Below, in pieces: positions 1 to 64,000 of a stretch of 64,000 nucleotides of DNA. A program made the position numbers and the translations under genes. Under the pieces are notes generated by a model that searched no databases, was not told the origin of the DNA, and worked only from the letters and a program-made list of their open reading frames with translations. This DNA is from Tubiluchus corallicola (Eukaryota; Animalia; Priapulida), in contig JAQGDQ010000036.1 in assembly GCA_030141605.1 (NCBI GenBank), positions 62,001 to 126,000 of the forward strand, read 5' to 3'. Every line of letters starts with the position of its first letter. Position 1 is the stretch's first letter.

Positions 1-548
1 ATGTTGACTTGTAAAGATTAATATGTAGATAAGAATTTGTTGATAAAAATCACATAATACTTGCATGTTATATAAAATGTAATTTATTGTGTGGTATTTA
101 TCAGTAAACTTTTATCTTATCTTAATATTAATCTTAATCAGTTTGTAAGTTGATAAGATAATGGAAAAATTATGTGTACCAATTAAAATAGTTCTGCTAA
201 TAAATTTTCCACGCCAGTTTGCATGTAATCTATTATTATTCAAACCTACAGACGGCATTCAATGAATAAGACTTCCTTGTAAACTAATCTTTTTTAGTTT
301 ATAGCATTCTTATTTTCCATTTCTTTAGGTTTTCTTGGTTCCTAAATATATTTTTATTGCTTCTTGTGACTTGGTTAGAATTGCTGTATTACAGCTACTA
401 ATTAGCTGGATTTTGTATCCTTTTATGATGATACAACATAATGTTTAGATATCGTGTTTCTGAACTGCGACATAATCTTGCTTCATTTCGTGTTTTATAA
501 CAGTATTTTTATATGTTTAACCAATTTATAAAATTTGTCAAGTTTCAG

Positions 549-3500
549 TGAGAATGGAAGTTGGTGCAAAGAAGATCATGATAAATTTATGCTTGCACTT
601 GACATATATGGATCAAAAGACATGAGCAACAAAAGGGCATACTATTTGGACATGATGAAAAGAATTTTGCCTCATAAATCCTATGTTGATCTTGTAAGTA
701 CCGTTGATTTAAAAGCCTTATTTGATGATTTTACTTAGAGTCATCACTACTTCTTGTTAAAGATAATAATTAATACAGCATCTAAATTAGACCTTCTGGC
801 AGAATGAACATGGTATACTTTTACTCACTGATGAATATCATGGGTATATGCAGTCACAAATGACATGTTACTTCCCTCAATAAGTAAATGATATTACAGT
901 GTAAATGATGTAAATGAATTAAGCATAATACTTACCTACTTTTCAGTTAACATAAACATAAATACTTAACAGTTTACTGTGTTGCTATTTCCAGTGCGAT
1001 GTAAATAACTCAGCTCCAGTGGCATAACGGGAGGGGGCAGTCCGCCCTGCACGTCACTTTGATCAAGTTCACTGAAAAAATTGATTCTGTCAGAATGGTA
1101 GAACAAATGTGTTACAAAATTTATATAACATGCGTACTGTAGGCAACTATTGTTGTCTAATTTGCGCTTTGATAATTGTTGTAGGCCTAGTGACGTATGG
1201 TTTGTCTACCATAATTGTGCGTCTGTTTTTATAGGCATTATGGTGTTTGCGTTCATTATTTTGGAGTTCGTTTAAGCTTTCACATATGCTTTTGGATTCC
1301 AGTGTGTGATTTGCTTAACATTAATTTGTAATTGAAACATTTAAACATTGTTTGGCGTGTTTGTATATTCTAACTAACAGACGACAAAATGTGTGGCAAT
1401 ATAATATTCCACGAAAACAATGCTTGTAGCACTAACTGTTGAAAGCTTGCAGTAAAGGAAGATGATAATGACTAGTGATTTAATATTTTTGTAATATTCG
1501 CATAGTTTTTCTTTTCTTTCATATAAAAATATTTGCACAGTACCAAAACTGTGCCTTCGGTACTTTAAACTCCCGACTCCGACTCCGACTTTACAGTTTT
1601 AGGAGCCCCAACTCCGACACTGACTCCTGTCTTTAAATAATAGTGTGTAGTACTCTCAATTTTTAGGAGCTTTGCTGCAGTGGCATGAATCACCACCTCT
1701 TATGCTCAAGTTCTCTAAAAGATATTTGCAAAATTGAAAACACAATGTAAATATTTTTAAGAACAACAGGTACTAACAACACGCTGTAATTGCTCAGGGT
1801 AAGAACAATGAACGGACTAAGTCATAACAATCTTTAGTTTACTTTTCCTGATATAATTAACTTAACATGACCTAATATACATTAGTTTTAGGTGCAATTG
1901 TTTTCAAAGAAACTGGAGTCGGAGTTTGTCTGTTTTTACCAACTCCAACACGGACTTCTCTAACAATAAATGTACTCTTGGGTCCCGATTCCCACTCCAA
2001 AATCCTAATTTTTGACAACTCTGACTTCTTTAGCAATAGATTTACAGTCAAGTTCAACTCCAAAGCCCTGCACATTACACGTCTTGAATGTACTTTTAAG
2101 TATACTTTAAATCATGTTCTTCCCTGTGTCATTGTTAGAGGCAATGTGTAAAATTCCTTAACATTTATAAAATTCCTAAGCATTTCATATAATACCTATG
2201 TATTTTGACGAAAGTGTGAAATAAATCTTTTTAAGTGGCATTTCTAACACTTTACCTACACGTTTTGTATAGTAGTTAGGACCTGCATAGAATGCATAAA
2301 GTATAAAATCAACATAATTCACATTGAATCTAACTTTTCCTAGATATTTCATACTTTGCCCAGTCAGTGCATAGAATGCATAAAACAACTTAGTCAATGT
2401 ATTAAATTAAGAGCAGGTCAAATAAGCAGGCAAGTTAATTGTTTTCTTGGGAACTATGGAACATCACCATCTTTGACAAGCCACTTGGCCAGGTAGACCA
2501 TGCATTTACTTATGAAGCCTGCTCTCTGCAAGTGCACTTCCGAAAAAGGTGTGGCCCAGCATCAAATCGGAGCAGCTTATGCGCTTTTGAGAAGATTATG
2601 AAACAAACCTTTATGAGCAAACAACTAAGCCAAAAATGAAACTCAAGACTGTTGCAGTTGCTGTGGCACATATATGAAGTTTATGTTAGTGCTATTGTTG
2701 CTGAAATAAATTCATTGTAAACCTCATATTCTAGGAATTTGGGTGGTGCAAAAAGTACCTTACAATTAAGGCAAACAAAATTAAGTTGGCGCATTATAGC
2801 TATTTTTTGTTGTTGTATATAACACAGTGTGCGACAACACAGAAAAAATGTAACTAACGACAGTAATGCCACTAATACGTCTATGCTATTGCCCAAATTG
2901 TAAATAATCCACAATATTTTTTTATTTAAAAAAATCAGTGTTTTGACTGCACACTAGCATTAATCTTCTCTGAAGATGGCTGCTAGTGTGCTGGTGAAAC
3001 TGAGTTTTTCTTTGGTAATTATTTTCCTGTTTTTATGTAAAATTAGGTTGACCATGAAACTTGGTGGTTTGCGCAAAAGCACTACGTTAATGCTCAGACT
3101 GCTCTGATCAGTTCCTGGCACCGTACCAGGGATGATTTGTTGCAGAAGACTAAAGCAGTGTTTGCTGAAGCTTGCATTGCCTATGAACAAGATCGCCAAC
3201 TATGGGAGGATAAAGGAAGGCAAAAAGTCAAGTGTCAAGAACTGCACAAAAAAGTATTTAGATTTTGGGTCATCAGTATAATTTAATTGAACAGTTTCAA
3301 ATCATATCAAAAAACCCCTGTCCATTGCTTAAAGGGAATTTCAAAGTATATCCCAAAATAACTTTCTGTACAAAGTTGCATTACTTAACATCACCCTTAC
3401 GTAATTAAAAAAGGAAATACTTAATAATTTAAAATGTTCGCCTCACCTGGTCAAATGGCATTGCATCGCCATCCCAGTATATACCACTGATTCACCAAAA

Positions 3501-6500
3501 ACACATTGTTGACCTTATTGACAATATAAAGTAATTTAAACATTTGCTTAGTTAGTGAAGAATGTGCTACGAATGCTCAAATTATTTTTTCAAACTTTGC
3601 TGAGTATTATGTAAACGTGTTTCGAATGCTTCACCATAAAAATGGTTGTGCCTAACAGGGTTTAAATTTACTAGTTTCATGCAGTGTTACTGCTAACCCA
3701 CCCCTTGTATGCAACAAAATAACATGTAAGGTCTATAAAATTTCATGACAAATTTTTAAGCTTTATTTGTGAAGAGTTGTACTGTAATTCAATATTTATT
3801 ACATAAACAACACTAATTTATGGATAATTCTTAATAAAGTAATCTATGCCAAAATACTTTGTTAGCTATGATTTCTATTTGAAATGTCTCAAATGTAGTG
3901 TTTAACTTTTACTAGCACTTCAGTTTCTATAATTTTCATGGAACATCAATTTGAGTAGAAGAAAAAGCTTCACATATCTAAAATTTTCTTTTGTAGAAAA
4001 GTTGCTTTTAATCTGTTGTTTGCACTCTTCATCTTTAACTTGAAGTAAAAGTTTAAAATATCTTGATGGTCACATTCTTTCCAATATAAATAAAATCACT
4101 ACACACTGAAAGTTTCATTCTTTTTCAAAACCACTGCGTAGTTCATTAAGACATTGTGAGTTTAGAACATAAATCTTTGTACCGAGCTATTAACTGTACC
4201 AGAATGACTGATTTAGGTGTGTTTTTGGAAGAAGAAGAAAATGGAGATTTTGCAGTTAGAGCAGGAATTAGAAGCCATTGCAAACCAAGAAGCTGAGTCC
4301 AGAAAAAAGCAGGCTGATGAGCAGAAAGCTAAAATTGCTGCCATAAAGAAAGAAAGGGTAATAAGTATTACACCTGTTTTTATTTGACTTTTAAGTAGCT
4401 GAAAATAGATGATATCACTGATGAGTGGTACTGCAGTAATTGAACCAAACATGTTAATGTCTTTTTAAAAACTAGGAATGTAACTATGTTACTATGTTAC
4501 TTTTATAGTAATGAAAATGTAAACACATTTTACTATGCAGTCTGCATTAGCTGTCAATATATGTGTTTGAGTAAGAAATAACTAAAGAAAAATACATTCA
4601 ACCATTCTTGAACATTTAGATATACTGATTGAACAATGCTGCTTAAGCAGATTTGTTCAAGTTGAATGAATAAAAAGAAGCCTGACAGTTTGTAATCTGC
4701 CTGAAATTGCAAGATGTAAATTAATTTTCAGCACTTGTTTAGCAGTGTTGCAAATCCAAGTCGTATAGAAACAACTAGTTCACTATACTGAACAAGTGAC
4801 ATGTTTCTTTTTCTGTCCAGCAGCTAAATCGTAATAATGTTACTTTTTGAAAATAATGGTCTCGCTTCTGAATATGAGTTGTTTACTGTGTTTTTTATAG
4901 GAAAACACAAGCAGTACTGCAGCCAATTTTTCAAATTGTTCATCTACTACTATTGAGATTTTTTGAATATTAGTAATTGAATAAAAGACTAGTAAAATCA
5001 TTAGGGTTTTTATGTTGCCAAATGAATATTGTATTTACTGAAAGTTCTTGCAGCTACTTAGCCTAATTTGGCCCCTGTCATTTAATCTGTTATCAATGAT
5101 TTCTTGCTTGTTGTGCAGATGTTTTGAATGTGTGAAAGTAGGAAGCTGCTTTATGCAAATTCATCAACCGAGACTGCCTTACAAATTGCTAATTTTATAA
5201 GTCCAAAAAATTTAAATTTAAGTTCATCTCTTACTGTAAAAGTGTTGAGAATGTTTTGGTAATGGTGATGGAGTAATGACCTATTTAAATAATTATAGTA
5301 TTTCATGTTACTTTTAAAAATGCATTTTATGGAGTGAGCCCTTATATAGCATTTATTAAGGCTGTTTCTTGATATTTTTCAAAATCAACATTTTATTTTA
5401 TGGAACATTGTCTGACACATCTGACAATTTTTTGATTCTTTTAATACTTGTAGGTGCAAAAATTCAAAGCAGGAAGACAGGAACTACTAGTTGAGAAACA
5501 AAACATACAAGCAGCTAAACTAAAGGAACTCCACGCAGAACACACCCTACAAGCAGCTCATAATAGAACAAGAATTGCTTTTAGAGAAAAGCTTTTAGCT
5601 GAACGTTTTAAGGAAAAGCAAGTGCAAAAAGAAATAAAGTTGTGGCAAGAACAAGAGCTGCAGAAACAGCTAGATTTAATTAGACTACAGGTACCAAGCT
5701 TATGTTTATATCACGTTTTTGTCTCGCTGTATATAAAACTGACAGATAAAGAAAAATCTGTTAAAGTATAATTAATCAAATTTATTTAGCATAAAGGTGA
5801 CAAATCCAGTTTTGCTTATTTGATAATATTTTTCATATGTTTGTTTGTCTAGGTAAGGATAACTGCTGACAAAGATCCAGTTCGAGTTAGAAGTGCAACA
5901 GTAGCCTCCACTGCAAGAACGGTGATAGATGACACTAGCTTTGAAGTAGATTTACAAAAGCCTCTTTTTCGTGTTCATAGCTACACGTCTCAAGAGGCAA
6001 GTAAATGAAATGTTTTTTGATATTAGCTAGTATCACTGATATCGAGTAAGATGAATAACTGAGCTTTTGTAAGAATTGAAGTTAAGAAAGTGAACTGCTT
6101 CACTTCTCATTCTTAACGGTTTCATTTGCCATGCTGATTTTGGTTGTTTACCCTGTATACCCTTTTAGAGAACGGTCATCCAAACTTGACTGAGATACCT
6201 CTGTCTTCTTGAGGTATAATCTTGATAAATAGTCAAGTTTCTGTGTTGTCACAATCCATCTTCCACCAGATACTGGATTCTGGTTATCAGGATTGTAAAT
6301 TGTGGAAAAAATTGGCTAAAATTAGCTAGAATAACACCCTAAGGCACAGAAACATTTGAGCAAAATTTTGGAATAAACATGCCCTCACTTTTGATTTGTT
6401 TGAACAGGTTTTCCTATAGGTTGCTTATAACGTACAGCTTTGTTTAGTTTACTGTACTATATAGGTAATAATTAAAATATGTTCAAGTGCATGATAGCTC

Positions 6501-6769
6501 TGCAGTAAATATTTTTTGATATTTTAATAAAAAATGGCAATTTACATTTATGACTTGACGTTGTTTAATCTGATAATTCAGCATTACCTTAGTTTTGCCG
6601 TTCTATTTTTTTACAGATATCTGCAGACCCACGTGTGAGATTTGAAGCTAAGTTACGAGAACAGAATCTTTTACATAGTGAATATGGACGATTATTGCTC
6701 AAGAACATGAAGCCACTTCATTTGCCTCGCCCTGACCAGATGTCCACCTTCACATTTTCTGAGCAATAA
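549..6769 (+). CDS. CCDC148: Coiled-coil domain-containing protein 148, 3' portion (5' exons lie upstream of the window)
   Basis: Phase-consistent exons 549-693, 3047-3253, 4217-4357, 5454-5690, 5853-5996, 6617-6769 (TAA). Translation includes YYLDMMKRILPHKSYVDL|VDHE, FAEAC, DPVR, LQKPLF and ISADPRVRFEAKLRE, which resemble vertebrate CCDC148 ([43 protein letters not shown]) as recalled. Last intron uses a GC donor. AATAAA at 7057-7062. Confidence 0.88.
1568..2070. mobile_element. Non-autonomous DNA transposon relic (hAT-like) with GACTCC/GGAGTC sub-terminal repeats
   Basis: Clustered actccg/actcc repeats at 1568-1628, inverted ggagtcggagt near 1915-1925, ending ...aactccaaagccctg (a CAGGG terminus on the minus strand) at 2070. 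Other end not found. Confidence 0.45.
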
Positions 6770-7176
6770 TATATTTTTTTATAATAATATGATACTGCCT
6801 TACCACAGTGTGATATATAGATTTCCTGCCTGTTTTATAACTAAGTCACAGTATACTTTTTAGATATTGCAATATTTTAAAAACGTGTATTAATATTGTA
6901 TACATCTGATAGTTTTTTGTTAGCGTGTTATTTGTTATGTGTCCGAAATTTTAAAATGCCAAATTTGTGACCAAAGCAATTAATATTAAAAAGTGATTTT
7001 TTTATTAGCAGCACGTAAAATTTTTATTAACTGTTCTAAAATGTTGTGTTACAATTAATAAATTGTGCATGCAGTATATCTTCCTTTCATTAGATTTGCT
7101 GGTTTTCTTTGCAGTCTTTAGCAAAAATGCTTTGTGAAAAGCAACCATTACCGATAAGACTGTTGTCAGCCTAGCA

Positions 7177-7221
7177 ACTCTTCCCCCCTCTCTCTTTCTC
7201 TGTCTTCTTGCTCTTCACTCT

Positions 7222-7293
<72 letters not shown>

Positions 7294-7335
7294 TCTCCCT
7301 CTCCTTCCTGCTCGAGTCTGTTCCTCCATTTCTCC
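7177..7335. repeat. Interrupted (CT)n/(GA)n microsatellite and polypyrimidine tract between CCDC148 and DLAT
   Basis: Directly visible; explains the spurious ERER ORFs at 7171-7425. Confidence 0.95.
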
Positions 7336-7454
7336 ACTCCTTTGAGTTGATTCAGGGAGCTGACCCGATAGCAATTTATCTTTCGATACTCTTTCACATA
7401 CCTTCCTTGAAATTCGTTCGTGCAAAGTTTGATTTTCTTGAATAGTTAATTTGT

Positions 7455-7873
7455 CAGCCGGAAGTTGTTTGCTTTGTATTATTGGTATTTATAAAGAGGT
7501 AAATAAAAAGTGTTTATGTCCATGTTCCTTTATGAACAAATTATCTATCAATATCATTAACAATTTTATTTATGTAAAATACGAAGTTGTCCAAAGGCAT
7601 TCTATTATCCTACCTAATCACGGTAAACTGACGCCAAAAGATAATGTAAAAAATATTCTTTTCGTACAACAGATGGCAGACATATCGGTCCAGTCAGCGA
7701 CCTTTGCGGCAGTCGTTCTTTAGCGCCTGACCTAGCGTTAGCGTACCGCGGAGTATTGGACTGTGGTGGTGTGTTCGGCTAAGTGAAAGCTTGAAAACCG
7801 CTTTTAGCATTGCAGTACTGCGTACTGTTTTAATAAAATTGAATTTGTTTAATTAGGCCGCTAAGAAACAATC
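7455..7873 (+). promoter_or_regulatory. Probable DLAT promoter and 5' UTR
   Basis: ETS-type ccggaagt at ~7459 and a locally CpG/GC-enriched patch at ~7670-7800 just upstream of the ATG at 7874. TSS not determinable. Confidence 0.4.
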
Positions 7874-10800
7874 ATGGTTTTGTCGGCCTACAGAATTTTC
7901 TCAGGAATGGTAGTGAAAACTAGTACACGAATTTTGAAACGACATTCAAGTAGATGTCTGTCATCTGTCAAAATTTTAATGAGACAACCAAAACCTTCAA
8001 TCTCGTCTGCTAATAACGCATTTGGGTAAGACTCTTTCATTAGAAACAAGGTTTTAAGCGTTTTACTGCCGCGTGCTCGTGTGAGTATTCATAAAGTCAT
8101 GATTATACTGTAGTGTATTATTTATTACATACCTAATTGTATTACGATACCATGCCGTGCCGCCACTCTTAAAATATGAGTGGTAGAGGTTAATCGAGCA
8201 AGCTCATTGTAACCCCATATTTCGTATCTAAATATCTATCCAGCTTATTCTTGAACTTGTTCACTGAAGATTAGCAATTTCAGATGGGAGTTCATTCCAC
8301 TCTCCGTGAAAAAATATTTTCTACAATCCAATTTAGCTCTGTATTTATAACTTTTTAGAGAATGCCCCCTCTGGTTCTGCCATCACCAGCGTAAACATTT
8401 TTTTCTTTTTCCATGCCACCTAACCCATGTATAATTTTATACGTTAATATCAAGTCTCCTCAACTGCAAGTGTGTAAGTGAGATTGTAAGTAAGAGTTTC
8501 TAACCCTCTCTTGGTATGATATTTCCTCCATACCATATGCAGCATGCCCTCTAGAAATTTAATGTCTTTTCTATAGTGTGGATTCCATGCTTGTATGCAA
8601 TACTCTAATTTAGGTCTTACCAAGCTTTTGTACAATTTCATGATTGTCATGATGTCTCTAGATACAAACAAAACTGTATTATGCATAACTGCACACATTT
8701 CGCATTATAATTGCATTTATTTTCAATGTGTATTTCATTATGGCTTTATTATACACATACTGGTTATTGGTATTGTTTAAAAAATCACATATAAATTGGC
8801 TTACTAATTTGAAGATGCTAGGGTAGCTCACAGTTGCTTTGATGTCTCACTTGGTCACTCTGTTAAATGTTTCAGGTAATCGATTTTGAGTGCTGGAGGT
8901 AACTTATACTTTATGTAACTAGTGTATGCGATTCTGTGTAACAGGTGTTTATAATTTCCTTATCTGCTTAGTAAGGGAATTTTACTCTGAATTTTGAATT
9001 TGTGAGGTTTTACTTCAGTGTTTATACCAGTAAAAGCTAGACTATCCTGTTTTCTAAAAGTACCTGTCGTGAATGCGGATTAGGTTGTTGTTTTTTTGTA
9101 AGTATTTTAGAACTTTTAATCTTTTTAGCTCTTTACAGAAAGGGGGAAGCAATTATTGGGTAACTGAAAACTCTGTTGATTTAAACCTCAAGTCCGCATT
9201 GAGGTGCAAATATATGATTAAAATAAAGTTTATTAGTATCAAAATTCTGAGTAGTAATGCCGTTTATAGAAAACAAGTTACACAAACATTTAACAAGTGA
9301 TATTTGCAATGATTATATGGAAAAGGACGATTACATGATAATGTCCATGCAAACAAATACAGCTAAATGCTGCATTTTAAGCAGAGAAAAATAAAGCTAA
9401 ATGCTATGTATGAGCCATTGGCTATAGTAAGTTAACGACTACATCAAAATGAGCATGAGTGAAACAATTTACATAAACACTGCAAAATACAAATATAATG
9501 ACTACTTAGCGATAATTGCATACGAATTATCCTCGATAAGGAAGAGGTTGAGTGCCATAATTCAATGTTATGTCACTCAAAGTTAGGTAGAAAAATTGTT
9601 GACAAGATTACAGCTATATATACCTTCTGAGAAGGAAGCTATATGCAAGTGATTTCACGGCTTATTGAGAATGAATCCAAAGCTAGTTTACATAAAGTTA
9701 AATGCATACTATGAAAACAGGTTTGCTAGGGCACATCCATGCAACCACAAATAAACACTTTTACTCGAGAACCACCATACTGGCATTGTTTTCAACAGTA
9801 CTATCATTATTGATATTTACATTTTTGTCAATTTGTTTACTTACAGTGAAAGATGTCATGCATTACCTTGCACACTAAGTGGACATACGTTATCATTTCT
9901 TAGATTTTGTTGCAGTAAGTGTTATATTATTTGATTGCTTTAGAAGTTATATTGGAGTGTGGCAATGCATACAATTTTAAATATCATGCATGTTGTTAAA
10001 ATTGATTATATTGTTTATTTTTGTCTTCGTGATGCCTTCTCAATTATTTACAGCATTAAAGTTATTATGATTTATAGTTATCAAGTCATCTTTGGCATCA
10101 TTCTGAATTAATTATTTTACTAGCAAAGGCTCCGCAAAAAATTTTACGCATAAATACACTCATAATCAAAATACATGGACATCCTGTCTAGGGTTCGTTT
10201 GCTTACCTAACGCAAAGTCAGCAGCAGCAGCTTTTACTGAATTAAAGTTATAGACAGAGTATAATGGATGACGGCACAACAATGGCTTTGCGTCAGCAGT
10301 TTTTTAAGCGAAAATTGCCAAAAATAGAACATCTAATTAACTTGTTGATACTCCTCTCAGTGGACGTGTCCTAAAATATAGCCCACATCATCGTGTAGCA
10401 CTGTTTTTCCTGTTTCTGAAGAGCTATATATCTCCTCTTGAGAGTCCCACAAGGCGCCGCTAGAACATTTTTTCCGCATACTGTTTGGTCAAAATTTCGA
10501 AAAAATCTGGGAAAATGCCCGTTGGGAAAATGCCCGTTGCGGGACACCGTGGCCCTCTCGCAAATTCTAAATATGCCTACTATACCCACCGCTGAATGGG
10601 CTATCTATCCAGCACCATCCGTGGCCCGTTCCCGTTCTTCGGATCTCAGGCATATAAGTTTTGCAAAAAACGGCCGAAAAATGGCCATTTTGGAGGTTTT
10701 TCCAAAAACATATATATATTTCAGTAGAATTAATATATATGATTTACAAATTTTTGTTAAAATAAAGCTGTAAAGAAAATGAATGGGGATTTAAGGAAAT

Positions 10801-13800
10801 TAATCTGATAACACCTTATTTTCACATTAGGTGGAGATTTACCAGAACACTTCAAAATTGCACTACCAGCTTTGTCTCCAACTATGGAAATGGGTACAAT
10901 TGTTAACTGGGAGAAGAAGGAAGGTGACCAGCTTAATGAGGGAGACTTGTTGTGTGAAATTGAAACTGATAAAGCAACTATGGGATTTGAAACTCCAGAG
11001 GAAGGTTTCTTAGCAAAAATACTCATTAAGGAAGGAACAAAAGATGTGCCGATTGGAAAAGTGTGTTTCATCTTATTTTTTGTGACGCTGTTTAATTTTC
11101 TGCTTGTTTACCAAACAGTTTAAAAATTGTTTTCTCTGCATAAGACTGTGTTAACTACATGTGTTTAAATCTTCTAGACTTTTTTGAGATCATCATTGAT
11201 TTAGCGAATCCACTATTACTGGATCTAGATAAATGCGACGAATCTTGGTTTAATTTGAGTATCATCTGCTGAATCCAGCTATTATATATAGTTTACTAAA
11301 TTCAGTTTTTTGGACGCTTTGACTTGGATTTGCTAATTCTTGGATTCTGACGCTACATGTATACATTTACTTTTAGTAGCCTGTATGGGACATCAAATTA
11401 TCTAACGACATCCTGCGTATAATATCTGATACTTATATGAGTACTTAGTAAGGTGGAAAATTATATCAAGTTTAGCACTTTTAAAATTATAGAAATTGAA
11501 ATATGCGGAAGCATAATTACACTTGTAACCAGCAATCTATTAGCAGTTATATTACTAATTTAATTTCCCCCACTCGTATAATAGTGCGGATCGCTTAAGT
11601 GCCTGTAAGTGTGTACGTGTCATGCAAATTTGGTGGCTGTTATGAAATTTGCATCATATGTACCGAGAGAAGTCGGCTTCTATTAGACTATTGTATACAC
11701 TTGATTTTCAGAGGGTGAGCTGCAATCTAATGTTGTGTAAGTCTTACTGTCTTTGCAATAATATTGTTTAAATCGCTTAGTAAAAACGCCTTGTTGTATT
11801 ACAGTAAAATGCAGTGGATAACACAGTTGCGTGGATTGCGTAATTAGCTCGTGTTACAGTCAAATCTATGGGATATAATTTACCAAATCAGGGTCTTTCA
11901 ATCCTGTCGAATATCGTATCGAACTTCGGATCCGGTGCATCGCTCAGCACTAATGCATTGACTTGTTTGCAATGAGTATGACAATTACTGCCTAATTGTA
12001 GTTTTTAGTTTAAAAACTGTTCTTTTTATTTGCCATTGCAGTTACTGTGCATTATCGTAGCTAACAATGACGACATAGCGGCTTTCAAAGATTTTGTTGA
12101 TGATGGATCTGTAGCAGCTCCTCCTCCTGCACCAGAACCTCCTGCGCCACCCAAACAGGCACCCGTGCCACCACCACCGTCTCCTCCTGCAAAAGCTCAG
12201 CCTGCTGCTGCTCCACCACCTACATTCACGTCATTTCCTGCAGCAACAATGCCACCCCCGCCAGCTACAACTCTACCAGCACCAGGAGCTTCACTAGGAG
12301 GGGAAAGAATATTTGCTTCGCCTTTAGCTAAAACAATGGCAGCTGAACGAGACATTGACTTGTCTGTAAGTAAAGTGTTTCTTACATTACTAGATCTCCA
12401 TATTTCAACAGTTTACGTGCTTTTGATATATTATTTCAACCCACTACAACAGTGGGAAACTTCGCAAACTTTACAGTTTTTATAAGATGTGAAGTGCCTT
12501 TTGTGACAGCGCGACATGTGATAAGTGCTTTACAATGTATCGCTTTGATGCTCATCAAGCTGAGGACCAAAGACGTAAAAAGCTATATTCTTGTTGAGCT
12601 CACGATCTCAATGACATGCTGAACTCGAGTAAAATGCTTTACCTTTTTTTAAGTGAATTCTATTTGAATCTTTGCAGCTGGTTACGCCATCTGGACAAGA
12701 TAAAGTAATACGTGCATCAGATATAGAAGCATTTGCTTCAGCTGCACCACCACTTGTTTCAGCTGCCCCAGCTGCCACATATGTTGATGTTCCACTTACT
12801 AACATGCGACAGGTAATATATTTTGAATTAATAAAAATGTCACTACAATGTTCTTGTAATTCTTTGTCATTAATGTAAAATATGATGGATCTTGTTTTTA
12901 CAGGTAATTGCAAAGCGGCTGGTCTTGTCGAAACAAACAATACCTCATTATTACTTATGTATAGATGTTGAAATGGATAAAATTATAAGGTAATCATAGA
13001 GATTATGGATATAATGTTATTGTCAGGTTTGAAATTTGACATATTTACTTATTGTATAGATTTTTTTGACTATTAAGAAGTATATGAAATTTCCAAAATT
13101 TTTATTTAATTAAACTCATTAAAAGACTTGCCAAAAGAAGCAGTTGAGATTGCAAAATTACTTAAGTTGCTATAAAATTGCGTAATAAAACTGTCAAGCA
13201 GTGGTTTTTCTACTCTTTAATTAATTTTGTTTCATTTTGACAGCATGCGAAAAGAATTTAATCAGCATTTAGAAAAAGAAGGTATCAAGTTATCAGTAAA
13301 TGACTTCCTTGTAAAAGCAGCAGCATTGGCGTGTAGGAAAATTCCTGAAGTCAACTCATCATGGATGGATAACTTTGTTAGACAGTATGTATTTACACAT
13401 TCCTCTTAATGTACTAGGTATTATGTAAAGAAATGTTTTTATTGAACTCTTACACAAGTGTAGGTAATATGCAAGTCTCATGTTGACTAATGGTTATCTC
13501 TAGCAGGCAATGTTGACCATGCGAATTTAATTTCAGATACACTTCAGTAGATATCAATGTTGCTGTAAGTACTGAAGGAGGACTTATAACTCCTATCGTC
13601 TTTGGAGCTGATAAAAGGGTAAATATTGCACTGTTGCACTGCCAATCGCTGTCTCTCCACTGCTTAGTAGTTACACCCAACTGTAACGTGTTATAATTGA
13701 ATCAATCAAATCTATTTACAGTGGCTAATTATTTGCCTCTTATTCATTGTTTAGTAATAACCTCTAACTATACTGCTTAGTAACAAGACCCATATGAATT

Positions 13801-15220
13801 GCTTAGTAACCATTTTGAACTTCATTTCTTAACAATCTTACCTGTTTGCCTTGCTTATTAATTGCATTGCCCAGTAATCATGTCAAATGCATTGTTTACA
13901 GGAATTTCACCCAAGCGCATTGCTTATTAATTTTGATTCCTAATTCTCGCACATTACTTATCAATCTAATACTTTTAATTTTCCATGTCTATTTATTTTT
14001 TATTTATTTATATAATACATTGTTCTCTAAACAACTCTTGAATGAATTGCAATAAATGATGTATCAAACAAATCGCTCCTTCATCGAATAGGGTGTTTGT
14101 TTTTCAATGCAGAACATCCGGGAGAACCTTGAGCCAAAAAACCCTAAATTGGTTGCCTTTTTGCCCATTTTTTCCAAAAATTATAAAACTGAGATCTGAA
14201 GAACGGGACTGCAAGAACCAGGGTGCTGTATATCATTGGAAAGAGCTTTCAATGTGATAAGTGTTTTCTGGGTTACACCTACTCAAATTTTCAGAAAAAA
14301 TGTGCAAAAAACAACCACTAGAAAAAATCGATTTTTGAAACTGTTTGCGTGACTCCGAAAAAATACGTGGAGTGTTGTTTCATTTAGTGAAATGGCTACT
14401 TAACTAAATGAGGAAAAGTGTATTTTTAGAGGTCAGTTTCAACATCCCTATAACTGCTATTAGAACAGTTGTTGCCTTTATTTTTCAGGAATGTGAGACT
14501 GGGCTTTATCATCACCCATCAATTTGTTGCTGTCAATATCGTTCTGTTAATCTATTCATAGCCACAGGGACATTAAGGAAAAACTATTTAAATTGTTGAT
14601 TGTCTGCATAAACTTGTGGGGTTTGACTAGTCATCTGTAATTTTATAATGACTTTTACATGCATGTCACTGTATTTATGGTCTAAGAATATTATTTAACT
14701 CCTTTCACAGGGTCTTGTGTCCATTAGCACTGATGTTCAAATATTAGCAGCCAAAGCCAGAGAAAGCAAATTGCAACCACATGAATTTCAGGGAGGAACT
14801 TTTACTATTTCAAATCTGGGCATGTTTGGAATTAAAAATTTTGCTGCAGTTATTAATCCACCACAGGTAAGCATTTGTACACCTACTACATCCTGGTTTT
14901 TAAGTCCAGATGTTGTTAAAATAAAGTTTATGTAAAAGTGTCATGCGCATATACAAACAACGAATACATATAAAGTTCTGTATATTTCTCGATTGCTTCA
15001 GTTGTCTTCTTATGTTTGTTTATAGGTGTGTATTTTGGCAGTTGGAAGAACAGAAGAAAGAGCAATTCCAGATGAAAAGTGTGAAAAAGGATATCGTATT
15101 GCTCAAGTAATGAGTGTTACCCTAAGCTGTGATCATCGAGTTGTAGACGGTGCAGTGGGTGCTCAGTGGTTAGCTGAATTCCGTAAATTTTTGGAGAAGC
15201 CCCAGATGATGTTATTATAA
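7874..15220 (+). CDS. DLAT: Dihydrolipoamide acetyltransferase (pyruvate dehydrogenase E2), mitochondrial, ~522 aa, one lipoyl domain
   Basis: Ten GT-AG, phase-consistent exons: 7874-8025, 9847-9914, 10831-11060, 12042-12365, 12678-12812, 12904-12989, 13244-13384, 13537-13618, 14711-14866, 15026-15220. Arg/Ser-rich presequence; LPALSPTM and ETDKA (lipoyl Lys at 10971-10973); Pro/Ala linker; FASPLAK binding domain; [19 protein letters not shown] and DHRVVDGA catalytic motifs. The first two exons are less certain than the rest. Confidence 0.97.
8200..8700 (-). mobile_element. CR1/L2-clade LINE 3' fragment (degenerate C-terminus of ORF2) in DLAT intron 1
   Basis: [20 protein letters not shown] in ORF 8450-8698, followed by frameshifted RGHS..K, RKYFF, WNELP and FKNKLD motifs typical of the CR1/L2 ORF2 end. 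Confidence 0.85.
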
Positions 15221-15639
15221 ATTCTAAGAACTCTCTCTTCAATGAAGTGTAAGGTGTAATAGTTCCATTGTTCCTTATTGTAGTTCAGATAGTTACAAAA
15301 ATGTAAAACTTAATTCATACAAAAGGATAAGACTGGCTTAATCATACAGGCAATTGAAATCTCGATGTACTATATATTATACTATGTCTGTAGTTAAATA
15401 ATATGGGGAAATTTTGCATTTTTAAATGCACTGATTGCCTCATTATAATGCCATACCTTTGTGTTGCCTCTAAAACAGATTTTACAAATTTTATTCTTAA
15501 GAAGTTGATCATATTGACATAACAAGTTGATCATATGAAATTATGAGAAAGTACTATAGATTTGAATTTACAAATTACTGATTCATAATCTCTGGGGATT
15601 ACAAATCTCAAGTTTTAGAAATCAAAAATTGAGTCGTTG

Positions 15640-15814
15640 CAAATACACTGGTGTAACTATACTGAGTTGCTTTACAGTAGCATTTTTCTTTGGTAAGATT
15701 TTGTTGCTGTACCAGTTTTACTTGATGCAAATGCACTGCTGTGAGTAAACTGAGTTGCTTTGCAGTAGCATTTTTTTAGTAAGATTTTGTTACCGTACCA
15801 GTGTTACTTGATGC
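15640..15814 (+). repeat. Degenerate ~88-bp tandem duplication downstream of the DLAT stop
   Basis: Two copies of aaat(a/g)cactg..actgagttgcttt(a/g)cagtagcattttt..gtaagattttgtt..gtaccagt(t/g)ttacttgatgc at ~15640-15728 and ~15729-15814. Confidence 0.85.
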
Positions 15815-18203
15815 TCAATATAAGTATGGTATTTTAATTTTTTATGTAAATTGTTAAGAGGTCTGAATGTATTAATTATTATTAGTGTAAACAAGAGATC
15901 TTGTTCTTGTAATTGTTTCTTGCGTAGAAACCAAATTCAAAATTGGCACTATTCTTTATTCATCATTCATTCATTCATTCATGAGGCAATTCTACACGAT
16001 ATTTTATGCATTCATTCGTGAGGCAATACTACACGATATTTTTTTAAATCAGCTTACAACAGATACCCGAATTGGTTGCGTGATTCAAAATGTACTCCCT
16101 TTTTTCATACCATCAGTTTTTGTCATAACATGAATGACATGTATTGACATTTAAAAATTGTTACAATATTAAAGCTTGAGTTTATCGTTGTATATGTGTG
16201 ATAAGAGCTTTGCAAAGTAATGTAATGAAAACTTCATTAGATCAAGTCAGATTAAATGCAGTGCTTATGCATGTCATTTAGTCGTAGTGTATATAGAAAT
16301 TAACACTATATGTTAATTAGTAACTAATGTTTGGACGTGTACAAAATAATATTTATTGGCACTAAAGATGACAAAAAGACTTCCATGATTCTTGGTATTC
16401 TGTATTGATGATAGCAGCTGATAGATTTTAACTTGCTAGCATGTACAAGAACTGTGCACATTTCGGGGTATTTATTGTAATATAGTTTTTCTGTCTGTGT
16501 TATTGCTAATAACATTGTTTATTATTTAAAGTAATTGTATGCATTAATTTTTAACTCTTTTTGGTGTTCCGTTTAATTTGGAAACTAACTTAATGTATTT
16601 ATTAATTATTATTAAGGATCTTTATATACAAAGTACAAAGCCGAATGGATATTCTAAGTGTTGGTGGACAAAAATATATTTTGTAAAACATGTGGTGAAA
16701 TTCACAGTTAAGTTACCAAAATTGCTGAAGCAAGTTTGCAAGTTGAATACATACTCTATATACATCACTGTATTGACCTTGCTAGTGGATGCAGCCAGTG
16801 AGTAAGCAGTGTACCACTGATGACTTACACACGTTGACAGCAACTAATTTTCAACTGATTACATACAGCCACACACTTTTAGCAGCAGCAGCACTTCTGT
16901 AATAATCTTTGACCATTTAAGATTTCTTTTGTATCTAGTATGCAATAGTGACTCGCTTTACAATAAATTTAGATTTCTATATCATGCGTAATCCTACACT
17001 AATCCCGTAAAACAGTAAATCCTAACATACATTAGCTTAGAAAACTTAAACGCATATACAGACTGCAGCAGTTATTACAGTAAGCACCTTTTCAACATCA
17101 CCTGGTAACCATTAAACTGTCAGGCCCATATATATCACAGCTATGCCCTCCTGTAAACTTATAACCTGCAACCAAGCATATCAGCAAATGGCTGACTGTA
17201 CACAATATTAATTAGCTTAACTAGTTTAATCAAATAAACACTAGTATAATTTAGCAAAGCCCACAATAGCAATTGTATAAAATCACTGAAAGACACAGCA
17301 CGGCATTTGAAACAATTTACATGACATTTACACAACATTTGAAACACAGTGCCAGTTATACACTATACGGCTGATTATAAATGAATATGAATGACAAAAT
17401 AATAAGCAGTAGAAATTAGAGAATAAAAATCAATTGCTTCATAAAATTTATAACTTAAATTTAGAATGGAAACTATAAAATTACACCAGACAAACAATAA
17501 ATCTAAAACTTAACTAGCTACATATATATTGCACCTAAAAAGTAACTGGGTAAGGAAAACTTGTTATCTTTTTCATTAAATTTAAAAAATAGAAGATGAG
17601 CAACACCTTGGTGACAATCAGCCCAACCATTATAACACAAATATGCACAATGAAATAACAAATTAAACAAAGAAACCACACTTAATAATTAACATGCAGC
17701 TAAAGAAGGCCGTAGTTAAGTATAGTTTTTATGCATCCTTTTAAGATTAATTTCTACCAGCTAGCAGTCACATATGAAAGTTGAAAAGTAATTCACATAG
17801 TTGTAGACACTTCAAACACGTGAAAGTATAGCCTTTAACAATTAACAGTTTTTATAAAACACGAGTCAAGCAATCCTTTAAAGACACTAAGTTTATATTT
17901 ATTAACACCAACGTGTGCAAGAGTTCAATCTTTCACTTCCATTGTTTTGCTGGCTAATGTTAAACAAACTTCATGTTAAAAAAAACTCGTGTCAGTAAAT
18001 CCATGTAACTGCTTTTAAGTAATTTTTTGCCACATATTTTCACTATGTCAAGTATTAAGCACTAAAGAATGCTAAAATAGTATGTAGTGCTCAGCACACT
18101 GCTAACAACCAACAGCGATTCACACGAAAAACTACATACCGGATATCACAAAGTAACTAATAATATATATATATACATAATTAACTAAAAATTAGACTAA
18201 AAA

Positions 18204-21200
18204 TTAATCTAAGACAACACTTATTCGTGGAGGATCATCTTTCATGGTGACAGCACTCTCTGTTCTTCGTAGAGGTTTCTGAGGTGCCTCTGTAAATCTC
18301 AGTTCTGGTAGAGTGTCCTCTTCTGCTGTTAGTGGTTGATCTGCTAGTGAACAAGCACTTAAGACCAATCGATTAAATTCATCTGGACGTTCTGAATAAA
18401 CATGGTGACCAGAGCCTCGAATAACCTATAAACAAAAAGTGTAATGCAAAAATTTCACCAGTTTGCTACCCGATTTTAGACAAAACAAAATATTGCGATG
18501 AACAAATTTTTCGGCGTATCAAACCCTTTTACAAGTTTTGCCTTTGTTACTTAGCTTGAGCTCCAAGAGCAAAGAACAGTAATTCTTTTTTCTGAGTGTT
18601 AGATGTCAAAACCTGTTTAATTATCTTTTTGAATCTCTTGACTGAATCTCATATAGCTATTTAATTCCTTCTTTCATTATTTATTCTCTATAATCATATT
18701 TCAATTAATAACTCATTAATCTTGCAAACTAGGGTCATGAAACTCACAGTAGGTAGCTCTGGATCGGAAAAGGTCAATAGTGTGGCAACTTCTGACCTCT
18801 GGCGAAGGGGTCAGGGACAGCAGGCACCGTTCCGCTTTTCCGTTACTCCACTTTTCCTCATAGGGCTTCTACTTTTTTCATTTTCTTCACAAGTAATTAG
18901 GTATCATCAAGTGCCTGGGGTTTTAAAAAAACTGAGACTCTTTAATGGCCCAAAATAGGAGCTAAAAGGTTAAAATTAGATCAACCATCTTTCAGTTTGT
19001 TTCAAATTTTTTTCACAAGCATTTAGGTATTATGGGATAAATGTGCATCCGGGCTTTTATAAAGCTGGGATTCCTCAAGGGCCCGAGATAGGGGCCAAAA
19101 CCAAAAAATGGGGTCTTGTTAATAACTTCATAAAATCACGAAACTTGCAGGCTAGACTCCTGAGCTAGGTGCTCAGAGAATACCATAGGAAAGATGAGCT
19201 CTTTGTCAAAGGTCATGTGACAGGAGTCAAAATATGAAAAATAGGGTAAATGACTTAGTCACTCAACTCCTCTTACAGTACTGGACTAGTTAGTCTATGT
19301 TTTGCATGTATGGGTAGCCAAGAAAGGGTAGGTGTGCACTAGGTACCTATCAGAAAGTGGGCATGACCGGGCCATGTGAATGGCAAAAGCGTTAAAAGAG
19401 GATTTTGTCAATAACTCAAAAAGTAAACAAGCTGGAGTCATGAAACTAGTAGGGCTCATGCCTGGGGCACGGCTCAGACAATGGACTAGTGAATGTTAAG
19501 AATACCTTGGGTTAAAGAATTGCTCTATGTTCTCCTACAATTTTTGAGCTAGACCTACAATTTGTGATATGTGACTAGATTGGTTCAGGTTCTTATGCAT
19601 GGCTGATATTAGCAATTTGGAAAGTGAACATTTTTTCACTAGCAACCAAAACTGAAAATAGGTGGGTTGGCACAGATGTTCTACCAATCTTAATGAATAG
19701 TGGCTGGCACATCAAATGAAAGATCCCAATGAGATGAAATGAATGGTATAGGTTGGCAGGTTATTGGTTGACTTTGCTTCTGACACAAGGTCATTTCACT
19801 GAAAAGTTAAAAGTTGCAATTTCATTGTTAAGTGCAGTTTCCGCTGTGTGAATTAAATAAAATCAAAATACTTTCAAGCAAAAGGTTGATGTACTTGCAA
19901 GGCCTAATTCTATAACAAATGTTTGCAAAATCTTGACTATGTTAGAAACAATGTTAACTAGTTTCAAATTTTTTAACTCCAAAAGTATTCGTCGAGTTGA
20001 GTTGAAATTTAGCAGGTAGATGTCCCTGGCAGTTGATATCAAACAGATGTCTTTGGATGGAAATGTTTAATTAATGAATTATAATTTTTTTTCGACTACA
20101 AAAAGTATTTATCCAGTTGAGGTTTAAAACAAAAAAAATTCATGGCAATTCATTAATTACCTAATTAAATTGACATCAAAAGCATTTAAGCAAATGAGTT
20201 AAAATAAGGTAAGATTATTAGCCGAGATGTCCTTTAATTCAAAACAAAAAATTGTAGGAATTTAGTAATTCACTGGTTAATTGCAGCTGTTTAGTTAATT
20301 GGTTTTTTAAATTGAATTCAAATGTATTTATCCAGTTAAGTTGAAAGTTGGTAGAATGATTAGCAAGGTTGTCCTTGGTTCAAAACAAAAAATTAGTTGC
20401 AATCCTTTTGTTAATTAGTTTTTTTAATTAGAGCTCTTTAATTAATTAATTGTTAATGGAAGATCACGAAAAGCAGAAGTGTATGACAATCATACACTTG
20501 ATGGCCTCAAACTAGTTCTAGTGCGTTTTAGTCTGCAATTGCGTAATATATTTATTTATGTAGACATGTTTCCGACAGTACACAACATTAGCACTGTATT
20601 CTTGCAAACCTTGACACTCATGTTATAAATCTTTAGATTTTTAATAGAAATAATCAATCAAAGTAATACCAAGGGCTCTTGATGCATAAAATAAAAAATT
20701 AACTTATTATTATTAACAGTTCATATTAGAAGGAATAACTTTTAAATATGAAATATAACCTTCAATAAACTAATAAAATCAGTTATCATATATAATAATT
20801 AACTAATAAAACTATTTATAATGCAAAAACCTAGTATTTCTTATACCATCCAATAGACATTAAGCGGAAATTATAACATTTTTGATAGGTAATGCAGGAT
20901 GCAGTCACAAACAAGCCTTGAGAAACTGGCACAACCAAACAAATATAATGATTTTCCAAATTTCATTTAGTTCTTGTAAACTAAACAGCAAAATTTGAGA
21001 ACATAGCAAGGAGTTCTGTTCTTACATGTACATCCACGTGTGAAGTGTTTCGTATACATTTTACTTGAAAACCCGTGTCACTGCTAATCCATGAGCGTGA
21101 ACCATATAGCATAGTTATCGGTATATTTTCATCTAAGTTAGTTATTCTTGTTACCATTGGGTTCTTCGCCCATCCTACAGATTGCGTCATGCAGCGAAAA

Positions 21201-24200
21201 GCTGTCTCTCCGCTGCAAGAAAATAAAAGCATCTTGAGTACACATGTAAAGTCTTACTCATTTTACTGGTGCAATAATTAAATACAACTTGCTGAAAAAG
21301 CATCTGGTAGTACCCTATAATTTTCACCTTGCATTCAAGTGAAAAAGTTCAACACATTTGGCAAAAATAACCAGCTAAAGTATAAGACTTCGAAAGTTCG
21401 GTTATGAAAACTAGCAATAATTCTATCTTGTTCAATTTCACCTCTAAGTAATACCACGCTTTCACATAATAGAAACAGAAACAAAATTACTATGACAACT
21501 TATTTTCATATATGCTGCAAGTAAACTGTTTCATTAGAAACAATAATCAATGAAACAATGATCAAACATTATTTATACACTTGTTCTTGCCAAAATCATT
21601 TGACCGACTTCTTAAAAAACATCAAACAATAAACAAGAAATGTAAACATAAACACAATCTTTACTACACTTTATTGTTGTTATAAAATCGCTTAAGACGA
21701 GTTATCAGAAGCTTATATACAAAAAAATAGCATTTACTTGAAGACTAACCTGGGTCTTTGTGCATTGCAGTGATATATGTAGTCATACACAGCTTCCTCA
21801 TCCATCTCCTTGAAACGATGCTTAAAATCTGGTCTAAATTTTTGTACCAAATTTGGTCCTATTTTGATAAAACACACACAGTTTCATATCTTAAGACACA
21901 AATACAAAAAATCATAGTGTCATTACTATGCTCATACAAATATTACAATTACATGAAAGATTTCACATTTTCTTGAATTCTTGGCTTTTACTGAATTCAA
22001 CTTATAGAATATCACACTCGACTGTAGATATTTTATTCCTTGTGCGATGAAAAACAATAGCACTTCATTTTCTGCAGACTTAGAAATAAGCATTATTTAT
22101 GGCTAACACGAAATTAAATAGTTGCAATAGCATAAACTCATTGTAAACTAACAAGTAATCTTATTTTGTATAATTAAACTGTAACAACAATTAAATGATA
22201 TTCTCATCATTCACTAGTACACACTGGAACATAAATAAAAACATTCTGTTACAACACTTTACAGTCTAGCATACTCATACTGCAAGCCATTATTCAGCAG
22301 TTACCTAATTATTATGTTTAACAGCTAATGCAGAGCTGAACCTAGTCGTTATCAAGAGTAATCGTTTACATGGGTTACTGAACCAGCAAAGATATCTTAG
22401 CTATTCTCAAAAGTAGATACATCCATCTTCAACAAAAGAACTAGCCTGAAGCAGGCGAAATTGTCATGAAACAACTTTATTGGTGGTCGCCAATTCATTT
22501 GCCAACAAGGTTGAGTATGGCTTAATTTCGGTTAGTAAGCACATTGTGACAATTCAATTATACCCTTTGCCCTTGTCTATATCAGCAAGTACTAAATCGG
22601 TTACCATAACTCTACAACATATCCTAACTCTGGTACTTTAAGAGTGGTAAGTCATATCTTGTATTGCTTGAGATCCACTGCTGAATTTCATTAAGCAAGT
22701 GATTACTTATGCAGCAGTAACTAGTTCCACCCGTTAACTGGTTCCACCAGTAGTGCTTCACACTATGAGCTGTAAGACAAGAACCCGGGCTTACTCATCC
22801 ATGCAAGACGGCACCTCAGTGGTAAACTTTCTTTTATTAATGCCTGCAATTGAAGTCCTGACTGGTTTATAATTTACTAATTCCATAGCGTCTCCTTCCT
22901 TCAATAAATTAGCCAAAAAAGAAGTTTCACACCATCATGGATCATATAATTTTATGTGCTTTGGTTCATATTGATTTATACATTTTTTGTCCTAGGTATT
23001 GCAACAAAGCAAACATGGTAGAAAAGCAGTTAGTCAAAAGTATAGAAGAACAGAGACAAAATGGTATTAAATAACTTTATACTCCTGGGTCATGGTTTTG
23101 TGCTAATTATTGGGCTAATTATTGTTTTACTTCTTGCGCACTGCATTTCAATTATATTGAAAATTAAACAAATTATCATAAATATACAAAAACTGTTTTG
23201 CAGTTTGCTTTGAGTCTTACCCCAAGGTCCAGCAGCTCGTAAAACAGCAAGTGGATTGAACGGCTGTATCAAAAATACTACAGCTCGTATCCAGAAAGGT
23301 ACAGTAGTTGTGCTTCCAGTACCTGGTCGCTCAGCAAAGCCCCAAGGGTCAACTAAGATTAAATGCTTCACTTTTTCAGGATAGCTAAAAATGAAATGTA
23401 TGAAAAGATGAAAAAGAATAGTGTGGTATATAACAAACGAGACAATGAGAGGAACACCGAGACTTTCACTATAATTATCCTGCAGTAATATTATGCAAAC
23501 GGTTATTATGAACAAACAATCTTATGGCTAACTAGGCCATATCCTAAGATGCACAAATTTGAGGGCATGAGTTTTTAGTATAGTTTTAGAATTATATAAT
23601 ATTGTATTGTTTGCACAATTAATATATTAAACACACTATACCACAAGCAGTTGCACAGCTTGCATCAATATAACTACTATGCAAATGCATGACAATTACA
23701 TGTATTTAAGTCAACAGTGACGAGGTAGATACTAGGCAATAGTGCTACTAATACAGCACTAGCAATTGTAAAACAGGTCTAATATATAAAGAACCATAAT
23801 AGATATGGGTGGAACTGATCAGTGTCAGCCTAGGGAGTCGTAATATCTTAATACGCTTCTGTGATCAAATAAAGTATTTAAACTACGAAATATTGCTACA
23901 GCGAATTACAACTCTGACGAGATCAATTTTCAACAGCTTATAACAAAATCAAGTAAAATACCTCATTGCATATGCAGTTACAAGATAGCCACCTAAACTA
24001 TGACCCAGTAGTATAAATTTATTCAACCCCATTTCTTGTCTCCATTCTTCTATACTTTCGACAAACTGCTTTTCTGCCACGTGTGCTTTGTTGTGAAACC
24101 TAGGGAAGAAATGTACAGATTAATATGAACCTAATCACATAAAAATATGTGATCCAAGATGTTATAAAACTTCTGCTAAAGTCAAAGTTAATGTGTTACA

Positions 24201-25221
24201 ACTTAGGAAACATGAAAGACGTTAAGTTACAACAAGTCCAATATCACCACTCGTTAAACAAGCATACAATTATGGAATTCCAGACTTTCATTTTTAAGCA
24301 GTTGCCACACTGTAAGGCATCTAGCAGAATGGTCATGATGTGTGTTTAGTATACAAAGTTAAGCAATGCCAAAGTGGTTAGTAAATGGATAGGTAACCGC
24401 CATATTCAATATTTGCTCCGGGTTGTTTTATTTGCCATACTAATTCTGGAAGTTAAACCTCAGTTTAATGCAAAAGCTACATCACTGCTTGCTACATCTC
24501 AGTTCATTACACTTACACACAAAAAGCAACTGAAACAATGTAATTTGTCTACTTACTTAGGGCGAGAACTCCTTCCAAAGCCAAGTACATCAAATGCATA
24601 AACAGGTCGATCTTTGGCAAAAGCATCCAAGTTTTTTACCCATAATCCAATACCAGAACCAAAACCATGAACCATAACCAATGGTGATTTTTCTTTCTTT
24701 TGCTCGACTTTTGTACTTAGTGTCCTTATAGAATTGTTGCACGATATTTCTACAAATCGGTCTTCATATGGAGACTTCAAATCTAAAAAAGTTATTTTGA
24801 ACATTGTATGATTAAAAATCAGTAACTGTCCATAAACACAATGTCCATAAACACAATGTAAATAAATTAGTAGCAAAAGCCAGTTTGCTTAACTATCTGC
24901 CATCAGTCTAAAACAGAATATGCATAACTATATAAATCAAAATAATAAACAAATAGAATAGCTAAGTCAGGCCTTTTGTTACCTTTTCTAATTGTTTTGA
25001 GTATGTGTGTTCCAAGATAAAAGAAATAGAAAAGATGTTTGTATGAATTTTTTGCGCATAAGCCGTGTTTGTCAGAGCAAGTGTCTAATCAGTTTTTGAA
25101 GTACAATGAAACAAGCAAATTATACAAACGTTTCAGAATCTTAGCCTCAGCTTCTCGTAAGGCTTGTAAAGATGTCGGACACCAAGTTAGCCAGTTCGCC
25201 ATCCAGGAAATCCAACTGCGT
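18204..25221 (-). CDS. ABHD4: Alpha/beta hydrolase of the ABHD4/ABHD5 (CGI-58) family, Ser-nucleophile (ABHD4-like) type; first coding exon not located
   Basis: Phase-consistent exons in transcript order: 25221-25130, 24782-24557, 24099-23962, 23384-23221, 21858-21750, 21212-21026, 18425-18204 (TAA). Motifs [68 protein letters not shown]. Likely co-ortholog of vertebrate ABHD4 and ABHD5. Confidence 0.93.
18536..20517 (+). mobile_element. Helitron/Helentron-like non-autonomous element filling most of the last ABHD4 intron
   Basis: Perfect 10-bp hairpin aagtgtatga-caa-tcatacactt (20477-20499), 12 nt before CTAG|T (20512-20516), matches the Helitron 3' signature. Interior has repeated aaaggtca and tgaaact motifs. 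5' boundary approximate. Confidence 0.5.
22921..23098 (+). repeat. Inverted, degenerate duplicate of the ABHD4 intron end plus catalytic exon (mirror of 23995-24173)
   Basis: Hand alignment gives ~32 differences in 180 columns, e.g. gaaaagcagttagtcaaaagtatagaagaa versus exon gaaaagcagtttgtcgaaagtatagaagaa. The copy has a 2-nt deletion, so it is not coding. Confidence 0.93.
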
Positions 25222-25713
25222 CTAAACAGACAATAATCTTAGATATTGTATTCGGTCAGCAACAAAATTAATTTCAAAATTAATTCTCTTCTTGTTCATA
25301 TAAAAATGCAACCTGTCTACAAAAGAATACAAATCTGTAAATGACCTAGTTAATGAATGCTCGATAGTATCAACTTTAATAGATGCACAATATACACCAC
25401 TTAAGGTTCTATATCTTCTCTTGTTCAGTCATAAATCTGAATAAATCTGTCTAACTTTTTCAGGTCTTCCAAAAAATTTTCTACAAACTCTCCAGTTGCT
25501 TCTCTTACTGATAAATGTGGCAATTAGCAGGATTAGAGAATCCATAACAGCATGGCTGCTTTGCTCATTATACCCAATCCTGTGACTTTTTCTTCAAATT
25601 ATCAACAAATTAACATTACATAACACAAAGAACATGATGCATGATTCCATTCAATAAAACTTCAGTATGTATTGCTACGATGTGTGAAAGTTCATTAGGA
25701 AAGAAATTAAGAG

Positions 25714-27959
<2,246 letters not shown>

Positions 27960-28328
27960 GTTAAGAGACACTTACATTACAAGGTGAATGGAAAATCCTG
28001 TTTAAAAAATTATTTTCAATTTTTCATGTTCCTTGTACACTGCAAGTAATTTATTGTGACTTTAAAAAGTATTTTTACCGTGTATTTGCAACTTGAGCAG
28101 CTTCACTGGCTGTACTTATAGACATTCTTTGGCACAAAGTAATTAATATTTATTCATCCATAAGCTGTAAGGAAAACATGATTCATGAAAATATGCAAAT
28201 AACAGATGAAAATTTATAACAAATAAGTGTAAAATAAAACGACAACATCATTTTGCTAGTATACTGGTACATGAATAACACTTAAAGTGTCATCATAATT
28301 TTAACTCCAGTTTATAGATTTTGCAGTA

Positions 28329-29002
28329 TTGTTGGGAGCCGAGTGGACCACTGAGCCAAGTAGACCAATTGTACTGACACCGTCCGTTGTGCTTGTTTAT
28401 GTAATAATAATAATTAAAAACGTTAGTACACGTTGAATAATTTATTATACATCTAATAAAATAAAAGAATTTTATTCTGAGCTGGTAGAACGGACAATAT
28501 TAAATTTAGTTTCGATATTAATGTTGTTGAAGTGAAAAAAAACCACTTTTTTGCGAATTCAACATTTGTTTAAGGTATATCATTTTTGATTTTGTCTCAC
28601 TTCACAAACAGGTGATCCGTTTCACTATCTCTTGGGCAAATAATTGTTTTTTTATAAGTAAATGTTCTAGCGATCTATGTGTCCTACATGGGCTAGCGAG
28701 CCATGTAGGACAGTGACCTACATGTTACAATACTACTGATAATATTAAAACTAATTATCCTTGCTTTTCTTAAATGTTAAAAATTACTGTTTTACCAACA
28801 AGTTTTTTACCAACAAACAAGCACAATTTTTAATAAAATGAAGAAACTTTCACAGAATTTTCAAAAATTTGACAACATTACCGATTCTCGACAAAAATCG
28901 CTAGTGTCCTACTTGGGCTGCCCATGTAGGACACTACTTTTAGCGCATCGGTTTTACCGGAAGTGGTCTACTTGGCTCAGTGGTCAACTCGGCTCCCTAC
29001 AG
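28329..29002. mobile_element. Tc1/mariner/pogo-type MITE (674 bp) with ~39-bp TIRs and TA target duplication
   Basis: Left ta|ttgttgggagccgagtggaccactgagccaagtagacca; right tggtctacttggctcagtggtcaactcggctccctacag|ta. Two internal palindromes at ~28680-28712 and ~28903-28935. No transposase ORF. Confidence 0.85.
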
Positions 29003-30959
29003 TATCACCATAATAGGCTACAATTAATCATGGCCTGAAAACGTATCAAAGGACGTCCAGTCGTCCATTGAGAGTTTACCGTTAAAGAGTGAGACTGGGA
29101 TTAATAGTTTTATAAGTAACTTCCTATACGTCATCAATATTTTATCTCCAGTTTACAACTTATGTAGCATCACCATTTCAAGCAGTTATCAAGAGACGCC
29201 CAGTCGTCCTTTGACAGTCTAATGTTAATGATTGAGATTAATAAGTTTTATAACTCCCTACGCTTCTAAAACGTTTCTATAGTTCAATGTTGCGATAATC
29301 AAAATAAAGTTCTTTATTTCAGTACAAAATTAATAGAGCCAAGTATTTCGTAAGCCTATTTAACATCGAATTACCACAGAGATTTACTGACTGGGTAGAC
29401 TAACATTATGGGTAATCTTCTTAACCACACACTTAGTGCCCTAAAGATTTCTGTTACTGTATATTAAGCGTTTTGTTTTGCACGGAAGTGGTGTTGACAG
29501 GTCACTGGCATTTAGCTTCTAGTTTTTTTGCGATTATTGCTGTGTTTACCTGTCTTGAGGGAAGATTTCTTTTATTTTATAGTTCTGAAATGTACTTGAA
29601 GAAATTAAACATGCCATTTCTATCTATTCTCAAAGAGATTTAAGAAGTATCATTTAAAAATTATCGTTTGTGTGATTTAACTTTCCAAAATTAGCATGGC
29701 CTGACCATATTCCTCATAATGATGTCGACTGTATGTTTATTGATTCTTTACACGATAACCCGCTTTCTCGGTTAGTTCATTTTGATATCGCAAAAACAGT
29801 TGTCTAGAATTAGTCGTAATTAATTGTCCTGAACGCATTACGAATTACTCTGCTTGGCATTGATTTTCAACTAGCAATCATGACACTAGCACTTTTGATG
29901 ATGAATACAATTGACGTCAAGCATATTGGTCTATCACTCTGCCTCCGCTGTGATGTAAGCACGCCCAACGGCATTCGAGACAGCAGCTCACGCTGGATAA
30001 CAACTGTCTTTAGTGGTCACCATGACAACTAATGTCTAATCAGCAGATAAACTGCTTCTTCATATACAGAAATTTGCAGAGCGGCTGTTAGTTTTACGCG
30101 AAATTAACACATCAAGAAGCCAAAAAATTTCCAGACGAATTGCTCATAATCGTGACAGTTGTCACTGATTCTCATGGATGAGTTCAACTCTGCGGCTAAG
30201 CCTCGACTATTGCTGACCAAAGCTGACTAGCTTATTCTCTACAACCTGCACAAGCCTATTTATAGGTTTGCAGTCTGTAATTTTTACTGCAAGTTAACTG
30301 TGAATCATTTGTACATTCAGCTCGATGATTTGAAGTTATAACTTTCTTCTGAACTCTGTTCAGGTCGGCTGTTTGACGTTTGCGATCATCAAAGCAGTGT
30401 CAAAAGATTGGCCTTACCTCGCTAGGTATATTTATCCTTTTTTAAAGTTAGCGAAATAGTTGTTTTAACTTTTCATCTAACTTACAAAGTCAAAAATCAA
30501 AGTAAACTGCATATTTTATTGCTTGCAAAATAGTTAATCAGCAACTTGTAGACATAAGCCTTGTGCATTTCTTCCTATTATGGCAAAACTAGACTATGTT
30601 TTTCCACTAATTCACTTGCAATTTGAATCGACAATAATAAAATCTAGAACCAGGCCAATATTTCTCCCGCTAACTAACGAAAAATTGGGTATTTTTCATA
30701 ACGGTATTATATGACTGGCCATACGCAGCTGTAGCTAAATGTCCTGAAGGCACCAGCGTTAAATAAGCTCTACAGGGGTGTGAAAAATCTTGCGTGCTTG
30801 ACATCAATTGCCAACAACTTGCAAATAGACCCTGGCATGACTTTAATCATTCTAAGTTAACTTCATTAGTAATTTTTTTTGAAAGTATTTGACAGGTAAG
30901 CTCAGTTTGACAATTTTGGCATTATTACATGTTGGACTTATATATTCCCCTTGGCTAAA

Positions 30960-31745
30960 CGACCCCATTATTACTAAAGCAAGAACTCGTAAATGCAAAT
31001 TATTTTCAAAATGGAACTATTCTAATCTTAGCAGTGTTTATGCTGAATATACTCACTCCTCGTGGGAATTGAAATCAGCTTTATATTCTGCTCGCATATG
31101 ATAGGAGGAGCGCTCTTGCAAATCGACTAAGTAAGATGGTAAAGAGTTTTGCCGTTATAGTAAACACTTCCTTAAACCTTCTAATCACATTACTACTATT
31201 AACAATCATCAACATGTTATTTCTGATCCTATCATGGTTGCTAATACTATTAATGATTCTTTTGCTTCTTTTTTCACTAATTAACCTGGTGATGATCCGT
31301 TACCAACTCGCTCGTCTTGGAATAATGATAGTATATTCTTATGTTGAATTTACCGTGAATGATGTCTGTGATAAACTTTCCAAACTTAAACCCTTCAAAG
31401 CTTTTGACTCTGACAATGTTCATGAGCTTATATTGAAATCACGTGCCTCGCAACTTTCACTGCCTCTTTTTCTTCTTTTTGGCATATCCTTGGAGTCTGC
31501 TATAGTGCCTCAGAAGTGGTTAGATTGTAGTGTTACCCCTATCCCAAAAAAATACTACCAACTTTACATGTAGTGATTCACGCCTTATTTCTCCATCTTC
31601 TGTTGTTTCTAAATGTCTTGAATCTCTTTTGTGGGATGATATACTAAATTTCCTGCTATTTTCTGGCCAATTCCTTAATAATCAACATGGCTTATTACCA
31701 CAATGTTCCACCATAACAAATCTTCTTGAATGCTTGAATGCCTAA
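30960..31745 (+). mobile_element. CR1/L2-like LINE ORF2 fragment (N-terminal part of RT), frameshifted
   Basis: KLSKLKPFKAFDSDNVH..LK...LSLPL..LF..SL....VPQKW....VTPIPKK, then RLIS..SVVSKCLES..QHG..STITNLLE in ORFs 31136-31573 and 31530-31745. Confidence 0.85.
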
Positions 31746-32207
31746 ATAACTGACCTAGTGTGGCCTATACAGTACAGTATTATGGAAGGCACCTGGCTTC
31801 AGACGCTGATTGGCTGGTTAGCGTTACTTTTTGTTATGCAACCATAATCCTATGACTGTTAAACTTTTCTACAATGTTTTTGCATGACCATAGCAGCGAA
31901 ATAAACAGACTTGGGTAATTGCGCTTAGTGCTGAGCTCGGGTGGTACTCTGCCGCTTTTCGTCCTTTACACGGAAAACATAGGCGTCAGTGTGCCTCCTT
32001 CCATAGTGAAAGGATTAATAAACATAATATATAGCATTTTAAGTTTAATTATTGGCCATCTGGAATGTCCTGAAGACATTTAACGTACCAGAAGAATATT
32101 GGTCATGAGTCATCATACTCTTAATGTAATGTAGAAATATTTTCTTTTTTCAGGTCAGAAAACATTACGTTGTTCGAGTGTAAAGTTCGTGTTTTAAGCT
32201 GACCAAA

Positions 32208-35200
32208 ATGGATGTCAAAAATATTCATAAACGCAACACTTATGCCTATCACACTGTACCCTCAGATGTTTCAGAAACTGAAAATCTTATTCCTGAATCA
32301 GAAATTTCTACTAATGACAGTCAAGGTGATTCTACCATTCATGAACTACAGGTTTTTGCATCAGCTGTCAAGCATGAGTTAGAACATGATATTGATGCAG
32401 TGAAACGTAAACTAAAAACTGTAGGAGAGTTTGTAGCCTTAAAAAGAGAGATAGGAATTTTTAGTGCCATGGCTTATGTTATAGGCAGTATAGTTGGAGC
32501 AGGAATATTTATATCTCCTAAAGGTGTTGTCATTCATACTGGTTCAACAGGATTGTCTTTGATTGTCTGGTTTATTTGTGGCTTAGTGTCACTTCTTTGT
32601 GGAGGATTGTATGTAGAATTAGCCAGTCTTATTCCAAAGTCTGGTGGTGCTTATATATACTTCTATGAAATCTATGGAGAATTATTGGGTTTTTGGTACA
32701 TATGGATAGTATGCATAATTATATCACCAGCAAGCCATGCCATAGGATCCCTAACTGCAGCAACATACATATTGCAGCTGTTTTATGGTAATTGTGCACC
32801 AGATATTCTGATTGAGCGGCTTGTTGCTGTTATGATAATAAGTAAGTATAATTTCTCTAAATTTTAATAGAGAATTAAATAAACTGTCTTTTCAATCAGT
32901 TATGAAGTAAATCAATTACTTTATTATCTAAACTCATTATTATTGTAATTTATAATATCTACTTCAGTCTTTCAGCGTTTATATCCTACAACAGTTCCAC
33001 CCATCATTGTCATGTCTATTTCATTCAGTATATTTCGTACAATTTCAACATCCTCGCAGTCAAAAGAGTGGCGTTGAGGGCTTTTCCTTATCAACAGTTT
33101 CTTCACTGTGCTTTCTGTACCTCTTGCCTTCTTTGTACTAGAGTATTACAGATGTGACTGGCAATAATTGAGAAATATGCAAATCCACGTTCATTGTCTG
33201 ATTGCCTAAAGACTTTTAGAACTTTTGAAGTTTTACTTTCGTGATTGCGATCATGCAATTAAATCCTGAACAAGTACAGCATGTGTAAAAACACTGCCGC
33301 AGATGAAACGTATGATTCACGCATTTCACAAGAAAGACAAAAAGCTTACAATTATTGTTAATCTTACTCATACATTGAGCATTTGCTTGCTAATTGATCT
33401 GGTCGATTTCCAGTTGGTATCTCACCTATACAACTAAACAACACGTACGCCTTTTTTTTGAAACTAGTGCTGAATGAAATGTCATTGGATTATCATTATA
33501 ATAAGACTAGCTAATTTGCTGCATTGATGCTTATTGTTTTTGTAATGCACTAGATATTGTTGAAATAAAATATATACACTAAATTTGTAGTGTTTTCTGC
33601 TTTGTTTATTTTATGAGCAAACTTATTAATGCTTAAAGTGGAAAATGCAGAGTCATGGTCAATTGACTGAGTTCATGTTAAATTTAGTAATTTATATTGT
33701 GTGTTTATATTTACACAAAAAATATGTGAGAGAGTTAGGAAAATAGCGAATCATTAAAAACAAAAATAAAAAAATCATCTACAGATTTTGTTTGTGCCCA
33801 AGTGTCCCCTGTGCTCAAATATCTCGTGCCCAAATGTCACATGCAAATGACCGTGCCCAAATGCCACATACCCATAGAAGCTGTGATAATGGCGAGATTG
33901 TTTTGTTTAAGTCAAACTTGCTATTGTTGGGAATATCTAATGAAGGATGTATTCTAATTAGCTAACCTGCTTAGGCTCAGTCAGGTGATTAGAAGTTCTT
34001 ATTTGACATGCTGTTTATAATATGTATTTAGAGACTTTGTAATTGTTAAGCTTTTTGCCAGGAGAAAATGAGTGAGCAAATAACAGTACTTAAGCTTGTG
34101 CTCACATATTATTGTAAAGATGAAATCCAGAAGAATTTCTTGAATCATTAGTTACAGTGGCACATGCCTAATGGTAGCTCAGGAATTGGAAGCCCTAGTC
34201 AGTAGACCAAATTAGGACTTAATTGTAGCAAAAAAGAAAGGTGTAACTCAAAACCACACTTTTGATTGTTAATTAATTCAGAACCAAGCTGAGCCTAACT
34301 AGTTCTAAATTAGGAAAACCTTTATAGGCGTGCAAACATCCATTTTAGCATAAATGTAAAAATAATTATTCAGCAATGCTTCACAAATTGATTGACTCAC
34401 TTGCTAATATTATCTTCTGAAGGCTTCTAAAATGCAGTTTATAATTTACTTACCCATTATTAAATGAGTAAGAAAGCCTAATGTAATGTCATTGTGCTGG
34501 TATGCAGGTCTGCAAATACTCCAGGGCTTCCGAAATAACTTGTAGTCTAATGCATCAAGATACAAGTTGATATTGTTTATTTTGTTAAGAAACAATTTAA
34601 AAACCAATTACCAAATTTGACCAATTTAAATATTCAGAATTCAGCTTTTTGTACTATCAGTATTGGCTTAAAATGTGTGTCAAATGCAGGACCTGGCTTA
34701 CAGCACTCTCCTTGACCCCTAGCTGTTATGCACAGGGATCCCTATAACTCTTAAGTCTGTTGCTGGTTAATTATATGGTAAATAATACCTAAATGAAACC
34801 GTGTGTCTACACATTTCTGGACTATGTTCCTTTCATTAACTTGTTATGCTTTATAGGTGTTTTAACATATATCAATTACACTGGTGTGAAATGGGGTGCA
34901 GTATTTCAGATTTCAACTACATGTGGAAAACTGTTTGCACTTGTATTGATTGTGATTACTGGAATAATATACCTTGCAAAAGGTAAAGTGCTAACTTTGT
35001 TTTTATGACTTAAAAACAGTGTAATTCAAATTCCAGTTTAAAAACTCTATTTATGTACACATGTTTTTCTTTTACAAAATGTAAATGTTATTCTATAACC
35101 AATCCACAATTAATATTCCTGAAATTTTGTTACGTGTATATGAAAAGGAACTCAGACAATTAACTTAATGACACTATAATGCGACCATATCACCTTATCC

Positions 35201-38200
35201 TGTATAGGTTAGAGGGGCTTTGAACACGAGGGGTTTTCGACACTTGCCATTTTGACACAAACATTTTGGACGCAGACAATTTTTTACACATTGGTTATTT
35301 GGACAAGCCACTTGGACATACAGGTCATTTGGACACATAGGACATTTGGATACAAGGTAATTTCAACACAGGACATTTGGACACACATGACATGTGGACA
35401 CAAGGTAATTTTGACACATAGAACATTTCGATACATGATATGTGGACACAAGGTAATCTTGACACATCTGGACACGTTATTTAAACACGCAAGCTGTTTA
35501 GACACTTGGGGCTTTTAACACAAAAGACCTTTGGACACTAGGTGTTTTTCATACATGATGCTTAGAAATGTAGATAATTTGGATATGTTTAGACACTGTA
35601 GGTACCATTTCGATTCAATAGGGTCATTATCATTCAGCAACGTTAGTTATTTAGTTATACCCTGTTCTCGGAGACGGGTGAATTTAAGCTGCTTTTTTGC
35701 AACACTCAAAGTTTCTAATGTAGATCTCATATTGCACATAAATTATATTTCTTGTTGCTGCTGACAGCTAGTAACAATAATCAGAGATGCTGTTAGTAAT
35801 GCCAATGACTAACACAATTATATTGGTATTTTGAATGAGGGGTGGATGCTCAGTGACCGTTAGTCTTTCTCTACCTTGTCTCTCTTTTTAACTAGTTATA
35901 ATTACTAATACTTTGTTACATGTTTGTAGTGTGAGACAAATAAATAGAAATTGAGAATTGAAAACTAATTCACTTCTAATAACTTAAAAAGTTTAAAGAG
36001 CACCGAAATGACAATAGTCTATGACTGGTGCAGGTTTAAAAGATTTACATGCTATAGTTTGCCATACTGGAAAAATTAAAAATACGCAGGGAAAAAATCA
36101 CACTCAACTGCCAGATGCTAATAATCATTATATATTTGCTTTCAGGTAATACAGAAAACTTTCAAAATTTTATGGAGGGCTCCAAAACCAACCCTGGTGA
36201 TTTGGCATTAGCATTTTACAGTTGTATGTGGGCATACTCTGGATGGTGAGGTTCAGTACTGTTTTTTTTTTGTTTATATACATGTTTAATAGTTTGTAAT
36301 GTGTATTTTGCCTAAACCCATCTTGATACATTTAATTTGGCTTACTAAATTGATGTGGGAACCAGAGTACAAGGTTGCAACAGTGGCAAATACCATATAT
36401 TTGTGTTTATTGTTTTAATGCTGTGATGCTGTACATAATGAACACTGTTATTCTAATTATATAGTTGTTGTGCTTACTTGTACTGTAGATTTCCTTCTTC
36501 TGGATTGTAAGAGTGTTTTATCAGAAATCAGATGTTATTTCCACACATGTTGTGGCGATATCATTGATTTGCTTACGTTGATATTCTGATAATTTTTACT
36601 ATCTCGAAAATACTACATATAGACTGAGCTTGTCTCAGGCCTTCATAATGGGCTGTGCCTAATTTTTGTTAATGCATCATCTACTTTTTTGTTGATGAAG
36701 TTGCTTAATTACTAATGATATTTTACAATAATTAACAAAGTCTAGAAAATGCCATATTCACTTATTTAAGTTCATGATCTCTGACTTCTACAATTTGCAT
36801 CCTGCTGAAATTCATTTTTTTACTTGTAAGAATGTATGAGCCAGTGTGCAAAGAAAAAATGTAGTTGTGATTAAACAAATAAAGATGATCATGAGAAATA
36901 CCAAGGAAAAGTCCTGACTGAAAGCAAATAATTGCAATTTGTAGTATGGTATATTGAGGCAATGTCGGACATATTTAGATTTCTTCAATGACTTACCTTG
37001 TATTGTCACTAGTATTTTATATACAGGCTTAGCAGATACATTAATGGATTTGTCTGCTTTCTGGGAATGCAAAGAAATAGTTTCGCTCAATTCAATGTAA
37101 TTCTATTCGTATTACTTGTGTAGCCAAAATCATGGCAGTGGTGGGCCAATTGAAGGTAATGTCAGCCACCTGGTAGGGTAAAAGCTGCAGTTTTCGATAT
37201 ATTCTAAGCACTTTGCATATATTTTTCTCATCTTATTATTAGAGAAATCTTATCATTGCACAAAATACGTAGAACTACTCTTAGTCTAAACATTATTCAT
37301 TGATTTATCGCGAAATGTTTAAGTTGAAATACTGTTTTTTCTCATTTGCAGACATGTTTTCTTTTCAAACAAACTTCAAACATAAAAACAAAATTTTAGT
37401 GGCAAAACATAATATAGTCATCTTCAAACTATTCTGACAAAATTCACGCATCAAAAGAACATCTTTAAGCTTTACTGACTGTTGGGAGCTAGTAGATTTT
37501 TATGGTGATGATGAAACTTTTTACATTTCTATCATCCACAAATCAGACTAACTTGTTTCATTTTCTTTTATTTTCAATAGAGCTGTTATGCAACAAAATA
37601 CTGTGGGCAGTTTCCACAGTGTATACTGTGTCCTGCAATTTCCAGCGGCCAGTAAAGCGTTTAAACCTGCAAAATGAACGACACAGGTGTAATTAATCTG
37701 CTTGAAAAACCAGTAAGTCTAAAGCTTGATGTTACATTTTACGTGGGTCTGCTTAGGCATTATGGTTTTTCATGTTAACCAAGACAATTATTGGTTTTAT
37801 GTGCATAGCATGAAACAGAAGACAGGGTTATGATTAATCTTACTATTTTACTGACTTTTTAGCTTGTTTAGAAAATCAAACATTACATCACAACAAACTA
37901 CAAGTAACAGTTTAAAAAGCAAAGCCCCCTCTCTCTTTTTTGTTCTTTCTTTTTCTGCTCTCCTTTGTTATCTACAGTGCTTCTGTTTAACGCATGTAGT
38001 TAAAATGACTTGTTTGAGCATTATTTAACTGCACTTTACAAAAGATTTATTACATATTCTGTGAATTTTACTTTCTATGAATGACGGTTCTGGGAAAAAT
38101 TTCTGTTCTTACAAGTACATTTTCTGGTAAAAAAGTTTCCTGTGAATTCTTCTGTTAGGGCAAAAGATTTTTTATGGCAAAAAGCTTTTCTGGGAAATGA

Positions 38201-41200
38201 ACCTCAGGCAAAAAATCTGATTTGGCTAATGTCGGCCACTGCACATTTACTGGCCGACAATACCCGGACGAGTCGGGTAATGTCAACCAGTACTGAAACA
38301 CACCAATACACAGGTATACTGTATGAAGTATTGCAGTACGTCTATTAAATTTCATTGAAACCCATCTAATCGTTGTTTGAAATAGTCTTTAACATCCTCA
38401 GTATAGATGATTATTCATTATAGTACATGTAGTTACTAAAAATATTATAAAACACTAAGGCAACTATGAAATCTTGTAGTAAATCACCTAACTATTCTGG
38501 AGATTTGTTGCTGATGCAGATGACAGACAACTAGAACAAGAGAACCACATCTAGCTGAACAAAGCTAGCTCTGCTGATTGGCTACTGCGTGCTATAAAAA
38601 GTCAGACTAGGTCACGCGACATGTTTACAATCCATAGGAAGTGGCCGGCTAACATTAGCCGATGGCTGACATTACCTCAATATATCTATCTATAGATTTC
38701 AGTCTAACTGTAGGTTAGTAACTGATTATCATATATAAAGTTTTCTGTTTTAGGGAAACATTGGCAATAATTCTTGAAGAAGTACAAAATCCTGAAAGGT
38801 TAGTTTATTTGCTCAGAATAAATTTTTTACCTTTGATTTTGCTTTGTATGTTAATTGTAATCCTGCTTACTTATTATTGTATTATGTATTATTTTTCCAT
38901 GGTGCATTAGCCGTGTAGAACACTGAGTAAAAAATTACTAATGATCATTTTGAGTGAAAGGGGAATAGGGTATTTCAAGGTTAAGGCACACCCCTAGTTT
39001 TAGTGATTAAATAAGCTTTTCAAAACTTCAAGACCAGTTTAGTAGACTTAGATGAAAATCCCGAAAAGGTGCTGCTATAAAGTTCTAGGAACATTTGTTT
39101 CTAAAAGAGGACAACATAGCCAGTCTTATCAGTTTTACTATGCTGAATACATAAAAACTGTTGTCTTTCAAAAATTAGCAGTAAAGGGTCAAAAATATAA
39201 AAAAATCAAAATGGCTGCCAAGTTTTTATACAAAGTATTTGAGTGAAAAGAAATTTCCCAGAAAACTAATAAAAAAGGCAATTATAACTTATTCAAGGGT
39301 ACTTGGACCCCACTCAATCCATTTCTCTTACTTTCATTTTAAAAATGATCCTAAACAGATCCGTCTTCTGAAATAACGTGATTTGGATTTCGTTTTGCCG
39401 TTTTCTTGAGCCTAATTTTTCAATTTCTGCTAAAACAAGTAATAATTATGTTGTAACTTTGATGAATATTAGAATGTGGAATAGTTTTGTCATGTAAAAC
39501 TTGTGCCCCTCTGCCAGAAGAAGGAAGTACGTCTGTCAGTGCACGAAAATTTTCCAGCCCTGGAGACAGGATGATGATTTGAGTATCAAAATATAGGTTT
39601 TAAAGTTCAAAGATTTGGGGTAGTATCATTATTATTGATACTGATCTGTAACTATATCAACAATATCACGTATGAAACTACACATTCAGTGTAGGGCCTG
39701 ACGAAGAAACCAATAATAAGAAACAAACAGTTTAAGTCAGAATTTGTAGATAATGGTATATAGATAACTCGATAACATTACCTCTAAAATATCACACTTA
39801 CAATTATCATGTTTACAGAGAGCTGAGCAAACAAAACTTGCTTTGACACTTACATTTACCAAAGCACCCCTGTGGCAGCAACATTTAATAAGTTGTCGAC
39901 ATATTTCACGTTTTTATGTCTAATGTAGATCCTAGGCCACGCCGTTGACCTGTTCCAGCCCCAGTTAAATGATGATGGTAAAATTGGGTGTGATGGAAGC
40001 TTGCCCATCTTGCCTGATATACCACACTCCTGGCGTGCTCCAATAGGATTCGCCTCCATTGACCGTCCTTTTCTTGTAACAAGTGCTTTGTCATAGTGCT
40101 AGCTGGTGACAGGATTACACTAAAAAACATGCTAACACAATCATAAGTTCAGGGTTTCTTAGAGATATAAATGCTTATGTTGCTGCATCAAATACTTGCC
40201 ATATTTTTTCTCTCTCTCTGTAAATGCTGAAGTTGATCACAGCTAGTTTTGGCATGGAATGCTGGCTGACTTGATACGTTTTCAGTGTCGATGGTATTCA
40301 CAATTTCATGTGGCCTGAGATATGGCCTTTATAAGCTAGTAACGGCTATATTGTGTGCTATGTTGGATGCTTCCTTAAACATAGAGCTTCATAACCTGTA
40401 TATAGGTACTAAAATTATCATCATATTTGCCATGGAACATGCAATCTGCTGCACCCATCTTGACAGCCATGCTGAAATTCTAATTGATGTAATGTATTAA
40501 CTGTTTTTAAGCATCAAATATAGATTCCTTGACTTTAAAAAAACTATATTTCAACACCAAAATTGTCATCTTTTCTGCTGTAGCAGCTAAAATATGGTTT
40601 TTAAAAACCAGCAACAATCATCTTGAAAATGGCAGCCATATTAGATGATTTTTGTTGGCCTAATGTCCATAATTACTCACCTTTATGTATTATAGCATTG
40701 TGCATAAGTTTTAGAAAAAAGGAACAAGTGTTTCACCATTCTCCTAGGCTGGTATCTAGCATCCTTTTTATTTTTTGCTTATTGGACTCTTAAAACTGCT
40801 TTGTATCCTTTTTGAGGTCTACGGGCAGCTTTTTACATTCAGCAATGTCAACTGATAAAAATAATTTGCTTTTTGTTTTATAATGAAGCTTTAAATGAAA
40901 CAGTTAATATAATTGCATTATCAGCATAGTTTGATTTTGTCTGGTGGCTATTTATGAAATGAAAGTAACACGAATGGACTGTTTAGGTCAAACTGCCCTG
41001 GAATAGATGTCATGATCGCCCGCCTCTTAATATTAATTTACTGGCAATTTCTTTTCATTTATATTGCTTGTGCAAAAACTTGAAGGCAATTTGTTTTTTG
41101 TTTTGCATTTTTGACTCTGTTTCTCTCATTTTCCAAGCTGCCAACAGTTTCTTTGGATTCAGCATAGTCAAATTGATAAGACTGGCTATGTTGCTTACTT

Positions 41201-44200
41201 TTCTGGAAATTCGTCTAGTCTATAGAAAGCAGTGAAGTTTCAACTCATGTTTATTTCAATAGCTTGATATTTTGTTTAATTCATCCTTTATTTTTGTTTC
41301 AGGAATGTTCCATTGGCATTAATAATGGGCCAAGTTGTAATAATTACCATATACCTTCTGACCAACTTAGCTTATCATAGTTTAGTTACTGTAGAGGAAA
41401 TTCTTTCTGTATCTGCTGTAGCTGTGGTATGCACTGATGCTTCATTTTTTATAATAGTATGCTACTATTTTCAGAATAGTAGTGGATATTGTTTGAACTT
41501 ATTGATAATATGTATTAAATGTCTGCCAGTCGGTTGGCATTTTAAAGTAAATTACTGAGTGTTGGGACATTTACATTTAAGATGTAGTTTACTACAAATA
41601 CAATTACTCTCCTGAAAAGTAGTACTATCTCTACAATTGTTTTTTAAAAAACTGTTTATTACATTTGCAAGTACTCGTATATCGGTGTCGCTGGTACAGT
41701 GCCCACTATTTTCATTTTGCGACGATTTTTGAGCATCGTTGATATGGTACACTGCAAAATGTATGTGGCAAGTTAAAATGGCCAGTTAAACCCAAGTATA
41801 GACATAAATTGCACCATATCGTGTCAAGGTTTTAAGTAAGCAGTTTATTTTACGCAGGCACTTGCAGGTCATTCATACATTGTCAACAAGACAGCAGGTT
41901 ATTCCTTACAGCATTGGTCATATGACACTTTACTATTTTATGCCATGCGATAAACTACTGTTCAAACTTTTAGCATGTTTATTTGGTTTAAAAAAGTTGC
42001 TATCACTAAGCAACAAGTGTACACTTTTGGCAGAATATGTTTTCCAAGAGAAGACTCATGAATAACATTAATCAGCGAGGCGTGTGTTGCATTAAAGTCT
42101 TGCTCCACTGTACCTATAATCATTACAACTAAAAGTATGCAGTCACACAACTGGCTTAACCTGTAGATGTCTTCAGTTGCTATGAAAAACACAACTCGCT
42201 ACTTAGACAGTAACTGTCAACAGCAAAAGTTAACTGTAGTCCTGTAGTACCGTTATAGCCCTACTTAAAAAAAGTAGTGAAATTACAATTTACCACTATT
42301 TATTTTGAAAGTAGTGCTGCTATTCCAGCATTCAATATCACATACTTGTAGCCACATCACACCTGTTAGATAATCACATATTTGTAGAATTATACAATGT
42401 AAAGGAAATGCCTATAGAAAAATGTCTTATATGTTTTGAACACAGCACACAAAAAATGCCATAAAGATGTTTGTGCATATAAACATATTGTCAGTTTTTA
42501 TGGCCCACTTGTTTGTAAACATGTCATGAGCTTTGAAGTCATTTTATGTTTGCCTTCTTGCGATGAACTGGCACTTATTATATCTGTTTAATTAGTTATC
42601 AAGTAATTCTAGAAAAAAGTTCAAAATATATTTTAATAGTATGTGTGGAACTCTTTTAAGAGAATATAGTGTTTTTATAATTTTTACAGACTTTTGGCCA
42701 GAAGACATTTGGTGTAATGGCTTGGATAATACCTTGCTTTGTCAGCATTTCTGTTTTTGGTACTTTGAACTCTGGTTTGATGTGTCACAGTCGGTAATGT
42801 ATTTAATTTACTAGACATTTATATGCAAAGGGAGAATATATATATACATTTGTCTATATAATTTTCAGAAGATACTTCCTGATAATAAGACAGGTTCATG
42901 TCTTATAACCATTATTGCCTTAACTTAATAATATAAGAAAGTTTGTGTTTCAATTTATGTCATGCTCCTTGACAACTATGTACACAGTTTAGCAGTTGAA
43001 TTAACTCATTTTCAAGTTTCTGATGATTTTGGTTTTTCAAGTAGCAAGTGTCTCGTAAAATTTCTTTACGAGGATTTGTCACGAACGTAGAAAACAGGTG
43101 TCATTTTAACTACGGCTCACTACTGTACTACTTGCTACCATACTATTTTGATCATGTGTAATTTATATTTTGGCTTTTACATATTGATCATTTGTTACAG
43201 ATTTTTCTATGTGGCTGCTCAGGAAAAACATGCCCCAAGGTTCTTGTCTTTAGTGAATGTAGATAAATTTACTCCACAACCAGCACTTATTTGTTCTGTA
43301 AGTGTAGTCAGTGTCAGCGCATTCTTATTTTATGCATGCTTTGAGAATGTATATCAAATTGTAAAAAAGTAGACAAATTTAATAGGTTTATTTAGTTAAG
43401 GAATATGTTTTTTCAGTAATGGTGGGATCTGTTATTCATTAAAGCTTTATATTTTTTGGGAAATTAGTAAGAATTATTTTTGGTCACATAGAATTAGAGA
43501 TCTAATACATTTCTTCTAAATTTTAAAATAATTTAATTGAAACTTAGTATGTACATAAACCATGAAATTGCCATCCATTTTGCAAAAATTATGTATCAAC
43601 AATCACATGTTCTGCTTTTTATATTTCATTATTTATATTTCAGGGTATATTAGCTATGCTATGTGTATTCATGTCCAGTATTTATCAACTGATGAACTAC
43701 CTGCAGTTTTTGCTATGGTTTAATAATATCTTATTAGTGGTTGGTGTGCTTTGGTTTCGTTATAAATATCCATGCAAAAAGTCAATAAAGGTATGTTGTA
43801 AATGAGAGTTGGATACATTGCATCCATTATGATAATACAAAATTGCAGCTACTATATTTCTAAATTTCTGCATTATTTGAAACTTATATTTTCATTTTTT
43901 CCTTTTTTTCAGTTTCCAGTAGTTGGACATATTTTACTACTCTTTATTTGTGTGTTTCTTGTCATCTTGCCCTTCTGGAAAGAACCTTGGATGTGTATTA
44001 AAGGCATTCTTCTCATGTGTACTTCCATTCCGTGTTACCTTCTCTTCATAAGAGAATGGAAAACAAGACCTACTTTTTTAAAAAGACTTTATTGTTTTCA
44101 TGGTAAGATTGCAACAATATTTTCACTTTAACATTGTAATGTTTTTGCAAAAATATCTCACAGACACTGCAGGACAATTGTAATAATTAAACCTGTTATG

Positions 44201-44686
44201 GTAGTTTTTCTTGTCATACCATTCTTTGTGATAGTTACAAAAGTCTGCATTGTCTGACTAAGTTCAAGTGCAAGGACAGAACATATATCTCTAGGCGGGC
44301 CATTTTGATTCTATCTAAATGTCACAGTGTTTGACAATGGTCACATCAGCTTAGTTATGTGGAAGATTCTTTATAGGCTTACATGCCACATTTTTTTTCA
44401 ATTAGCTTGGTGTTTTGAAGATTATTTTTTGTACAATAACTTTTAAAGAGTGGTCAATTACTTTTTGTCTACTGCTTCTGAAAATACTAATCTGTTTAGC
44501 AGGTTTAATTTTTTTAAATTCGCTGTTGTAAGTTTTTTCTCACTTGTGGAGTTTTTTTGTTCAATAGATGATGTAGCAAAATTTCTTCAGTTATTTCTGG
44601 AAGTTACATACACGGATGCTGAACAATCATCAGTCACAACAATGCCTAGTGAAGAACATTTACTGTCTGATACTGACTTTGAATAG
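32208..44686 (+). CDS. SLC7 L-type amino acid transporter light chain (LAT/y+LAT/b0,+AT family), ~561 aa
   Basis: Ten phase-consistent exons: 32208-32841, 34857-34982, 36146-36245, 38754-38798, 41303-41426, 42690-42793, 43201-43297, 43644-43790, 43913-44102, 44568-44686 (TAG). Motifs LKREIG, IVGAGIFISPKGV, YVELAS.IPKSGGAYIY, FYGNC (heavy-chain disulfide Cys), WAYSGW, EEVQNPERNVPLA, TPQPAL. Acceptor at 32153 implies an upstream non-coding exon. Paralog not assignable. Confidence 0.94.
35215..35590 (+). repeat. Degenerate minisatellite of ggacatttggacac / caaggtaattttgacac units
   Basis: About 15 short imperfect units. A related inverted array (gtgcccaaatgtc) at 33795-33873 suggests transposon sub-terminal repeats. 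Confidence 0.75.
37152..38678. mobile_element. TIR-bounded non-autonomous DNA element (~1.5 kb) in an SLC7 intron
   Basis: ggtaatgtcagccacc (37155-37170) is the inverse of gatggctgacattacc (38661-38676) at 15/16. Related motif copies occur at ~38225 and ~38641. Superfamily uncertain. Confidence 0.5.
39800..40130 (-). mobile_element. Academ-like transposon coding relic (end of nuclease region plus Cys-rich finger), frameshifted
   Basis: Minus-strand frames join to LLEHARSVVYQA.W, LPSSFNWGW and LIKCCCHRG/CFGKCKC/CSALCK, the pattern I associate with the Academ C-terminus. Flanks (~38908-40830) contain aaaatggc(t/a)gcca motifs. Confidence 0.55.
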
Positions 44687-47360
44687 ACTCATTATCAGCA
44701 CTCAAGTACAAGGTACATGATGTTTCTGTTTGCCTTTAAAGTTTTCTTTTTTGCTGAATCTTCAAAATTTTATCTATATCTGTATAAGTGATTCTCTGGA
44801 CATGTGTTAAAACATGGTACTGATATTACAGTTTTTCTTTTTTAGTAGGTGATGAGTGTAAACACTTTTTCCGTTTATTTAACCCCAACGAGTACCTGCG
44901 CGAAATAGCCAGTTTTAGCACATTAATGCTGTGTCATTAGTGCATTAACACAGCACTATTTCTTCTAACTTGTACAGTATTGTCGGTACTTGTCAAAACA
45001 TATTATCTTATGTTTTTTCTGCTCATACACACAGCCAAACTGCATCAACTAGCTAAAAAATTTTAACGTTATTTGGTCATAATTATCCAATTTGTCTAAT
45101 ATAAATTTGTTTTACTATAAATACAATAAATTATAATAACAATTGAAATTTCCATAATTGTTACAACTCTGCCATTTTGTTAGGACCAATATTGATTACA
45201 GTTGAGGCCTTGACGGAAAATGTAAAGTGGATAGAACATTGATGAATGAAACTTTTCATAAAGCTTGTATCGTTCCTAAACACCTTTACTAATAAAGGTA
45301 ACATTAATTACAGTAGTCGTTGCTTAATGATGCTAATGCGTTCCAGCAGAATGCAGTGCTAAAAGAATTGTTGTCTAAATGAAAAAACCACACCATGGAA
45401 AGCATGCAGATGCATTCCAGGAGTAACAGTCACTAATTTTTAGCTCGGATAAATCGATCATCTTGTGAGTGTTATTGCTTACTTTTAAATGTGTTACTTG
45501 TTTACTAATAGACAAAGATTAACTATATATTGTAATGCGTTTACATAGTTTACCTAAAATAACACATATAGTGATTTTGTTACCTATCCGTTTTGACATA
45601 ATTCGTTCAAAACATGGTTTTCGTGCTTTCTCCTCTGGTGAAACTACGTAACCTGAGCCTTGTTTGTTGCAATTGTGATCTATCTTTAGGGTTGACAGGG
45701 ATCACTTAAGAACTTTGCTAATATTTATTACTCTGCCTTCCTCTATGGTAGTATACTGACTGGTATAAGACAAGTAAATCAAGAGGTTGGCTCTGCCTTG
45801 GGATTATAGTAAAATGTTTTATTTATAATATGCATTTCCTAAGTATGTAGTCCTTGTATTTATCTTTTTGAGTGTTAATCCACGGTATTGAAAGCAAGAG
45901 TTAATATCTCACTTTTACATAACAAGTACTGTTAACATACTAAATGCCTTCTTTCTAAAAATATATGTTATATTTTTATTGTATGTAAACAGAAAAATAT
46001 TAAAATGAATGACACTGCACTTGTAGTTAGATTTCAAATACTAGCTATATTTTCCAGTTTTTGTGATTACAATGAATTATGTTTAACTATTAGGTTATCT
46101 ATTTATATAGGAGTGTGAAAACACAAAATATACTTGTAAACCAATAGAAGCAATTCCTTTTTAAAATGTATAAATGCCTTTAAAACTGTGGACTTTAAAA
46201 TTAAGTGATCTGTGTGAAGAACTTCAGCGAGAAAAATTCGAATCTCTTTGCAATCTTCAAACAAATTAGCAATTATTATCACTCACTAGGTGTAATTTTG
46301 CAGAACATAATTTTGAGTATGTACAAACCAAAAGAGATTATATTTTGTAAGCTACGTATTTTTAAAAGTAAGAAGTCTATTTTCTATTTATAAGGTGATC
46401 AGTACTATTAGATTGTACAGTGTTTTAGAAACATGAATTTTGATGGTTATTTTTATACAAGCTTTTATATTTATAAAATATCCTAAACAGGGCCGTCGAG
46501 AGCCATTGTGAGCCCCGGGTCACCAAGCATTAAAGGCCCCACTTCAAGTGGCAAAACATTACATAAAGCTGAACTAAATACACAAATGGCACCATTAATG
46601 TTGTAACGTAAGAACCTAAGACATTGATGCTGTGATATTTTGAAACTAAATTAACTAATTCTCCATTATTTCCAATGCCTCCACCAATCAAAAAGGTACT
46701 ACTGTTAAGAGAAAAGATGGAGAAAGGCCAAGAAGAAATTGCAAATCCACACAAACAACTTTATGAAGAAAAAACTTTAGGAGCTCTATATAGCTTGTAA
46801 ACTTACAGATGGTGTAGTACAATGCCAAGTGACAGAAAAAGTAAAGTTATGTTACTCCAAAACATTTCATTCACTGATAAATGTCTTTCAGTGGTAATCC
46901 TGATGGTTTCTCTTATTACTACCCATAGGCATTAGTCAAAGAATGGATTGTATTTGGGTAACATAGCTTTATTTTTTCTGTCATTTGACATCATACTACA
47001 ATTATAAGTTTACAATTTAGTATTTGTTTTGTTTGCTTTTCACAAGGTGGATTTTTGCAGTTTTCGTGTACTGTATTTTTATTAGGTGGATTGTTGCCAT
47101 GTTATGGTCAAAACCTGTACTTACGTGGGTACTGGCTGTTATTTTCATTTTAATTTATTAACTTTTAATTGTAAATATTTTCATATTCGTAACGTGTAAA
47201 AATATGTAACTAGTTTTGCATCAGTAAATGACAAGGTAAAAATTAATGTACATTTGCATAAATTTGACTTGCAGTTGTTTCTGCTAAACCAGTTTCTCTT
47301 ACTCCTGCCTGACTAAGTCAGTTTGCAAATTAAATTTTACTAACATACTGGATAAGATAA

Positions 47361-47926
47361 ATTTATTTATTTAGTAATTTTTTCTTTTATCATGTTTTGT
47401 GTATTGCACAATATTCATAGTTATTGTCTTTATTGCTCAATATTTTAGTAGGTAAATACCTACATATATCTCCACATATTAAGTTATTTACCGTTTCATA
47501 TAAACACATGTTTACTTTATTTTTTCTACTTGTTGGGTACGATGTATTATGGTGTAGCGGCTGTGATTTAGGCCTTTATTTCTATTGTTATGATCATGCA
47601 TTAAAAGTGAATACTTTAAATCAATGCTTGTAGAGTTTTGATTATTTATTTATTTAGTAATTTTTTCTTTTATCATGTTTTGTGTATTGCACAATATTCA
47701 TAGTTATTGTCTTTATTGCTCAATATTTTAGTAGGTAAATACCTACATATATCTCCACATATTAAGTTATTTACCGTTTCATATAAACACATGTTTACTT
47801 TATTTTTTCTACTTGTTGGGTACGATGTATTATGGTGTAGCGGCTGTGATTTAGGCCTTTATTTCTATTGTTATGATCATGCATTAAAAGTGAATACTTT
47901 AAATCAATGCTTGTAGAGTTTTGATT
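47361..47926 (+). repeat. Perfect head-to-tail 283-bp tandem duplication
   Basis: 47361-47643 equals 47644-47926; identical 69-aa ORFs at 47424 and 47707 are offset by 283 nt. Confidence 0.96.
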
Positions 47927-48785
47927 CTTCTGTGCAGTGTTTCCTTAACTGTATATTTTCCCAAAAACTTTAACAACAGGCTTTGTTTTTTAGAATAATG
48001 TTAAAACTCAAAAGTAATAATGCATTTTATTACAGTTGTTAAGCATATTTCATGACACAACTCTAAAAGCAGCGGTTCTTCAGGAATACACTTTTTAAAT
48101 AATTTAAAGCAAAACAGGACGATTTTTCATATGCTACTCCATTTTGAAGTTCGGTAAAATGTATACATTTTAACCAACAAAATAATGCCAAAGATTTTCT
48201 GATAATTGAATTACAGGTTAAAAACTTAATTAACAGCAGGCGAGCCCAGCTAGTGATGACCTCACAAACGAACACAATTTTCAACAGCACAAATATTCCG
48301 TGAGCGTGTTTATGAAAGCAAAAATTGAAGTACAGTACTACTATACAAGATTCAGTGTAATATACAAAAACTCGTATATATACATATACTACATATACAT
48401 AAATTGAAATTTTATATTTACCGCCATGCTCATGCATGAGCTCTCGAGCTTGTATATTATGTCAGAAATGAACAGCTCTGGACTAAGAGGTACAGCACCT
48501 GTTTTTCATGCAACACGTTTCCGAAATGCAGGTGTTCATTGCCATCTAACTAATGAATGGCGAAATGCATGTAACTGCGAAGAACTAGCCACTGGAACAC
48601 AAAGTTACTTTTGTGTGGTAATAATTCTTTCATGTAAATCATTCTTTAAAAAAATAGTATGTTCTCTTTCAATATTTTAAAGAGTAGATTGTTTTGGCCT
48701 ATAGTTTATGATTGGGTCGGGTTTTCCTTTAAACTTGCAGTGCATTTTGGTTTTTGCTAGATCTGTTGTCATTGTGTATTTATTG

Positions 48786-51017
48786 CTACCAGGGAAAGTA
48801 TTGCACTGGAGCATAACTGTGGCCAAACCGCCGTTCATCTGTGAAGTTTATACTTGTGTTACCTGAAAGAAAAATATCTGTCAGTATTAATTTTAGTGAA
48901 TGTGTAGCTGTGGTTCTACCACACATTTTTTGGGTTGACTCAATTAAATCAATACACTTCACGCTTCCAGTCTAGGATATGGTAGACATTTATAGAATGA
49001 TAGAGAACACGTTACTATCTAAAATAATATTGAGGCTTACCTCAACACTAGAAGAATGTTTACAGCTCCACTGAGCTACACAATTTGGTCGGATAGCCAA
49101 CTAACTGAAAGTATCCTATTGATGTGGGGCAAGCTACCTGGTTGAGACTGTAAACAGGTCTCTCTTTGGTAATGTTTGCTCAGTTTAACCAGTTTAATAC
49201 TCTATAGAAAGGACAACTTTTTTGCTGAATTGGATAAGCTTTGTTTCTAATTTGTTTATTTAATCCATTATGATCCTTCACACAGGAAATCTTTCAGGAG
49301 ATCTTTATTGGAATTGAAATAATAAAGATTACACTTATTCCCTAATTTTTTTAGCTTTTGAAGTTCTATTTTGTCTAAAACATACTTTTATCTGTCACTA
49401 CAATTAAAAATTTTCTAATTCCTCATTTGCTATTGCAATATAATTGCAGTATTAAGAAATAATTAAGAAAGTAAGTGAATAAAATGAATTAAATAAACTG
49501 AATTTGAAATAAATAACTATAAGAATGGCTCAGCTTCAAATTATCGATAATTAATGTACGGCAAAGAATTTCAATAAATCCAAGGGAATTTTTCATTCAA
49601 TCTGAATTGCACAATTTTGTATTTCCTGTAAACTCCAAATTCCATAGCCAAAAAAAGCTTTGAACAGTGAAGAATTCCCAATTTTTATTTTATGCGTTGT
49701 TTATTTTTACTTACCCCATGCTTTTCCCTTCACGTAATTGTTATTTTTATGTTTGCCGTAGAAATCAGAGAAGTAGTTCTTTTGCGTTGTTTGTGTCTTT
49801 CCAACAGTATTATAGTTATTGTTGTAGAAGTTATTATTATTGTTATCTCTGTACACACTGTTGTCTTTGTAAAGGTCCTTGCCATGTTTGTTATGAAAAC
49901 CTTCTTGATGTTTTTTTGCAAATATTCTGCCATGTAACTTGTTGTGACGGTTGTTTAGAATTGGTGATGGTGGTGGATGATGGATTAGTCCACCATATGC
50001 ACCTGCAGGAGGGTAAGGTGCTCGTCCTTCTGCTTGTATAACTGGATGGTATGCTTCGCTTCCATGAATTCTTTTGTCTGGATGTAGCTCTCTGTTGTGT
50101 GGCAAAGGACCCAATTGTTGTTGGTAGGCATTTTGTCTAGGTATTTCATTAGGAATACTTCGATATCCTATTCGTTCATTTAAGCCGTGATGATTTCTCT
50201 GATGTGCTCGTCCATAATTAACTGAATCTTGATGTAGTCTTGCTTCATAAGCTCTTCCTGCATGAGTTAATGGTAGTTTATGGACATACCCCAGAGTATT
50301 GTCTTTGTCTTGGTAGCCATCAGTTCTATAAGGTTTGTATCTTACTTGATTTAATCTATTTAAGGGATTTGCATAATTTTGTACAGCGTCAATCCTATCT
50401 TCATATGCTTTTGTATTCAGTCTGCCTGAATAGTATGTTCCATCTGCATTGGTTCTGCCTGGATGTGATGCATGGGTGCTACTTCTACCAGTATATGCAG
50501 GAGTATTTACATTTCTAACTGAGCTGCCATACATTCCACTACCAGCATATACGGCTCTACCTTCATGTCTACCCAGATTTTGTCTTCTGTGCTGTCTTGT
50601 TTCTTGAGATCTGTTGTCATGATATTTTGTTGGGTAACCTTCCCTATATACACCGGTTCTTCCTGGCCTTTTGTGGCCATATCTACCCAAGTCACTTGTC
50701 TTGCTTGCATGATGAACTGAATTTGGATGACCATATGCAGTTCGTCCGTTATTATAAACTGTACCTTGGGTGGTATCATATCCTGCAAATTATGCAAATT
50801 TTTACAATGTTAGTTTTATGCTTTTTTACGAAAAAACAATAGTGTTACTTCTAAATTTTTTACTTACCTACTTCAATTCAGTTTTATTTGCACAAATACA
50901 TACAATGTACATTGGCAAAGCAATACACGTTAACTGCTACATAAACCACATATATATATATATATATTTCACAAAAGGCGGTACAATTTTTTTAACTACA
51001 CTAGTTTCACTCATATG

Positions 51018-51049
<32 letters not shown>

Positions 51050-51708
51050 TGCGTGTGTGTACCACCTTTTGTGAAAAAAATATCAATGTGATTACAGATG
51101 CAGAACTCATCGGCTAGGTTTATACATCAAACACATTGCAATTTTAATATATTTTGATTACGTCAGAGATTTTTGCATTTGCGCTACACTTGCGGATATT
51201 ATATTCTCTGATTATGCTAGCGTTGTTCCCCCACCCACGCAATGATGTAATAATAAGCCCTAGAGAAATGCGCGACATCAGAATGTCGATAATCCACATT
51301 TTTTCAGACATAAGCTATATCGATGGAGTATTAATCAGGATCAATGTTAGACGTGCACAACGCTCACAGCAGCATAAACTGTTCCACTGTAAGGGGCAAG
51401 GCATTTGGGCTTGGCCGCGTAATCGTACTTTTTCTGCAACTTATATAAGGAGTCCGAATATCGATATCAGTCATTTGCTCGTCGGTATAGTGAATTTCAA
51501 AATTGGTAAAACTGATTCGTGACATTCATATTATTTGAACCAACAAAATTTTATAAAATTGACGTGCCTAGGCCCATATGAAGCTTATCGTTACGTGCTA
51601 ATGATATTTTACGTACATGTAGTACTTACTAGAATTGAAACCGAGTTGTCGTTGTTGCTCGTATCCGTTTGTTTGATCATGAATGCGATAAGCAGAAATG
51701 AGGGTCCA
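48786..51708 (-). CDS. Unrecognised low-complexity Tyr/His/Arg/Gly/Asn-rich protein (at least ~407 aa); 5' exon(s) unresolved
   Basis: Exons 51708-51630 (tttag|WTLISAYRIHDQTNGYEQ..|gtaagt), 50782-49715 (1068 nt open, ttgcag|..|gtaagt) and 48862-48786 (ttcag|GNTSINFTDERRFGHSYAPVQYFPW*), with matching phases. A >1-kb open frame is unlikely by chance in this AT-rich DNA. Confidence 0.78.
51015..51060. repeat. (GT)n(GCGT)n microsatellite, possibly within a Helentron-type (DINE/HINE-like) relic at ~50985-51535
   Basis: Microsatellite directly visible. The T-run start and weak sub-terminal inverted motif are only suggestive of the larger element. Confidence 0.7.
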
Positions 51709-54700
51709 CTAAAATAAAATATAAGCAAGTCGGTTAAACAACTAAGTGTAAAACTAAAAAACTACGATCTCTTATTATCTCGATTTAATCGCGAATTAAA
51801 GCCAATTTTATGCGTTCTTCTTTTGTAACCGGAGCAACATTAGCTTTTATTTGACCTGTGATTTGTATTCAGACAGCGTATATATCATGCAGCCCATAAA
51901 AATAATTTTTTGAAAACTACTTTCTCACATTTTCCCTAAACTAATCATTAAAATATTGATGTTAACTTTGTGTTACGTGTGAATTTTATGCCTGATAAAA
52001 AAACATTATTGGGGTACTTAACTATTTTAAATGTTTAAAAATATTCGAAGTTTTCTTCTAATGAAGTCTTAACTGAATTACGTCAATTTTGTACGTTTGT
52101 AGAGCAATCTTATTTTATACAATACTACTGGAACTTCAAATACGGGTGTGGAATATTAATGCTCTAAACTGGGGGAATTAATCGCTTATGCTTGCTAAGA
52201 AATTGAATATTTGTTGTTGTTATTTTATTAGACAACCTGCATGTGTAATTACACATGCTTCTTGGCTCGCAAAACACCGCAGTGACGCATACCACAGCAA
52301 CTACTTGTGTACGCGGTTCACAACCAGTAAGCAACCAGTGGTCTATGCGTACTTTTCACGTGAGCCATGCTGCTTGAATCTTTATTTTTTTCTTATATTA
52401 CCATTTTTGTGAATTAAAGGAAAGTTCTGTCAAAAGTGGAAAATTATATAAAAAACAATTGGCCCCTTCCAATGAAAACTTCATTTTAGTTCAATTTCCA
52501 TTCATCGTCCTTTATTTTTATATTTGTAACAATACAGGGAACAACATGCGATCTGCTCAAAGTCTAGGTGGTCCGTAGATTGTATAGTCAACTGCGGTTC
52601 TTTTCTTCCGAAACCCAACTGGGCCGTGGGCCAAGAAAAGTTTGGAACCTCTTATCTGGTCTAGACTGTAGATCATATCACATGACAGTGAAGCGCCTGT
52701 GAAGGCTTGAGGTTACCGAAGCCTAGCTACGCTCCCACAGTGCATATTATCAAAGTTAAAAGCAGTTTTATAAATTCTATTTTATGCTTTTAAGATAACA
52801 CAATGTCAAGGAAATTACAATTTTTTTAATTAAATAATATTTTCTCACACTTGTATTCATTATAATCAATATAAAAACACTTACAGATTTTACGACGAGA
52901 ATTGCTCCGAATATCAGAAGACTGCCCATTTTTCTCACCATTGTATTTTAACAACAAATATATGTCAAATATGACAAGCGAGAAATAGAAAAACCCTATA
53001 GGCTACTCTTATTTACGGAATTCTACAATCACAAGCATCGCTTCAGTAGCACCAATAATCTCACGTATAGGATCATTAGCGTTTCGTCTTTTTAATAAGT
53101 ACTTTATCCTCTTGCTCTACTAATCAGACTAAATCAGCGGTTATCTGCATACTTGACAAGGCATACCCTGCGATGGTCATCAAGCTGACAGGTGTACCTT
53201 GACAATGATGTATATTCCACCGTCACTGAATTCATTTAAGTTAGCGCATAGCGTTATAAGGTTTGTGCTTACTATGAAAATCAGAAATCCATAAGACTTT
53301 AATTTTTTATCTGCGCCTGAATTAGCAAAAGTCATGGATGCCGCCAGAGTTTAAAAAAAAGTTGAAAAAGGCGGAGCCCCGGCCACCAACGCATTTTCCT
53401 GTTTTTAAGCACATTTTGCAGGCCTCAAATGGAATATTAAATGCTGGTACGTAGTATTCCTCAAACGTGAAAAATTCTGCTTTAATAAATATATTTTACC
53501 AACATTTACCTAGGTAATATTCATTGTATTACAAGTTCGTAATACCCTGCTACGGATGACTCATTACTTAAGGTTAATTTATTTAGCGTTAAGATTATCT
53601 ACCCAGCAAGAATATGGATAATCAAACATAAAACTAATTTGAGACTGTTAAATTGACAGCCCACTTACTATTCATACAAAATTTAATAAGTTGCGTGGTG
53701 CGTGCTAATTTTTCCCACCAGACACAGCTAAACGGCAGAACGTCTCGGGCACACGTGCATTTTAGAACATTTTCCGATTGCTAGAAGCTATTTCCCCAGA
53801 CAAGTTCACTAGTTTAAAACTCATCATTGCACAAACAAACAAGGGTTCACGTATTTCTTGGTTTACAGCAGCTAACAAATTTTATTTAGCCATGAAAAAT
53901 TTTAATTTAAGAAATTTCGTGGGCGCACGTGCGTCAGTCTCTAGCCGCCGGGCAAAAATACTAAGGTCTAACTGCACTGTACCGGTTGGTCCTAACTCGT
54001 TGTGCCCATTTAAATAAAATTCTATTACACTGGTGGCCCAGAGTGATGGCCCATACTTCTGCCGAGTATATAAGGCGACTGTAACTAAAATTTAATGTTG
54101 GTAAGTAATAATGTTATGTAACCGGGTGTATCTAATGTCGAAAAATGCGTATAATTCATGCGCGTTTAATATGCTAACGTTATGTGCATTTAATGATATC
54201 CTAGTATCTAGTCCATTAATCCTATCTGTCCCTCATATTCGCAGTTAAGGGTGATTAATTTTTATTAATTTACTGTAACGTGTAAACGATTTCTTTGACA
54301 ACTGGCATTTAATATCTTTAGCACAAAGTTTGCAAGTTATGGGATGCGAAAGTGAAACCCAATGCGTGGCCGGTGTATGTAGGCAACACTACTTAACATT
54401 AATAAACACTAGATTAAACGTCACTTTGATTTTAATCAGAGAAAAGATAGTGATCTTTTACTAATTAATATTTACACTTAGTACGCAATAGTGCACAGCA
54501 TGGCCAACTTTCAGTTTTCAGTTCGCTTGATTGATTGTGCAATGCAAATTAATTCTATTATCAGAGCGATTCAGATAATTTACCTGTGTTATTATTCAGT
54601 GCGTTATGGACTTGTGAAATTGTCATTACCACCGTTGAATAGTTTGCAGGTATTCAGTTTTTGTCATCGATGCATTTCACTTTTCGTGTTCCGTGACATG

Positions 54701-56766
54701 TTTGCAACCAGTTAACACTGCCACCGTAAAAAATATAACAATTGTTTGCAACTATGCAGTTATACTTTTGCAAGTTGTACCGTAATTAGCAACAAGTTTT
54801 GTTTATGAACAGTTTAATCTACCATGTCTTTATGCTTTTCACAATGGAAAATATTAAAACAGAAAAATTGAAATACTGAATATTGAAATAATTGCATAGT
54901 AAAAATAAAACAGGCCTTCAATTAGCAGTCACTCACTCACTATTAGCCTATCAATCACTCTGTCAATTAATACTTATTTAAGAAAATCAGTACAAATATG
55001 TTCACAAAGAGTGATGATTATTAATTAAATGAACAGAAGTTTTGTTCAATCTTAGTTGAAAATTTTTCAATTTTAAAATATAGGTTGCAATAAGCATAAT
55101 TTATAGGCAGGCCTATAAGAAGCGATGTCTACCTCACTGTAGTTATAGATCAGATTTGAGGTTTTTATTTAAAGCCCAAATGTTTCAAAACAGTAGTAAT
55201 GAAAAACGATGAGCCCGTTTTAAACCTTGGGAAGACTGTAACTAAAGTGTATGGCAATTATCAAAACTGCAAATACTGTAGTTGCAATAGCTTTCCGTGA
55301 GATTTGCTGCAATTAGTTGCAATTTCTTAATCAGTTCTTGTGCCTGTCAAATTAGGTGATCTGGTTTGATGTGTCTAAGCTTAACTTTTTCATGAATTTT
55401 GTTTAGCATGTGTTAGGGAATTTGTTAGCATTCTTCTTTTTATTCAATCAAGTTTAGTTAAGTTGCGTAACACTAATGCAAGAATTAAGTGCCAACTGAA
55501 AGTATGCATTCTCATTTTAAATGGGCAAAATCATGACTTCTTCTCAAGAAAAACAAACACAGTATTTAGCATTCAATGCAGTTAAAGTGTCAGGTAAATA
55601 TAAATTATTACAATGCAGTGCGGAACTGCATTACTTCTAAAGAAGCTTAAATCTCAAAAAGATACTAACATGTTAACTTTTATTTTAAATTGATTTATTT
55701 TCTATAAACTTTTTTCAGGTAATACTAAGCTGTACATAATAATACAAAATCAGTGCCTATACGTATTTACACAACATGGGCATTCCCCATGACAATATAA
55801 TACAAACTTAAAAATAATTATTTATATTAACACAGACTTAACAATGATAAACACAGTAGTTTACATAATATTATACAAATTAGCTATACCTTACTCAGAC
55901 TTCTAAAACTAGGTAATACCGATAAACTACAGTAATTTACGGTACATAGCCGCATCATTTAAATAATTTGTATTTGCTAAAAATATCAATATAAACTAAA
56001 TTTTATAGGAGTGACTGAGTACAGAAGTCTTAATTCTAAAAAGAGACTATTTTCCAAGTAGCTTCCTTGACACAATTATAGTTTATACTTCTTAATCTAG
56101 TATATACATATTTCAAAATAATGTTAATGCCGAATGTTTATAATGCTTAAGACAAATACATTTGAGATGAAACGTTTAAGAATACACAGTTAAGAAATGT
56201 TGTTTTACCTTATAATTAATTTTAATGTTATGCTTAAAAAATTGTTCATAGTAAGGTAATACAAATTTAAAATCCTGTGTCAGCACATGCCTTCCTCTGC
56301 AAAGTTTACAAGTGTTCAGTAAGTACTGAAATACAAGCCAGTGCATTGTGAATTGTCACTATTAGGCCATGTCATGCTACTGACTCAAACGCTGCAAAAA
56401 TAATCTCGAGAAATGTACTAAAAATAGAAAAAGCAGAAAATACTGTACACAAATCACAGTCAAGTAGCATAATTCTACTTGAGGCAAAAGTGCAAAACAA
56501 CAGTGACTTAAAATACTTGCTTTAAAAGATATTTCTCTTACAAAAATAAATAATTAGGTAGCACCTAATAGTGTTTCAAAGCAATCATTTTTAAACAAGT
56601 ATAAAGGCAAATGAATCAAATAAGCTCTCTTTGATGGTAACCAAATAAATGCTAACAACAAGATTACATAGTGCCAAATAAGGAAAAAAGTAGAAAAAAA
56701 TAGAAGATGACTTGATGCAATCTAAACTTTTGTTAGATACTTAGTTTTATGACTAATGATTTAACT

Positions 56767-57190
56767 CAGGGGTGTGCAAACTGTGGCCCGTGGGTCACTT
56801 GCGGCCCGCATAGAGAGATCTTGTGCGGCCCGCGAAGAGGTTTGTCAACGTAATGAAAGTGCGGCCCACTGAAGTCTGCGCCAATATCGCAAAGATAGTG
56901 CGGGTAGTTTTTTCCTCTAGATCGGATGGTATTAGCCCTTGCAAGACTGTTGTCACTTAATGTCACTGTCGGACATGATGAAATATATGGTTTTTAATAT
57001 AAATTTTAATAACTTCTAAAATAGTTTTTGAGTGTAGTAGTGCAGTAGTGATGATGTGCGCAAATTGGATGCAAAAAAATTGTTATTAGGTCCTACTGTA
57101 CTTGGCTCCTTGACCAAACTGCATGTGGCCCGCAGGAATTGCGGGAAAGTTTAATGTGGGCCGGCTAGTCAGATAATTTGCACACCCCTG
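56767..57190. mobile_element. hAT (Charlie-like) MITE, 424 bp
   Basis: Perfect 14-bp TIRs caggggtgtgcaaa / tttgcacacccctg, perfect 8-bp TSD atttaact (56759-56766 and 57191-57198), and multiple ggcccg sub-terminal motifs. Confidence 0.93.
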
Positions 57191-57508
57191 ATTTAACTGG
57201 TAAATGAACAATTTAACCAATTATATAACAAATGGTGAACTTAATTGTGCCTCTTGAATCAATATTTATACTAGTTTCTGTCATCATTTCAAGCAGAACC
57301 TGCCACATGACTGTATAGCAAAGTATACTTTTTATAACACATATCTTTGGCTTAAACTTTACCACATGCTATGTGTGGTGGCTGAGACAACAATAACAAT
57401 TATAATAATGTTAATATATTTTACAGATCTATGAACAAAAAAACGGCAAGATCTACACGAAGATTTATAACATATTAACGATGTAGTTAATACGTTAATA
57501 ACTTATCG

Positions 57509-60500
57509 TCACAACGGAAAGATCACGTAATGGAATAAAGCTATACTACTAAACACAGAAACAAATACAGATAAATGTATCCTACATGCTGCAGAGCCAG
57601 TTGTGCTCAAATGTGATGTTCTAACTCCAGCAGCTATTAGAGGAGAAAGAGACAGATCTGAAAGAAGAATAGGGCTTCCTGATCTAATCATCAGTTCAAT
57701 TTTCATGGCTTCTGTATGGCAGGCTTTTATCTGTAGAAAAATAACGAAAAAAATAATTTTACAAAACACGTACATGAGCATTACCAACACAACAAATGCA
57801 ACCAGCAACACAGCATTCTTCCAATTATTTGTAAAGCTTAAAAGCCAACTAAGTAATGACAAGCAGGCCAATTCAGATATAGATAATTTGTGACTTTACA
57901 ATATTTTTAGGAAATGTTTATTCTATACATATTATATATTATTATTTTAGAGTCATACTTATGCTATGAATAACATTTCTAATCCATACTATTCCATCAG
58001 ACACATGCCACAGTGTACACACCTGCACATGAGTTGGATTATCAACTACAGGTATCACTAAGATAATGAGTTCTGACTCGATGCTCAAGTATCCAAAAAC
58101 ATCACATTCTGGAACCATCACATGAACTTGTAGCTTGCTTGTAATGGTATGGACGGTCAGAGGATCACTCTTTGTAGCTTTTGCAGCACGATTTGCCTGA
58201 GATCTGCTGTAGATTATCCTCACTTCAGCAGCTAAAACACAAACGATGAATTTATATAGCACAGGCTGATGATAAACTTAAAAACCAGTTGAGGACAGCA
58301 GGTTTTGAAAACGTACTAGACACTAGTTAAAAGATGTTGGTAGTTCTAAGCCCGCTCTGGAACCAAACCAGCCATGTTGTGAAAATTAGGAATTAACCCT
58401 AATCACTAATCACAAAAAATAGACCACTTCTTGGAATTACTAAGAAACTCATTAGTATGTAAATCCGTGTAAAACAATGCTTTCCGACTGCATATAGAAG
58501 GTGAAACCCAAAACTTACCGCAAATAGGACAGCAGTTTCCAGGAGGTGTAATCCCTTTACAATTCTTTGCATTTAAAGGCGGACATGTTACTCCTGTACA
58601 CTGAGAATTCAAAACATCTAAATCTGCAACAAAAAAACAATTGCACATCTGATGAAAATTTGAAGTACTTTTTTAAAAAAACAATTCCCCAAAATAAATA
58701 AATCACTGTAGCCAGTGATCAACTGTTTAACAGCTATCCATGCAAACAGATAAACTCACATTTTGTTACACATCTGAGCAACAGGTGGCACAACATTCCT
58801 GGATGCACAACAGTGAAAATAATTATACTGTGAAATGCATGCAAAACTTACAGGTTAGTTGTCCGACAGCTTTACATGATCCAATGTAATCAACTGCTAC
58901 TTTATCTGCCCAGGCAGCACATTCACTACTGTATGTTTCTCCATTGCGACCACAAACAATGCCTTCCGTCTTACATTTTTGCTAAAATTTAATAATTTGT
59001 TAAAATAAAAAAAGTTGAAAAATTGTAATAGTACCAACAAAAGGACACGTTAATGTACTAGTTTCTAAAACAGAAAGACATATCAATACCAACTTCTTTC
59101 AACCATTCATGTAATAAAATTTACAAAACATAAGTACACAATGTACATATGGCTGACATGCACTATAGACCATTATAAAAAATAAGCTTACCACACATGT
59201 GCCCTTATGGAGACCATCAGCATGGATAAACTGACACATGGAATTTGGATTTTCCAGCTTACAGAGGGAATTATGTATCTCTGCTTTACAGTTAATATGA
59301 AGAGGCACACAATCATACTGCTTGCAATGCGGAGAATTTTTCGAAAAATTTACTAGGCAGATGCGTCTTCTCGGGATACATCTACAAATAACATTATGCA
59401 TACGCTCAGAAAATGTCTTTCAAACTCAGAATGTTTGACACTTACACTTTACTACATTACTTTCAGTTTTTAAAAATTCATTAATCTACTTAGATTGCAC
59501 AATGCTGCAAGCCAGTGTCAAACCTAGTGCCAGCTAGATGAAATCAATTAAAACTCTTCGATTACTTTGAAACAATCTGAAAACTGTTTATGGTCAGGAT
59601 TACTTATTACACAGCAAGAATCAACATTAATTTTAATAATCACAGAAAACCAAAAAAAAAATTAGAATAGAGATGCAGACAATCACAGCACTTTTATCGC
59701 AATACAAGAGTATTAACAATTGTAAAAATGGCTAATGTACTACCTTTCATTTGGCCCACATGAATTCTTATGACAAGGATCTTTCGTGCATGCACCAAGT
59801 GAATACTGATCCTCAGATTCCAGTGCACACCTGGGCATAAAACAATTTCATTTTAGATACTTCATTTTACAATACATTTTAAATACTTCAAAAAGAAATA
59901 GGCAGTTTTTATTACACTGATTACAAACATGTAATGGTAGGTGCTGATATAGGTTTTCAGTCAAGAATTTTAATTTTTCTAAATTTAACAAAATTGGGAA
60001 TAGTAGTTACTGTAACATCATTCAGACTTCTACACACCTCGCTAGACATTCATTAGGATACGTTCGCCCATTGATTCCACAGACTGGTTTGTAATGCTCT
60101 CTGCAGTAACATGGTAGGCCACGATATCCGACAGCACTATCTTGACTTGGTGGACACATACGATTGCTACATGTCACCTCATTATCATAACAGACGCAGA
60201 CATTACAGCCGTCATACCAATGAGTGTTATGTGCTGAAACAATGGCAGTTTAATGATTTAATAAAATTATGCAGTTAAAAGCATAAAAAAAGATTAATAT
60301 GTACCCAAAAAAATACTTTTGGTATCTCTCATTTCATTAATGTGGCCATTAACAAGTCTTCAATGTCAAAATGTCAAGTATGATGTTCAAAACCATTTCA
60401 TGCTCGTTTAAGCAACTATATCTAGCTCATTAATCCCTTATTTATTCTTTTTTTGCATACTTTTATTTATCATTTATTACTGTATTATCTACTAACAATA

Positions 60501-63500
60501 CTGCATTAACTTTATAAGTTGATAAAATACAAAAACATATGTAACAACTACCAAAAATGAAATCGTAACCACATAACTGAAGATAGACAGCTAATGTTTA
60601 CCTTTAACTTTATCTCCGTGTAGACATGTCCGTGCACCTTGGCATGGCATATTTTCACATTTTTCTAATATGTTTTTCTCTGTGCATTGACACACTTTGT
60701 AACAGCCCCAGTCCCGGAAATCCATGTCATTGTTTGGGGTAGGAATTCGAACAAACGTACCACGTGGCACAAGAAATTCAGATACCTCCCCCATTTTACA
60801 TCCAGGCTGGCAGAGGTAAGGAACACAAGTACGCTTATTGATACACTGCCGTTGTACAGTACATATCTGATTTTTACCACAAGGATTTGGCTTGCACGGA
60901 TGAGAAACATCATTTGAACTTGCAGCATATGGACTTTCAACTGTGTAAAGACAGAACATGTCACAGCTTAATAAGCATGTCAATAGAAGTTTTATGATAT
61001 GTAAAACACGAGTTTGGGATTTAATGTAATTATTGAAAGCTAGTATTTCTACCAGATAAACTCACAACAGTAAATTCACTACAGAAATTTACAGTCACTT
61101 TACATGCAAAAACTGAATCTCCTTAATACACGAGGAATCAAACATAGACATAGCGCTCATTGCTGCAAGCACTGCTAAATTAACAGCTTGCACTCACAAA
61201 GACTTACAAAAATGAAAAGAAATGTTAAAATAGGTAAGCACTTATCTATAAACTAACTTACTCAAATACTTAGTTACAGATATGCAGGGAGTATTATCGT
61301 CAATGGGTGCCATTGCATCACATATACTTTCAGGAGTATTTCCTAGCAATCTTGACCTGTCTGCACATTTAGACAAAATCATGAGGCAGTCTGATCTGCA
61401 AAAAAGTAAAGAATATGACATTAATTTTTCTTGCCACTCACACTATATATTTTATTAAATTTGTTAAACAATTGTCATTCAACAAAAATACCCTTGATGT
61501 TAAAAATGGTTGAAAAAACTTCCAAAAAAATTCACTTATCATGACCTTTTTAGCAAGCACAAAATTCAGAGTTCATAAAACTTAGAATACAACAGCTGCA
61601 CCCTAAGCTTTCTAAAATGTGACAGCAGACAAGATTTATTAAAAGAAAAGAAAAATGAGAATGAATGATACATGACAGGTAGCCCCTCGGCAACAATCTC
61701 ACCGAAGACGGTGACAAATTGAAAAATTCTATAAACTGGTTGAGTTACAAAAGACCATCATCTTGGTAAGATTGGTTAAAAACTAGTGTGTTGACTAGGG
61801 GTGTTCGAGGTTTGGGAAATATTCGAGGCTCGGGTCGGGATCAGCAGTTGGGGATTGGGATTCGGATGAATTCAAGCTCGGGATCTTTTGGGGTTCAGGA
61901 TCAAGTGATCGGAATTGAGGTTCAGGTAAATATAATTATCAGCAAATGGAGAAAAGAAAATTGCAGCGAAGTTTTAGCTCCACCCATTAATATTGATAAC
62001 TGTGGCATGATTCACCAAACTGCACGCTCAAATGATGCTCAGTTCTGACTTTTCATGGTTCCTTTCAAGTGGTATGGCTTCATAAATTCAATAAATGTAG
62101 ATTTATACCACTAACTGGTAGTTTCAACAAGTAATATTGAAACTAAGAAATTATATAAATTATTTACGTGTTTGTTTAATGTGGTATTTGTGGAACTGGC
62201 TAATTCTTTATTATTAAAGTCTAATAATTATAACAAAGACTTCAAAAAATGCCTCGTGTCGTGAACATCATAATTATTGATAAAAAACAAGACAAGAAAT
62301 CTTTCCGAATTGCAAACAGCCTCACGATGCCATAATCCTACAGTATTTAGTTCAGCAGCCAGAAAATCTAGTTTAGAAAAAGTATCTAGACTAACAGGCT
62401 TTCACCCACACACATGCCTAGCAGCATGCCAGCAACAAATTCATTAACTGCCCTGTGGATGCGGTTCTCTCAATGACAAAGCATTTGCTTTTGTCCTTGT
62501 TCATGCAGTAACAATAAGTGTATTCCTTATTTCCCTGTGGTGTCTCCCTGCACTGAGTGTGCCTATTTTACTATGATAAGTTAAATGTAAAATAAATGTG
62601 ACAGTAATCTTCTTGCTATGAAGTTTAAAATAATTGTTAGAAAGAATAGTTATACATAGGGCCTACTGACCAAGAAGCAATATCTACTTGGGCGATATTC
62701 AGATAGGAAAGATACTAGTAGCATACATAGTAAAATAACATAACACAAAAAAATGACAAATTATTTTTTGTAAATTGTTCCAACATTACAGCAAAGATAT
62801 CTCATCAGAAGTGCCACACTAATACACTCTATGTCCGCAAAAAGCTAATCATGCATTTACTTGAAAGTACTTTTTACTTTAAGACATTTTAAAAATATCA
62901 CGACGTAGTTAAGGTTAATAAAATTCCAATAAACAAATTTAAGCGATGAATAATGGCTCATTTTTATTCATATGCCTCAAAAAACTAAAATAAAGTAAAT
63001 GTTGTTTTCGAATATTATTAATGTTTCAAGTTCGGGGCTGGGATTGGGTTCGAGACGTGATGACAGTGAATGTTCGGGGTTTGACAAAAGTTCGGGATGG
63101 AGGCTCGGATTTCGAGATCATAACTTAATAGCTGTACTTATTTGACACATATAATTGTACTTACTTGCATATTGGATTAGTGTAAGCTCGAGTGTTGCAT
63201 GGTTTAATCTGCAGCATGCAAGCGATTGCTTTCCATAATTGTGGTTCACATTTATTTATATCCAAGACTGGAATATTCATCAAAAGCATGCGGTGATTTA
63301 TAGTTCCGTTCTTCCACAGCATGATGTCATTTCTTGCAGCTGCATCTGCGCGTTGATTGCAGGATCTAAACAGCTCTGTTGGTCTGTCATTAAAGTTTGT
63401 GCAGTATGAAAGCCCGCTACATCCTGGCTCACACGGCTCTTCAACTAGAAATAATGAAACATTATTAAACTAACAGAAACACAATAAATCTAAAGCAGTA

Positions 63501-63927
63501 CAATGGTTGATTAAAAAATAACTAAGCATTTCTTAACTTGCACTCCCCTACCACCATCGTATACAAACAGCACGATGAGATTACCTAATAAAACAAATAT
63601 ATAGCTAACTTAATAAACATGTGAAGGCTAAAATTAGGCAATTAATGACAATACAAGTGTAACAAATGAGAAGTTAGATCCATGCAAATTTGACTTGCTT
63701 CAAAGTAGTTGTCATATAGATATGAATACCATATACATACATACATGAATAGATATCATGACTTATGCTATTTATGTATATGGTATGTTAACATTTATCA
63801 TTTAACATCTACCTTACAACTACAGCTTACCATCGGCCAAACAGCTGATGAGTGGTAATTCTGATGGCTGGTATCGACAATGAAGCTCAAACTTCTGCCA
63901 AGTTTGAGTAAAATCTGTGCTAAATGT
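57509..63927 (-). CDS. RECK: Reversion-inducing cysteine-rich protein with Kazal motifs, 3' portion (continues beyond window end)
   Basis: Eleven phase-consistent exons: 63927-63831, 63444-63165, 61395-61262, 60940-60602, 60233-60038, 59830-59744, 59381-59192, 58981-58852, 58623-58519, 58231-58023, 57730-57509 (TGA). Motifs YCTNFNDRPTELFRSCN, WKAIAC.LQIKPC, GCKMGEVSEFLV, Kazal PVCGINGRTYPNEC and VCGRNGETYSSEC, ECDVFGYLSIESEL, and a hydrophobic GPI-signal C-terminus. Confidence 0.96.
61795..63125. mobile_element. Probable non-autonomous DNA element in a RECK intron with gg(a/t)tcgg repeats at both ends
   Basis: Clusters of ttcgg/tcggg/gggatt motifs at 61795-61927 and 63028-63120. TIR and TSD are not clean. 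Confidence 0.4.
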
Positions 63928-64000
63928 CTGAAAACACAAGAATCTGCTGATAAATTGCAATAATATTTGAGAAAATATATCGTATACGAGAACTGCATAA

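What the first reader, a model, noticed from the sequence alone, without database searches (positions are those of the whole stretch)
22921..24173. Built-in antisense copy of the ABHD4/5 catalytic exon that can form a ~180-bp pre-mRNA fold-back duplex
Seen: plus-strand 22921-23098 is an inverted copy of 23995-24173, covering ~74 nt of intron end, the acceptor AG and the first ~105 nt of the GHSLG exon. By hand alignment ~148/180 columns are identical, and 9 of the differences would still pair as G:U in the minus-strand transcript. The copy lies in the intron after the next exon, so the arms enclose a ~900-nt loop. It is derived from the gene's own exon, not from a transposon. Established: intronic exon-complementary sequences direct ADAR editing and alter splicing. 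Inference: a local inverted duplication may have given this gene its own cis-regulatory dsRNA. Neutral decay of an accidental duplication is the main alternative, since differences fall in both the exon-derived and intron-derived parts.
Basis: partly seen in the sequence, partly recalled or inferred. Interest (0 to 1): 0.85.

Follow-up and report, generated by a model that had tools for sequence, protein, structure and literature searches.

The report
Decaying backwards copy of lipase exon
A lipase gene (ABHD4/5) of an invertebrate carries an old backwards copy of most of its catalytic exon in a later intron, so the unspliced RNA is predicted to fold back on itself, but the copy has changed as freely as nearby non-coding DNA and is likely a harmless leftover, with one untested hint that editing could switch off the catalytic serine.

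Summary
Observation confirmed: 22920-23098 (+) is an inverted copy of 23995-24174 (149/181 identical; 75 nt of intron end, the acceptor, 105 of 138 nt of the GHSLG exon), and a fold-back duplex is predicted (-194.5 kcal/mol). It lies in a second sample and, in part, in a diverged lineage (X5), so it is real and old. No test supports selection for pairing: 9 of 18 transitions give G:U on the gene strand and 9 on the other; 90% of neutral simulations fold more stably; copy-versus-X5 divergence (9/58) matches the flank (12/83); both segregating variants in the arms break pairs. Best reading: a local inverted duplication decaying neutrally, perhaps passively edited. One new lead: the first base of the catalytic Ser codon sits in an A.C mismatch in UAG context, where editing would give Ser to Gly and likely a hydrolase-dead, ABHD5-like protein. 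Chance alone gives this about 5% of the time, the site lies 4 bp from the duplex end, and no RNA covers the exon. The scan noted similar inverted exon copies in other genomes.

The parts
22920..23098 (+). Inverted copy (downstream arm in the transcript) of intron end + acceptor + first 105 nt of the GHSLG exon; own 1-nt insertion and 2-nt deletion
   Evidence: present in X1, X2, X4 and partly in X5 contigs
23995..24174 (-). Parent arm: 75 nt intron end (branch-point-like heptamer near 24120, pyrimidine tract, AG at 24101-24100) and 105 nt of exon
   Evidence: branch point read from the sequence, not tested
23962..24099 (-). ABHD4/5 exon with the GHSLG nucleophile elbow, 138 nt, phase 2-2 (skipping would keep the frame)
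23999..23999 (-). First base (A) of the nucleophile Ser codon AGU, context UAG, unpaired opposite C (copy position 23094); A-to-I would read Gly
   Evidence: editing itself not observed
23221..23384 (-). Exon inside the 896-nt loop (164 nt, phase 2-1)
   Evidence: joined to the next exon in X6 contig
21859..23220 (-). Host intron (1362 nt) that holds the copy 122 nt from its donor
   Evidence: joint 'skips 1362' in X6
24100..24556 (-). Upstream intron (457 nt) whose acceptor would be covered by the duplex
22330..22919 (.). Flank left of the copy, 39% GC against 28% in the rest of the intron; origin not identified; partly shared with X5

Best explanation
A 180-base piece of this ABHD4/5 gene (intron end, acceptor and most of the catalytic exon) was copied backwards into the intron after the next exon, likely by a template-switch repair event, and has likely decayed as neutral DNA ever since. 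Shown: the copy, its place, its presence in a diverged lineage, and a substitution pattern without any pairing bias. Predicted: the nascent RNA can fold the arms into an imperfect duplex of short helices (runs of 1-26 paired bases). Inferred: the copy is tolerated because the 457-nt upstream intron is likely committed to splicing before the copy, 896 nt past the parent arm, is transcribed; what remains is a short-lived exon-intron duplex that ADAR may edit passively at low level until the host intron is removed.
For: G:U on gene strand 9, on opposite strand 9, of 18 transitions (p=1); duplex -194.5 versus -194.3 kcal/mol for the untranscribed strand. In 400 neutral simulations with the same substitution spectrum and indels: mean -204.8 +/- 8.2, 89.7% at least as stable; 81% with 9 or more wobbles; 57.5% with a paired run of 26 or more. 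Substitutions at codon positions 1/2/3 = 6/5/5 and intron 13/75 versus exon 16/103, so most changes likely fell on the copy; both CpGs of the parent are lost in the copy. X5 contig (238 nt, depth 4.4) joins the same left flank (22783-22835) to a copy with its own 2-nt deletion and is 75 nt shorter between flank and copy; window copy versus X5 copy 9/58, flank versus X5 12/83 (counted by hand tables 7 and 8; Fisher p=1). The two within-species variants in the arms (23032, 24150) both have a pair-breaking allele that differs from the other arm; 2 in 254 non-coding arm bases against 13 in about 3500 other intron bases (p=0.27). No Rfam match (0 at E<=1). Templated inverted insertions are a known repair product (PMC11724301, PMC5120786; search listing only); most recoding editing in animals is described as nonadaptive (PMC9989829, passages).
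Against: The copy has lasted through about 16% substitution and a lineage split without being lost (though its flank has too). Intron and third-codon positions are not more diverged than codon positions 1+2 (18/109 versus 11/69; a twofold excess is nearly rejected, p=0.067), which could mean some constraint on the parent's neutral sites. The A.C mismatch at the Ser codon in UAG context is the textbook ADAR site (10.1101/605972, passages). All counts are small, the X5 contig is under depth 5 and covers only 58 comparable bases of the copy, and X5's parent exon was not seen, so compensatory changes could not be counted. The repair mechanism and the splicing-timing argument are inference; no junction signature beyond a shared 5-nt word left of both arms was seen.
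Confidence: 0.7

Rival explanations
1. The copy is a selected editing-complementary sequence: ADAR deaminates A23999, turning GHSLG into GHGLG, so that one gene makes both an active hydrolase and a hydrolase-dead, ABHD5-like lipase activator.
For: A23999 is unpaired opposite C, flanked by 9 and 4 predicted pairs, context UAG, the most efficient ADAR configuration in LEAPER (10.1101/605972, passages). Vertebrate ABHD5 lacks the serine and activates ATGL through R299, G328, D334; many invertebrate homologues carry these plus the serine (PMC5314347, passages). This protein has the R (YGSRSW) and G (GSGHH) equivalents and E for D (equivalence read from motif alignment, not from an ABHD5 sequence). 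The layout matches an intronic ECS (PMC1920255, passages).
Against: Chance of this mismatch under neutral decay is 4.8%, 9.6% for any exonic UAG, and it was picked after the fact. Only 4 duplicated pairs lie 3' of the A; ADAR2 dsRBD2 contacts reach +14 on that side (PMC11334849, passages), and LEAPER found mismatches near the guide's 5' end weaker; the predicted extension beyond 23995 is not significant homology (p=0.20). 40 exonic adenosines lie in the arm, most recoding conserved residues if edited. 0 of 133 homologues have Gly at the nucleophile (130 Ser, 1 Asn, 2 no motif; none closer than 77%). No conservation of the copy. Whether X5 has the C is unknown: its contig ends at 24047.
Confidence: 0.07
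2. The duplex regulates splicing by hiding the branch point and acceptor: it causes in-frame loss of the 138-nt catalytic exon, or loss of both exons (302 nt, frameshift), or favours a two-exon circle.
For: Mean pairing probability over 24125-24097 rises from 0.59 to 0.76 with the copy, and the AG is fully paired. The exon is phase 2-2. Reverse-complementary matches promote skipping and back-splicing in C. elegans (PMC8330042, abstract) and inverted Alus in hominoids (PMC13019027, passages).
Against: In those cases both arms are intronic and flank the exon; here one arm buries the acceptor that back-splicing would need. The blocking arm is made after the acceptor. X6's contig shows the looped exon joined normally to the next two exons (whether X6's lineage has the copy is unknown). 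No sign of selection for pairing.
Confidence: 0.08
3. The fresh, perfect duplex was mildly harmful, and selection has favoured pair-breaking changes in the copy.
For: Observed duplex is weaker than 89.7% of neutral simulations; changes fall on the copy side more than a symmetric neutral model expects (p=0.067); both segregating variants break pairs.
Against: Neither test is significant; copy divergence equals flank divergence rather than exceeding it; CpG decay explains two of the changes.
Confidence: 0.14
4. Assembly artefact.
For: X1-X3 may be the sample the window was assembled from.
Against: Arms differ at 18% of columns; X4 from another study and the diverged X5 both hold the copy next to the same flank.
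Confidence: 0.01

Closest known systems
[quoted passage not shown]
   Same: An exon pairs with a complementary stretch in a downstream intron before splicing; a C in the intron arm opposes an exonic A.
   Different: Editing there is measured and needed; here none is observed. The arm lies one intron further on, is 180 nt long, covers the acceptor, and shows no conservation.
Reverse-complementary matches and inverted Alu pairs that drive loop-out skipping and circRNA (PMC8330042 abstract; PMC13019027 passages)
   Same: Inverted arms within about 1 kb enclose an exon and are predicted to form a stable stem.
   Different: One arm is the gene's own acceptor and exon rather than an intronic repeat; no skipped or circular product is shown; the C. 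elegans zip-2 match is conserved across species, this one drifts.
Templated inverted insertions / local inverted duplications from template-switch repair (PMC11724301, PMC5120786; search listing only)
   Same: A short piece of nearby DNA inserted in reverse orientation about 1 kb from its source.
   Different: Fixed, old (16% substitutions) and inside a gene; junction signatures have mostly eroded, so the pathway is inferred.
Vertebrate ABHD4 and ABHD5 (PMC5314347, passages)
   Same: Host gene is equally a relative of both; it has the ABHD4-type serine and motif equivalents of ABHD5 R299 and G328.
   Different: E in place of D334; no Ser-to-Gly editing of this family turned up in the searches made.

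Membership tests
Intronic editing-complementary sequence (ADAR recoding site) | Intron sequence complementary to the exon, able to form a duplex in pre-mRNA | tested here: met
   (prediction only)
Intronic editing-complementary sequence (ADAR recoding site) | Target A in preferred context (A.C mismatch, 5' U, 3' G) | tested here: met
   A23999; preference; chance 4.8%
Intronic editing-complementary sequence (ADAR recoding site) | Enough duplex on both sides of the target A | tested here: inconclusive
   9 pairs 5', 4 pairs 3', then a loop and chance pairing; ADAR2 contacts to +14
Intronic editing-complementary sequence (ADAR recoding site) | A-to-G seen in RNA against matched DNA | not testable with these tools
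   No laid RNA record covers the exon
Intronic editing-complementary sequence (ADAR recoding site) | Pairing conserved: slow arm, wobble or compensatory bias | tested here: not met
   9/18 wobbles; simulations; 9/58 versus 12/83; small numbers; compensatory changes could not be counted
Intronic editing-complementary sequence (ADAR recoding site) | Host has ADAR1/ADAR2 | not tested
   No genome held; ADARs present in nearly all of 22 holozoans surveyed (PMC9989829 passages)
RCM / inverted-repeat loop-out skipping and circRNA | Both arms in introns flanking the exon, splice sites left free | tested here: not met
   Upstream arm covers the acceptor and 105 nt of exon
RCM / inverted-repeat loop-out skipping and circRNA | Skipped or back-spliced junction in RNA | tested here: inconclusive
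   One X6 contig shows only normal downstream joints; the upstream joint is not resolved
Local inverted duplication (templated insertion) | Single-copy source nearby, copy in reverse orientation | tested here: met
Local inverted duplication (templated insertion) | Microhomology or filler at the junctions | tested here: inconclusive
   A 5-nt word is shared left of both arms, separated from the copy by 6 extra bases; flanks align no better than shuffles
ABHD4/5 alpha/beta hydrolase | GxSxG nucleophile elbow, HVY motif, Abhydrolase_1 match, exon-wise similarity to named members | tested here: met

The most novel reading that the evidence does not exclude
A gene's own duplicated exon became its ADAR guide: the copy places a C opposite the A of the nucleophile serine codon, and editing toggles one invertebrate ABHD4/5 between an active lipase and a serine-less ABHD5-like lipase activator, reaching by RNA editing what vertebrates reached by gene duplication.
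Probability: 0.06. Interest if true: 0.8.

Novelty: new member of a known kind. Interest (0 to 1): 0.27.

Why it matters
As read here it is an ordinary, old inverted duplication, useful mainly as an example of how raw editing-complementary sequences can arise from a gene's own exon and be tolerated even over a catalytic exon and its acceptor. If the serine codon proves to be edited at a regulated level, it would be an editing switch between enzyme and pseudo-enzyme in the ABHD4/5 family and would speak to the open question, raised in PMC5314347, of whether invertebrate homologues have dual hydrolase and lipase-activating functions. One amplicon experiment decides it.

Tried and rejected
No RNA holder listed for the stretch; the one RNA-type contig (X6) does not cover the GHSLG exon or the arms: no evidence either way on editing or skipping. 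The six X6 differences that were listed (of 16) are all synonymous third positions, so they mark a diverged lineage, not editing. Idea that 22330-22919 is a decayed LINE reverse transcriptase that brought the copy along: no Pfam family in 6 of 6 frames, no match to other retroelement-like frames in the window, 0 hits for one frame among 1.84 billion representatives (the other five frames were not searched there), no extra X1 depth: not supported. Idea that the copy continues past 23098 over the rest of the exon: no better than shuffles (p=0.84 and 0.20); left extension likewise (p=0.57). Recent gene conversion: longest identical run is 14 nt, not supported. No whole genome is held, so genome-wide frequency of such copies and ADAR presence were not tested. 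Rfam: 0 matches. Earlier findings near this place or like this sequence: none. Paper searches for this element or for priapulid editing found nothing relevant (none of the 10 listed holds 'priapulid'; 44: one unrelated paper); supplements were not opened and subscription journals are mostly missing. No structure or complex prediction was run, as none bears on the claim.

Full report
1. Observation. The inverted pair is there. Local alignment gives 22920-23098 against the reverse complement of 23995-24174, 149 of 181 columns identical, E 3.7e-44. A more sensitive self-comparison of 17500-27500 found no second fragment of the gene copied nearby. Splice signals and homologue alignments place the exons on the minus strand at ...24557, 24099-23962 (GHSLG, 138 nt, phase 2-2), 23384-23221 (164 nt), 21858-21750. 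The copy lies 122 nt into intron 23220-21859, which an RNA-type contig of run X6 skips exactly. The gene is an ABHD4/5 homologue. The host is an invertebrate, probably a priapulid: one RECK exon of the window has Priapulus caudatus as its only hit, 76% over 61% of the query, 1 of 4 candidates, and earlier notes on this genome say the same (unchecked).

2. It is real and old. One X1 contig spans 21394-25700 with 5 differences; X4, from another study, covers 22912-23062 with one. X1 may be the window's own source. X5 carries the same species label but almost none of the sampled words. Its one informative contig (238 nt, depth 4.4, so errors are possible) joins the left flank 22783-22835 to an arm that matches the parent over 24047-24126 with 9 differences and a 2-nt deletion inside the exon part, so it is a copy and not the working exon. 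Laid on the copy alone it matches 22984-23011 with 3 differences, where copy and parent differ at 6, so at least 3 changes are shared with the window's copy (arithmetic). It is 75 nt shorter between flank and copy. The duplication therefore predates the split of the two lineages.

3. The duplex is predicted. The 1301-nt minus strand folds with the arms paired; the arms alone give -194.5 kcal/mol against -316.7 for a perfect copy, in paired runs of 1-26. The acceptor region is more paired with the copy (0.76) than without (0.59). These are equilibrium predictions that ignore co-transcriptional splicing.

4. Tests for selection on pairing. (a) Each transition gives a G:U on exactly one strand; 9 of 18 do so on the gene strand and 9 on the other, and the untranscribed strand folds equally well, -194.3. 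(b) In 400 simulations with the same strand-symmetric spectrum and indels, 89.7% were at least as stable, 81% had 9 or more wobbles, 57.5% had a run of 26 or more. (c) Changes fall evenly on codon positions 1/2/3 (6/5/5) and on intron and exon parts (13/75, 16/103), and both parent CpGs are gone from the copy. (d) Window copy versus X5 copy 9/58, flank versus X5 flank 12/83, p=1 (hand counts, test; only aligned or printed letters count, which biases both low). (e) The two within-species variants in the arms, 23032 (X2 and X4 carry the pairing allele) and 24150 (X1), each have a pair-breaking allele; variants are not scarcer in the arms (2/254 versus 13 in about 3500, p=0.27; cover differs between runs). 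Against a plain neutral model: intron plus third positions (18/109) are not more diverged than positions 1+2 (11/69), p=0.067 for a twofold excess. That could reflect constraint on the parent's splice signals, faster change in the copy, or chance. All samples are small; weak selection either way is not excluded.

5. Mechanism I commit to. A repair template switch likely copied 180 nt backwards about 1 kb away (inferred; class of event from PMC11724301 and PMC5120786, search listing only). It was tolerated because the blocking arm is made only after the polymerase has passed 896 nt beyond the parent arm, by which time the 457-nt upstream intron is likely committed (inferred from general knowledge of co-transcriptional splicing, recalled). 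The remaining exon-intron duplex lasts until the host intron is cut and may be edited passively; ADARs are near-universal in animals and most recoding is described as nonadaptive (PMC9989829, passages). Confidence 0.70.

6. The lead worth one experiment. The copy has G at 23094, which puts C opposite A23999, the first base of the nucleophile Ser codon, in UAG context. That is the best ADAR configuration in LEAPER (10.1101/605972, passages). Editing would read Gly. Vertebrate ABHD5 lacks this serine and activates ATGL through R299, G328 and D334, and the authors ask whether invertebrate homologues are dual-function (PMC5314347, passages); this protein has motif equivalents of R and G, and E for D. 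Against: chance 4.8%, or 9.6% for any exonic UAG, chosen after the fact; only 4 duplicated pairs 3' of the A, where ADAR2's dsRBD2 reaches +14 (PMC11334849, passages) and where LEAPER guides were weaker; the apparent extension is chance pairing; 40 exonic adenosines are exposed; 0 of 133 homologues have Gly there (120 of the 163 hits plus 13 new ones, none closer than 77%); X5's contig stops short of the site. The A of the acceptor AG (24101) is also in a UAG, fully paired. Probability of a selected switch about 0.06.

7. Comparison with what is known. It works, if at all, like an intronic ECS (PMC1920255, passages) or like reverse-complementary matches that cause skipping and circles (PMC8330042, abstract; PMC13019027, passages). 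It fails the conservation test for the first and the geometry test for the second, and the RNA tests could not be run, so I file it under neither. It is a member of the class of local inverted duplications. This scan has noted the same layout in other genomes (RIM-BP, slit, FoxP, TCF4, COX18, DALRD3), mostly read as neutral and once with editing reported; these are unchecked notes and say only that the layout recurs. Searches listed no paper on this element; supplements were not opened.

8. Verdict. Observation confirmed; regulatory reading unproven and unsupported by five sequence tests; new member of a known kind; interest 0.27.

Noticed in passing
window 39112-39346 and 40950-41193: Second long inverted pair (248 columns, 73%, duplex -177 kcal/mol) inside an amino-acid-transporter-like (SLC7-type, name recalled from motifs) gene on the plus strand; the two exons my motif search found lie upstream (36235, 38776); looks repeat-derived. 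Shows that stems of similar strength occur in other pre-mRNAs of this window.
   Followed up: partly
window 46795-47015, 14-135, 10652-10715: Imperfect palindromes (73-76%), MITE-like.
   Followed up: no
window 28327-28370 and 28961-29004: 44-nt inverted termini at 91% enclosing about 590 nt, like a small DNA transposon.
   Followed up: no
window 47361-47929: Tandem duplication of 283 nt at 99.65% identity: very young or an assembly duplication.
   Followed up: no
window 23635-23770 and 24328-24449: Short multicopy repeat fragments in the loop intron and upstream intron; contigs of other loci pile up here in X1, X4, X5.
   Followed up: no
window 22330-22919: 590-nt single-copy stretch at 39% GC directly beside the copy, in a 28% GC intron; no protein or family match.
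   Followed up: yes
window 22920-22996 (+): The copy keeps a branch-point-like heptamer, a pyrimidine tract and AG on the plus strand, so an antisense transcript could use it as an acceptor; no such transcript seen.
   Followed up: no
window 49707-50789 (-): 360-codon open frame rich in G, Y, H, R, N with no Pfam match at E<=0.1.
   Followed up: partly
window 26483-26722: Pure (CT)n microsatellite of about 240 nt upstream of the ABHD4/5 exons.
   Followed up: no
window 31073-31745 (+) and 8450-8704 (-): Frames that resemble decayed non-LTR reverse transcriptase by recalled motifs; no Pfam match.
   Followed up: partly
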